Below the pieces are notes generated by a model. The model was given only the letters and a program-made list of their open reading frames with translations, made no database searches and had not been told where the DNA came from. A stretch of DNA of 64,000 bases, taken from contig OZ024744.1 in NCBI GenBank assembly GCA_964016885.1, positions 62,868,001 to 62,932,000 of the forward strand. The letters run 5' to 3'. This DNA comes from Eledone cirrhosa. Taxonomy: Eukaryota. Numbering within the stretch: position 1 is the first letter of the stretch; each line of letters opens with the position of its first letter. Position numbers and translations under genes: made by a program. Shown here piece by piece: positions 1 to 64,000 of the stretch.

Positions 1-37
<37 letters not shown>

Positions 38-379
38 CAGTGAAATACGACACGTGTGTGAAAGGCAAAATTTTCTGTTTTATTTTGCTTGCTGACAAAA
101 AAAAAAATTTTTCTTTTTTTCTTTTTAATGTGTTTGTTATAAGACACTGTATGCAGAGAGAAATCCATGTCTAAAGCGGTCGGAGGGATCTCTTGGTCCG
201 AAAAAAATATATCACGTTAGGTGAAAGAAAAAGAGTCTGTCTGAACGAGAATTTCACATGTGCGTGTCTTCGTATTTTTCCTAGTTTGTTAATAAAGTTT
301 GCTGCGTGTTCGAAATGTTGGTCGACACATTCCAACGAAAATGGGGTAACCATTTTTTTAACTAGTTGAAATATATCGT

Positions 380-899
380 CCCACGTCGGGTTCACCAGTG
401 TAACAGGAGGAAATTATAACAGGAGGATGTTTTAATGTATATATAAAGTTGTATTTAGCAGTTATGTGTGTGTGTTATAGTTAGTAGCGCCACGAGTAAT
501 CTTCTTGGTAGAAAGATGTGTTAATCATATCAACAAACGAGTAACTTGATAACAACATCAACAAGAATATTCGTGAGATGAAAAGTATGTTTATTTGTTG
601 TGGCACAAAGTATTGTTTTGTTATATTTTATGATTGTAGTTCAACCTAAAAAAGATTACAAAAGGAATGTGCCATTGTGGCAGGCCTGAGGCAGGCCAAA
701 GTGCAAAATCTCACCATTACATGTTCTATGTGTTGTTCCTTCGAAGTTTAGGATGCGAGAGGCTGATTCTTCAAATCCTCGCGGGGAATTTCTCCCTCAG
801 GGCGCGTAGGATACATTCTCTTCTACTGGCGCTGATTGGCTGAACTGAGCCAAATCACGCACAGAGAATGTATGAGCCTGCGGAATGTAGGTCACTACA
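380..899 (-). mobile_element. LTR (399-899, TGT...ACA) followed by a tRNA-Trp-type primer-binding site; truncated LTR retrotransposon
   Basis: Minus strand begins TGTAGTGACC, ends GTTACA, then C-TGGTGAACCCGACGTG (close to the tRNA-Trp PBS TGGTGACCCCGACGTG); homologous to 18913 and about 50530. Confidence 0.75.
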
Positions 900-1568
900 C
901 ACATGTCAACATTTACAAGTTAAATAGTGGCCATCACCATCACACACATATATAACAAATCAGATGATAGGTAAGAATTCAGAAAACAATGCTTTAGAAT
1001 TGTTTCAATACATCACTCAAGAGAACACCATGCCAGAACATCACCATCGTATTTGTTTGCTTTCTCATGCTTGCATTGGTTGGATGGGTCCTTCACAGCA
1101 CGGCATCTCTCTACCTGTCCCGTTCCTTTGTCATCTCCTCTGTCAAGGTCTTTCTTAGTCGTCCTCTATTGTGGCTTACTTCCACTAGGATTTCCTGGCA
1201 TTTCTTTACCCAACGGTCATTGTCTATGTGCATCACATGTTCAAACCAATGCAGTTTTTTCTTCTGTATACCATCTTGGATTCACCTTAAATCCAGCAAT
1301 CTTTCAGCTCATCCAAGCTCTGTCTTTTTTTCACATTGACATCCAACAAGACAGTTGCTTCAAAATATGAACTAAAGTAAACACTGTAGAGTGGCTGACA
1401 TTTTGAAAGAGCGTCCCAGCAACAGAAGTCATGCCAAATAAGGACTATGTGTAAGATATTGTTATCTTAACTGTCTAATCTCACCGACCATGCAAGCATA
1501 GAAAACGGACATGAAATGATATGTAAATACATGTCTTTACATACATATATTAATACTTCAACACATAC

Positions 1569-1739
1569 CTTATTTTCATATTTCTGTTCGATGTCTACAA
1601 TATTTAATTCATGCTGATTCTTTAATGATTTCATCTCTGCTTTCATAGAGTCAAGCTCTTTCAGAATATTCTGTAACTCAGTTGCCATTTCTTTTGTACT
1701 ACCTTTTTCAATATTACGATCAACTCGCTTCTTGATATA
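1569..1739 (-). CDS. KIF4: KIF4-like exon (YIKKRVDRNIEK...IVDIEQKYENK); gene continues beyond the window
   Basis: cag/gtatgt, 171 nt; resembles KIF4 LVRMEQQHQEK. Confidence 0.85.
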
Positions 1740-2695
1740 CTGTATAAAATATACAATTTAATGTAAACAAGTTAAAGAAATTATATTTCAATACTCAATA
1801 TAGTGTTATCTAGTATATTTTTGTATTTTTATTTTTTTAAATGAATTGATTTTGAAAACATTTCAATACCGAGGTATAAAGGGCTCTGGGTGGAGTAGTA
1901 CCTTTGATATCTGACAGTTGCACTCCCTCAGAATGGACTGGTACACTGGTTTTCATGCCTGGCTCCTAATACCACATCTGCCAAGTGATGTTAACTCAAC
2001 ATCACTTAGCAAATGAATTTGTCTTTAGAGACAACAATCAGGGGAGATGTATTTCCTAGCAGCATCTCAACAGCCATATGTACATGACCACCTATTTGGA
2101 GGATATCAAGCTTGGAGAAGGATAGGCTCAGCTCAGCTAGGCTGTATTTACCCAAGTTCACTGCATAAACAGTGATGCCACAACCCAAGAGCCAAGTGAA
2201 AAATGAAGTGAAGAACAAAATTAAAGCATAGCAAGTCATTGACTTATCTTCAAGTAACACAGCAATCAGAAAAACCTTTTTACCCATTTGTTATTGTATT
2301 TCTAATGAAATACGTTGCCTTGTGATTTCAAAATAAAAAATGACAGCGAAATAGGACAAATTTAAGTTAAACCTTGTTTAACATAAAAGTGAACAGTTTT
2401 TTTTGTGGGCAGTTTTTTAGGTTTAGCAGGCCGCCTTTGAAGTTGCCTCTCATAGTATATTTCTTTGGTATTTTAATGATAGGAGCTCTAATTCTAATCA
2501 TGAAAAAGTTCATTTTTTTTACTGCTGAGTGGCCTGCAACAATATGAAATGAATTGACTAGTCTAAGGACATAACATGAAGCCTTGTTCAATGAGTTTAA
2601 CACTAACCACCAGGCCAAGCCCTAAACATTTTTGTGATCAAAATTAATTAAAATGATATCTTAAAATGACAAAAGTAAAAATTATACAACTTTAC

Positions 2696-2772
2696 CCTTT
2701 CAATTAAAAAATTCAAAAGAACTTTGGAGTCATTCATGCTGCGGAGTGTATCAATACATCCTTTACATTTAT
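2696..2772 (-). CDS. KIF4: KIF4-like exon (KCKGCIDTLRSMNDSKVLLNFLIER)
   Basis: cag/gtaaag, 77 nt, phase 1 to 0; positioned like the KIF4 segment IATILEAKCALKYLI. Confidence 0.8.
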
Positions 2773-4965
2773 CTGAGTTAAAATAAAGTCAAAAAGAAAA
2801 ATCAAAATATTAGAGAAAAGCATTAATTTTAATAACTAAAATATATAACTATCAAAAGCAGCGCTGCCGAAGTTGGTACTTACATACAAATTTGTTACTA
2901 TTTGCCCTTAATTTGACTTTTCTGTACGTTTGGTACCATGTCTGGATTTTTTGGTACCTTTTAGAGATTGTACTTTCTTTGCAATCACTCTTGCCTCAAG
3001 TGGGAAAACCCCCCGTCCAAACCCATGCAAGCGTGGAACACGGACGTTAAACGTTGATGATGATGATGATGATGATTGCAAATTTGGCTTAATTCTAAAA
3101 TCACCATTCAATGATTTACCATTTCTGTGGTATAACATATTTTCATCGAAAAGCTATCCATTAAATATATTTGCCCACCAGGTCTCACTTGATATCAATA
3201 ACCCTTCTTTCTGCATAGTATTTCAAATCGGCAGACAATCATCCTTTGTATATCCTGGAAGACAATAATAATGCACTATTCGCCCACAATCAATGAGTGA
3301 ACATTTTACTTGTGTCTTGTCACCAGAAACTATTCGAGGACACCTAAATATAGATGGATTAGGACGAATTCTTGAAAGAAACTGTATCAGTTCAGTTTAA
3401 GCATTTGTGTCATGGTGTGCAGTGTTTTTGGTGGAGTCATCTTTCAATATCTGGATTGTTTTGCTTTTTTTGAGAAACATTTTCAACCCATCATGAGTGG
3501 AAAAAAGTAATTATAGGATATTATTGATAGTGATGGAAATGACATTCCTCAAAAAAAAAAAAAAAAAAAAAAAAAAAATGAAATCCATTTTCTCACTTTC
3601 TATGAAAGAAAAGTTCCATGAAAATTATTAAACAACGAGAAATGTTCATCGTGGTTAGGTAAGCAAAGCATAAAGTGACAGAAAAAACACAACTAAAGGA
3701 ACTTGCAATTTTTCAAATGTGATCGTTCCTTATGATTTCAATGATTTATTGTCTAAGCTAAAATCAACAAAGTTGATGAAATAATGGATATTTCTACGAA
3801 CAAGAAACTTGTTCAAGTAGCTTTAGACGACCAATGTTATTGAAGGTAAACCAAAACCAATCATAACATTGGCAATTAAATTTTCCAATATTGTGCATGA
3901 AGACCAATGTGAAGAAATAGAGATTGGAGGAAATTGACTCTGCATGATGCATCTCTTAACGCATTTAAACCAGCCATACCCAGCCAGAATTCTTTCACTT
4001 TCTGTTCAAACTGGCCACTCATACTGATGTAAGGTATTATTCTCAAAATAAATATCAAAATCTCAGATTCAATATTATGTGAGGTAAAGTGTTTACCATG
4101 AAAATACAATAGTAAATATGGAGTAATGTAAATGTTAAAGGGTTAATGCAAAAATCGAGCCTGAGAAATACTGGTTTCTTGTTTCTCAAGAAAAATGTGG
4201 TGGTATATATATATTGTTACCCATTGCTATCTAAATTCATGATGCAACTTCTTTCATTGCTTCATTTTTCAGCAGCTGCAGAAAAAGTGTTTTCCTTTCT
4301 CAATAACATAAAAACAATAACTTGTAATGCTTTAAAAACATCAACATTTAATACCCCTCTAAGATCAAAGTTTCTGCTGCAAAATGTTGACTGCACTAAG
4401 TGGCATCCACAACAGCAACTGTCTCAAAATGCAAGAAAGAAACTGGTACAGCAAGTGTGGAAGAAAACATTTCTTTATAAATAAAATGTTTTAAAAAAAG
4501 AATGGTTTTCATTTACTTTGTATGAGGTTTCATCATCACTGTTTAACGTCCATTTTTCAATGCTAGTATGAGACAAGTCAGATCAGATGACTTGTTCATA
4601 CAGAACTGTTTCTGCCTTGGTTTCTATGACTGGATGCCCTTCCTAATGCCAACCACATTTACAGTGTGAACTGGGCGCTTTTTGTGACACCTACACAACC
4701 ACTTTACAGTGTGGACTGGAGGCTGGGACGGGGGAGGTACATGCCTGTAGGGTAGGGAACGACGAGATAAGTCTAGAGTGGGGCAAATAGCTGGTGAAGG
4801 ACGGAGAGTGAGAATGTGAATGAAGGGTGGAATGTAAGAACATGAAGGGTGGAGTGTATGGAAGGAGGTAATTGGATTTGATACGTTTTTGTATATTTTG
4901 GTATTATTGAGAAAAAAGTTTCAGCAACCTTGATCAAAGGTTTAAAAATATTGATCAATTCTTAC

Positions 4966-5015
4966 CATTTTCCGCTTCTTGGAGATCTGTTTGAAGAGTT
5001 AAAATTTGCGCATTT
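4966..5015 (-). CDS. KIF4: KIF4-like exon (NAQILTLQTDLQEAEN)
   Basis: cag/gtaag, 50 nt, phase 2 to 1; resembles KIF4 RSAQIADLQQKLLDAE. Confidence 0.85.
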
Positions 5016-5990
5016 CTGTAAAATAATTAGCAATATAAGAAAGGAAAGAATTAAAATAGCAGCCAATTTAAGAATATAAAGTGATTTAGATTAACATTAC
5101 ATATCTACAATTTTTACAAAAGATACACTGACAATAAGGGTTGAAGGTTTGACATCAAGAAGGGCATCTGGCTATCCAACCCATGCCAGCATGGTTAAGT
5201 GAATGTAAAATTTATGGCATATAATTTCTAGTTTGAATTAACACAAGTGTATGACACAGAAAACACTTTTCAGAACACCTAGCTCTTTTTTTTGTCAACA
5301 GTTATCTATCTGCATCCCCCTTTGTATATTGTGCACATATATAAATATAAATGCACCCACTAAACTCGTATAGCAGTAAAAAAAGTCACCACAATCAACA
5401 TTGTTGAGCATGCTTTCTCTGCTAGCAAGGGTTGGACTTGTCATAGACCTGACAGTAATTAAATAGAACCTGACCTCCAAGTGAGACAGAGGCCCAATAT
5501 ACAATGCTGAGTTTTACCATGTGCATTTTATCAGGGCACCAGGAAAGTTGTCATGTCCTCGACACATCTGAAGATTTCTCCTGATCCTTTGTGTGGCAGG
5601 TTTTCTACAGTTGGAAGCCCTTATCACCAACCCCTTTATGGAATGTACCAGGGGCATTTGAAAGAGTATGAATAAATAGTTTCAAGAATGTCATTGAAAG
5701 CGTAATTAAGTCATGGGGCTTAACCCTTTAGCATTTAAATCAGCCGTATCAGGCCAGCATTCTCTCACCACTGTTCAAACTGGCCACTGATGTTAAGGTA
5801 ATCTTCTCAAAATAAATAATTGTTTCAGTGCATTACTGGTGCTTTATTTAATCGACCCCGTAAGGATGAAAGGCAAAGTTAACCACGGCGGGATTTGAAG
5901 TTAGACCATAAAGGGCCATAACTATACTGCAAATCATGGCGTCCAACCCTCTACCGATAGAGTTCAATTACAAAACAAAGACACACAAAC

Positions 5991-6073
5991 CTGTCATTAA
6001 TTCCATCAGTCAATCTTTTTATTTCAACATTAACTTCCTTTGGACTTCCATCATTAGCAGTCGCTATGTGTTT
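5991..6073 (-). CDS. KIF4: KIF4-like exon (KHIATANDGSPKEVNVEIKRLTDGIND)
   Basis: ttttcag/gtttgt, 83 nt, phase 0 to 2. Confidence 0.75.
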
Positions 6074-6383
6074 CTGAAAATTAGAGGCATTAAAATTAAA
6101 ATGTTTTCATATTTAACACTAGCAACCTTGTTAACTATTAATATCCTATGATTCATAGATCATTGTGAAAATTTACACTATTATAGTAAAGTCTTAAGTT
6201 TTAATGTGATACAGTCATTTTGTACTTTTCAAAAAGTCTTGCTAATGTAGTTTCATTTGGTACAGGATACTAAGAGTTATATTCCAGTGGGGACCACATT
6301 TAAATTGTACATTCTTCTTCATAAAGGACTCAGTATCTAAAATTATTCATTATAAATTCAAGACTATGGTGAAAAACACCAAC

Positions 6384-6521
6384 CTTTATAGGGCGTTTAT
6401 GGGAATCCATCAGCTGTTTCAACTCCAAAGTAAAGATTTTTCTATCTTCAACTAAATTCACCAAATGGTACTTAGCTTCATGTAAACGAACTTTTACTTC
6501 TAATTCTTGCTCCAGAAGGGC
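6384..6521 (-). CDS. KIF4: KIF4-like exon (ALLEQELEVKVRLHEAKYHLVNLVEDRKIF...)
   Basis: tag/gttggt, 138 nt; resembles KIF4 [25 protein letters not shown]. Confidence 0.9.
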
Positions 6522-6589
6522 CTAATTAAGATCAATAAAAGAAATATAGTTAAATTCATTATTTGTCTAAAACAATTCAAAATACATCC

Positions 6590-7140
6590 ATAGTGCTGGT
6601 TCCATAATAAAATGCACTCAGTATGCGCTGTAAAGTAATTGGTGATAGAAAAGGCATGCAGCTGTAGAAACCATGCCAAACAAAGTCCAGGAACGATTCT
6701 TCAGTTATGTCAAGAGCATGACAACCTCTAGTGCTAATGGTACAATAAAATGCACCCAGTACACTATAAAGTGGTTGGTATTAAGAACATCTAGCTGTAT
6801 AAACCATGCCAAACATAGGGTTAAGAGAAGTCTTCAGCAGTACACTCTGAAGTGGTTGGCATCATCAGCATTTAATGTCTGTTTTCCCTGCCAGCAAGAG
6901 CTGGATGTAACAAAAAGTGCCTAGCTCACACTAAAGTGGTCATGTAGGTGTCACAGCAAAAAGCACCCGGTACACACTGCAAATGTGGTTGACATTAGGA
7001 AGGGCATCCAGCCATAGAGTCCAGTCAGAACCAGTTCTGTATGTGCAAACACAGTCACCTAATCTGACTTGTCTCACAACAGGAAAACTCATGTAATCCA
7101 TGCCAGCGTGGAAAAATGGATGTTAAACAGTGATGATGAT
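6590..7140 (+). repeat. Array of RTE-3'UTR/SINE-type modules (CACTGTAAAGTGGTTGG...AAGGGCATCCAGC) ending in (TGA)n
   Basis: Several tandem degenerate copies of the module; similar short copies at about 4530, 8030 and 10625. Confidence 0.7.
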
Positions 7141-7254
7141 ACTAGGACTTTAGTCTTTAACAAGTTAACTTTAAGACTTTTTGATTCCAGGTTTTGAATT
7201 TTTTTAATTCTGCCAGAGATTCAGCCATAAGTGTTGGATCACCTGCATACAAAC

Positions 7255-7925
7255 ATTCCCATGGGCAACCAGTCTTCAGCAGGACAATAACAGGAAAAGG
7301 CTAAGAACTGTGCTCTGATGGACACCTACCAGCATGCTAAATTGTTCAAGTCATTGTTAATTCTAACCTTGCTGACTGTTCTATACATGGCTTGTACTGC
7401 AACCACAAGCTACTCATCTACTCTTAATTTTCTAAGAGCCCACTAGATAATGGAACAAGGGACTGTCAAAAGCTTTCTCTAAGTCAACTAATACCAAGTA
7501 GAGGGATTTACTCTTAGCTAGGTACTTCTGCAGTTGCCTCACAAGGAAGAGAGCATCTGTGGTACTTTTACCTAGCACAACTCTAAACTGCATTTCATCT
7601 AGGTTAACTCGCTCCTTAATCAGCTGTGCTATAATTCTTTCAGTGATCTTTATGACCTGATCAATCAACTTGATGCTTCTAGTTTTCTTTGTCTAATGTA
7701 TCTCCTTTGCCCTTGTAACAGTTGATGCTGCTGCTACACCAGTCATTGGGTATGATACCATTTTGTATTACTTGGTTTACAGCTGCCTTGCCAGTCTTCA
7801 TTATCTTTGATTGCTTTACTATACTACTGCTGACTTGTATAACTGGTCTCTTTGTTGGGTTAACTTGGGGCAAACTAACTTCTTCCCATGCCTTTTTATT
7901 TAGCAGTCTTTCATAGTGGCACATC
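7255..7925 (-). mobile_element. Degraded RTE RT fragment
   Basis: ORFs 7432-7668 and 7679-7924 align with the RTE RT copies in this window. Confidence 0.8.
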
Positions 7926-8374
7926 CATATATATGTATATGTATATAATTTTACAGCAATACAACGGGAGGAAACATAACATCACTGATATTACAGGTGT
8001 GTGACGAAAGAACTGAGAAACTATATACCATCATCGTTTTACATCCATTCTTCCACGCTAGCATGTGTTAGACAAGTTGTCCTGTTGTGGGCAATGCCAG
8101 GTCAGGTGATTATGTCTTGCTCATATAGAACTGATTTGGGCTAGATTTCTACAGCTGGATTCTCTTCCTAACACCAACCTCATTTAAAGTTAGCACTGGG
8201 GGCTTTTGGGTCATGACACCTAAACGACCACATATTTTTAACTGTTGGTCAATCAATAATAAACATTGATTGTCAGCTGAATTATAGAAATATAAAATAT
8301 ACTGAAATGAAAACCAACCCAAACCAAGCTGTGTTTTACTATAAATATAATATTACCAGAAAAAAAATATATAT

Positions 8375-9648
8375 ATATTACAAGAGAGGTTCTTAGAGAG
8401 CAATAAGCCACTATACTTAGCTTTTGTTGACCTAGAGAAGGCCTTTGATAGGGTACCCCGATCTGTCATCTGGTGGTCTCTAAGGAAGCTGGGTGTTGAG
8501 GAATGGCTTGTGAGGACAGTGCAAACTTTGTACAGAGGTACTCTCAGTAAAGTCAGGGTAGGAATGGAGTTTAGTGAGGAATTCCAGATACAAGTAGGAG
8601 TACATCAGGGTTCGGTCCTCAGCCCGCTCTTGTTCATTATAGTCCTCCAAGCCATAACAGAGGAGTTTAAGACTGGCTGTCCATGGGAACTTCTCTATAC
8701 TGACGATCTGGTTCTTATAGCAGAATCAGGAGAGGAGCTAGAGAATAAATTCTGGCTATGGAAACAGCAGTTGGAAGCAAGAGGACTGAGAGTGAACCTA
8801 GCTAAGACAAAAGTGTTGATGAGTAGAAAAGAGGACAAAACTCTGATTCCGTCAGGGAAATGGCCATGTTCAATATGCAGAAAAGGAACTGGCATAAATT
8901 CTATAAAATGCACACAATGCAGATCTTGGGTACACAAGTGATGTAGTGGGATAGCAGGTAAACTAACAGGTAGGGAGAAATACGTATGCAGTAGATGTAC
9001 AGGGAAAGTTGGCAGTAGTAATCACAGTGATAGGCACATTTTTCAGATGCACGTGGATGCTATAGAAGTGGTTGATAGCTTCCGGTACCTAGATCATCAG
9101 ATTAGCATGGGAGGGAGTGTTCCGAGGCCATAGTATATAGAATAAGGACGGGTTGGAAGAAGTTTAGGGAGCTGCTTCCTCTGTTGACAAAGAAGGGTTT
9201 CTCCCTGCGTACGAAAGGCCAGTTACATGATGCCTGTGTGAGATGGGCAGCAACTGCAGAAGATATGCGAGGCTGGAGAGAAACGAAGTGAGCATGCTTC
9301 GTTGGATGTGCAATGTCAATGTGTGTGAACGACCCAGCATGAATGTGTTGAGAGAGAAACTGTGTCTGACTGAGAGGGATAAATTGTTGTGTGTGGGAGA
9401 GGAGACTGAGATGGTATGGACATGTGATGCACATGGAGGATGACCAATGGGTGAAGAAGTGCCAAGAAATGCCAGTTGAAGGAAGACGTAATAGAGGAAG
9501 ACCACGAAAAACATGGGCGGAGGTGGTGAGAGCAGACCTCAGATCGCTGAAGATGACAAAGGACTGTGACAAGTGGAGAGATGCTGTGCTGAATAGGACC
9601 CGCCCCACCCTTGCAAGCAGGGAAAAGCGAATGTAAAATGATGATGAT
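8375..9648 (+). mobile_element. 5'-truncated RTE LINE (third subfamily, short 3' UTR)
   Basis: [22 protein letters not shown]; (TGA)n tail. Confidence 0.9.
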
Positions 9649-11249
9649 ATATATATATATACACATGGCTGTCCCCAAATATAATAATTGATGTTTAATG
9701 TTAGTTGGCATGAATGATGAAGCACGGGTGAGCTTCAAGAAAAACTAGATATAAGAGATACACGTAATATGTATGGATTATAATTGTTGGGTGAAGTGCT
9801 AAGAATTCTAAGTGGAAGGAACATGTGGCAGAAGTCTATTAAAGACCTGAACAAAATTGACACAAGCTGATCTCAGGATGTACAACCTTACAAGATGACA
9901 AAGGAATGTAATAAATGGAGCGATGCTGTACTAGAGAAGACTTGTTTAACACATGGAAGCATGGAAAAACCAGTGTAGAAATGATGATAATGATATATAC
10001 AGGGTGTCTCCCAAAAATGTATACACACTTTGATTACCTCTACAGGCAATATTTATTAGAATGCACAGCTTTACCCAAAAAATAAAATGATCTACAGGCA
10101 TAATTGAATTGTATGTAAACACCCAAAAATGTTTACGATTTAAATAATGCATACAAAACAATTTATTTTAATGCATTTTTTAAAGATTTGAACTCATCAT
10201 CATCATCATTTAACGTCCATTTTCCACGCTAGGTTCATTGGAGATATGGCCACAAAATGACAGTATTTCAAATAAACAAATTTGAGAGATTTAATAAAAC
10301 TATTTCATTACTGACATAGTAACTTTAACATATGGTTCTTACATGAAAATATGTTGCAAGCTCAATTAAATGGGTGGCTTTGTTTCATAGACACCTAAAG
10401 TTGGTTTTAGGTAGGTTAAACCAAAAGGCTTAAAGCAAGTGGTAACAGCATAGCAGTTTGAAAAAAGAGGGATGATATATGCAAAATAATGTATGGGTTG
10501 GTTCCAGGCATAGAAAAAGTCTTGTCCAACCAATATTAACATGGAAATGTTGACATAAAAACGAAAATATATAACTTCTCACGAGATTTACATAAAAAGG
10601 AAAGAACAAATCTAAATGGTCATTTATCATCATCATCATCATTTTACTTCTATCTTCCACACTAACATGGGTAAGATGGGCTGTCCCTTTGTGGGTGATT
10701 CACTCACACAAAACTGATTTTGGTTTGGTTTGGTTTGATTTCTACGGTTGGATGCCCTTTCTAACGCCAACCACATTTACAGTATGCTGGGTGCTTTTTC
10801 CCCGTGTCGCCTACACAACTACTTTTCAGTGTGGACTGGGTGCTTTTTGTCATGACAAGCTTATGTGTACATTTGAGAGTTATTGTTATAGTTAAATCCA
10901 ACTACACCCACTTTACCTGTTGGAAACATTAGCAAAATCTACCCACAAATTGCAATAATATAACTGGGACTGCTTTGCATACACCTTTGTGTCTAATATC
11001 ATTGAAGTAGTAATATAACACTCCTCCTCACAGCAGAACTACTTTACATGCATATGTGAGTTGTGTCTAATACCTCTGGTGTTATAATACGACACTTCTT
11101 CATTCTCCTCTCCATTTTTAATTCCTTAGTCCATCCATTCGGCATTCTCTATCATTTTTTTCCCCGAATCCAATCTTTGCCTTTCTACTCGATACTCTCT
11201 CGTATCTTCCAAAACAAATCTTGTATTTTTGTTAATGCTAGTTAAATTA

Positions 11250-14200
11250 TGCCCAAAATACGGGGATCTTATTTAAACCTTACCTTCTCGCTAACAACCC
11301 AACATCCCTCCCACCCGCCCCCACGCACCACCATTATTACGTGGACCAATCATAAGTCAGAGGCCTATACTATCGCTTACCTGGTTGCCTTTCGATATGA
11401 TGGATGGACTACGGAATTCTGGAGGGTTGAAGAGAGAAAAATCTGGACGCTCAGCGACAATGCCAAAGATAAAGACAAATTCACCTCGTGGACGAGAATG
11501 TGAGCACTCCTCCTCTTTGTTTCGGCCGCGGATGGCTAACATAACCCCATCTCCCCCATCCCCCCACACGCAATCCAGAACTTCAGAGTTGGTACCATGA
11601 ATGTAGGCAGGAGTAGGAGTGGAGTAGGAATAATGGTAGCAGAAAAGTGGGCAGATAAGATAATAGACGTAAATAGAGTGAACGACAGAATAATTAAAAT
11701 AAGACTTGTCCTCAATAGAACTACGGTGACAGTAATATCTGCGTACGCACCCCAATCCGGACTGCCCGGCACTATCAAAGACAGATTCTATGAGACACTG
11801 ATGCTCACTACCTCCCAAATAACCGACAGTGACTATATAATTATTGCAGGCGACCTAATTGGTCACGTTGGACAACATTGTGACGGCTATGACGGAATCC
11901 ATGGAGGCTATGGGTTTGGTACTAGAAATGAGGAAGGCTCCAGAATCCTGGAATTCTGTGACGCAAATAACCTAACTATCTGTAACACTAACTTCAAAAA
12001 ACGAGACAATCACCTGATCATCTATAGATCGGGGGAACACACAAGCCAGGTAGATTATATCCTTACCAGAAGACGTGACAGAGTGTCTGTTGTAAACACT
12101 AAATCCCTCCCCCATGAAGAATGCACCTCCCAACATAGACTGATAATTAGCGACCTAATAGTCAGGACGAGACGTACTAGACAGCAGAAGAGGACTATCC
12201 TCAGGAGAAAAATATGGAAGCTAAAGGACCCCACAGCCAGAAATAAATTTAAAAGCATATTACTTGATGCTTTCGACAGTAAGGAAGAGCAATTAGTCGT
12301 ACAATATAGAGGAACAGTAGGAATTCCTGAAAGCAAATCTGCTGATGGCGGCAGACGAAGTCTGTGGCTGGAGCAGGCCTGTAGGCAGGAGGAGAGTAAC
12401 ATGGTGGTGGAACAGTAAGGTGGAGGGGTCAATTAAGGCCAAAGAGCAGGCTTGGAAAGTATGGCGGGATGGGGGAAGTAGAGAAGACTATCAAGTGGCC
12501 AGGAGGGAAGCTAGGAGACAAGTGTACTTCGCAAGAAGGGAAGCAGAGGAAAGAAAGTTCAAGCATGTTCTACAACGCGAGGACCAAAAACGTGAGGTGT
12601 TCAGGATTGCTAGGCAATGTGTCAAGGAAAACCATGATATTGTCGGGGAGAAGTGTGTACTTAATGATGATGGCGTACTTGCCATCACTGACGCTGATAA
12701 GAAGGTAGCTTGGAAGTGTCACTACGAAAGGCTACTAAATGAGAATAAATGGGAGAAAGACAGTCTCCCCCACATCGACCCAATAGAGGGACCAGCAGTG
12801 TTAGTCGAAGGTAGTATAATAAGTAAGGCAATCAAAGATATGAAGACGGGTAAGGCGGCTGGGCCTTCGGAAATAGTTGCTGAGATGCTGAAAGCCTCTG
12901 GAACGGTGGGACACACCATGGTCACCCGGATAGTAAACCAAGTCATACAGAATGGGGTTGTTCCGAAGGACTGGCGTAGCAGCATCATCATTAACTGTTA
13001 CAAGGGTAAAGGAGATGCCCTAGATAGGAGTAACTATAGGGGCATTAAATTAATCGACCAGGTCATGAAGGTCACGGAAAAAGTAATAGCGCAACTAATC
13101 AGAGAGAGAATTGATCTAGATGAAATGCAGTTCGGGTTTGTGTCAGGCAAAAGTACCACAGACGCTCTTTTCATTGTACGACAACTACAGGAGAAGTACC
13201 TAGCTAAAAGTAAACCCCTATACTTAGCTTTTGTCGACTTGGAGAAAGCCTTCGACAGAGTGCCCCGTTCCATTATCTGGTGGGCTCTTAGAAAACTAGG
13301 TGTTGACGAATGGCTTGTGAGAGCTATACAAGCCATGTATAAAGAAACAGTCAGCAAGGTTAGAATTAACAACGAATATAGTGAAGAGTTTAGCGTAAAA
13401 GTTGGCGTTCATCAGGGCTCTATTCTTAGCCCCCTACTGTTTATTATTGCCCTTCAGGCTATAACGGTGGAGTTCCAGACCGGCTGCCCATGGGAACTCC
13501 TATACGCAGATGATCTAACGTTCATAGCTGAACCAATGGCCGAGCTAGAGAAGAAATTCCAAACATGGAAGCACGGCCTAGAATCAAAAGGCCTTAAAAT
13601 TAACTTGGCTAAGACTAAAGTTCTAGTTTGTAGGAAAGAAACTAAGGCACCGGTCCCTTCCGGGAAATGGCCATGCTCATTGTGTAGGAAAGGCGTAGGT
13701 AGAAACTCCATTTTATGTCCCAAATGCAAAGTATGCGTGCATAAAAGATATAGTGGGATCACAGGTAAGCTAACTAAGAACATAGATTTTACATGTGGCC
13801 GGTGCTGTGGTGCAATAAATAGCAGCAAGTGCCCCCAAAATACTAGCTCTTTCAATTGCGCAGAGGGTTCTATAGAAATAGTGGACAGCTTCCGTTACCT
13901 GGGTGACAAAATCAGCAGTGGGGGAGGGTGCTCTGAAAGTACAGTAGCTAGAGTCAGAACTGGATGGAAAAAGTTCAGAGAGCTTATACCACTATTAGCT
14001 GCTAAAGGGTTCTCTCTAAAAATAAAAGGCAGGTTGTATGATGCCTGCATACGAACAGCAATGTTGCATGGCAGTGAGACCTGGGCATTGTGTGCAGAGG
14101 ATATACGCAGACTAGAGAGGAACGAAGCTTGCATGCTCCGCTGGATGTGTAATAGTAATATACGTGAACGGCAAAGCATAAACGAACTAAGGAAAAAATT

Positions 14201-14843
14201 AGAAATAAGAGGATCAGATGTTGTTTACTCGAGAGAAGGCTACGTTGGTATGGTCACGTGATGCGCATGAAAGACGACAGCTGTATAACAAGGTGCAGGG
14301 CAATAAAGATAGACGGTAGCCACGGGGTAGGCAGACCCAGAAAAACCTGGGACGACCTGATAAATTCCGACCTCACACACTTACACCTCTCCAAGACAAG
14401 TCACTGGACCGAGACCTTTGGCGGTACTCAGTAATAGAGAAGACCCGCCTTACCTAAATACAAAGTAAAACCTACTACAGTCAGTAGGCATCTCTAACAA
14501 AATACACCCCCGTCCCACCACCCCCACCCCATCCACACCGCCCCTTTCAATGTAAAGTTATGTTGGTACCACAACATCCAGGCCGAAACAAATGAGATCG
14601 TGTAGGTGTCACGACAAAAAAACACACAGTCCACGCTGTAATGTGGCCGTGTAGGTAACACGGTAAAAACCTCCCAGTCCCACACTGTAAAAGTGGTTGG
14701 TGTTAAGGGCATCCAGCTGTAGAAAACCCGCCAGACAGTCCTATACGAGCAAGACAACCACTCTTGCCTCAAGTGGGAAAACTCCCGTCCAAACCCATGC
14801 AAGCGTGGAAGATGGACGTTAAACGATGATGATGATGATGATG
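11250..14843 (+). mobile_element. Near full-length RTE-clade LINE (APE endonuclease plus RT), frameshifted
   Basis: ORFs 11597-12418 (SAYAPQ, QVDYIL) and 12345-14261 ([23 protein letters not shown]); (TGA)n tail; deletion near 11610; 5' boundary approximate. Confidence 0.95.
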
Positions 14844-15181
14844 AATGACTACTTCTCGTGTTAAGCCAGATTGCTTACTTGTCATCAGATGTGAAAAATA
14901 TCTCTCCATAGTATAAATAAAATAGCCACTACATTCATTGTTCTTGATCATTTTTATGAAATATAATACAAATTACACCATACCAACTAAAAGAAAGATG
15001 GTATAATTCCCAAGTACCTGATGGTGAGGTTGATGATGGTGGCATTGGTAGTGTAGCTGCTTTCTTCACTGGTTTGCACTAGCAAGGTTAACTTCAGGCT
15101 AAACAAGATTTCTTTTGTAATTATGTAAAATATAGCGACTGGAAATTTTTATTTTTATAAAACCCCTAAAATAAATCATAC

Positions 15182-15298
15182 CTTCAGTTTTGTGGCACTT
15201 ACACCTGCGTCGTATCTCTCAAAGTTATTTGCTCGTTCATTCCGAACAAAAGCTTGTTTCTTCAATGCCTCCTTTAATCGCTTATTTGCGACGGCAGC
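15182..15298 (-). CDS. KIF4: KIF4-like exon (AAVANKRLKEALKKQ...GVSATKLK)
   Basis: tag/gtatga, 117 nt; resembles KIF4 AAAANKRLKDALQKQ; a second in-frame donor lies at 15203. Confidence 0.9.
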
Positions 15299-15773
15299 CT
15301 ACAATATATTTTAATTACATTTAGCAATCAATAACTAATCAATTCATATACTTAACATGGAATTCTTAAAAATGTGTTAACCAAGTTAATATATACACAC
15401 ACACACATACATAGTCACACCTTTTCCCATGGAGACACACAAGATATATAAATCCATCCATCTATATAATCTATATATATCTATATATATATGGACATGT
15501 GATGCGCATGTAGAACCACCAGAGTATGTAGCTTGCCATGGGCCTGTAAAATTTTACCCAGCCGTAGCATGGAAAATGGGTTAAAACCCTTGTTGTATGG
15601 TTGATACTGTTTGTGTGTGTATGTGCCCCCCCCCCCCTTGTAACTTAGCGATTTGTCACAAAGAGATCAATAAAATAAGTACCAGATTTTAAAATCCCTT
15701 CAAAGCTGTTCTCCAGCATGGTTGCCATCAGATGACTGAAACAAGTAAATGAAAAAAAATTGAAACCACAAAC

Positions 15774-15857
15774 CTCTTCAGATTTTCTTTTCAATATAAT
15801 CTGTTGCTTTTCTTGGGCACTTTTCAACTTCTGAATTTCACATTGTCTTTTTCTATC
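15774..15857 (-). CDS. KIF4: KIF4-like exon (DRKRQCEIQKLKSAQEKQQIILKRKSEE)
   Basis: cag/gtttgt, 84 nt; resembles KIF4 DRKRQYELLKL...VLRRKTEE. Confidence 0.9.
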
Positions 15858-16259
15858 CTGGAAAAACAGAAAACAGAAAAGTATGGATTTGAACTTTTAA
15901 AAAAACACATTTTAAATTAAATTTCAATACATGTAATTAAAATTTCCAAGATATGAGATCTGCTAAATTTATCCATTAATATAAAATCCAGCTTGCACTA
16001 TATGTAAATAAACTTTCCACAAAAATATTTTATTTACAAAACCTGTATGAAAAGATGTATGCTTCTTTTACATCAGCATGTGAATGGCTTGCTGAAATAA
16101 CAGAAGTAGCAACATCACATGATTACAAGGCCCCCTTCCTCATGAGGATCTCTAATTAGTGGACATCAATGAGTGCATGTGAAACACAGAATTTCTTGCC
16201 AGGGTTTTTATATAAGTCTATATGCACCTTTATTCTAACTCACACTGTGTTAGTGCTTT

Positions 16260-17040
16260 AAACTATGTAGCTGTGGTATGATAACAGCTTTAAATACACA
16301 TAAGACCAACAAATTTTATTTACTGTAATAAAAATAATAGTGACAATAATAACAATGAAAAAAGAATGGGAAGGGATAACAAGAACTGTAGCATTGCAGA
16401 AGAGAGGGGAGGGATGAAGGGGTAAGGTGATTGTGCTTTGGGCAGAAGGGTTACACCCCACGAACAAGATGGGCGATGGCCAGTGACACCCGCTGCAACA
16501 GCCATCCCAACTCACGGGGCTCCCTCATCAGATGGGCCACTGACGTTCCGATCTTGCAGAGGAGCTCGGCAGTACAGGGGTCCAAGTATGCCTGAGGTCT
16601 CGACAGCGACCGGACAAACCCCAGTATTTGTTTATTTTATGTTTTTCTGCAAGGCAGGCTGCGATGCCGGAGTTTGTGGCTGAAGCGGCTAAGTTGGAGG
16701 CGGAGAACGTGTCGCAGTAGGTGGCATCCCAGATGAGGGATCTACCTCCTTTGAAGTAACCCTGTTGTCAGCAGCAATGAGGGAGTTGGGTCTTCCATAC
16801 GAGAGGTAAACGAAGATGTAGATGGAGGAGGCTCATTTAAGACATGTCTCTAGGATGTGTTCTTGTCTAACGCTGTTGAAGGCATTAGCCATGATGTCCA
16901 GCATAACAAGGAGGTATGTGCTCTATGAAGTGTCTGGCCACATGAGCTAAGGCCTCACAACCGCACTTAATTCCCACTCAGAGCTTGCAAGTCAAAGACG
17001 ATCTGAGAAAGATGCTGTCTTTGCTGCAAGTCATTCTTCC
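16260..17040 (-). mobile_element. CRE-like non-LTR retrotransposon remnant (restriction-like endonuclease)
   Basis: LDIMANAFNSVR; GRSLIWDATYCDTFSAS...AEKHKINKY; PVAVETSG. Confidence 0.65.
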
Positions 17041-17102
17041 TCAGTGTCATTACGAAAAAAAAAAATAAATAAATAATGAATTTTTAAAAAATATAATCTT
17101 AC

Positions 17103-17213
17103 GGTTTGTTGAAGTTTGTTAACTTCTAGATCCTTTGTTTTTTTCCAGCTTCGGTAAACATCTGTCTCTTTTTTCATTTTCTTCACGAGATTAACTTTAT
17201 TAGTTTTCAGAAT
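17103..17213 (-). CDS. KIF4: KIF4-like exon (ILKTNKVNLVKKMKKETDVYRSWKKTKDLEVNKLQQT)
   Basis: tag/gtaag, 111 nt; resembles the kinesin-4 motif VQLMRQMKEDAEKFRQWK. Confidence 0.9.
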
Positions 17214-18204
17214 CTAAGAAACAGAAATCACAAAATTAACAGCAAGTATATCTTAACCCTTTCATTACTATATTCGAATTAATTCATGAAGAATTTGGAG
17301 GGATTTATTAAAATTATTTAAATTATTAAGATGATATTTGTAACATAAAAATGTTTTTTTTAAAATAAAATATGTTAGAAGCTGTTAATTTAAATAGTAT
17401 ACTAAATGGATGGTTTTATCCCATAGAACCACAAGTAGTTTTGGGTGGGGTGTTATCAAAAGGGTTAATTGTGAAGCTTTTCTATTTAAAACCCAATGAC
17501 AAGTAGATATAGACACAACCATAGCCAGATCAGACAATGATGCTTAACCAAAATCATACCAAGAACATAGAGCCATACACACACATGCATGCAGACACAA
17601 AAACATTTAACCATACTACAAATTTTATATTTTTATTCTAACAATATTAACTTTTTTCATGACAAACATCACTAATTATAAAGTAATTTTTCATTAGTCA
17701 GTAAGAAAAGTTGCTACAGAGATAAACATAGTTTGGTAAGGAGTAAAATCAAGAGAAAATCTTGAGAAAGAAATCATTTTGGGTTTTTGTCCAAATGCGA
17801 TGTTAACCCTTTAGCATTTAGACCGGCTATATCCGTTCTGTTCATACTGTCCGTAACTGGCCAATCATACTGATGTTAAGGTATTGTTCAAAATCTCGTA
17901 GATTTGATATTAAAATTCAATAGAAAATATAGAGTAATGTGAATGCTAAAGGGTTAAAGCACATCCAGAATGAAATGAATCTTCCTAAGTTTCGACGATG
18001 AGCATTCCAGTTGTTCAAGCAACAGTACAACTTGCTCATGTGTACCCTGAACATAGTTATCAGGGATATAAAGTGTGATAAGGCTGGCTTTTTGAATTAC
18101 ACAGGTTTAAGTTGGCTTCTGGAACATAGGTTCTTACATAAAATTATGATAGAAGTTTTTATTTTAGATAAAGATAAACACTTTAAAATCTACATATCTG
18201 TATC

Positions 18205-18900
18205 GTACAGGGTTGCTCAGTTCTTTGAGGGCATCTTTTAATAGCACTAACCTTTTCTAACTTGTTCTGATTATCATTTCTTTTCAGCAAATGAAAAGGC
18301 ACACTGCAATCATTGCTTCAAAGGCAGAGCAGAGTGATATAGAAATTGCTCACTTCCTGAAAGTTCCATGATCATTAGTTGTCAAAGTTTGCAAAGAGCT
18401 GGAAGCTTCTGACAAGGATTCTAGAAGAGTAGCCAAATGTAAAATGCCTGCTTTGGGTTCTAATACTTTCAGAACACCCAAACTTGTACGAAAGGTGCAG
18501 AAAAGATAAAAACCCCAGAAAGTCAATTAGTCCCATTGCTAAGGAACTCAAGATTTCAAGGCTCACTTTCAGAAGAATTGTGCATGAGGACCTTCAGTAT
18601 AAGTCATATTTGATGCAGTCAACCAAAGGAATCACAAAGCTATGCAAACACCTTGCATAGTGGTCATGCACACAAAGTTTACGACAACTGTCATGGTTCA
18701 GGGAGTCATGAGCAATGAAGGAAATTTCATGCCTCCTCATTTCTTTCCTCAAGGCTTAAGAGTCAATGCTCTTGACTAAGGAGTTGTTAAGGGTTGAGGC
18801 CTTGGATAGAGAGCATGAGCAAAGGATGGCCGTAAACCTTCCAACAAGATTCTGCACTGTCTCATAAGACCAAGACCAACCAAGAACAAATAAGCCATGA
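18205..18900 (+). mobile_element. Tc1/mariner-superfamily transposase remnant
   Basis: TACAGGG terminus-like start; translates to VMHTKFTTTVMVQGVMSNEGNFMPPHFFPQGLRVNA. Confidence 0.7.
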
Positions 18901-18912
18901 TCCCTATGATGA

Positions 18913-19317
18913 TGTAGTGACCTACATTCCGCAGGCTCACATAGTCTCTGTGCGTGATTTGGCTCAGCTCAGCCAATCAGCGCCAGTAAAAGAGAATGTA
19001 TCCCTACGCGCCCTGAGGGAAAAATTCCCGCGTGAATTTGAGAAATCGCTCTCTTGCACGATGACTTCGAAAAGGTAAACACCTAACTTTCTTTCGTCGT
19101 GAAATCACTAGCCAACATGTAACGCAACAACTTAACCACGGCCTGGCAACACTTCAGCCAGTAGACCGTGCCTCCTGAGCTCTTAATTCGTTTGTTTTAT
19201 CTCTCTTGGCATGCCAGCTATTCAGCTCACTCAGCTCAACCTTATTAATAAATAATGTAAAACACGCCAAAGTCGTTGTCGATATTCCTAACATCTTACT
19301 ACCAAACTGTTACCACA
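18913..19317 (+). mobile_element. Solo LTR related to 399-899
   Basis: Shares TGTAGTGACCTACATTCCGCAGGCTCA...CCAATCAGCGCCAGTA; AATAAA near the 3' end; right boundary approximate. Confidence 0.65.
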
Positions 19318-19335
19318 GCAATGCTTTAAATGTGA

Positions 19336-22300
19336 TCATCATCATCATCATCATGATCGTTTAACATCCATCTTCCACGCTTGCATGGGTTTGGACGGGA
19401 TTTTCCCACTTGAGGCAAGATTGGTTGTCCTGCTCGTATAGGACTGTCTGACGGGTTTTCTACAGCTGGATGCCCTAACACCAACCACGTTTACAGTGTA
19501 GACTGGGTGGTTTTTACCGTGTTACCTACACGGCCACATTACAGCGTGGACTGTGTGTTCTTTTGTCGTGACACCTACACGACCTCATTTGTTTTGGACT
19601 GGCTGTTGTAGTACCAACATAACTTCACATTTAAGGGCGCGGGGTGTAGTGGGACGGGGTGTATTTTGTTAGAGGTGCCTACTGACTGTAGGTTTCGCTT
19701 TGTACTTAAGCAAGGTGGGTCTTCTGCATAACTGTGTAGCGCCAAAGATCTCGGTCCAGTAACATTGTCTTGAAAAGGTTTAAGTGTGTGAGGTCGGAAT
19801 TTATCAAGTCGTACCAGGTTTTTCTGGGTCTGCCTACTCCGTCGCTACCGTCTATTTTTATCGCCCTGCACTTTTTTATAAAGCTGTCGTCTCTCATGCG
19901 CATCACGTGACCATACCAACGTAGTGTTCTCTCAAATAAACAGCATCTGATCCCTCTTATTCCTAATTTCTCCCTTAGTTCATTTATGCTTTGCCGTTCA
20001 CGTATATTACTATTACACATCCAGCGGAGCATGCAAGCTTCGTTCCTCTCCAGTCTGCGTATATCCTCTGCACACAATGCCCAGGTCTCACTGCCATGTA
20101 ACACTGCTGTTCGTATGCAGGCATCATACAGCCTGCCTTTCATTTTTAGAGAGAACCCTTTAGCAGCCAATAGTGGTATAAGCTCTCTGAACTTTTTCCA
20201 TCTCGTTCTGACTCTAGCTACTGTACTTTCAGAACACCCTCCCCCACTGCTGATTTTGTCACCCAGGTAACGGAAGCTGTCCACTATTTCTATAGAACCA
20301 TCTGTGCAATGGAATGAGCTAGTATTCTGTGGGCACTTGCTGCTACTTATTGCACCTGAGCAACGGCCACATATAAAATCTATATTCTTAGTTAGCTTAC
20401 CTGTGATCCCACTACATCTTTTATGCACCCATACTTTGCATTTGGGACATAAAATGGAGTTTCTGCCTACTCCTTTCCTACACGGTAAGCATGGCCATTT
20501 CCCAGATGGTACCGGCGCCCTATTTTCCTTCCTACAAACTAGAACTTTAGTCTTAGACAAGTTAACTTTAAGGCCTTTTGATTCTAGGCCGTGCTTCCAT
20601 GTTTGGAATTTCTTCTCTAGCTTGGCCATTGATTCAGCTATGAGCGTTAGATCATCTGCATATAGGAGTTCACATGGGCAGCCGGTCTTGAACTCCTCTG
20701 TTATAGCCTGAAGGGCAATAATAAATAGTAGGGGGCTAAGAACGGAGCCCCGATGAACACCTACTTTTACGTTAAACTCTTCACTTTATTCGTTGTTAAT
20801 TCTAACCTTGCTGACTGTTTCTTTATACATGGCTTGTATAGCTGTCACAAGCCATTCATCAACACCTAGTTTTCTAAGAGCCCACCAGATAATGGAACGG
20901 GGGACTCTTTCAAAGGCTTTCGCCAAGTCAACAAAGGCTAAGTATAGGGGTTTACTTTTAGCTAGGTACTTCTCCTGTAGTTGTCGTACAATGAAAAGAG
21001 CGTCTGTGGTACTTTTGCCTGACACAAACCCGAACTGCATTTCATCTAGATCAATTCGTTCTCTGATTAGTTGCGCTATTACTTTTTCTGTGACCTTCAT
21101 GACCTGGTCGATTAATTTAATGCCTCTATAGTTACCCCTATCTAGGGCATCTCCTTTACCCTTGTAGCAGTTAATGATGATGCTGCTACACCAGTCCGGC
21201 CCCATTCTGTATGACTTGGTTTACTATCCGGGTGACCATAGTGTGTCCCACCGTTCCAGATGCTTTCAGCATTTCAGCAACTATTTCCGAAGGCCCAGCC
21301 GCCTTACCCGTCTTCATATCTTTGATTGCCTTACTTATTATACTACCTTCAACTAGCAGTGCTGGTCCCTCTATTGGATCGATGTGGGGGAGACTGTCTT
21401 TCTCCCATTTATTCTCCTCATTTAGTAGCCTTTCGTAGTGACACTTCCAAGCAACCTTCTATCAGTGATGGCAAGTACAACATCATCATTAAGGACACTT
21501 CTCCCCGACAATATCACGGTTTTCCTTGAAAACATTGCCTAGCAATCCTGAACACCTCACGTTTTTGGTCCTCGCGTTGTAGAACATGCTTGAACTTTCT
21601 TTCCTCTGCTTCCCTTCTTGCGAAGTACACTTGTCTCCTAGCTTCCCTCCTGGCCACTTGATAGTCTTCTCTACTTCCCCCATCCCACTATACTTTCCAA
21701 GCCTGCTCTTTGGCCTTAATTGACTCCTCCACCTTACTGTTCCACCACCATGTTACTCTCCTCCTGCCTATAGGCCTGCTCCAGCCACAGACTTCATCTG
21801 CCGCCTTCAGCAGGTTAGCTTTCAGGAATTCCCACTGTTCCTCTATATTGTACGACTCTAATTGCTCTTCCTTACTGTCGAAAGCATCAAGTAATATGCT
21901 TTTAAATTTATTACTGGCTGTGGGGTCCTTTAGCTTCCATATTTTTCTCCTGAGGATAGTCTTCCTCTGTTGTCGAGTACGTCTTGTCCTGACTATGAGT
22001 CTATGTTGGGAGGTGCATTCTTCATGGGGGAGGGATTTAGTGTTTACAACAGACACTATCACGTCTTCTGGTAAGGATATAATCTATCTGACTGGCGTGT
22101 TCCCCTGATCTATAGGTGATCAGGTGATTGTCTCGTTTTTTGAAATTAGTGTTACAGGTAGTTAGGTTATTTGCGTCAGAATTCCAGGATTCTGGAGACT
22201 TCCTCATTTCTAGTACCAAACCCATAGCCTCCATGGATTCCGTCATAGCTGTCACAATGATGTCCAACATGACCATTTAGGTCGCCAGCAATAATTATGT

Positions 22301-23172
22301 AGTCACTGTCGGTTATTTGGGAGGTAGTGAGCATCAATGTCTCATAGAATGTCTTTTATAGCGCCAGGCAGTCTGGATTGGGGTGCATACGCAGATATTA
22401 CTGTCATAGTAGTTCTATTTAGGACAAGTCTTATTTTAATTATTCTGTTGTTCACTCTATTTACGTCTATTATCTTATCCACCCATTTTTCTGCTAACAT
22501 GATTCCTACCCCACCCAGCCCATTTTTTTTCCCACCCAGAAAAGCTTATAGCATCGTTTTTTTACCCACAATGAATCTAGCAGACCCACCCCTCCACATG
22601 GTCTCTTGGATACAGCAAACATCAATCTCCTTACGTTCAAGTATTTCTACAACCTCGTTAGAGCGACCTTTTAAGGTGCCTACCAACTCTGAAGTTTTGG
22701 ATTGCGTTTGGTGGGTGGGAACGGTGGGGCGCAGGGAGGGGTGAGGGGGATGGGGTTGGGGGGTTGGGGTTATGTTGGCCATCCGCGGCCGAAACAAAGC
22801 AGAGGAGTCCTTGCCTTTTCGTCCGGCAGCATGAGGTGAATTTGTCTTTATCTTTGGCATTGTCACTGAGTGCCGGGGGTGAGGTGGGGTGGGGTGGGGG
22901 TGGGGGTCTAACCATTGATAAGCGTTGACAAATTCTGAGATTCGTACCTCGTAACAGGTTTATTTATATTTGGTGAGATAAGGCAGTGATTGAAAGGGTG
23001 AACTAGCCGGCGCGTAATACGATATAGGGGGGGGGGGGGGGGGGTTTAAAAGATTAAGAGGGACAAGGAGGCCATTTTATAAATCCTAGAATTTTTCGTC
23101 CAAAATTAAATAAGCGAATAATGGGATTTTAAAAATACAAGGAGATTATTTAGAACAGCCAGACAGAATTAT
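19336..23172 (-). mobile_element. Full-length degenerate RTE LINE, same family, inverted orientation
   Basis: Fragmented endonuclease and RT ORFs 19706-22866; (CAT)n tail on the plus strand; 5' end TATAATTCTGTCT shared with the 43528 copy. Confidence 0.95.
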
Positions 23173-23709
23173 AGAATAGCATTGAGAGAGGATTCCTTCC
23201 AGAGGTATTATCACAGCAGCAACAGAACCTGAGACTTACAACCTAACCTCAATTCTTCGTGGTGATGCATCTACTCTTAAAACCATCTTGTTAAAACTGT
23301 TGACTTTCGACGCAGGAAATGCTCCTTCACAACATATATATATACATCAACCCAGCCTTCTGTTAAAATGATGCCATCCCAATCATATGGCCTCCTATCT
23401 CTCCAGACCTGAAACCATCGGACTATTACATATGAGATATAGTCAAGAGGGAAGTCAACCAATGCTCCCATAATAAAATCTCTAAAGTCTACCATAACTA
23501 AAACAATGTGCAAAATAGATAAAGACCTGATTTGGGCACGTCAACATTTCAGACCTCAAATCATTGCTTATGGCAGATTTATTAAGTAGATGTGTCAAGA
23601 AGAGTTTCAAGATTATTCTAATAAAGCTCTTTCATAACTACTAAATTCATGCAAATATCCTCAAAGAATTGAGCGACTGCCTGAAACCAGTCATAGTTAT
23701 AGTTTGGCA

Positions 23710-24285
23710 TTAACCCTTTAGCATTTAAACCAGCTGTATCCAGCCAGAGTAAAGGCACATGGCTTAGTGGTTAGCACATTGGGCTTACTATTGCAAGGTT
23801 CTGAGTTCGATTCTCGGACCAGGTGATGCATTGTGACCTTGAGCAAGACTTTATTTCACGTTGCTCCAGTTTACCCAGCTGTAGAAATGAGTTGCGACAT
23901 CACTGATGCCAAGTTGTATCGGCCATTGCCTTTCCCTTGAATATCATCGGTGGCATGGAGAGGGGAGGCTGATATGTATGGGTGACTGCTGGTCTTCTAC
24001 AAACTACTTTGCCCACACTTGTACCTTGGAGGGAAACTTTCTTGGTGCAAATCCCTTGGTCATTCGTGACCGAAGGGGGTCTTTACACTTTATCCAGCCA
24101 GAATTCCTTCACCTCTTTCTGTTCAAAACAGCTGTAACGGCCACTCATTCTGATGTGAAGGTATTGTTCTCAAAATAAATAATATCAAATCTCAAAGATT
24201 CGATATGAGAGATAATTATGTAAGATAACGCCTTTACCGTGAAAATACAATAGTAAATATAGAGTAATGTAAAGGGTAATGGGTT
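23710..24285. mobile_element. piggyBac-type MITE (TTAACCCTTTAGCATT termini) interrupted by a SINE
   Basis: Related copies near 3960-4146, 5720, 17803-17957, 41694, 42473-42680 and 61210-61359. Confidence 0.75.
23749..24090 (+). mobile_element. tRNA-derived SINE with a 12-bp TSD
   Basis: A box TGGCTTAGTGG, B box GAGTTCGATTC, TSD TATCCAGCCAGA. Confidence 0.85.
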
Positions 24286-24323
24286 AAAAGGTTAAATTAT
24301 AAAACAAAATATGAGTAAAATAC

Positions 24324-24468
24324 TTGTATATCTTGATCAAGAGCTTTCACTTTGCTATCAGCAATTTCTTTCAATTTTCGAAGATAAGTATATTCTGCCA
24401 TTTTATCTTTTAGGCGGTTAATTTCTTCTTCCAATTTTTTCATTTTCTGATGTTGCATTTCACTTTTG
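24324..24468 (-). CDS. KIF4: KIF4-like exon (KSEMQHQKMKKLEEEINRLKDK...LDQDIQ)
   Basis: cag/gtattt, 145 nt, phase 2 to 0; heptad pattern. Confidence 0.85.
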
Positions 24469-24617
24469 CTGAAATTAATATTTTAAAAGAAATCATAATA
24501 GGTGTTAATTGTATTAATTTCATTATAGCCAGTACTGAGACAAGCATGTGGCCTAGTGGTTAGGGTGTTGTGCACGAGTTGTATTCCTGGACCAGGTGAC
24601 GTGTTCTTGAGCAAGAC

Positions 24618-24980
24618 TATAACGTAGATTACGTGTCGCTGGAGATATTAATATAGTTATCGATTCAGAAGGCAATGTCGAAAACGACATAATCCATTAT
24701 AACAAAAATCCCCCTTTATTTGTTGTACAAATATAGAATCGAAATAACAAGAGAGGGTTGAGTAAGTCTTCACATCATGTTGGCTGCATATTCCAGTGGA
24801 GATGTGAAAGAATGGTGGCATATCAAATGTTGGACGTCTTGATGCTACCAGGTCGTTCAGTTAACTCTGTCTCTCTACCCTGTCAGCCAACTTTGTCTCT
24901 GGTCCAAGTAGTCCAGCAACTTGTCTCGATCAGTTGAGGGCCTTGATTGGCTCCACTTCAGCCAATTTATCTCTGTGACA
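24618..24980 (-). mobile_element. Possible solo LTR adjoining a SINE head
   Basis: TGTCACAG start, AATAAA, ends CGTTATA; no target-site duplication found. Confidence 0.35.
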
Positions 24981-25685
24981 CCATTCTTCCGCCAAAGGAA
25001 AATACATTTAATTCTGTTCACTACAAATCAACACCCACATAACACTATAAAATCTCTAAAATCAGCCACATAATTAACACAATGTTCAAAACAGATAAAG
25101 ATTATTTGATTTGAGCACGTCAGACCTTGTATTGAAGCAGTCATTCAATGCTAACTGCATATTTATTGAGCAGATGCAAGCCAGAATCAGTTCCCGTCCC
25201 ACCCACGTAAAATGAAATGATGATGATGAAATGATGCATCAAGATTCGTCTCAAAATTATTCATGCCATTTTTTCTTAAAGCTATTCTTTTATGACTTAT
25301 GTATTTTTTACTAAATTAATGCAAATGTCATCAAAGAAATGAGGAACCCTGTAACACATTAACTTGAATGTTAGTTATATTACTAAATCCTTCCAAAGTC
25401 TTGATGATTTAATGAAAAGCTAAGGCAGTGTCTTTCATTAGAAATATGGCAAGAAAAGGGTTCAAGTGTTTATATTTATCTAATAAGCTTAACCCTTTAG
25501 CATTCACATTAATTTTCAAATGTCATGTTTATCTGTTCACATTATTTTCAGTTAATCGTACTCAAGAGGGTTTTCAATTTTATTTGTTTGTAATTTTCTA
25601 TGTTGCAGGCTTGAAATTTTGTCAGATGTTTAAATATCAATAATTTACAATTATATATTTTTTGTTAAATTTGACTTTTATGGGC

Positions 25686-26458
25686 ATCATCATCATCATC
25701 ATCATCAGGTTTAGCGTCCGTGTTCCACGCTTGCATGGGTTTGGACGGGGGTTTTCCCACTTGAGGCAAGAGTGGTTGTCTTGCTCGCATAGGACTGTCT
25801 GGCGGGTTTTCTACAGTTGGATGCCCTTCCTAACACCAACCACATTTACAGTGTGGGGCTGGGAGGTTTTTACCGTGTTGCCTACACGGCCACATTACAG
25901 CGTGGACTGTCTGGCGGGTTTTCTACAGCTGGATGCCCTTCCTAACACCAACCACATTTACAGTGTGGGGCCGGGAGGTTTTTACCGTGTTGCCTACACG
26001 GCCACATTTACAGCGTGGACTGTGTGTTTTTTGTCGTGACACCTACACGATCTCATTTGTTTCGGCCTGGATGTTGTGGGGCCAACATAACTTTACATTG
26101 AAAGGGGCGGTGTGGGTGGGGTGGAGGTGGAGGTGGTGGGACGGGGGTGTGTTTTGATAGAGGTGCCTACTGACTGTAGTAGGTTTTTACTTTGTATTTA
26201 GGTAAGGCGGGTCTTCTCTATTACTGAGTACCGCCAAAGGTCTCGGTCCAGTGACATTGTCTTGGAGAGGTGTAAGCGTGTGAGGTCGGAAATTATCAGC
26301 TCGTCCCATGTTTTTCTGGGTCTGCCTACTCCGTGGCTACCGTCTATCTTTATTGCCCTGCACTTTGTTATACAGCTGTCGTCTTTCATGCGCATCACGT
26401 GACCGTACCAACGTAGCCTTCTCTCGAGTAAACAACATCTGATCCCTCTTATTTCTAA
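25686..26458 (-). mobile_element. RTE 3' fragment with an internal duplication, inserted in a piggyBac derivative
   Basis: Matches 14200-14843; piggyBac sequence resumes at 26459. Confidence 0.85.
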
Positions 26459-26907
26459 GTGAAATTAATTAATAGGGGCATTTGAAGTATCAACCAGGTG
26501 CAAATACTGGTTTAATTTTAAATACGTTGTTTTCAGCATAATACTTGATATATAAGGATCACTAAACCTTATATCAGTGCTCCAGTAATTCTAGAGTCTT
26601 GGAAATTGTTTTATACCTAACATAATATTTACGGTAAAAAATGCTTCATTTCCGCAGCATCTGTCGGTCGCCATAACGAATCGGGTTTTCCTCGATTTGA
26701 AATCTGTTGGGCATATCGATTAATCTCTTCTGCCACAACTTCGAAGAAAGTTTGTAGCAAAAACAAAAAGAAATAATCCAGTGTTTTAGCATCGGGAGGT
26801 AATGTGTGTTGTGGACCAGTATTTTGAATAAAATCAGGAACATGTATTGGTGTATTTTCTACCACATTGCTGTAATATTTTCATATATATATATATATAC
26901 ACATATA

Positions 26908-26939
<32 letters not shown>

Positions 26940-27081
26940 CATATATATACATATACATATACATATACATATATATACACATACATATATATACACATAC
27001 ATATATATATATACACATACATATATATATATATATATACACATACATATATATACATATATATGTATACACATATATATA

Positions 27082-29157
27082 TCATCATCATCATCATCAT
27101 CACCGTTTTACGTCCGTTCTTCCACGCTAGCATGGGTTAGACGGGTTGTCCTGTTGTGTGCAGTGTCTGGTCAGCTGACCATGACTTGCTCATACAGGAA
27201 CTGATCTGGCTTGATTTCTACAGCTGGATGCCCTTCCTAACACCAACCTCATTTACAGTGAGTGCTGGGTGCTTTTTCGTGGCGCCTACACGTCCACTTT
27301 ACAGTGTGGGCTGGGTGCTTTTTTGCCGTGGCACCTCCACGACCACCTTGCGGTGGGGGGGGGGGGGGGGGGGGGGGGCATATTGTTTATATGCTTCAGC
27401 ATGTACCCATGGGAAGTCGTGTACTCTGTATTACTGCGTGACGCCAGAAGTCACAGTCGTGTGTCATTGTTTTTGAGAGGTGTAATTGGGTAAGGTCGGC
27501 TTTTATCACCTCATCACAGGTCATCTTGGGTCTCCCCACTCCGCTGTTTCCATCAACTTCTAGTGCTCTGCACCTTTTTATGCAGCTGTCATCCTTCATA
27601 CGCATCACATGTCCATACCAGCGCAACCGCCTCTCCTACACACAGCATTTGATTCCTCTTATGCTCAGTCTCTCTCTCAATTCATTTATGCTTTGTCGTT
27701 CACGTGTATTACTGTTACACATCCATCGGAGCATGCAGGCTTCGTTTCTCTCTAATCTACGTAAGTCTTCCACCTTCAGCGCCCAGGTCTCACTACCATG
27801 CAACATCGCTGTTCGGATACACGCATCATACAGTCTGCCTTTCATTCTGAGGGAGAAGCCTTTTGCAGCTAGCAGTGGTAGTAGTTCCCTAAACTTCTTC
27901 CATCCCGTTCTTACCCTAGTTATTGTACTTTCTGAACACCCACCTCCGTTGCTAATTCGGTCACCTAGGTAGCAGAAGCTGTCTACTGTTTCTACAGGGC
28001 CCTCCCAGAGATTGGTGGTACTTGTTTCCTGTGGCTGTTTGCTGCTTGCTGTTTCAGCACAGCTGCTGCATGTGAATCCTACATTCTTAATTAAGCTTCC
28101 TGAGATCCCGCTACATCTCTTGTGTACCCATTGTTTGCATTTGGGGCAGAGAATGGAGTTCCTACCTACACCTTTCCTACATACTGAGCAAGGCCATTTC
28201 CCTGAGGGGATCTGGGTTCTGTTTTCTCGTCTACTTACAAGGACCTTAGTCTTTGTCATGTTGACTTTGAGACCCTTTCTCTCTAGTCCCTGCTTCCAGG
28301 TTTGGAATTTATTCTCTAGTTCTACCATAGATTCAGCTATGAGTGCGAGGTCATCAGCATACAGGAGTTCCCATGGGCATCCGGTCTTAAACTCCTCCGT
28401 TATTGCCTGCAGGACTATGATGAACAGGAGAGGGCTAAGAACAGAGCCCTGGTGGACCCCAACCTGTACGCTAAATTCCTCGCTATACTCATTGCTAATC
28501 CTAATTTTGCTGACTGCTCCCCTATACATGGCTTGTACCGCTTTCACAAGCCATTCATCTACTCCTAGTTTTCTAAGAGCCCACCAGATTACAGCACGTG
28601 GAACTCTATCAAAGGCTTTCTCAAGGTCGACAAATGCCAAGTAGAGTGGCTTACTTTTAGCTAGGTACTTTTCCTGTAATTGCCTCACAAGGAAGAGGGC
28701 ATCAGTGGTGCCTCTTCCTGGTACAAACCCAAATTGCATCTCGTCTATATTCACCCGGTCCCTAATCAACTGTGCTATAACTCTTTCTGTTACTTTCATG
28801 ACCTGGTCCATCAACTTTATACCTCTATAGTTTCCTCTATCTAGTGCATCGCCTTTACCTTTGTAGCAGTTGACAATGATGCTACTGCACCAATCTTTTG
28901 GTATGGCCCCTTCTAGTATTACCTGGTTAACGATACGTGTGGTTATAGTGTGACCTACAGACCCAGATGCCTTCAGCATCTCGGCAGCTATACCCGATGG
29001 ACCGGTTGCATTCCCCATCTTCATATCTTTGATTGCCTTACTTACTACGCTGCTGCTGACTTGTACTGCTGGTCCCTCTATAGGGTCTACTTGGGGTAGG
29101 GTCTCTTCTTCCCATGCATTCTCCTCATTTAGTAATCTATCATAATGACTCTTCCAT
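27082..29157 (-). mobile_element. 5'-truncated RTE LINE (second subfamily) between microsatellites
   Basis: Continuous RT frame within ORF 27636-29372 (YADD); the upstream part of that ORF is microsatellite. Confidence 0.92.
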
Positions 29158-29271
29158 GTATATATATACATATATACATGTATATATATACATATATACA
29201 TATATATACATATACATATATACATATATATACATATACATATATACATATATATACATATACATATATAC

Positions 29272-29327
<56 letters not shown>

Positions 29328-29645
29328 TATATACACACATATATATATATACATATCATCATTCATCATCATTTCATTTTATGTCCGCTTTTTCCCTGCT
29401 TGCAAGGGTGGGACGGGAACTGATACTGGCTTGGTTTATTCAGCTGGATACCCTTCCTAACACCAACCTCATTTACAGTGAGTACTGGGTGTTTTTTTTT
29501 TTTGCCGTGGCACCTCCACGACCACTTTGTAGTGGAATGATAGGGACCTCAGTCCTTAGCATCTCATTTCTACAGCTGAGTAAACTGGAGCAATGTGAAA
29601 ATAAAGTGTCTTGCTCAAGGACACAACACATCACCCGGTCTGAGA

Positions 29646-29678
<33 letters not shown>

Positions 29679-29716
29679 GAGATTACATTAATCAAAGTTC
29701 AGTTTAAATCATTTAT

Positions 29717-29765
29717 TTGCTTACAATTGTTTCCTCCAAACCGAGGTTTGGATTCTTCGGAGCAA
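29717..29765 (-). ncRNA. Identical copy of the 40562 hammerhead-like motif
   Basis: Exact reverse complement of 40562-40610. Confidence 0.7.
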
Positions 29766-29829
29766 CTATTTAGTGATCTATAACATACTTGACCTCCTTT
29801 TCAACACAAGAGACATATAAAAACATATG

Positions 29830-31213
29830 CATTAGGAAAAAGCTGCATAGTTTTTTTAAAACATTTAACCTATCCATTACTATGGATATAAATGATAGAA
29901 CTGTGAACTTCCTGGATGTTACATTGGACTTGGATAACCATACGTACACACCGTACCATAAGCCTAATGAATTGCTGACTTACGTGAATACCAACTCTAA
30001 CCACCCTAGGTCGGTCATCAGCGGTATACTGAAGGGCGTATCTAACAGAATAAGTTCACTCTCACATAGTGAGGAGGCGTTTGACTCGCAGGCTGATTAC
30101 TATAATGATGCCTTAGCTAGATCCGGCTTTAGGGACAAATTGTATTACACCCAGGGAAATAATAGTCCTAATAGTAGCTCTACCAGTGTTGTTATAACAC
30201 ATAATATGTCCATTGGTAATGGAGGTGTCGCGAATGGGAGGGTTCTAAATGCCGGTGGAATGAAGCAGCAGGGCACCATTAGTCTAAGTAATAGCAATAG
30301 AGGTGTCGCGAATGGGAGGTTTCTAGATGCCGGTGGAATGAACCAGCAGGGCACCATTAGTCTAAGTAATAACAATGGTAGGCCTCGCAGCTCCCCGCAT
30401 AGACTAGGTGAGCATAGGAACCGTAGAAATAATAATGCTAATAATACTGATGGAAATAGAAAGAATAAAAAGAATAGAAGAAGATTGAATACATACTTCA
30501 ACCCCCCTTTTAATTCTGAAGTGGCTATAAATATTCCTAGGGCCTTCTTCTCTGTGTTAGAAAGGAACTTCCCTCCTGGTAATAGGTACCACTCTATCCT
30601 CAATAAGAATGTTGTTAAACTTTCGTATTCTACAACCCAAAATCTGGCCTCTCATCTGGCCATTACTAATAATAAGAAAATAAAGGAAGGCCTGGACAAC
30701 CTAAGCCTAGGGGAAAACACGGTAGTGGACAGAGTGGGCAGAAACACAAGTGGTGATCATTCTGAGAATAGCATCACCAGAGGTTGTAACTGTAGAAGGG
30801 CTTCAGGCTGCCCCCTGAATGGTTTCTGCCTTGTTAGAAACATAGTTTATGCGTGTGATGTAGTAACTACGGCGTCCACTAAGACCTATATAGGATCAAC
30901 CTCCACCCCCTTTAAGACCAGGTTTAACTCTCATCAATGCACTTTTAGACATAATAAACTGAGGAACTCCACCTCCTTGGCAGCGTACGTCCATAATTTA
31001 AAAAATGCACGAACACATTACACACTTACTTGGCGGCAGGTTGCTAAATCCCATCCATATACTCCTCATAATAGAGTATGTAACCTATGCCTTGCCGAAT
31101 CCCACTCTATTATATTTGCTAAATGCCCTCTACTAAATAGAAAGTCTGAAATATTTTCCTCTTGCCCCCACCGAATATTAAGCTCTTTCTTCTACTTTAA
31201 ACCTGTTAGCTAG
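29830..31213 (+). CDS. PLE RT C-terminus plus GIY-YIG endonuclease (partial, uninterrupted)
   Basis: Within the 474-aa ORF 29789-31213; recognisable homology starts near 29830; no RT catalytic DD motif. Confidence 0.85.
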
Positions 31214-32712
31214 CACTTCCTTATTCCTCCAGTTGGGCTGTCTTGTGTAACTGTCTCTGATTGTGTGTAACTCTCCTATTGTTGGTCGTCTATGTATATG
31301 AGTCGGTGAATGTATACGTATGCCTGTGGGAGGATATTGATCTTGATATTGGGGTGTGCAGGGGAGTGGGTGTGTATGTTAATAAGCACCCCTGTTTGGC
31401 ACAGCGGATGTAACCCATCCACGCTCGCCTACCTACCATTGGTGCATTGGTGGGTCTATCCTGACGTATATCTTGTGGATCTGTACCTCTGTATGCGCAT
31501 GAGTTGTGATGTAATGTATTTATGTAAAGCGTGTACTGTGATTTAGGCTGCACTAATAGAAATTTAGCCTGTAACTGTGGGCGGACCTGTGCCATCCCGC
31601 CGTAAGCAGTGGATACGTGGCGCATGTACGTGTTGCCCTCATATTCTGTGGTTTAAGATCTACAGGCTGACTTCCGGGAGCTCCTGCCCGGGGTTGTAGT
31701 CTTTCTAGCACGATCGGCCTTCCATATATTGACGGTCGTTGTTATGATCCCGAAAGTAACGTTTTGGCCCCGATAGCCCTCCGTAGTTACTAACGGTCTG
31801 TGTACATTTGAATCGGGCAATGGCACGTGCGGACACGATTATCTTCGTAGGATTTCAACTTTATTTTACTACATCTCATCGTATGTATTTGTTTTGAATG
31901 TATTATCTGTGGTGGTGGGTCTGGCCTAATGTGGTATTTCGGTGTTTAATATCAGCTTTGACCCGGGTGTCCTACGCTGTGTGTGTGTGCGTGTGTGTCC
32001 GTGTATACATTTATATGTGTATGGGTGTAGGTGGTTGTATATGTCTGTATATAAAAATATATATATATATATATGTATACCGTCTCTGCATATGCATGTG
32101 GTGTGTATATGTGCATATACGTGCTGAACATATTGATGTGTACAATCTTGTGATGTCCCAATGCGGTGACCTCATGGCTCTTGAAGCTATTTTTTATATA
32201 TCTTCTGTCTTTTTATATATCTTTTGTATGCGCTCCAACTGTGTCTGCTTGCTTTGGCTAACCCGCCTGCACCTCGCTTGCTAATGCACGTGAATTCTTC
32301 TACCTTCCTTCGATGCACCTCTGTTTGACCATTGGACTCCTGCCCGGGTGTGAACCGGTTTGTGATTACCCCACCGCTCAACTGTGTGAATGCACACCCG
32401 CGACTTTCGAGTGAACTTTTGAGACTGCCCAACCTGGGACGCCTCCATTGCCTTGCAATGGTCAAGTGATACTGGTGACTGTGACACTTAGTGCCTTCGT
32501 GGGCCCCTGATATTTTCAAGAAATATATTTTTAAAAAATGGTCAAGTGATACACATAACTGTGACACTTAGTGCCTTCGTGGGCCCCTGATATATTCAAG
32601 AGATATATTCTAAAAAAATATATATCTTATCTCAATTTACTTTATTTCATTTTATTTTATTTTATTTCATTTCATGTTATCTAATTTTATTTATTTACTT
32701 ATTTAATTCCAT

Positions 32713-32743
<31 letters not shown>

Positions 32744-33341
32744 CTTATTTATTTATTTATTTATTTATTTACTTAAATTTAATTTTAATTTTATTTATTT
32801 ATTTAATTTTATTTATTTATTTATTTATTTATTCATTTATTTTATTTAATTACATTTAATTATATCTTATATTATATTATTTTAATTTAGTCTATTTTAT
32901 TTTATTTTAGTTTACCTTATTTTATCTTATTTTATGATTATATTATTTTATCTCATTCCTTACCCTGTATCACTATTATCTGTATATTTTATATTTTATA
33001 TGTAAGTTTGTTATGTATTTCTTTATATTTTCTTATATATATTATAAGTCTGTTTTTCACCTATTTTTTACCTACTCTTACCTAATCCTATCTATCTTAT
33101 CTACTCTTGTCTGTTCTCTTATCCATGTGTATGCTTGTATGTAACTATATGTTGATAGCACCCCGCCCAACTGTGACTGATAGCACCCCTTATTTTTCAT
33201 TGTTTATTTTATTATCTTATTTTTATTTTTATTTTTATTCCTATTTTTATTTTTACTTCCTTAATATCCTTTATCGTCTATTATTATTTTTCATTCTTCA
33301 ACGTCTTGGATTCGTTATTGCTTGTATGGTATGTAATTAAC

Positions 33342-33399
33342 CTTTATGCTCTGATGAGTCCCACTTATAGTGCGGATGAAACAATGTTAGCAAGTAAAG
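33342..33399 (+). ncRNA. Type I hammerhead ribozyme, minimal stem III
   Basis: CUUUA-UGCU CUGAUGA GUCC-CAC(UUAUA)GUG-C-GGAU GAAAC(AAU)GUU^AGCA-AG-UAAAG. Confidence 0.85.
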
Positions 33400-33724
33400 A
33401 TATGCATATGCTATAGGCGTTCTTTGTTATTTATTATATACATATATATATGCATATATATATATACATATATATATATACACATATATATATATACATA
33501 TATATACACATATATATATATACACATATATATATACACACATATATATATACACATATATATATACACACATATATATATACACATATATATACACATA
33601 TATATATACACATATATATATATACACGTATATATACATATATATATATATATATACATATATATGTATACACATATATATATACACACATATATATATA
33701 CACATATATATATACACATATATA

Positions 33725-34037
33725 TCATCATCATCATCACCGTTTTACGTCCGTTCTTCCACGCTAGCATGGGTTAGACGGGTTGTCCTGTTGTGTGCAG
33801 TGTCTGGTCGGCTGACCATGCCTTGCTCATACAGCTGGATGCCCTTTACAGTGTGGGCTGGGTGCTTTTTTGCCGTGGCACCTCCACGACCACCTTGCGG
33901 TGGGGGGTGTGGGGGCATATTGTTTATATGCTTCAGCATGTACCCATGGGAGGTCGGGTACTCTGTATTACTGCGTGACGCCAGAAGTCACGGTCGTGTG
34001 TCATTGTCTTTGAGAGGTGTAATTGGGTAAGGTCGGC
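33725..34037 (-). mobile_element. RTE 3' end, near copy of about 27082-27500
   Basis: Direct sequence match with internal deletions. Confidence 0.8.
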
Positions 34038-34299
34038 TTATATACACATATATATATACACATACACATATATATATACATATATATATATATACACATA
34101 TATATACATATATATATATATACACATATATATATATACACATATATATATACATACACATATATATATACACATATATATATACATACACATATATATA
34201 CATACACATATACATATACATAAATATATATATATATATACACATATATATACATATACACATATATATATATATACATATATACATACATATATATAT

Positions 34300-34892
34300 G
34301 GTGGCTGCCAACTCGTTTTCGAGTACGGCCACTACTTTATATCCATGTAGGAGAACCCCTACCGATGCGCTGAACGAGTGTGACTTTTTAGTCCAGCCAG
34401 CGACTTGAAAACTCTGGTACAAACACTACACTTGTGACAATTATTGACACATAGTGTACATGGTACCATGTGACGACAAGTGCAGAGAGATCGCCAGATA
34501 TAAAGCAATGCCTGTGCCGTGAAGCTTTTATAGTGAGCAAAGGCACTGCACAAAGCCAGTCCCACTCTCTTAACCAAGATGATATTTACCAAAAAGAAGA
34601 ACAAGTCAACATCATTGGATACCATCAGGGTTGCAGGTGTTATATCAGAGTTTACCTTCTAGAATTCTGCCTTGACAAAGGCAGAATTCTAGAAGGATTT
34701 TGGATGGCCATTGACTCTTAAGAGCTCCTTTGCCCTTTGACAGGTTTTGTTTTTAGTCCTGCAGAATGTCCTAAGTCACCCTCCTCACCAAGAAACCTTG
34801 GTGGGGTTGCCAGTTTAGTCACCAACGACCCGACCATGAGACAGGTTGTACTGGGATACATGTTACCAGTAGCACCAAGTGGTGACCTGACA
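34300..34892 (-). mobile_element. Non-autonomous internally deleted RTE/BovB-like element
   Basis: Ends with a C2H2-like [22 protein letters not shown], a 3' hairpin CTCGAAAACGAG and (TA)n; further copies at 36687, 37637 and 38140. Confidence 0.7.
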
Positions 34893-34895
34893 TAC

Positions 34896-34926
<31 letters not shown>

Positions 34927-35307
34927 CATATATGCTGTGCTGAATAAGACCCGTCCCACCCTTGCAAGCAGGGAAAAGCGGACGTAAAATGATGATGATG
35001 ATGATGATGATGATATACATATATATATACATATATATATATACATATATATATATACACATATATATATATATACATATATAAAAACTGCGATAATATT
35101 GCTTTTTGCTGAACTCCTTTTGTAGAGTTTTTTTCGGAATGTTTTTGACTGTTGTTTCTTGTAAACAAACATTCGTCTCATTCTGATGTCACTAGCCCTG
35201 TCTTTCCTCATGTGCGTTTTTCAGAATCACGCACGATGGTGAACTAGCCAGTTTTAAAATTCCCTTTTTGGCATATAAATCTGTGAGAGTCCTGGTTATC
35301 GAGTTGA

Positions 35308-35387
35308 GCTCTGCTGACGATTGAAATCCAACCGTGACCATCTCCACTGAAAGTTTTCATGAAATAGTCTTTAAGACTATACAGAGC
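35308..35387 (+). ncRNA. Type I hammerhead ribozyme, long stem III
   Basis: GCUCUG CUGACGA u-UGAAA..UUUCA-u GAAA UAGUCU(UUA)AGACUA UA^CAGAGC. Confidence 0.8.
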
Positions 35388-35639
35388 ATTTGAAGTTTTT
35401 CCAAATTGAAGGATGAGTATTTTAGACTTTATTTAATCCTGAGTTAAGGCTCTATTGATTTTTCCCTGGATTTCACTAAATTCTGTGGATGAATTTATAT
35501 CCTGATTCTCTTTGAGATGAGTTTGAATTATTTTTCCCACATCTTACGTTAACTATTTTTCCCATTTTGACGTTATAGTCGCATATATGTTATGGAATAC
35601 TATTAGCTTCTCGCTACAACAATTTCTATACCTTTCATT

Positions 35640-35838
35640 TATATATATACATATAAATATATACATATATATATACATATATATATACATATATATATAC
35701 ATATATATATATATACATATATATATACATACATATATACATATATATATACATATATATATATATATACATATATATATACATATATATATACATATAT
35801 ACATATATACATACATATATACATATATACATATATAC

Positions 35839-35871
<33 letters not shown>

Positions 35872-35952
35872 CATATATATATACATATATACATATATAT
35901 ATACATATATACATATATATATACATATATACATATATATATACATATATAC

Positions 35953-35999
<47 letters not shown>

Positions 36000-36018
36000 T
36001 ATATACATATATATATAC

Positions 36019-36053
<35 letters not shown>

Positions 36054-36138
36054 CATATATATATACATATATACATATATATATACATATATATACATAT
36101 ATATATACATATATATATATATATACATATATATATAC

Positions 36139-36199
<61 letters not shown>

Positions 36200-36646
36200 C
36201 ATATATATACATATATATATACATACATATATATATACATATATATATACATACATATATATATACATATATATATACATATATACATATATATATACAT
36301 ATATATATACATATATATACACATATATATATACATATATATATATATACATACATATACATATATATATATACATACATATACATATATATATATACAT
36401 ACATATACATATATATATATACATACATATATATATATATACATACATATATATATATACATACATATACATATATATATATACATACATATACATATAT
36501 ATATATACATACATATACATATATATATATACATATACATATATATATACATACATATACATATATACATACATACATATATATATACATACATATATAT
36601 ATACATACATATATATATACATATATATATATATACATACATATAC

Positions 36647-36677
<31 letters not shown>

Positions 36678-36686
36678 CATACATAT
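35640..36686. repeat. Compound (TA)n/(TACA) microsatellite, about 1 kb
   Basis: Direct reading. Confidence 0.98.
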
Positions 36687-37268
36687 GGTGGCTGCCAACT
36701 CGTTTTCGAGTACGGCCACTACTTTATATCCATGTAGGAGAACCCCTACCGATGCGCTGAACGAGTGTGAATTTTTAGTCCAGCCAGCGACTTGAAAACT
36801 CTGGTACAAACACTACACTTGTGACAATTATTGACACATAGTGCTGGGCCCATGGTACCATGTGACGACAAGTGCAGAGAGATCTCCAGATATAAAGCAA
36901 TGCCTGTGCCGTGAAGCTTTTATAGTGAGCAAAGGCACTGCACAAAGCCAGTCCCACTCTCTTAACCAAGATGATATTTACCAAAAAGAAGAACAAGTCA
37001 ACATCATTGGATACCATCAGGGTTGCAGGTGTTATATCAGAGTTTTCCTTCTCCTAGAATTCTGCCTTGACAAAGGCTAAGGGGTCATCTCTCCCAGTGA
37101 TTTTAGATGGCCATTGACTCTTAAGAGCTCCTTTGCCCTTTGACAGGTTTTGTTTTTAGTCCTGCAGGATGTCCAAAGTCAACCTCCTCATCAAGAAACC
37201 TTGGTGGGGTTGCCAGTTTAGTCGCCAACGACCCGACCCGACCAAAGGGCAAAGGAGCTCTTAAGAGC
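36687..37268 (-). mobile_element. Second copy of the short RTE derivative, with an inverted 5' end
   Basis: Near identical to 34300-34835; about 37243-37268 inverts about 37118-37142. Confidence 0.75.
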
Positions 37269-37542
37269 TATATATATATGTATGTGTGTATATGTATATG
37301 TATGTGTATATGTATATGTGTGTATGTGTATGTATATATGTATGTATATGTATGTGTATATGTGTGTATGTATATATATATGTATGTGTATATATATGTG
37401 TATGTATGTATATGTATATGTATGTATACGTGCATGTATATATATGTGTATGTATGTGTGTATATGTATGTATGTATATGTGTATGTATATATATATGTG
37501 TATGTATGTATGTATATGTATGTGTATATATGTGTATATGTA

Positions 37543-37573
<31 letters not shown>

Positions 37574-37636
37574 GTATGTATGTGTATATGTGTGTGTATG
37601 TATGTATGTATGTATGTATGTATGTATATATATATG

Positions 37637-37818
37637 TGTCAGGTCACCAGTTGGTGCTACTGGTAACATGTATCCCAGTACAACCTGTCCCATATCATCT
37701 TGGTTAAGAGAGTGGGACTGGCTTTGTGCAGTGCCTTTGCTCACTATAAGCATCGGTCGGGGTTCTCCTACATGGATATAAGGTAGTGGCCGTACTCGAA
37801 AACGAGTTGGCAGCCACC
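37637..37818 (+). mobile_element. 182-bp mini-derivative of the same element
   Basis: 5' end, one middle block and 3' end joined together. Confidence 0.75.
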
Positions 37819-38200
37819 ATATATATGTATATATATGTGTATATATGTATATATGTATGTATATGTATGTGTATGTATATGTATATGTATGTGTATATGT
37901 ATGTGTATATATATGTATGTGTGTATGTATATGTATGTGTATGTATGTGTATATGTATGTATATGTGTGCATGCATGTATATATGTATATGTGTATGTGT
38001 ATGTATGTATATGTGTATATGTATGTATGTATATTTATATGTATGTGTGTATATGTGTATATATATGTATGTGAGTATGTATGTATGTATATATGTATAT
38101 GTGTATGTATGTATGTATGTATGTATGTATATGTATATGTGTTAGGTCATCAGTTGGTGCTACTGGTAACATGTATTCCAGTACCTGTCCCATGGTCGGG

Positions 38201-38319
38201 ACATACATATATATATATACATATATATATATACATATATATATACATATACATATATATATATATATACATATATATGTATATACATATATATATATAC
38301 ATATATATGTATATACATA

Positions 38320-38361
<42 letters not shown>

Positions 38362-38614
38362 CATCTATATACATATACATACATACATACATACATATAT
38401 ATATACATATATATACATATACATATACATACATATATATATATACATACATACATATATACATATATATATACATACATACATATATATATATATATAC
38501 ATACATACATACATATATATATATACATACATACATACATATATACATATATATATACATACATACATATATATATATATACATACATACATACATTCAT
38601 ATATATAAATATAC

Positions 38615-38648
<34 letters not shown>

Positions 38649-38917
38649 ACACATATATACATACATATATATACATATATACATACATATATATATACAT
38701 ATATATACATACATATATATATATACATACACATATATACATACATATATACATATATATATATACATATATATACATATGTATATATACATATATATAT
38801 ATATACATATATATATACATATATATATACATATATATATACATATATATACATATGTATATATACATATATACATATATATACATATATATATATATAC
38901 ATATGTATATATACATA

Positions 38918-38969
<52 letters not shown>

Positions 38970-38996
38970 CATACATATATACATACATATATATAT

Positions 38997-39027
<31 letters not shown>

Positions 39028-39120
39028 CATACATATATACATATATATATACATACATATATATATATACCTATATATATATACATATATATATATACAT
39101 ATATATATATACATATATAT

Positions 39121-39153
<33 letters not shown>

Positions 39154-39300
39154 CATCTATATATACATATATATATACATATATACATATACATATATAC
39201 ATATACATATATATATATACATATATATGTATGTGTATATATATATATATATATACACATATATATATATACATATACATATATATATATATACATATAC

Positions 39301-39373
<73 letters not shown>

Positions 39374-39411
39374 CATATACATATATATATATATACATAT
39401 ATATACGTATA

Positions 39412-39469
<58 letters not shown>

Positions 39470-39603
39470 CATATACATATATATATATACATATATATAC
39501 ATATATATACATATATATATATATACATATATATACATATATATATATACATATATATATATATATTCATATATATACATATATATATTCATATATATAC
39601 ACA

Positions 39604-39637
<34 letters not shown>

Positions 39638-39638
39638 C

Positions 39639-39669
<31 letters not shown>

Positions 39670-39734
39670 CATATATATACACATATATATATATACATAT
39701 ATATACACATATATATATATATACATATATATAC

Positions 39735-39779
<45 letters not shown>

Positions 39780-39926
39780 CATATACATATACATGTATAT
39801 GTATATATATATACACATATATATATATATACACATATATATATATACATATACATATATATATATACATATACATATATACATACATATATACATTTAT
39901 ATATACATATATATATACATATATAC

Positions 39927-39977
<51 letters not shown>

Positions 39978-40028
39978 CATATATATATATACATACATAT
40001 ATATATACATACATATATATATATACAT
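38201..40028. repeat. Compound (TA)n/(TACA) microsatellite, about 1.8 kb
   Basis: Direct reading; similar shorter arrays at 26883, 29158, 33435, 34038, 37269 and 40657. Confidence 0.98.
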
Positions 40029-40561
40029 AGTATTAAGGATACTATTTATGGTTATGTATACAATAAAACTTTTTATGGTTATATATATTTTAAACCCTAA
40101 ATAGTGAAAGACTAATTCATTACTATCTTATTACCAGTAAGATAAATATTTTTCGATATTTTTGGTGTTTCTCTACAAACGGGATTATATATCGTACAGG
40201 TATATGTGAGAAATGCTTTATCAATACGACCCCCATGATGCTATTGATTGCCTGCTTTAACTGCTTGTTTTTACATGTAACAATCTGCCGCACTATGATC
40301 CTGTATAAATAAGACACGCGTGCATGCTACACGTGAGATTGTTTCATACACTGACTACTCTAAACTTTCCTCTCGCTTTATCTTCATAAACTGCCAATGT
40401 TTCATTTTTATTTTTATTTTTATCCTTTAACCTTTATATGTAAATTGCCATGCTATATCATTATGATGGATGTCAACCCACTGTGGGTCAATATATACAT
40501 ATGTTTTTATATGTCTCTTGTGTTGAAAAGGGGGTCAAGTATGTTAAAAATCACTAAATAG

Positions 40562-40610
40562 TTGCTCCGAAGAATCCAAACCTCGGTTTGGAGGAAACAA
40601 TTGTAAGCAA
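40562..40610 (+). ncRNA. Type I hammerhead-like motif with a CCGAAGA core and palindromic stem III
   Basis: UUGCU CCGAAGA a-UCCAAAC(CUCG)GUUUGGA-g GAAAC(AAUU)GUA^AGCAA. Confidence 0.7.
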
Positions 40611-40712
40611 ATAAATGATTTAAACTGAACTTTGATTAATGTAATTTCTATAATTTTTATATATATATATACATATATATATACATATATACATACATAT
40701 ATATATACATAC

Positions 40713-40745
<33 letters not shown>

Positions 40746-41387
40746 CATACATACATACACATATACATATACATATACACACATATACATACACATATAT
40801 ATACATACACATATATATCATCATCATCACCAAAGGCAAAGTTAACCATTGAGTTCAAATCCCGCCGAGGTTAACTTTGCCTTTCATCCTTACGGGGTCG
40901 ATAAAATAAAGTACCAGTAATGCACTGAGTAATTGCTGGCCTTGTGCCAAAAGTAGAAACAATTATTATTAAAATGGTTAACTAATCAGGCATTCATCAT
41001 CATCATCATCATCATCATCATCGTTTAACGTCCATCTTCCACGCTTGCATGGGTTTGGACGGGAGTTTTCCCACCTGAGGCAAGATTGGTTGTCCTGCTC
41101 GTATAGGACTATATATATATATCATGCTATCGTGGAAAGTGGACATTAAACAAACATTGTGTGTAAAGGATAAAACAGTGGCATCACACATAAAATACAC
41201 TGTATTTAATTTTTTTTTTTATCAAAGTGTGAAGTCTTTAGGCAAAAAATTTGTCAATGGCTTCTCCCATCATTTTGAATGGAAGCAAAATAACTCCTAA
41301 CAAATATAACTACCTACATTTTTGACAATATGTGTATACTAGTGTAAGGTGTGAAAGACCAGCAGAAGAACAAACATTAATACTTAC

Positions 41388-41482
41388 TTTCCAGCTTTAC
41401 TCTTGGTGTTAAGTTCTGTCTTTAGCATATCCCTCTCTGACTGCAAACTCTCAATTTTTGATTCTAACTTATCCATTGAAGC
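41388..41482 (-). CDS. KIF4: KIF4-like exon (ASMDKLESKIESLQSERDMLKTEL...)
   Basis: cag/gtaagt, 95 nt, phase 0 to 2. Confidence 0.85.
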
Positions 41483-42982
41483 CTGAAAATTGTACAAAAA
41501 TATGACAATTATTTTATTTATCTTTTTGTAAACTTGGCAATCTTATGAAATAAATTCTAAATTTCACAGCAACAATAGTCCATATTTTTGAATGTCAACT
41601 TTTAATATTTGTTTCCTATACAAGCATGGAAAAACGGACGTAAAATTGATGACAATGACGGGTTAGATGGGTTGTTACAGACCAAGCCAGTATTTAACCC
41701 TTTAGCATTTACATTTATCTATATTTACTATAGTATTTTCATGGTAAAGGCTTTACCTCACATAATATCGAATTTATGAGATTTTGATATTTATTTTGAG
41801 AAAAATACCTTAACATCAGTATGAGTGACCGGTCTGAACAGAAAGAAGTGAGAGAATTCTGGCTGGATACGGCCAATTTTAAGTGGAGTTAGACCTCTCA
41901 GATGACCAAGGACCTCGCATCTCATGTTCCCACACTTCCAAGTGCATCTTATCAGTGCATTAGCACAAGGGAGATAGTTGCATCTTTGACACAGTTGAAG
42001 GGTCCTCCCAACCGTGTTTGGCAGGATTTCTACAAACGGATGCAATTGCTATCACTAACCACTTTACAGAGTGTACAGGTGTGTTGTTACTAGGAGGTTA
42101 TGTTTTTGAAACAACTGAAGAGTTTTCCTAACATTTACATAAATGTTGTTACATATTCAAAATGGACAAATCTTTATATATTCTTGTTGATAGCTCACAC
42201 CCATGTAGTTTTAGCTAGTCTCCTTTGAGGTTGTATCTCATTGGAAGTTTCTCAGGTGTTTTTTAACGATAGGGGCCTGGTCATATAAAAAGTACACCAT
42301 TGAACTGGACACTAGTCTGTTGCAGGAATCAACCTCCAGCTGCTGTTGTTTATAGCCTTTCTGTTTTCTAAGAAATTAAATGTCTTGTGGAAGGAATCAA
42401 AAACGTGATCTTAAAAGTTCAACACTAAGCCATGCATCAAGACTGACTGAATAAATGTCTTAAAATATTGATTTAACCATTTAGCTTTTAAACTGGCTGT
42501 ATCCAGCCAGAATTATCTCACTTCTTTCTGTTTAAGCAGGCCGTAACTGACCGTTCATAACAACGTTCAGATATTGTTCTCAAAATAAATAACAAAATCT
42601 CAGATTTGATATGTGAGGTAAAGCCTTTACCGTGAAAATATAATAGTATATAAAGAGTAATATAAATGCTAAAGGGTTTTTAAAAAAAACGAAAGACATG
42701 AATAGGATGTTGAGTGATCGCAATTGTTTCTGTATTATCATAGTGACATTTCTATGCATCTCACTATAGCAGATTTTTGGGGGGTTTGTTTGTTGAAATT
42801 CAGAGCCTCCACTCTATAATTCAAACTGATAGAAATACCATCCAAATTGCTTTAGAATTTTACCCACAAAGGAAAGTAAAAAGGTAAAACATGGCTAAAA
42901 TATATTCAATCATAAGTTTGCTGAATCTGGGTTGGCCTGGAGCTAAAACAACAACTACAGCAGCACAGTTTATAGGACTTAC

Positions 42983-43141
42983 CTGATATTGATTTTTCAA
43001 TAATTCTATATTTTCATCAGAGTTATTCATCTGCCGTACAAGGTTCATTTTCTTATTGAGAACTTCATTGATTTCTTTCAATTCTTTCCCCAATGCTGCT
43101 TGTTTCATAATATGTGTCAGTGAAGTATCCTCTATATCATC
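42983..43141 (-). CDS. KIF4: KIF4-like exon (DDIEDTSLTHIMKQAALGKELKEINEVL...LKNQYQ)
   Basis: cag/gtaagt, 159 nt; resembles the KIF4 segment [23 protein letters not shown]...QYQ (recalled, not searched). Confidence 0.85.
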
Positions 43142-43527
43142 CTGTTCACAGAGAAATTAATTGAAATGAAATTTTTAGCTCACACCTATGTAAGTTTAGT
43201 TGGCCTCCAGTATAGTTTGCATTGCCATAGGAGCTTTCTGGACTGTTTTGTATAAACAGTATGAAATAATGACATTACCCATTATATGACAGATTACATT
43301 TGTATAAAGAAACACATTGTGTGCGTGTGTGTATACAGTGTAATCTGTCATATAATGGGTAATTTTGGAAATATTCTTGAGAAAGAAAAAAATATATATA
43401 TATATATATATACAAATAAAACTCATATTGATACCCATATTACTAACTCATTGATACCCTGTAATTAACAAGCTCAAAGTATAAATACTGAGCCTTATAT
43501 AATAATATATGTAGAAAGAAATAAACA

Positions 43528-46500
43528 TATAATTCTGTCTCACTGTTCTAAAAAATCTTCTCCACGCTTGTTCTAAATAATCTCGCTACCATTTTGGCTG
43601 AAAATTTATCCAGGATTCATAAAAATGGCTTCTCTCTCTCTTGGCCTTCTAAAATTGGTATCACCCCCACTCTCTATCATATACGTCACTCTCTCAATCT
43701 CTCTCTCACTCCCTACTAGCACCAAATATAAATAAGCCTGCTCCTCGCTAACTACCTCATACCCCTCTCTCCACCTTTATTATTTGGACCAATCACAAGT
43801 CAACGGCCTATGCTATCACTTCTGGTTGCTTTTCGATATGATGGATGGACTAAGGAATTTCTGGAGAGTCTGAAGAATCTGGACACTCAAAGACAATGCC
43901 AAAGATAACGACACATTCACCTCATGCTGCCGGACGAAAGGGCAAAGCCCCCTCCTCTTTGTTGCGGCCGCGGATGGTCAACATAACCCCAACCCCAGCC
44001 CCGCGCCCCACCCACCAAACGCAATCCAAAACTTCAGAGTTGGTACCATGAATGTACGCACCTTAAAAGGCCGCTCTAACGAGGTTGTAGAAATGCTTGA
44101 ACGTAACGAGGTTGATGTTTACTGTATCCAAGAGACCAGGTGGAGCGGTGGGTCTGCTAGATTCATTGTGGGTAAAGAACGATGCTATAAGCTTTTCTGG
44201 GTGGGAAATGACAATGGGCTGGGTGGAGTAGGAATAATGGTAGCAGAAAAGTGGGCAGATAAGATAATAGATGTAAATAGAGTGAACGACAGAATAACTA
44301 AAATAAGACTTGTCCTCAATAGAACTACGGTGACAGTAATATCTGCGTACGCACCCCAATCCGGACTGCCCGGCACTATCAAAGACAGATTCTATGAGAC
44401 ACTGATGCTCACTACCTCCCAAATAACCGACAGTGACTATATAATTATTGCAGGCGACCTAAATGGTCACGTTGGACAACATTGTGACGGCTATGACGGA
44501 ATCCATGGAGGCTATGGGTTTGGTACTAGAAATGAGGAAGGCTCCAGAATCCTGGAATTCTGTGACGCAAATAACCTAACTATCTGTAACACTAACTTCA
44601 AAAAACGAGACAATCACCTGATCACCTATAGATCGGGGGAACACACAAGCCAGGTAGATTATATCCTTACCAGAAGACGTGACAGAGTGTCTGTTGTAAA
44701 CACTAAATCCCTCCCCCATGAAGAATGCACCTCCCAACATAGACTGATAATTAGCGACCTCATATTCAGGACGAGACGTACTCGACAGCAGAAAAGGACT
44801 ATCCTCAGGAGAAAAATATGGAAGCTAAAGGACCCCACAGCCAGAAATAAATTTAAAAGCATATTACTTGATGCTTTCGACAGTAAGGAAGAGCATTTAG
44901 AGTCGTACAATATAGAGGAACAGTGGGAATTCGTGAAAGCAAACCTGCTGATGGCGGCAGACGAAGTCTGTGGCTGGAGCAGGCCTATAGGCAGGAGGAG
45001 AGTAACATGGTGGTGGTGGAACAGTAAGGTGGAGGAGTCAATTAAGGCCAAAAAGCAGGCTTGGAAAGTATGGCGGGATGGGGAAAGTAGAGAAGACTAT
45101 CAAGTGGCCAGGAGGGAAGCTAGGAGACAAGTGTACTTCACAAGAAGGGAAGCAAAGGAAAGAAAGTTCAAGCATGTTCTACAACGCAAGGACCAAAAAC
45201 GTGAGGTGTTCAGGATTGCTAGGCAATGTGTCAAGGAAAACCGTGATATTGTCGGGGAGAAGTGTGTACTTAATGATGATGGCGTACTTGCCATCACTGA
45301 CGCTGATAAGAAGGTAGCTTGGAAGTGTCACTACGAAAGGCTACTAAATGAGGAGAATAAATGGGAGAAAGACAGTCTCCCCCACATCGACCCAATAGAG
45401 GGACCAGCAGTGTTAGTCGAAGGTAGTATAATAAGTAAGGCAATCAAAGATATGAAGACGGGTAAGGCGGCTGGGCCTTCGGAAATAGTTGCTGAGATGC
45501 TGAAAGCCTCTGGAACGGTGGGACAAACTATGGTCACCCGGATAGTAAACCAAGTCATACAGAATGGGGTTGTTCCGAAGGACTGGCGTAGCAGCATCAT
45601 CATTAACTGCTACAAGTGTAAAGGAGATGCCCTAGATAGGAGTAACTATAGAGGCATTAAATTAATCGACCAGGTCATGAAGGTCACGGAAAAAGTAATA
45701 GCGCAACTAATCAGAGAGAGAATTGATCTAGATGAAATGCAGTTCGGGTTTGTGTCAGGCAAAAGTACCACAGACACTCTTTTCATTGTATGACAACTAC
45801 AGGAGAAGTACCTAGATAAAAGTAAATCCCTATACTTAGCTTTTGTCGACTTGAAGAAAGCCTTCGATAGAGTCCCCCGTTCCATTATCTGGTGGGCTCT
45901 TAGAAAACTAGGTGTTGACGAATGGCTTGTGAGAGCTATACAAGCCATGTATAAAGAAACAGTCAGCAAGGTTAGAATTAACAACGAATATAGTGAAGAG
46001 TTTAGCGTAAAAGTTGGTGTTTATCAGGGCTCTATTCTTAGCCCCCTACTATTTATTATTGCCCTTCAGGCTATAACAGTGGAGTTCAAGACCGGCTGCC
46101 CATGGGAACTCCTATACGCAGATGATCTAACGCTCATAGCTGAATCAATGGCTGAACTAGAGAAGAAATTCCAAACATGGAAGCACGGCCTAGAATCAAA
46201 AGGCCTTAAAATTAACATGGCTAAGACTAAAGTTCTAGTTTGGAGGAAGGAAAATAGGGCGCCGGTCCCATCCAGGAAATGGCCATGCTCAGTGTGTAGG
46301 AAAAGAGTAGGTAGAAACTCCATTTTATGTCCCAAATGCAAAGTATGGGTGCATGAAAGATGTAGTGGGATCACAGGTAAGCTAACTAAGAACATAGATT
46401 TTATATGTGGCCGGTGCTCTGGTGCAATAAGTAGCAGCAAGTGCCCACAAAATACTAGCTCTTTCAATTGCACAGATGGTTCTATAGAAATAGTGGACAG

Positions 46501-47382
46501 CTTCCGTTACCTGGGTGACAAAATCAGCAGTGGGGAGGGTGCTCTGAAAGTACAGTAGCTAGAGTCAGAACTGGATGGAAAAAGTTCAGAGAGCTTATAC
46601 CACTATTAGCCGCTAAATGGTTCTCCCTAAAAATGAAAGGCAGGCTGTATGATGCCTGCATACGAACATCAATGTTGCATGGCAGTGAGACCTGGGCATT
46701 GTGTGCAGAGGATATACGCAGACTAGAGAGGAACGAAGCTTGCATGCTCCGCTGGATGTATAATAGTAATACACGTGAAGGGCAAAGCATAAATGAACTA
46801 AGGGAAAAATTAGAAATAAGAGGGATCAGATGTTGTTTACTCGAGAGAAGGCTACGTTGGTATGGTCACGTGATGCGCATGAAAGACGGCAGCTGTATAA
46901 AAAAGTGCAGGGCAATAAAAATAGACGGTAGCGACGGAGTAGCAGACCCAGAAAAACCTGGGACGACTTGATAAATTCCGACCTCACACACTTACACCTC
47001 TCCAAGACAATGTCACTGGACGGAGACCTTTGGCGCTACACAGTTATACAGAAGACCCGCCCTGCCTAAGTACAAAGCGAAACCTACTACAGTCAGTAGG
47101 CACCTCTAACAAAATACACCCCCACCCCATCCACACCACCCCCTTTCAATGTAAAGTTATGTTGGTACCACAACATCTAGCCTGTAAATAAATTATATAT
47201 TAAAAACATTATAAGTCGTATACGTGGTTGGTGTTAGGAAGGGCATCCAGCTGTAGAAAACCCACCAGACAGTCCTATGCGAGCAAGACAACCACTCTTG
47301 CCTCAAGTGGGAAAACTCCCGTCCAAACCCATGCAAGCGTGGAATATGGACGTTAAACGATGATGATGATGACGATGATGAT
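43528..47382 (+). mobile_element. Full-length RTE LINE with a premature stop and frameshifts
   Basis: ORF 44048-45793 (CIQETRW endonuclease, RT start), stop at 45791-45793, RT continues 45851-46971; (TGA)n tail. Confidence 0.95.
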
Positions 47383-47827
47383 GAAACACAGTAAATTGTG
47401 TGTCTAAAATTACAAGGGTTGAAGTACCACATTGGTTTGATAAATTTAACCTGAAGCAAACAGAAGATATAGAATATATATACACAGACCGTCTCAATAA
47501 CTATTTCATATCTCAGACAGATTAGAGATTTTATCTGTTTCGCCCTGAAAATTGTGTTTGTAACAGATAATCCGTAGGCTATCCTCAGTGAGAGACAAGA
47601 TTAAATGGAACAAGCACATACAACTAAAAGCCACATGAATGAATATTTCACCTCGTGCACTGGACGTTTGAAGTGGTGTGAGTGGATATGCTAAAAATAA
47701 TAGCCTTAATACACCCAACTTATAAGCTCACCTAGTTAGGGAGACGAAATACAAATAAAATACAGAGTTACTAACTCATATTGATACCCTGCAATTAACA
47801 AGCTCAAAGTATAAATACTGATCATTA

Positions 47828-48223
47828 TCTATAATATTATAAAGCTGAGCGTCGTATGTATGTATCCTACACACCTCCCTATAGTTTCTTAGCTTTTTCC
47901 CTATCTCTATAATAGATCATTCCCCCTCTCTATAATTTAACTGCTTTACTCTCTCTGTCGCTCTTCACTCTCAATATGACAAAACTGTTTTAGTTTCTGT
48001 ATCTCCCTTCATATATACACAGAGAGATTTAGAGAAAGATTAGGAAAACTACACACACACACACACACACACACACTTTCACACCTGATTTCGCCAATTG
48101 CCGGATAACATCAAAACAAAACACAGACACATATCTATACTTATAAAGCTGACGGTCGTATGTATGTATGTACTCACACAGACACACATCTAAAGAGAGA
48201 CAGAGGGAGAGGCATATATATAT

Positions 48224-48258
<35 letters not shown>

Positions 48259-49860
48259 CAATTAAAGTGTCACAAAAGTCTAGAATCATCTTAACCCTTT
48301 AGCATTCGCATTAATTTTCAAATGTCATGCGTATCTGTTCGCATTATTTTCAGTTAATCATACTCAAGAGGGTTATCAATTTTATTTGTTTGTAATTTTC
48401 TTAATTTTCTATGTGCAGACTTGAAATTGTCAGTAGATGTTTAAATATCAAAAATTTACAATTATATAATTTTACCTGATTTTTTTGGTCAAATTTGACT
48501 TTTATGGGCATGTGAAATTAATTAATAGGGGCATTTGAAGTATCAACCAGGTGCAAATACTGGTTTAATTTTGAATACGTTGTTTTCAGCATAATACTTG
48601 ATATATAAGGATCACTAAACCTTATATCAGTGCCATAACTTCGAAGAAAGTTTGTGGTAAAATCAAAAAGAAATAATCCAGTGCTTTAGCATCGGGAGCT
48701 AATGTGTGTTGTGGACCAGTAATTTGAATAAAATCGGGAACATATATTAGTGTGGTATTTTTAAATCAGACCCAGAAAAACCTGGGACTTGTTAAAATCC
48801 AACCTCACACACTTACACCTCTCCAAGACAATGTCACTGGACCGAGATCTTTGGCGCTACGTAGTAATACAGAAGACCCACCTTGCCTAAGTACAAAGCG
48901 AAACCTACAGTCAGTAGGCACCTCTTAACCAAAATACACCCCGTCCCACTAACCCTACTCCCACCGCCATCTATGGTGTATATTAATTTAGCTTTTTGAG
49001 GATAGTGTCATGTTATTATTGACCTAATTCAGATGACGGAGTGTCAACCTATTCTCTCAGGCTGTTATTTGCATTTATTTTTGTTTGTTGTTTTTTTATA
49101 TTGCTTTGTAATGCTTTTTTTCACGATATTTTCCAAGAAAATTAATTTCATCATGTCACCAAAACACCGCTCATCTATTGGAGGAGTTACAATGTCTGCC
49201 AAACAGTTAAAATCTTCAAGCGAAAGAGAAACTCACGAACAATATAAAATTAAAAAATTGGGAATAAAGGGACAAGTCAACATCGTGACATTCAGCAGAA
49301 TATGAGACGGGAAACAGAAAGGTTATGACAACAAGAAATACCATCGCAACATTCTGAAAGTGTACAGAGCCTAAGTCAGGAAACAGAAAGATTAATGCAA
49401 AAAGAAAGACTACTGCAATATAAACAAAAGTTCAAATTTGAAAATCACCAAGAGGCAATGAGAGTTGCGATGCAAACTCGACGAGCACAACCGACTCTTC
49501 AAGGTAGAATAAACTGGCTAAGAGCTGCGTTTTCATATAGAAATTATCCTAAAGTCGCGATTGGTAGCATGGATATTACACTTGGCATGTGTTGCTTAGG
49601 AGGAAAGGTCAGACTTCTACTGATAGAGGACCCTCCAGCTTTTATCAATATACTGCTTACAGACCCTACTAACAAAGCTAAACACTTCAGAAGCAATGTT
49701 ATGCGGTATCTTGCTGCGTTTCAGAAGACGTCCTTTGGAGCTGAAAAAAAAATCATGCTGACTATGGTTATTTCACATTTAAAATCCAAGACCAATGAGG
49801 CCTTTTAATTGGCAGTTTACTCCCACAGCCTAATAAGGAAGTTTTATTATTGTTTTTATA

Positions 49861-49896
<36 letters not shown>

Positions 49897-50207
49897 ATTA
49901 CGGTCTCACCTCATACTGTAAACCAGACAACACATCCAATAGTCGTTTTTTTTTTTTATCCTTATTTTCTTAACTGTTCTCCCAGGCGAAGCCAGGTACC
50001 TCGGCTACTAATATTATAAAGCTGAGCATCGTGTGTATTATGTATGTATCCTACACACCTCCCTATAGTTTCTTAGCTTTACTCTCTCTGTCACTCTTCT
50101 CTCTATAATAGATAATTCCCTCTATAATTTAACTGCTTTACTCTGTCGCTCTTCACTCTATATGGCAACACTGTTTTAGTTTCCGCATCTCCCTTCAATA
50201 TATACAC

Positions 50208-50244
<37 letters not shown>

Positions 50245-50473
50245 AAGAGATTAAGAAAACTACACACACACATCTACAGAGAGAGACAGAAAAACAGAGG
50301 GAGGGGAAGAGAGAGAGAGATAGGCCGTTAGACAGAGAGATACAATTAAAGTGTTAGTTATTCAGAGAGAGCAAGAGGAGAGAGAGTCGGAAGGAGAATG
50401 TGACACAGGAGTGTGTGTGGTATCTTTGCAGTGGAGTGGTGGGGGCAGGTATACCTAGCCAGGCGCCAGCTAG
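47828..50473 (+). mobile_element. Composite non-autonomous Helitron(s) containing piggyBac and RTE fragments
   Basis: TC start, CTAG end, A|T site; MCCLGGKV and AAFQKTSFGA RepHel N-terminal remnants; 5' unit repeated near 50012. Confidence 0.8.
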
Positions 50474-50528
50474 TATAATAATATATGTAGAAATAAACAC
50501 AGTAAATATATATATATATATATATATA

Positions 50529-50930
50529 TCTAGCAACCTACATTCTGAGGGTTCATGGATACATTATCCATACGTTGCTTGGTTCAGTTCAGCCAATGCT
50601 ACCAGCGTAGGAAGATGTATCTCGACTTCCGCCCAGAGGGAAAAAATTCCCCTTATTTTCGATAAACTTTCTCTCTTGCAGCTCGACACCGTGAAGGTAA
50701 ACATCTTTTGATTTTGTTCCTTAAATATTCCAAAATGTAGCTACCGGACTTATTGCGGCCTTGGCTTCTTACTTCAGCCACCTGACCGTGTCTAAATGTG
50801 TCTATTCATTTCTCATGGCATGCCAGCCAAACCTTTGTAATCGGTTTGTAAATAAATTATATATATTAAAAACATTATAACGTCGTAGGATACAATTTTC
50901 CACAACATTGACTGCTTCATTCTCAACACA
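50529..50930 (+). mobile_element. Diverged solo LTR of the same group
   Basis: CCTACATTC...TCAGCCAAT...GAGGGAAAAAATTCCC...AAGGTAAACA collinear with the 18913 copy. Confidence 0.5.
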
Positions 50931-50971
50931 TACATCTATATCATCTGCAATACTACCTCTAAAATACTTAT

Positions 50972-51004
<33 letters not shown>

Positions 51005-51007
<3 letters not shown>

Positions 51008-52485
51008 TAATACTAGATGGCATATCAAATGATTGGTGCAGCATCATCGTTGTTAACTGCTACAAGGCTAAAGGAGATGTACTAGATAGAGGAAACTATA
51101 GGGGTATAAAACTGATGGACCAGGTCAAAAAAGTAACTAGGAGTAGTGAGTGGCTTGTAAAGGCTGTACAAGCCATGTATAGGGGAGCAGTAAGTAAAGT
51201 TAGAGTTAACAATGACTATAGCGAGGAATTTAGCATACAGGTCGGTGTCCATCAGGGCTCTGTTCTTAGCCCTCTCCTGTTTATTATAGTATTGCAGGCT
51301 ATAACAGAAGAGTTTAAGACCAGTTGCCCATAAGAACTCCTGTATGCAGATAATCTTACACCCATAGTTGAATCTATGGTGGAACTAAAGAAATTACAAA
51401 CATGGAAGCACGGCCTAGAAAGAAGATATTTTAAAGTCAGCCTGACAAAGACTAAGGCCTAATAAGTAAAAGAGAAAACAGAACCCAGATCCCTCAGGGA
51501 AATGGTCTTGCTTAGTACTAGGAAAGGTATAGGTGGAAATTCTATCCCAAATGCAAACTATGGGTACACAAGGGATGTAGTGAGATCTCACAAAGTTTAG
51601 CTAAGAATGTAGGCTTTACATGTCGCAGTTGTACCAGAAGGGCTTGGTAGAAACAGTAGAGAGCTTCTGCTACCTAGGTGACCAAATTAGTAGCAGAGCT
51701 GGTGTTGTGAAAGTACAGTAACCAGGGTCAGAACAGGATGGAAGAAGTTCAGGGAGTTACTACCACTGCTAACTACAAAAGGCTTTTCCCTCAAAATGAC
51801 AGGCAGACTGTATGATGTGTGCATACAAACAACAATGTTGTATGGTAGTGATACCTGAGCCTTGTGTGCAGAAGACTTGTGTAGATTGGAAAGAAATGAA
51901 GCTTACATGCTCCGATGGATGTGTAATAGTAATATACGTGAATGGAAAAGTATAAACGAACTAAGAAAAAGACTAGGCATAAGGGGAATCAAATGCTGTG
52001 CAGGAGAGGAGATTATGTTGGTATGGATATGTGATGCATATGAAGGATTATATGCTGCATAAAAGGTGCAGAGCACTCAAAGTCAATGGAAGCCTTGGAG
52101 TGGGGAGACTCAGGAAGATTTGGGATGAGGTGATAAAAGCTGACCATGTCCAATTGCATCTCTCAAAGGTGATGACACAGGACTGAGATCTCTGGCATTA
52201 TGTAGTGATACAGAAGCCCCAACTTTCCATGGGTACAGGCCGAAGCTGAAGCATATAGACAGTTTGCACCACCTCACCCCACCCTCCCAAATGTAAGTGA
52301 CATGACAAAAAGCATCCAGTACTTACAGTAAATGAGGTTGGTGTTAGGAAGGGCTTCTAGATGTAGAAACCAAACCAAAATCAGTTCTATGTGAACAAGA
52401 TATGGTCTCCTAACCTAGCATTGCCCACAACAACTTGTCTTACCCATGCTAGTGTGGAAAATGGATGTAAAACGGTGGTGATGAC
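51005..52485 (+). mobile_element. Degraded 5'-truncated RTE LINE
   Basis: RT motifs with many stops; family 3' end. Confidence 0.85.
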
Positions 52486-52692
52486 ATATAAATAGATCAC
52501 TTAGGCTAGTAGAGGTCTATTTTCTGGCGATATGGAGAACAGAAAAAGATAGTACAAGTGTGTGTGTATGTATGTATATATATATGTATATAAGAACCAT
52601 GAAATTCTAATCATTTTTCCAGTGTAAATATATGTAGAGAAACTAACAAGATTAGCAGGTAAAAAAAACAAAAAAAACAAAACATCACAAAC

Positions 52693-52752
52693 CTCTTCCT
52701 GTTCCATATTTCTATCTTCGACATTTTCAAGGGATAAATTTGCTTTATTCAT
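52693..52752 (-). CDS. KIF4: KIF4-like exon (MNKANLSLENVEDRNMEQEE)
   Basis: tttatag acceptor, gtttgt donor, 60 nt, phase 0/0. Confidence 0.6.
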
Positions 52753-53586
52753 CTATAAATACATGAAAATAAATACCTTTTAATAAATCCTGCATCTCTG
52801 CTTTATTGTTAACACTTTTAATATCAACTCTTTCAACACTGCAGCCCATGCTAAAGTCTTTCTTTCCTTGAGCCTTCACTACCTTGAGGTGTAAAAGGGG
52901 CCGTTGTTATGTACAGTTTGTCTTAGACTCTGCTAAGTTTAAAGTGGCCTATTCCCCTCCAAAGCTGATTTCTTCCAAAGATAAAAAGATAGAAAAATCA
53001 ACCTCAATACTAGACTGGTATTTTATCAGCCTCGAAAGAATGAAAAGTAAATTTGATTTAGCAGGATCTGAACGGTAGAGGACTGCACAAAATATCTCAA
53101 AGCATTCTATTCAACATTCTAACAACTTTGCCAAAACTCATCCCTACTAAAGGGTTCATATCTAATTTAAACTCTTGGTTCAACATGAATGATGTCATAC
53201 AATTTCCAATATATAAACGAGAGAAAGAAAGAGTATCCAGTCACCTGACATGCTAGAAATAGTTAAATCTTCCTCAGTTCACATCCTTCATAAAGATGGA
53301 TGATTTACTTGATCAAGACTGAACTAGAGTTAAACAACACATTCAGATGGTCATGGCTGCAATGTCATTCATAATAAGCCTATTGAATCCACTTAAGCCA
53401 ACAACCTTAACCCTTTTATTTGATATTTCAGAATAAAATACAAATTCAGTCATTTTAAGCTGAGCTAAACAACAAATATTTGAAGTTATCGATATATTTT
53501 TCTAAAACTTTCTAACATTCTAAAAACATTCCATCATAATTTTATGTAAGAACCTTTTTAATGTTATGTTCTGAACATTAGCTTAA

Positions 53587-54601
53587 CCCTTTAACATTCG
53601 CATTAATTTTCAAATGTCATACTTATCTGTTCACATTATTTTCAGTTAATCAACTCAAGAGGGTTATCAATTTTATTTGTTTGTAATTTTCTTAATTTTC
53701 TATGTGCAGGCTTGAAATTTTGTCAGTAGATGTTTAAATATCAATAATTTACAATTATATATTTTTTGTTAAATTTGACTTTTATGGGCAGGTGAAATTA
53801 ATTAATAGGGACATTTTAAGTATCAACCAGGTGCAAATACTGGTTTAATTTTAAATACGTTGTTTTCGGCATAATACTTGATATATAATTCCACAGTCTT
53901 GGAAATTGTTTTATACCGAACATAATATTTACAGTAAAAAATGCTTGCATTTCCACATCTGTCGGTCGCCAAACAGATCGGGTTTTCCTCGATTTGAAAT
54001 CTGTTGTTGAGCATATCGATTAATCTCTTCTGCCACAACTTCGAAGAAAGTTTGTGGCAAAAACAAAAAGAAATAATCCAGTGTTTTAGCATCGGGAGGT
54101 AATGTGTGTTGTGGACCAGTATTTTGAATAAAATCAGGAACATATATTGGTGGTATTTTTCAACCACGTTGCTGTAATATTTTCAATGGCATCCTGGAGA
54201 TCGTTTTCACTTTCAAAACAACAATCATCGTCGGATGAAATTTCAGAAATGTAACATGATTCATTTGATGATAAATCACTAACATTATCTTTTGTTTCTT
54301 GTTCATTCTGAATGTTGTCGTGTGTAAAACTTTCAAAGTCAGTATCACTACTTTCACAAGCCATGTTGATATACTAAAATCTGTTCTATTTTCAACGTTA
54401 AAAAAACGTGTTATTTCAAGTTGTTTCACTATATTAAATGTTAATTTTCCCGGTAAGGGCCTAATCTCGCAGTAACCTCGAATTGACGAGATTTTGATGA
54501 CGGTAATGTTTATTTTCAGAACGATATTTTATTGTGGGTGTTATCGGCCTGTTTGAACAAATGAAGGGGAAATAATTGCGGCCGGTTTGAACACTAAAGG
54601 G
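53587..54601 (-). mobile_element. Non-autonomous piggyBac-like element
   Basis: TTAA|CCCTTTA...TAAAGGG|TTAA; acidic N-terminus and LDYFFLF/EEINRYA transposase remnants; partial copies at 25489-26880 and 48291-48760. Confidence 0.85.
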
Positions 54602-55744
54602 TTAATAAATAATAAAAAGGTTATATGACTAAGCCCCTTCAAATTCTTGACTATTTTCAAAATAGTCAAAGTAAGCCGCTCTACATGGCATTCATCGATC
54701 TCGAGAAAGCCTTTGACAGAGTTCCCCGTGCTATAATCAGGTGGGCTCTTAGAAAACTAGGAGTAGGTGAATGGCTTGTGAAAGCTGTACAAGCCATGTA
54801 TAGAGGAGCAGTCAGCAAAGTTAGGATTAGCAATGAGTATTGCGACGAATTTAGCGTACAGGTCGGTGTCCACCGGGGCTCTGTTCTTAGCCCTCTCCTG
54901 TTCATCATAGTCCTGCAGGCAATAACGGAGGAGTTTAAGACCAGATGCCCATGGGAACTCCTGTATGCAGATGACCTCGCACTTATAGGTGAATCTATGG
55001 TAGAACTAGAGAAGAAATTCCAAACTTGGAAGCAGAGACTAGAAAGAAAGGGTCTCAAAGTCAACCTGACAAAGACTAAGGTCCTTGTAAGTAGACGAGA
55101 AAACAGAACCCAGATCCCCTCAGGGAAATGGCCTTGCTCAGTATGTAGGAAAGGTGTAGGTAGGAACTCCATTCTCTGCCCCAAATGCAAACAATGGGTA
55201 CACAAGAGATGTAGCGGTATCTCAGGAAGCTTAATTAAGAATGTAGGATTCACATGCTGGGACAGCAAGCAGCAAACAGCCACAGGAAACAAGTACCACA
55301 AATCTCTGGGAGGGCTTTGTAGAAACAGTAGACAGCTTCTGCTACCTAGGGATGGAAGAAGTTCAGGGAGCTACTGCCTGCCACTGCTAGCTGCAAAAGG
55401 CTTTTCCCTCAAAATGAAAGGCAGACTGTATGATGCGTGTATCCGAACAGCAATATTACATGGGAGTGAGACCTGGGCGCTGTCTGTGGAAGACTTGCGT
55501 AGATTAGAAAGAAACGAAGCCTGCATGCTCCGATGGATGTGTAATAGTAATATACGTGAACGGCAAAGCATAAATTGAGAGAGAGAGACTGAGCATAAGA
55601 GGAATCAAATGCTGTGTGCAGGAGGGGCGGTTGCGTTGGTATGGACATGTGATGCGTATGAAGGATGACAGCTGCATAAAAAAAATGCAGAGCACGAGAA
55701 GTCGATGGAAATCGCGGAGTGGGGAGACCCAAGAAGACCTGAGA

Positions 55745-58700
55745 TCATTATCTATAAAAGGCAGTGGATTGGCAGATAGGGCGGTGGATTGGCAGTATCG
55801 GTAGAGGGTCGGACGCCATGCTTTCCAGCATAGTTACGTCCCTTTACGATCTGAGTTCAAATCCCGCCGAGGTTGACTTTGCCTTTCATCCTTACGGGGT
55901 CGATAAAATAAAGTACCAGTAATGCACTGGGTAATTGCTGGCCTTGTGCCTAAAGTAGAAACAATTATCTATAAAAGGCAGATTGTTGTTGTTGTGTGTG
56001 TGTGTGTGTACATGTTCCATGTTTATACATTTGCACAATTTCAAACCGATTCGACTCAAAGTCTGTAAGAATGTTGTAAATGGTCCTAACTTAGGTCAAC
56101 GACTATTTATTTCATTCAAACTCACCCACAATTACGGAAATAATCGATAAAACTAAATACATGATGCTTTACTCCCTATAATACCTTCTGATTACTCTGC
56201 CTAACACCCCTTAAAAATCGAAAAAAAAAAAAATACATGCTGCAACCTACCCGCTCCTTACTAATTTCCTTTAGAGAGAGAAAAAAATAAAGGAGTGAGC
56301 CAGAGACAAACGTTAAATACATGACACTTACATTTTATACCAAACTACAATTATTCAAAAGCAACAGATAAATTTATTCAACAATCTTTTATATACGCTT
56401 AAAATCTTTTTTTTAAAACATCTATCATCCAACTCACACACAATTACATTTTGTGTATAACATATTTACACGTTTATTGAGTGAAAAAAAAAAAACAAAT
56501 AGGGATTTTTGGCCAAACAACTTCAAATTGCTGACAGAAGCGTGCTTTCAATAAACTGTGAGTTATTTATTTGCCGTTCGTTCTCCCATTTTTCCCCCTG
56601 CGGAACGCAAACAGTTTCAGCCTTATACTTTCAAAGGCAATTTTGCTGTAGAAGTAACTTTCACCCTTTCTTTTTCACATAAAATGCCACCTAAAAAGAG
56701 AAGTCGCCTCGGTCGCTATACCGCGTTAGCGGCGGTGCAGAGGGCGATTACAGCAAAAGAGTCCCCCGAGGAAACTGCTTTAAGACTTTCACAGAGTGTC
56801 TTACGTTCAACGGAATGCAGAGCTGCTTAAAGTTTTCAACAATGCACCGCACGCCTAGCTAAGATGGTTTCATACGATGCCTCGAGACGTGGTGCGATGT
56901 GTGATTCGGAGCGGGCGATACGTCATTCCCCCCCAAAAAATGCTTCTACTGCTACTTCCAGGGCTTCTGAGGGCCCGGAACAAAGGTCGACTCGCCTGAA
57001 TAGAAACGCTGCTGCTACTGCTGCTACTAGGGTTTCAGAGGCCTGGAACAAAGGGCGGCTCGACTGACTAGAAACGCTGCGGCTACTGCTGCTTCCAGGG
57101 CTTTGGAAGGTTTGGAACGGCGGACGACTCGCCTTGCTAGGAACGCTGCGGCTATGACTTCTTCCATGGCTTCTGAAGATGCAGACGGGCGCTCCATTAG
57201 GATTGCAAGGGTGGCTTCTGCTACTGCTTCGAGAGCTCCCCACGACCCACAGGAGCAACATTCTACGTTGGAGCGGAACAGTCGACGACAAGAAGCTGCC
57301 CGCGGTGTGACGAGTCCCAACAGCCCATACTGGCACCTACGGGTTTTCAAGTATGAGCCCAACGTTAACTACTCGATGCGTGCCGACATAAATATAGGGG
57401 AAATGCGCTTCAATTGCCAATTCTGCAATGCTAAAAAGTGGGCTAGGGAGCCACCTGCAATGTGCTGCTTAAACGGTAAGGTCAGCTTGCCCCTTCTTGG
57501 GGGAACCACCAGAGCCTTTGAAGTAACTACTTACTGGTTCTACCTCAAGGTCATCCAAATTCCTTCAACTCATCAGGAAGTACAATTGTGCGTTTCAAAT
57601 GACTTCTTTCGGAGCTAACGTTGTCAGAGAAAGTGGTTGGATGCCTACTTTCAAGGTCCAGGGACAGGTGTATTGGGTCGCTCCAGCCACTACAAAATTG
57701 CAAGCCTTCGCTCCTTCAAATTTATTTCATTTGTAACTACAGTAGGCAAGTTGATGCGCGGTTCGGCGTTATTCCACCACCTGCAAACACTGACGTTGAC
57801 ACTTTTGACAGGGACGTGCTGCTCGGTCTTCAAAACATGCTTCATAAGCACAACAGTTATATTCGCAGTTTCAAATACGCATTGGAAACAAATCCTTCAC
57901 CGTTGTCATCGATGCTGACAAAAGACCTTCTGGTGAGCACGCCCGCTGTTATAACGCTCCTTCGTGCAATGAAGTGGCCGTAGTTATCCATGGTGAACAG
58001 CACAATAAGCGGGACATAGTTCTTCAAAGTCGTGACAGTGGTCTTCGACATATTAATGAGACGCATCGTTCATACGACGCTCTGCAGTATCCCCTTCTTT
58101 TTGAATACAAAGAAAACGGGTACCATTTCGGCATTCCTCAGCACAAACCAAACGAGCCCACTGCTGCGACATCTAAAACTGTTTCATGCATGGCTTTATA
58201 CTCATATCGCTTCATGACGAGGCCTAACAATTTCAGCACCTTGCACAGGTCACGGGAACTGTTTCCCCAGTTTGTAGTTGACATGGCTGCAAAGATGGAG
58301 GCGGAGAGACTGTGCTTCATAAAATTGAATCAGAAGCAGCTGCGCTCAGACTCCTACATCCATTTGCGTGACGGCATCAGGAATGACACTGAACCCCGGA
58401 ACATCGGCAAAATGTGCATTCTCCCCTCAACCTATACGGAGGGCTGCGGTACATGCATGAGCGAACACAGGACGCTATGACGTTCGTTCAGCATTATGGG
58501 CGCCCCGATTTATTCATCACATTTACGTGTAACCCCAAGTGGGTTGAGGTTACGCGGGAACTTTTTGGCGGATATTCAGGTTTCCACTTCACCAAAGGCA
58601 CTCATACAACTAGCTGTTCATTTGGAAAATGGCCAGCGGGCTTACTTAACTGGACAGACTGCTGCTCATTTGGCGGCCAATCCAAAAGAAACAACTTTGA

Positions 58701-60731
58701 CTGGTTTTTTTATGCTTTGCCAACTTGACACATTTGCAAAAACACTTTCATATCCTCAAGTTATGTCCTAGTACATGTGGTCAAACAACACTTGGGTGCG
58801 TAGGAAGTCAGGTCAGGATGTTGAAGGACATCCTGATGTCAAGTTTGACAGTTGTCTAGGAAGAGTGTACACTGTACCTCCCAACCAACATGAATGTTTT
58901 CACCCGTGCATTCTCCTCCATGAGGTTTTTGGCCCACAAGGCTTTCGAGACATAAGAACTGTTGACGGTGAATTATGTGATACTCTCCGGGAAGCCTGCT
59001 TTAGGCGTGGCCTTTTGGAGGATGATTCACAATAGGGCGCCACTATGGCAGAGCGTGTTTTGTTGAAATCTCCTAAAAGACTAAGATCGCTTTTCGCTAT
59101 TCTACTCCTATGGTGCGACTTGGGTGATCCGGCCTCTGTATGGCTTAGCTACAAAGATTACATGTCTGAAGATTTCCTGCGTCACGCTCAGTTGCTAAAC
59201 CCATCGATGGAGGTCGGGTACAGTGACCTCATTTACAACAGGGCGCTGCTTGAAATCGAAGATACTGTTCTCGATATGGGCAGTAGTGCGTTGGCTTGTA
59301 TGGCCTACCTTCAACAAACCGGGAAGGTGCAAACACTCTGTCTTCGGATTTGCTGCGTGAGACATCTTATAATGTTGACAAGCTTGCCCAGTACATAGCG
59401 GAGAATGAGCCAAAGTTCCTTCCAGAACAGAAATTCGCTTACAACTCCGTTGTTAATTCTGTCCGGGGCAAAGCTGGGGGCATTTTTTTCCTGGACGCTC
59501 CTGGGGGGGACTAGGAAAACTTTTGTCACCAAATTAATATTAGCTGAAATTAGGTGAACAGAAGGAATTGCCTTAGCTGTGGCATCATCTGGAATTGCGG
59601 CTACTTTGTTGCCAGGCGGCAGGACAGCTCACTCCTATTTCAAGCTCCCGCTTGACTTAGCGAAGACTGAGACACCAACTTGCAACATCAGTAAGAGCTC
59701 CGATCAGGCAGAAGTGTTCAGACGATGCAAGCTTATCGTTTGGGACGAATGCACAATGGCCCACAGAGGTGCTCTTGAGGCGCTCGATAGAACTCTGAGA
59801 GACAGCAAAGACTCTACGGCTCCCATGGGAGGCATAACACTTCTTTCAGGGGACTTCAGGCAAACGCTTCCCATTATTCCCAAGAGGACTAGAGCTGGTG
59901 CAGTATGTGCGTGTCTTAAGTCATGCGCATTATGGCCCCTGGGGAAGACTGAAACTTCACACTAACATGCGTGCTCATATGCGAGGTGATATCGCATCAG
60001 CAGCATTTTCTCACACCCTCCTTGCACTTGGCAAAGGCAAAACGCCCGGAGATGAAAAGGGTAATATTGCCATCGACTCACTTTGTACCGTTGTTAGTAC
60101 GCCTTCTGATCTCGGGGATGCAGTGTTCCCAGATCTCCAAGCAAATTATCAGAATATGGATTGGCTTGCCCAAAGGTCTATTCTGGCCCCGAGGAATAAA
60201 ACTGTTAACCATAATGATCAAATGCTAAAACTCATTCCTGGGGATGGCTACGTATATAAGTCTATCGATAGAACTCCTGACCACGAGGACGCCATCAACT
60301 ATCCAATAGCAGGCTCATCTTCTACGTCCGACGTACATGATGAACTAACCATACAATGACCCCCTCTTCCTCTTTTTTGGTTGTCATAATTCGACAATGT
60401 TTTCAGGCCCCTGTTTGCGGTTTCCTCAATCCACCCCCTCCCCCGTTAAAACATGTCATGCAGAACAACTCCATCACAGCTCTGTTGTTTGGCTGGCATC
60501 GTCTACACGCGTGTTGCGCAAGTACTGTGAAACAATAAATTTGAACACTTTGATAATATCAATAGGCGAAACTACAATTGTCACTGCTGGCGCAGCTCCT
60601 GCTTCAGCAGTCCAGGTCTGCAATTCATTCACCCAGTGCCTGGCAGACAAAAAAGTGCTGCCATAAAATGGGTGGTGCAACCTAACTTTGGTAACTTACT
60701 GACCCCGAGCAACGCCGGGCTTTAATGCTAG
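55745..60731 (+). mobile_element. Helitron (degenerate RepHel, internally deleted)
   Basis: 5' TC; 3' hairpin CCCG-AGCAACGC-CGGG then CTAG; inserted between A and T; YGRPDLFITFTCNPKW, FLDAPGG, ASSGIAATLLPGGRTAHS, IVWDE and SGDFRQTLP motifs. Confidence 0.97.
55765..55963 (+). mobile_element. SINE inserted in the Helitron 5' end
   Basis: B box GAGTTCAAATCC; TSD ATTATCTATAAAAGGCAG; relatives near 40850 (+) and 5820-5960 (-). Confidence 0.8.
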
Positions 60732-61359
60732 TGAGGTGATAAAAGCCGGCCTTACCCAATTTCACCTCTCAAAGGCGATGACACACGACCCTGACCTCTG
60801 GCGTCAAGAGTAATACAGAAGACCCGACCCCCCACGGGTACAAGCTGAAGCTGAAGCAGATAGACAATATGCCTCCACACCCTCCCACTTCAAAATGGCC
60901 GTGGAGGTGCCTCGGCAAAAAAAGCACCCAGCCCACACTGTAAAGTGGACGTGTAGGCGTCACAGAAAAAAAGCACCCAGCACTCACTGTAAATGAGGTT
61001 GGTGTTAGGAAGAGCATCCAGTTGTAGAAATGAAGCCAGAATCAGTTCCTGTATGAGCAAGGCATGGTCAGCCGACCAGACACTGCCCACATCAGGACAA
61101 CCCGTCTAACCCATGCTAGCCTGGAAGAACGGACGTAAAATGGTGATGATGATATACAGTGGTTTTCATAAGAAATAATGTCATGAAAGGATTAAATAAT
61201 TTATATGACGCTTTAAACTGGCCATATCCGGTCAGAATTCCCTCACTTCATGTGAAGGTATTGTTCTCAAAATAAATATCAGAATCTCATAGATTCAGTA
61301 TTACGAGAGGTAAAGCCTTTACTATGAAAATAAAATGGTAAATATAAAGTAATGTAAAC

Positions 61360-61441
61360 CTTTTCTTTTACAGTCATGTATGCCTCTTTTAATTGATCCT
61401 CTTTTAATTGATCCTCTTCAGACTCATTATCGAAGAAATGA
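61360..61441 (-). CDS. KIF4: KIF4-like exon (HFFDNESEEDQLKEDQLKEAYMTVKEK)
   Basis: ttttcag acceptor, GT donor, 82 nt, phase 2 to 0; needed to keep the frame between neighbouring exons. Confidence 0.65.
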
Positions 61442-61841
61442 CTGAAAAGATATAAATTTTGGATTGAAAACTTAAACATGTAACTTGATATTTCAGAATA
61501 AAATTGAATGAATATTACTTTCAAATACAAATTCAGCCATTATCAGCAGTCTAACAGAACTGTTAGATTGAAGACACCCTCGTTCTTTTGTTTATTCATT
61601 CATATGATAGGTGTTAAGGAAAGGGAGTGCCCATAATCTTCATAGGCTCTGAGATTGGGGGTCCAATCTTTTTGGAAAGACTTGAGCAGGGAAAAATGAA
61701 AGACTGGATGTAGTGGCTAAAGCAGGGAGTGTATGTGGTGTATGAGGGGGTTTGAATATGATGTGGATGATGAGAGGAAAAACAAGTGAGTCAGGAAAGA
61801 GTTCCAGAGGCTTGATAATGTTCTGAGCAGAAAGGACTTAC

Positions 61842-61978
61842 TTCAGATTTCCCAAGATATAATTTAAACACTCTTGCAAATTATCTCGGGATGATTCAAC
61901 TTCAAAGGCTTTATTAACTAAATCAGCTTCTCTCTCAATCGACAATCTTAATTCTTCATTCAGAACAGAATTTTGTTC
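61842..61978 (-). CDS. KIF4: KIF4-like kinesin-4 stalk exon (EQNSVLNEELRLSIERE...ILGNL)
   Basis: cag acceptor, gtaagt donor, 137 nt, ends in phase 2 and matches the next exon; coiled-coil composition. Confidence 0.75.
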
Positions 61979-62565
61979 CTGAAAGTATGGAAACATAACA
62001 ATTAAAAACTTTAAATCAACACTTTTAAAGAGGTGAATGAATGAATAAATTGAATTAAATACTTAAAAAAGGATGCTGTAATTGTTAGACTATCAATACC
62101 ATAATACTACTAACAACAACAACAAGCAATAATATTGAAGACTAAGCAAATCATTTCTTCAAATAAAAATGAAGCATTAACTTAGGTAATGCACAGAGAG
62201 AGCACAATATTTACAAAGAGATAGAATATCATAAAATGTGGCCCATTAAATCATTCACTATGTACTATATTAAATACTAACAGAGGTACCTAGCGTTCCT
62301 TGGGAATTAAATAGCATTCATGTCAATACTTCAGTGCTGCTTCAAAAACTATACTTGTACAAAATCACTGGCTTTTTCCAAAAGGGGGTTCCTGCCCCAA
62401 GGAGTCCCCTACTCAGTGCGTGCCAATTCTGAGTGTTCAAATTCATCTATATGTATATATATGTGTATGCAAATATATATATATATATATGTATGTATGG
62501 GTATATACTGTAATGTGTATAGATGAATGTGTGTATGCATGCGTGTATGTATATTATATATAAGT

Positions 62566-63162
62566 ATATCCGGTACCTAGGAGATCAGATTAGCATGGGA
62601 GGAGGGTGTTCCGAGGCCATAGTATCTAGAATAAGGACGGGTTGGAAGAAGTTTAGGGAGCTGCTTCCTCTGTTGACGAAGAAGGGTTTCTCCCTGCGTA
62701 CGAAAGGCCAGTTGTATGATGCCTGTGTGAGGAGCGTGATGCTGCATGGTAGTGAGACATGGGCAGCAACTGCAGAGGATATGTGATGACTGGAGAGAAA
62801 TGAGGCAAGCATGCTCCGTTGGATGTGCAGTGTCAATGTGCGTGAACGACCCAGCATAAATGTGTTGAGAGAGAAACTGTGTCTGAGAGGGATAGAATGT
62901 AGTGTACGAGAGAGGAGACTGAGGTGGTATGGACATGTGATGCGCATGGAGGATGACCGATGGGTGAAGAAGTGCCAGGAAATGCCAGTTGAAAGAAGAC
63001 GTGGTAGAGGTAGACCATGAAAAACATGGGCGGAGGTGGTGAGAACAGACATCATATCATTGAAGCTCACGGTGGAGATGATGAAGGACCGTGACGAGTG
63101 GAGAGATGCTGTGCTGAATAAGACCCGTCCCACCCTTGCAAGCAGGGAAAAGCGGACGTAAA

Positions 63163-63190
<28 letters not shown>
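62566..63190 (+). mobile_element. RTE 3' fragment (third subfamily)
   Basis: RYLGDQI...RLRWYGHV; (TGA)n tail. Confidence 0.9.
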
Positions 63191-63193
<3 letters not shown>

Positions 63194-64000
63194 GTGTATG
63201 TATCGGCGCATACTTATGCATTGGCCTAAATCTTAACTATTATTTACTTTTATTGTTTTAATAACCTCTATCATTTCCGTTTAACTTTATTTGTATTATT
63301 CTTAAACTCCAGAGCCGAGAATCATCCGGTTATTCTAAATAGAATATTAGTCTAACGTCTCCTTTTATACCATAAATGTGTTTTTGTCTTTGCAAGAAAT
63401 CGTTCTCATCACTCCACATAACAGGGTAATTATCCTAGCTTTTCTTTCCATTCATCGCCAGGGAACGTTTTCACGAACCAAAGTATCATCTTCCTGTTTT
63501 CCTTCGGTTCTAACTTTTCTCGAAATATTTGCTGCGGCACCCACAGATTGATTTTTTTTTTTTTTAGTTTCAGAAGATCCCGTTAAGGGTGAAAGAAGCG
63601 ATTCTTTGCTTAAACTTCAATCTGCTATTATATATAGATGCGTGTGCGCGCGAACATTGTAACTTCCCTGGACACACAGTCACAATACGTCATGTGAAAG
63701 AGAAAGATGTAAGGTTGAGGAAAGGAGAAAGTTGAACAGTGTGTGAAGAATAAATAAAAGTTAAAGTTATAGAACACTGCTATCATTTTCTCCCCTCCCC
63801 AAACTCCCTCACTCTTTCTTAACCTCCCTCTCTCTCTCTCTGGCTTATATACATATACATACATACACATATATGTGCGTGTGTAAACCAGCATTCGTCG
63901 CCATTCTCTCTCCGAATATCTTGTACCTCTCTGTATAACGGCCTATCTCACTCTCTACCTCTCCATCTCCATCTCTCTTTAGCTGTGCATGTGTGTGTGT

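Follow-up and report, generated by a model that had tools for sequence, protein, structure and literature searches.

A 5'-truncated copy of an abundant hammerhead repeat family in Eledone cirrhosa points to probable retrozyme mobilisation by Hydra-clade PLEs

Animal non-LTR retrozymes, described in coral, mussel and axolotl (Cervera and de la Pena 2020; PMC7229834), are tandem, non-coding, low-GC units that carry a type I hammerhead, range from dimers to long arrays and lie in genomes that also contain PLEs. The axolotl ribozyme HHR_Amex2, which has a U.U at the base of stem II, reaches 22% cleavage in 1 h as a monomer, and its dimer cleaves better (PMC7229834). The enzyme that spreads animal retrozymes has so far been proposed from co-occurrence and partial homology, not shown. 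Retrozymes occurring as monomers, dimers and multimers have been interpreted as PLE-dependent pLTR derivatives of PLEs, on the basis of co-occurrence and pLTR homology in vertebrates (Li, Clavereau and Pollet; 10.64898/2026.07.22.740005). Among PLEs, the Hydra clade is described as inserting into (TA)n, carrying a hammerhead and forming partial tandems, inverted 5' arms and tails (Craig et al. 2021, PMC8557442). Reverse transcription by Poseidon PAc is initiated internally, at sites downstream of the hammerhead, and requires RNA 3' of these sites; hammerhead cleavage is dispensable in vitro, where unprocessed RNA is the main substrate (Frangieh et al. 2024, PMC11167929).

The locus described here lies in the window, the whole 64,000-nt stretch of Eledone cirrhosa DNA that was analysed, in a block that an earlier note, made from the letters alone, had taken for a unique, orphan 560-bp non-coding cassette. 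We find (TA)n on both flanks, as that note had stated. The block and the nearest PLE have the following features:

35084..35640, + strand: putative retrozyme insertion, 5'-truncated, with 557 nt out of a 628-nt unit and without the 71-nt segment bearing the end hairpin
35080..35083, + strand: 5' truncation point, with a 4-nt microhomology between TA target and unit
35013..35083, strand not applicable: (TA)n target array to the left of the insertion
35641..36686, strand not applicable: (TA)n target array to the right of the insertion
35640..35646, + strand: the family's fixed 3' end and a 6-nt AT run common to element and target, the presumed priming site
29680..33432, + strand: neighbouring PLE-A, 5'-truncated, a separate insertion ending in (TA)n, with an ORF remnant at 29777-31213 and a minimal hammerhead at 33347-33392

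Elsewhere in the window, a TA-flanked element of ~590 nt, without a hammerhead by our descriptor, is present twice along with inverted partial copies (34301-34890, 36688-37260, 37641-37820). Copies of an endonuclease-RT LINE, probably of RTE type, lie at 11540-14261, 19706-22083, 27636-29378, 43874-46971 and 54616-55578, with a Pfam RVT_1 match for 12321-14258. Broken ORFs at 57031-60359 presumably resemble Helitron Rep/PIF1 helicase, judging by their motifs.

Far from being an orphan, the block is a copy from an abundant non-coding tandem-repeat family. When it was searched against its own 3.0-Gb genome, scoring the best 39 of 4,844 candidates gave at least 47 near-full-length matches at 92–100% identity, self included. 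Counts of exact patterns, all of them lower bounds, reach at least 2,716 for junctions of the 3' end with TA, 314 for this site where the sequence continues into a further unit, 261 for the young hammerhead 22-mer, 875 for the pattern just 3' of the hammerhead and 436 for a spacer block; a loose hammerhead core pattern gave at least 1,284 matches versus one control match. The unit, defined from tandem copies, measures 628 nt, the window's 557 nt plus the 71-nt segment absent there, and the block is a truncated piece of it, not a complete cassette. Units recur with a period of about 621–640 nt in arrays of 2 to about 70. Their length exceeds the 150–450 nt of PMC7229834 and falls within the 51–972 range of 10.64898/2026.07.22.740005, and their GC content of 33% lies below the 45–50% that serves as the retrozyme criterion. 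The earlier note saw no ORF in the block, and we agree (longest stop-free frame 62 codons, longest ATG ORF 49); across the family the longest stop-free frame spans 62–99 codons, and subfamilies differ by many frame-shifting indels.

Subfamilies range down to 68% identity in a ladder-like tree (135 rows, duplicate loci included), where the window copy occupies a terminal branch of 0.015 within the youngest part. Two long arrays, one of ~70 units (>43 kb, G000:C2:376,629,000-376,673,000+) and one of ~45 units that ends in a (CT)n run, not TA (C2:378,112,500-378,142,100), have units 4–9% apart and probably grew locally. In the loci inspected, a unit is preceded by a further unit, by a TA run or, directly abutting, by an unrelated repeat or unique sequence; an ORF continuous with the unit was never seen in them, the oldest subfamily included, and tblastn of loci L001-L172 returned only separate PLE insertions and the composite L164 described below. 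Non-LTR retrozymes have neither LTR nor PBS nor PPT, and their TSDs, where they occur, are long; the loci contain no terminal-repeat structure, and TSDs are unreadable inside (TA)n. The earlier proposal to look for copy number, tandem arrays and linkage to an RT led to thousands of copies and to head-to-tail self-arrays, with no RT ORF continuous with the unit in the inspected loci, which leaves the solo pseudo-LTR that the note had offered as one identity unsupported. Its other candidate, a retrozyme, fits: tandem, non-coding, AT-rich units with a type I hammerhead and covarying stems likely represent a new non-LTR retrozyme family of an already known type. In the literature covered, which was mostly open-access with most subscription papers outside its scope, we found no report of the family or its hairpin; the main text of an Octopus vulgaris repeat annotation has 0 occurrences of ribozyme or retrozyme (PMC13282606).

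The ribozyme occupies the centre of the block:

35308..35387, + strand: type I hammerhead, with stem I GCUCUG/CAGAGC at 35308-13/35382-87
35314-20 and 35361-64, + strand: hammerhead core, CUGACGA and GAAA, respectively
35322-26/35355-59, + strand: stem II, 5 bp above U.U at 35321/35360
35334-36/35345-47, + strand: distal helix in loop II, GUG/CAC
35365-70/35374-79, + strand: stem III, 6 bp with a 3-nt loop
35381..35382, + strand: predicted self-cleavage site, following the A of UA, where truncations do not cluster

Our descriptor match agrees with the core (CUGACGA/GAAA/UA), 6-bp stem I, 6-bp stem III and U.U at the first stem II position reported earlier; the large loop II does have 28 nt, yet is not simply open, as it contains the GUG/CAC 3-bp helix. 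Under a strict descriptor the real window has one match versus 0/150 dinucleotide-resampled windows, and under a loose one two matches versus 0.03 per resampled window, the two being the block's hammerhead and the minimal one of PLE-A. Rfam did not detect the hammerhead in the block at any threshold tried. The minus strand of the window gave no hammerhead descriptor match, other ribozyme classes having been screened through Rfam alone. In RNAfold the hammerhead fold has −14.8 kcal/mol versus −17.6 kcal/mol for the MFE. The earlier expectation that the RNA would fold as a monomer holds in part: stems I and III form, but stem II does not, and folding within 141 nt of context displaces stem I. 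Since predicted folding favours stems I and III and not II, cleavage may be slow. Folded as a circle, the unit has 60% of its bases paired, with z of −2.4 (young) and −1.9 (old) in sense and −1.2 and −1.9 in antisense (25 shuffles each), a weak signal that is not strand-specific. We considered a viroid-like RNA with ribozymes on both strands and rejected it, because the descriptor matches no hammerhead on the minus strand of the window and the fold is branched and weak, not rod-like.

Comparison among copies indicates that the ribozyme is under selection. In copies found without using the core, the core is intact in 56/66 and 20/27 (76/93 together), and its identity is 0.99 and 0.97 versus 0.93 and 0.90 in neighbouring columns. 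The 99 aligned copies, which were picked with core-containing anchors, have an intact core in 86 cases. Across this alignment 91.6% of stem cells pair, and the two-sided pair changes UA/AU, GC/AU and UA/CG occur in 27, 28 and 43 sequences, compared with no more than 8 cells in slid controls. These compensatory changes represent three events, not 98, each on a separate branch. The pair states follow the order AU/AU/CG (old), UA/AU/CG, UA/GC/CG, UA/GC/UA; in the branch-state table, 'young' pools every row outside three listed groups. The oldest subfamily was first found by the core pattern, and stem I lies outside that pattern. Homologues therefore conserve core and stems, on which the earlier note had made its reading depend. 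The GUG/CAC helix of loop II is 95% paired in the 99 copies, without compensatory change, and all four bases occur at N7. At the foot of stem II most copies have U.U, for which HHR_Amex2 offers a precedent, and some have A-U; other hammerhead families of the genome likewise often show U.U or another mismatch at this position. The 6-bp stem III is unique to the retrozyme among these families, the others having 1–4 bp. A spreading subfamily carries a 1-nt deletion at the stem II base, which counts against the mechanism favoured below.

Over all loci we observed more than 10 distinct type I hammerhead families, most of them 36–60 nt upstream of a TA-joined end; a stem II base mismatch and long stem II extensions are found in many. 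TA runs also harbour two other tandem hammerhead families (L115, − strand, with hammerheads at 199 and 595; L146 2200-2750 and L165, − strand, 1-700). Their units measure roughly 400 and 470 nt, their core is followed by a one-pair stem III, and both are likely further retrozymes. L060 contains a canonical hammerhead (− strand, about 419) that is preceded, within its element, by octamer-like ATGCAAAT repeats, and we take the stem II of this hammerhead to resemble the newt satellite type.

Insertions of the family stop at one fixed internal site, 259 nt beyond the predicted cut, and then pass into (TA)n; at this site the unit carries an AT run of about 6–7 nt that is common to the target. Exact terminal junctions outnumber exact read-through junctions here, at 2,716 versus 314. 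With an anchor placed 19 nt downstream of the predicted cut, 100 hits were examined, not all of them independent insertions: 70 end at the site followed by TA, 15 read through and 15 are unclassified. Ninety of the 100 run upstream through the cut and 10 stop earlier, two of these being internal deletions. Copying of a cleaved linear RNA should pile up 5' ends at the cut (a stop 15–28 nt upstream), and 0/100 anchored hits end there. As 90/100 pass the cut and none stops at it, the template has an intact cut junction, either ligated or uncleaved. The 5' ends vary in position and often coincide with TA microhomologies; 7/30 end-anchored loci extend past the cut and 3/30 pass a junction. Inverted 5' arms, typical of PLEs, are present in retrozyme insertions L174 and L051. 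Units in one insertion are no more alike than the nearest copies elsewhere (10/34 short-array pairs; two pairs are separate insertions), so that no single-circle signature emerged and the comparison did not separate a circle from a linear multimer. Apparent mixed-subfamily arrays at L195 and L183 turned out to be separate insertions in each case. At L102/L103, L013 and L253, ends carry stuttered short repeats of the 3'-terminal bases, like re-priming by a telomerase-related enzyme. At L095, L120, L158, L176 and L253, retrozyme 5' ends meet other TA-targeting elements, forward or inverted, without a TA run, joints that are possible further template switches.

Just past the end site, the retrozyme, PLE-A, PLE-B and six more families share a bulged hairpin, a 25-nt element of the general form RYUC-stem-loop-stem-UW-GARY. 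It reads ACUC-GGA-loop-UCC-UA-GAGU in the retrozyme, GCUC-UGUC-loop-GACA-UU-GAGC in PLE-A and GCUC-UGU-loop-ACA-UA-GAGC in PLE-B, the inner stem varying compensatorily among families. In PLE-A and the retrozyme the hairpin starts 4 nt past the last base common to the target; in the six further families, which have visible TA-joined ends and different inner stems, it lies about 5–12 nt past the end. The strict hairpin descriptor has a background of 0.4 matches per 128 kb of shuffled window (5 shuffles), and a relaxed one returned 116 distinct strings from the full set of loci, a few of which are evidently due to chance. RNAfold produced the outer stem at 4/4 junctions and the full bulged form at 3/4. 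By the same descriptor, the hairpin is absent from the two other tandem hammerhead families (L115; L146/L165 types), and we did not find it in the searched parts of the text of PMC8557442 and one of its supplement files. A further copy in the window (43470-43493, − strand) follows an AT run about 80 nt before a TA run; it matches the L092 flank and so is a fragment of another family.

We consider it rather likely that the hairpin is a docking site for the PLE protein. Its position 3' of the start site matches the need of PAc for RNA 3' of the start; the PAc start is an AC-rich stem-loop without target homology (PMC11167929), whereas here a 6–7-nt AT run common to the target is followed by the conserved bulged hairpin. 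The same position means that the hairpin is dropped from every terminal unit, as in the window, and is kept at internal junctions only. With a single hammerhead and no hairpin, the window copy is therefore expected to be a dead end, and should be an ordinary dead fragment. The family differs from the retrozymes described in PMC7229834 by this defined cis hairpin, by its 6-bp stem III and by inserting strictly into (TA)n with a single fixed 3' end and without visible TSDs.

Which PLEs could serve as helpers? Pfam search of the PLE-A remnant gave nothing. Hydra-clade traits are an RWK-like motif, DKT, a CxCX5C linker, and CxxC and CxH in the C-terminal GIY-YIG (PMC8557442). The frames of PLE-A (873 aa, unit about 4.9 kb) and PLE-B (714 aa, unit 4,305 nt) contain RWR/RWK, DKT, CNCRRASGC/CSCRKPDEC, CNLC/CSLC and CPH, motifs that assign both to the Hydra clade as judged from their translations. 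Both occur head-to-tail and end at a short internal AT run, followed by (TA)n or tandem read-through, with a cut-to-end distance of 36–51 nt versus 259 nt in the retrozyme. BLAST of the retrozyme against PLE-A and PLE-B (33 PLE-B loci) found no similarity beyond AT-rich noise, the L164 composite excepted. At L164, a retrozyme segment (positions 71-349) is enclosed by one PLE-B insertion, whose inverted arm flanks it on one side and whose 5'-truncated forward arm on the other, with a long TA run at neither junction; this is a probable single template switch, although the one composite could have arisen by later deletion. The earlier note had dismissed any likeness to the neighbouring PLE. This is right for the sequence, but architecture and end hairpin are alike, and this link is the most informative part of the locus. 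A Hydra-clade PLE is very probably the helper, with PLE-A and PLE-B being the only families compared in full. The retrozyme differs from Hydra-clade PLEs in having no ORF and from non-autonomous Chlamys elements such as MRC1, which resemble their helper at the 3' end and are mostly without hammerheads (PMC8557442). In contrast to the retrozymes of 10.64898/2026.07.22.740005, it shows no homology to the two PLE families, the link consisting of a structural motif, the integration signature and one composite.

These observations make it probable that the block is a 5'-truncated copy of a non-LTR retrozyme family mobilised in trans by Hydra-clade PLEs. In the mechanism that we envisage, an array of at least two units would be transcribed, and the hammerhead, probably slow because of its U.U pair and weak stem II, would excise unit-length RNA that likely circularises. 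A Hydra PLE protein would bind the bulged hairpin 10 nt past the 3' end site, nick (TA)n and prime internally on the adjoining AT run. Copying would proceed upstream across the hammerhead junction, mostly dropping off within one unit and at times continuing through several. Self-cleavage of the hammerhead is predicted from its core and stems; circular RNA expression has been shown for the retrozymes of PMC7229834 and would be expected of the present family.

We slightly favour a circular RNA as the template over uncleaved multimeric RNA. The same element, with the same PLE helper, could instead be copied from uncleaved linear multimers transcribed from long arrays, the hammerhead trimming or stabilising the RNA or acting late. 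This account, which we hold to be appreciably less probable than an even chance, draws on the dominance of unprocessed RNA as the in vitro substrate of a Poseidon PLE (PMC11167929); since cleavage is dispensable there, an uncleaved linear template stays viable. Long source arrays are at hand, the ribozyme is predicted to be weak, and the lack of stops at the cut is equally consistent with a linear multimer. However, linear copying should shorten arrays in each generation, because each insertion loses its last hairpin and about 1/10 of copies pass a junction, and yet the family persists to 68% identity and conserves its ribozyme; this is an argument, not a test, and is our reason for preferring the circle. 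A linear multimer also accounts less simply for the compensatory changes.

The remaining alternatives concern the origin of the unit or the agent of its spread. A unit that is a pseudo-LTR or an internally deleted derivative of an unseen PLE family, as proposed for Xenopus retrozymes, where 24/57 families are homologous to known TEs, nearly all of them PLE termini (10.64898/2026.07.22.740005), would explain the PLE-like hairpin and end structure, and two of many PLE families present were compared in full. We regard it as unlikely, given the lack of similarity to PLE-A and, L164 apart, to the PLE-B loci, of an ORF continuous with the unit in examined loci down to the oldest subfamily, and the discordant cut-to-end distance and stem III length; it concerns origin and is compatible with a PLE-mobilised retrozyme. 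Mobilisation by another TA-targeting enzyme, a Naiad/Neptune PLE or the abundant RTE-type LINE, would make the hairpin likeness incidental. Naiads also prefer (TA)n (PMC8557442), RT-bearing LINE copies are common in the window and L164 is a single case, but a hairpin at like spacing in nine families exceeds the descriptor background of 0.4 per 128 kb, LINE copies in the flanks end in ATG repeats, and tandem read-through and inverted arms are PLE traits, which leaves this reading quite improbable. The few long arrays with heterogeneous units do indicate local expansion, and their growth may be that of a DNA-level satellite, in which recombination between TA runs spreads the units and the hammerhead-like sequence is a relic. 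For the dispersed copies such a satellite is largely refuted, since across thousands of sites they share a single fixed 3' end but have random 5' ends, and their stems show three compensatory changes; as an account of the family we give it hardly any credence.

The PLE-mobilised retrozyme can be taken one step further, tentatively and at somewhat less than even probability: the hairpin of Hydra-clade PLEs may fix the RT start, and an unrelated hammerhead circular RNA may have acquired it, becoming a structure-only parasite that is rolled into (TA)n. If true, the docking signal, the priming site and a template-switch fossil can all be read in the genome. The case is of value because the genome itself provides evidence on the helper and on the signal for its docking. 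The retrozyme family points to one clade as helper, to the exact site of initiation and to a 25-nt cis element, which opens the question of how retrozymes spread to a direct in vitro assay with purified Hydra PLE protein; the hairpin would be a first candidate RNA signal for internal initiation by a PLE, and would also be a portable tag for TA-targeted insertion.
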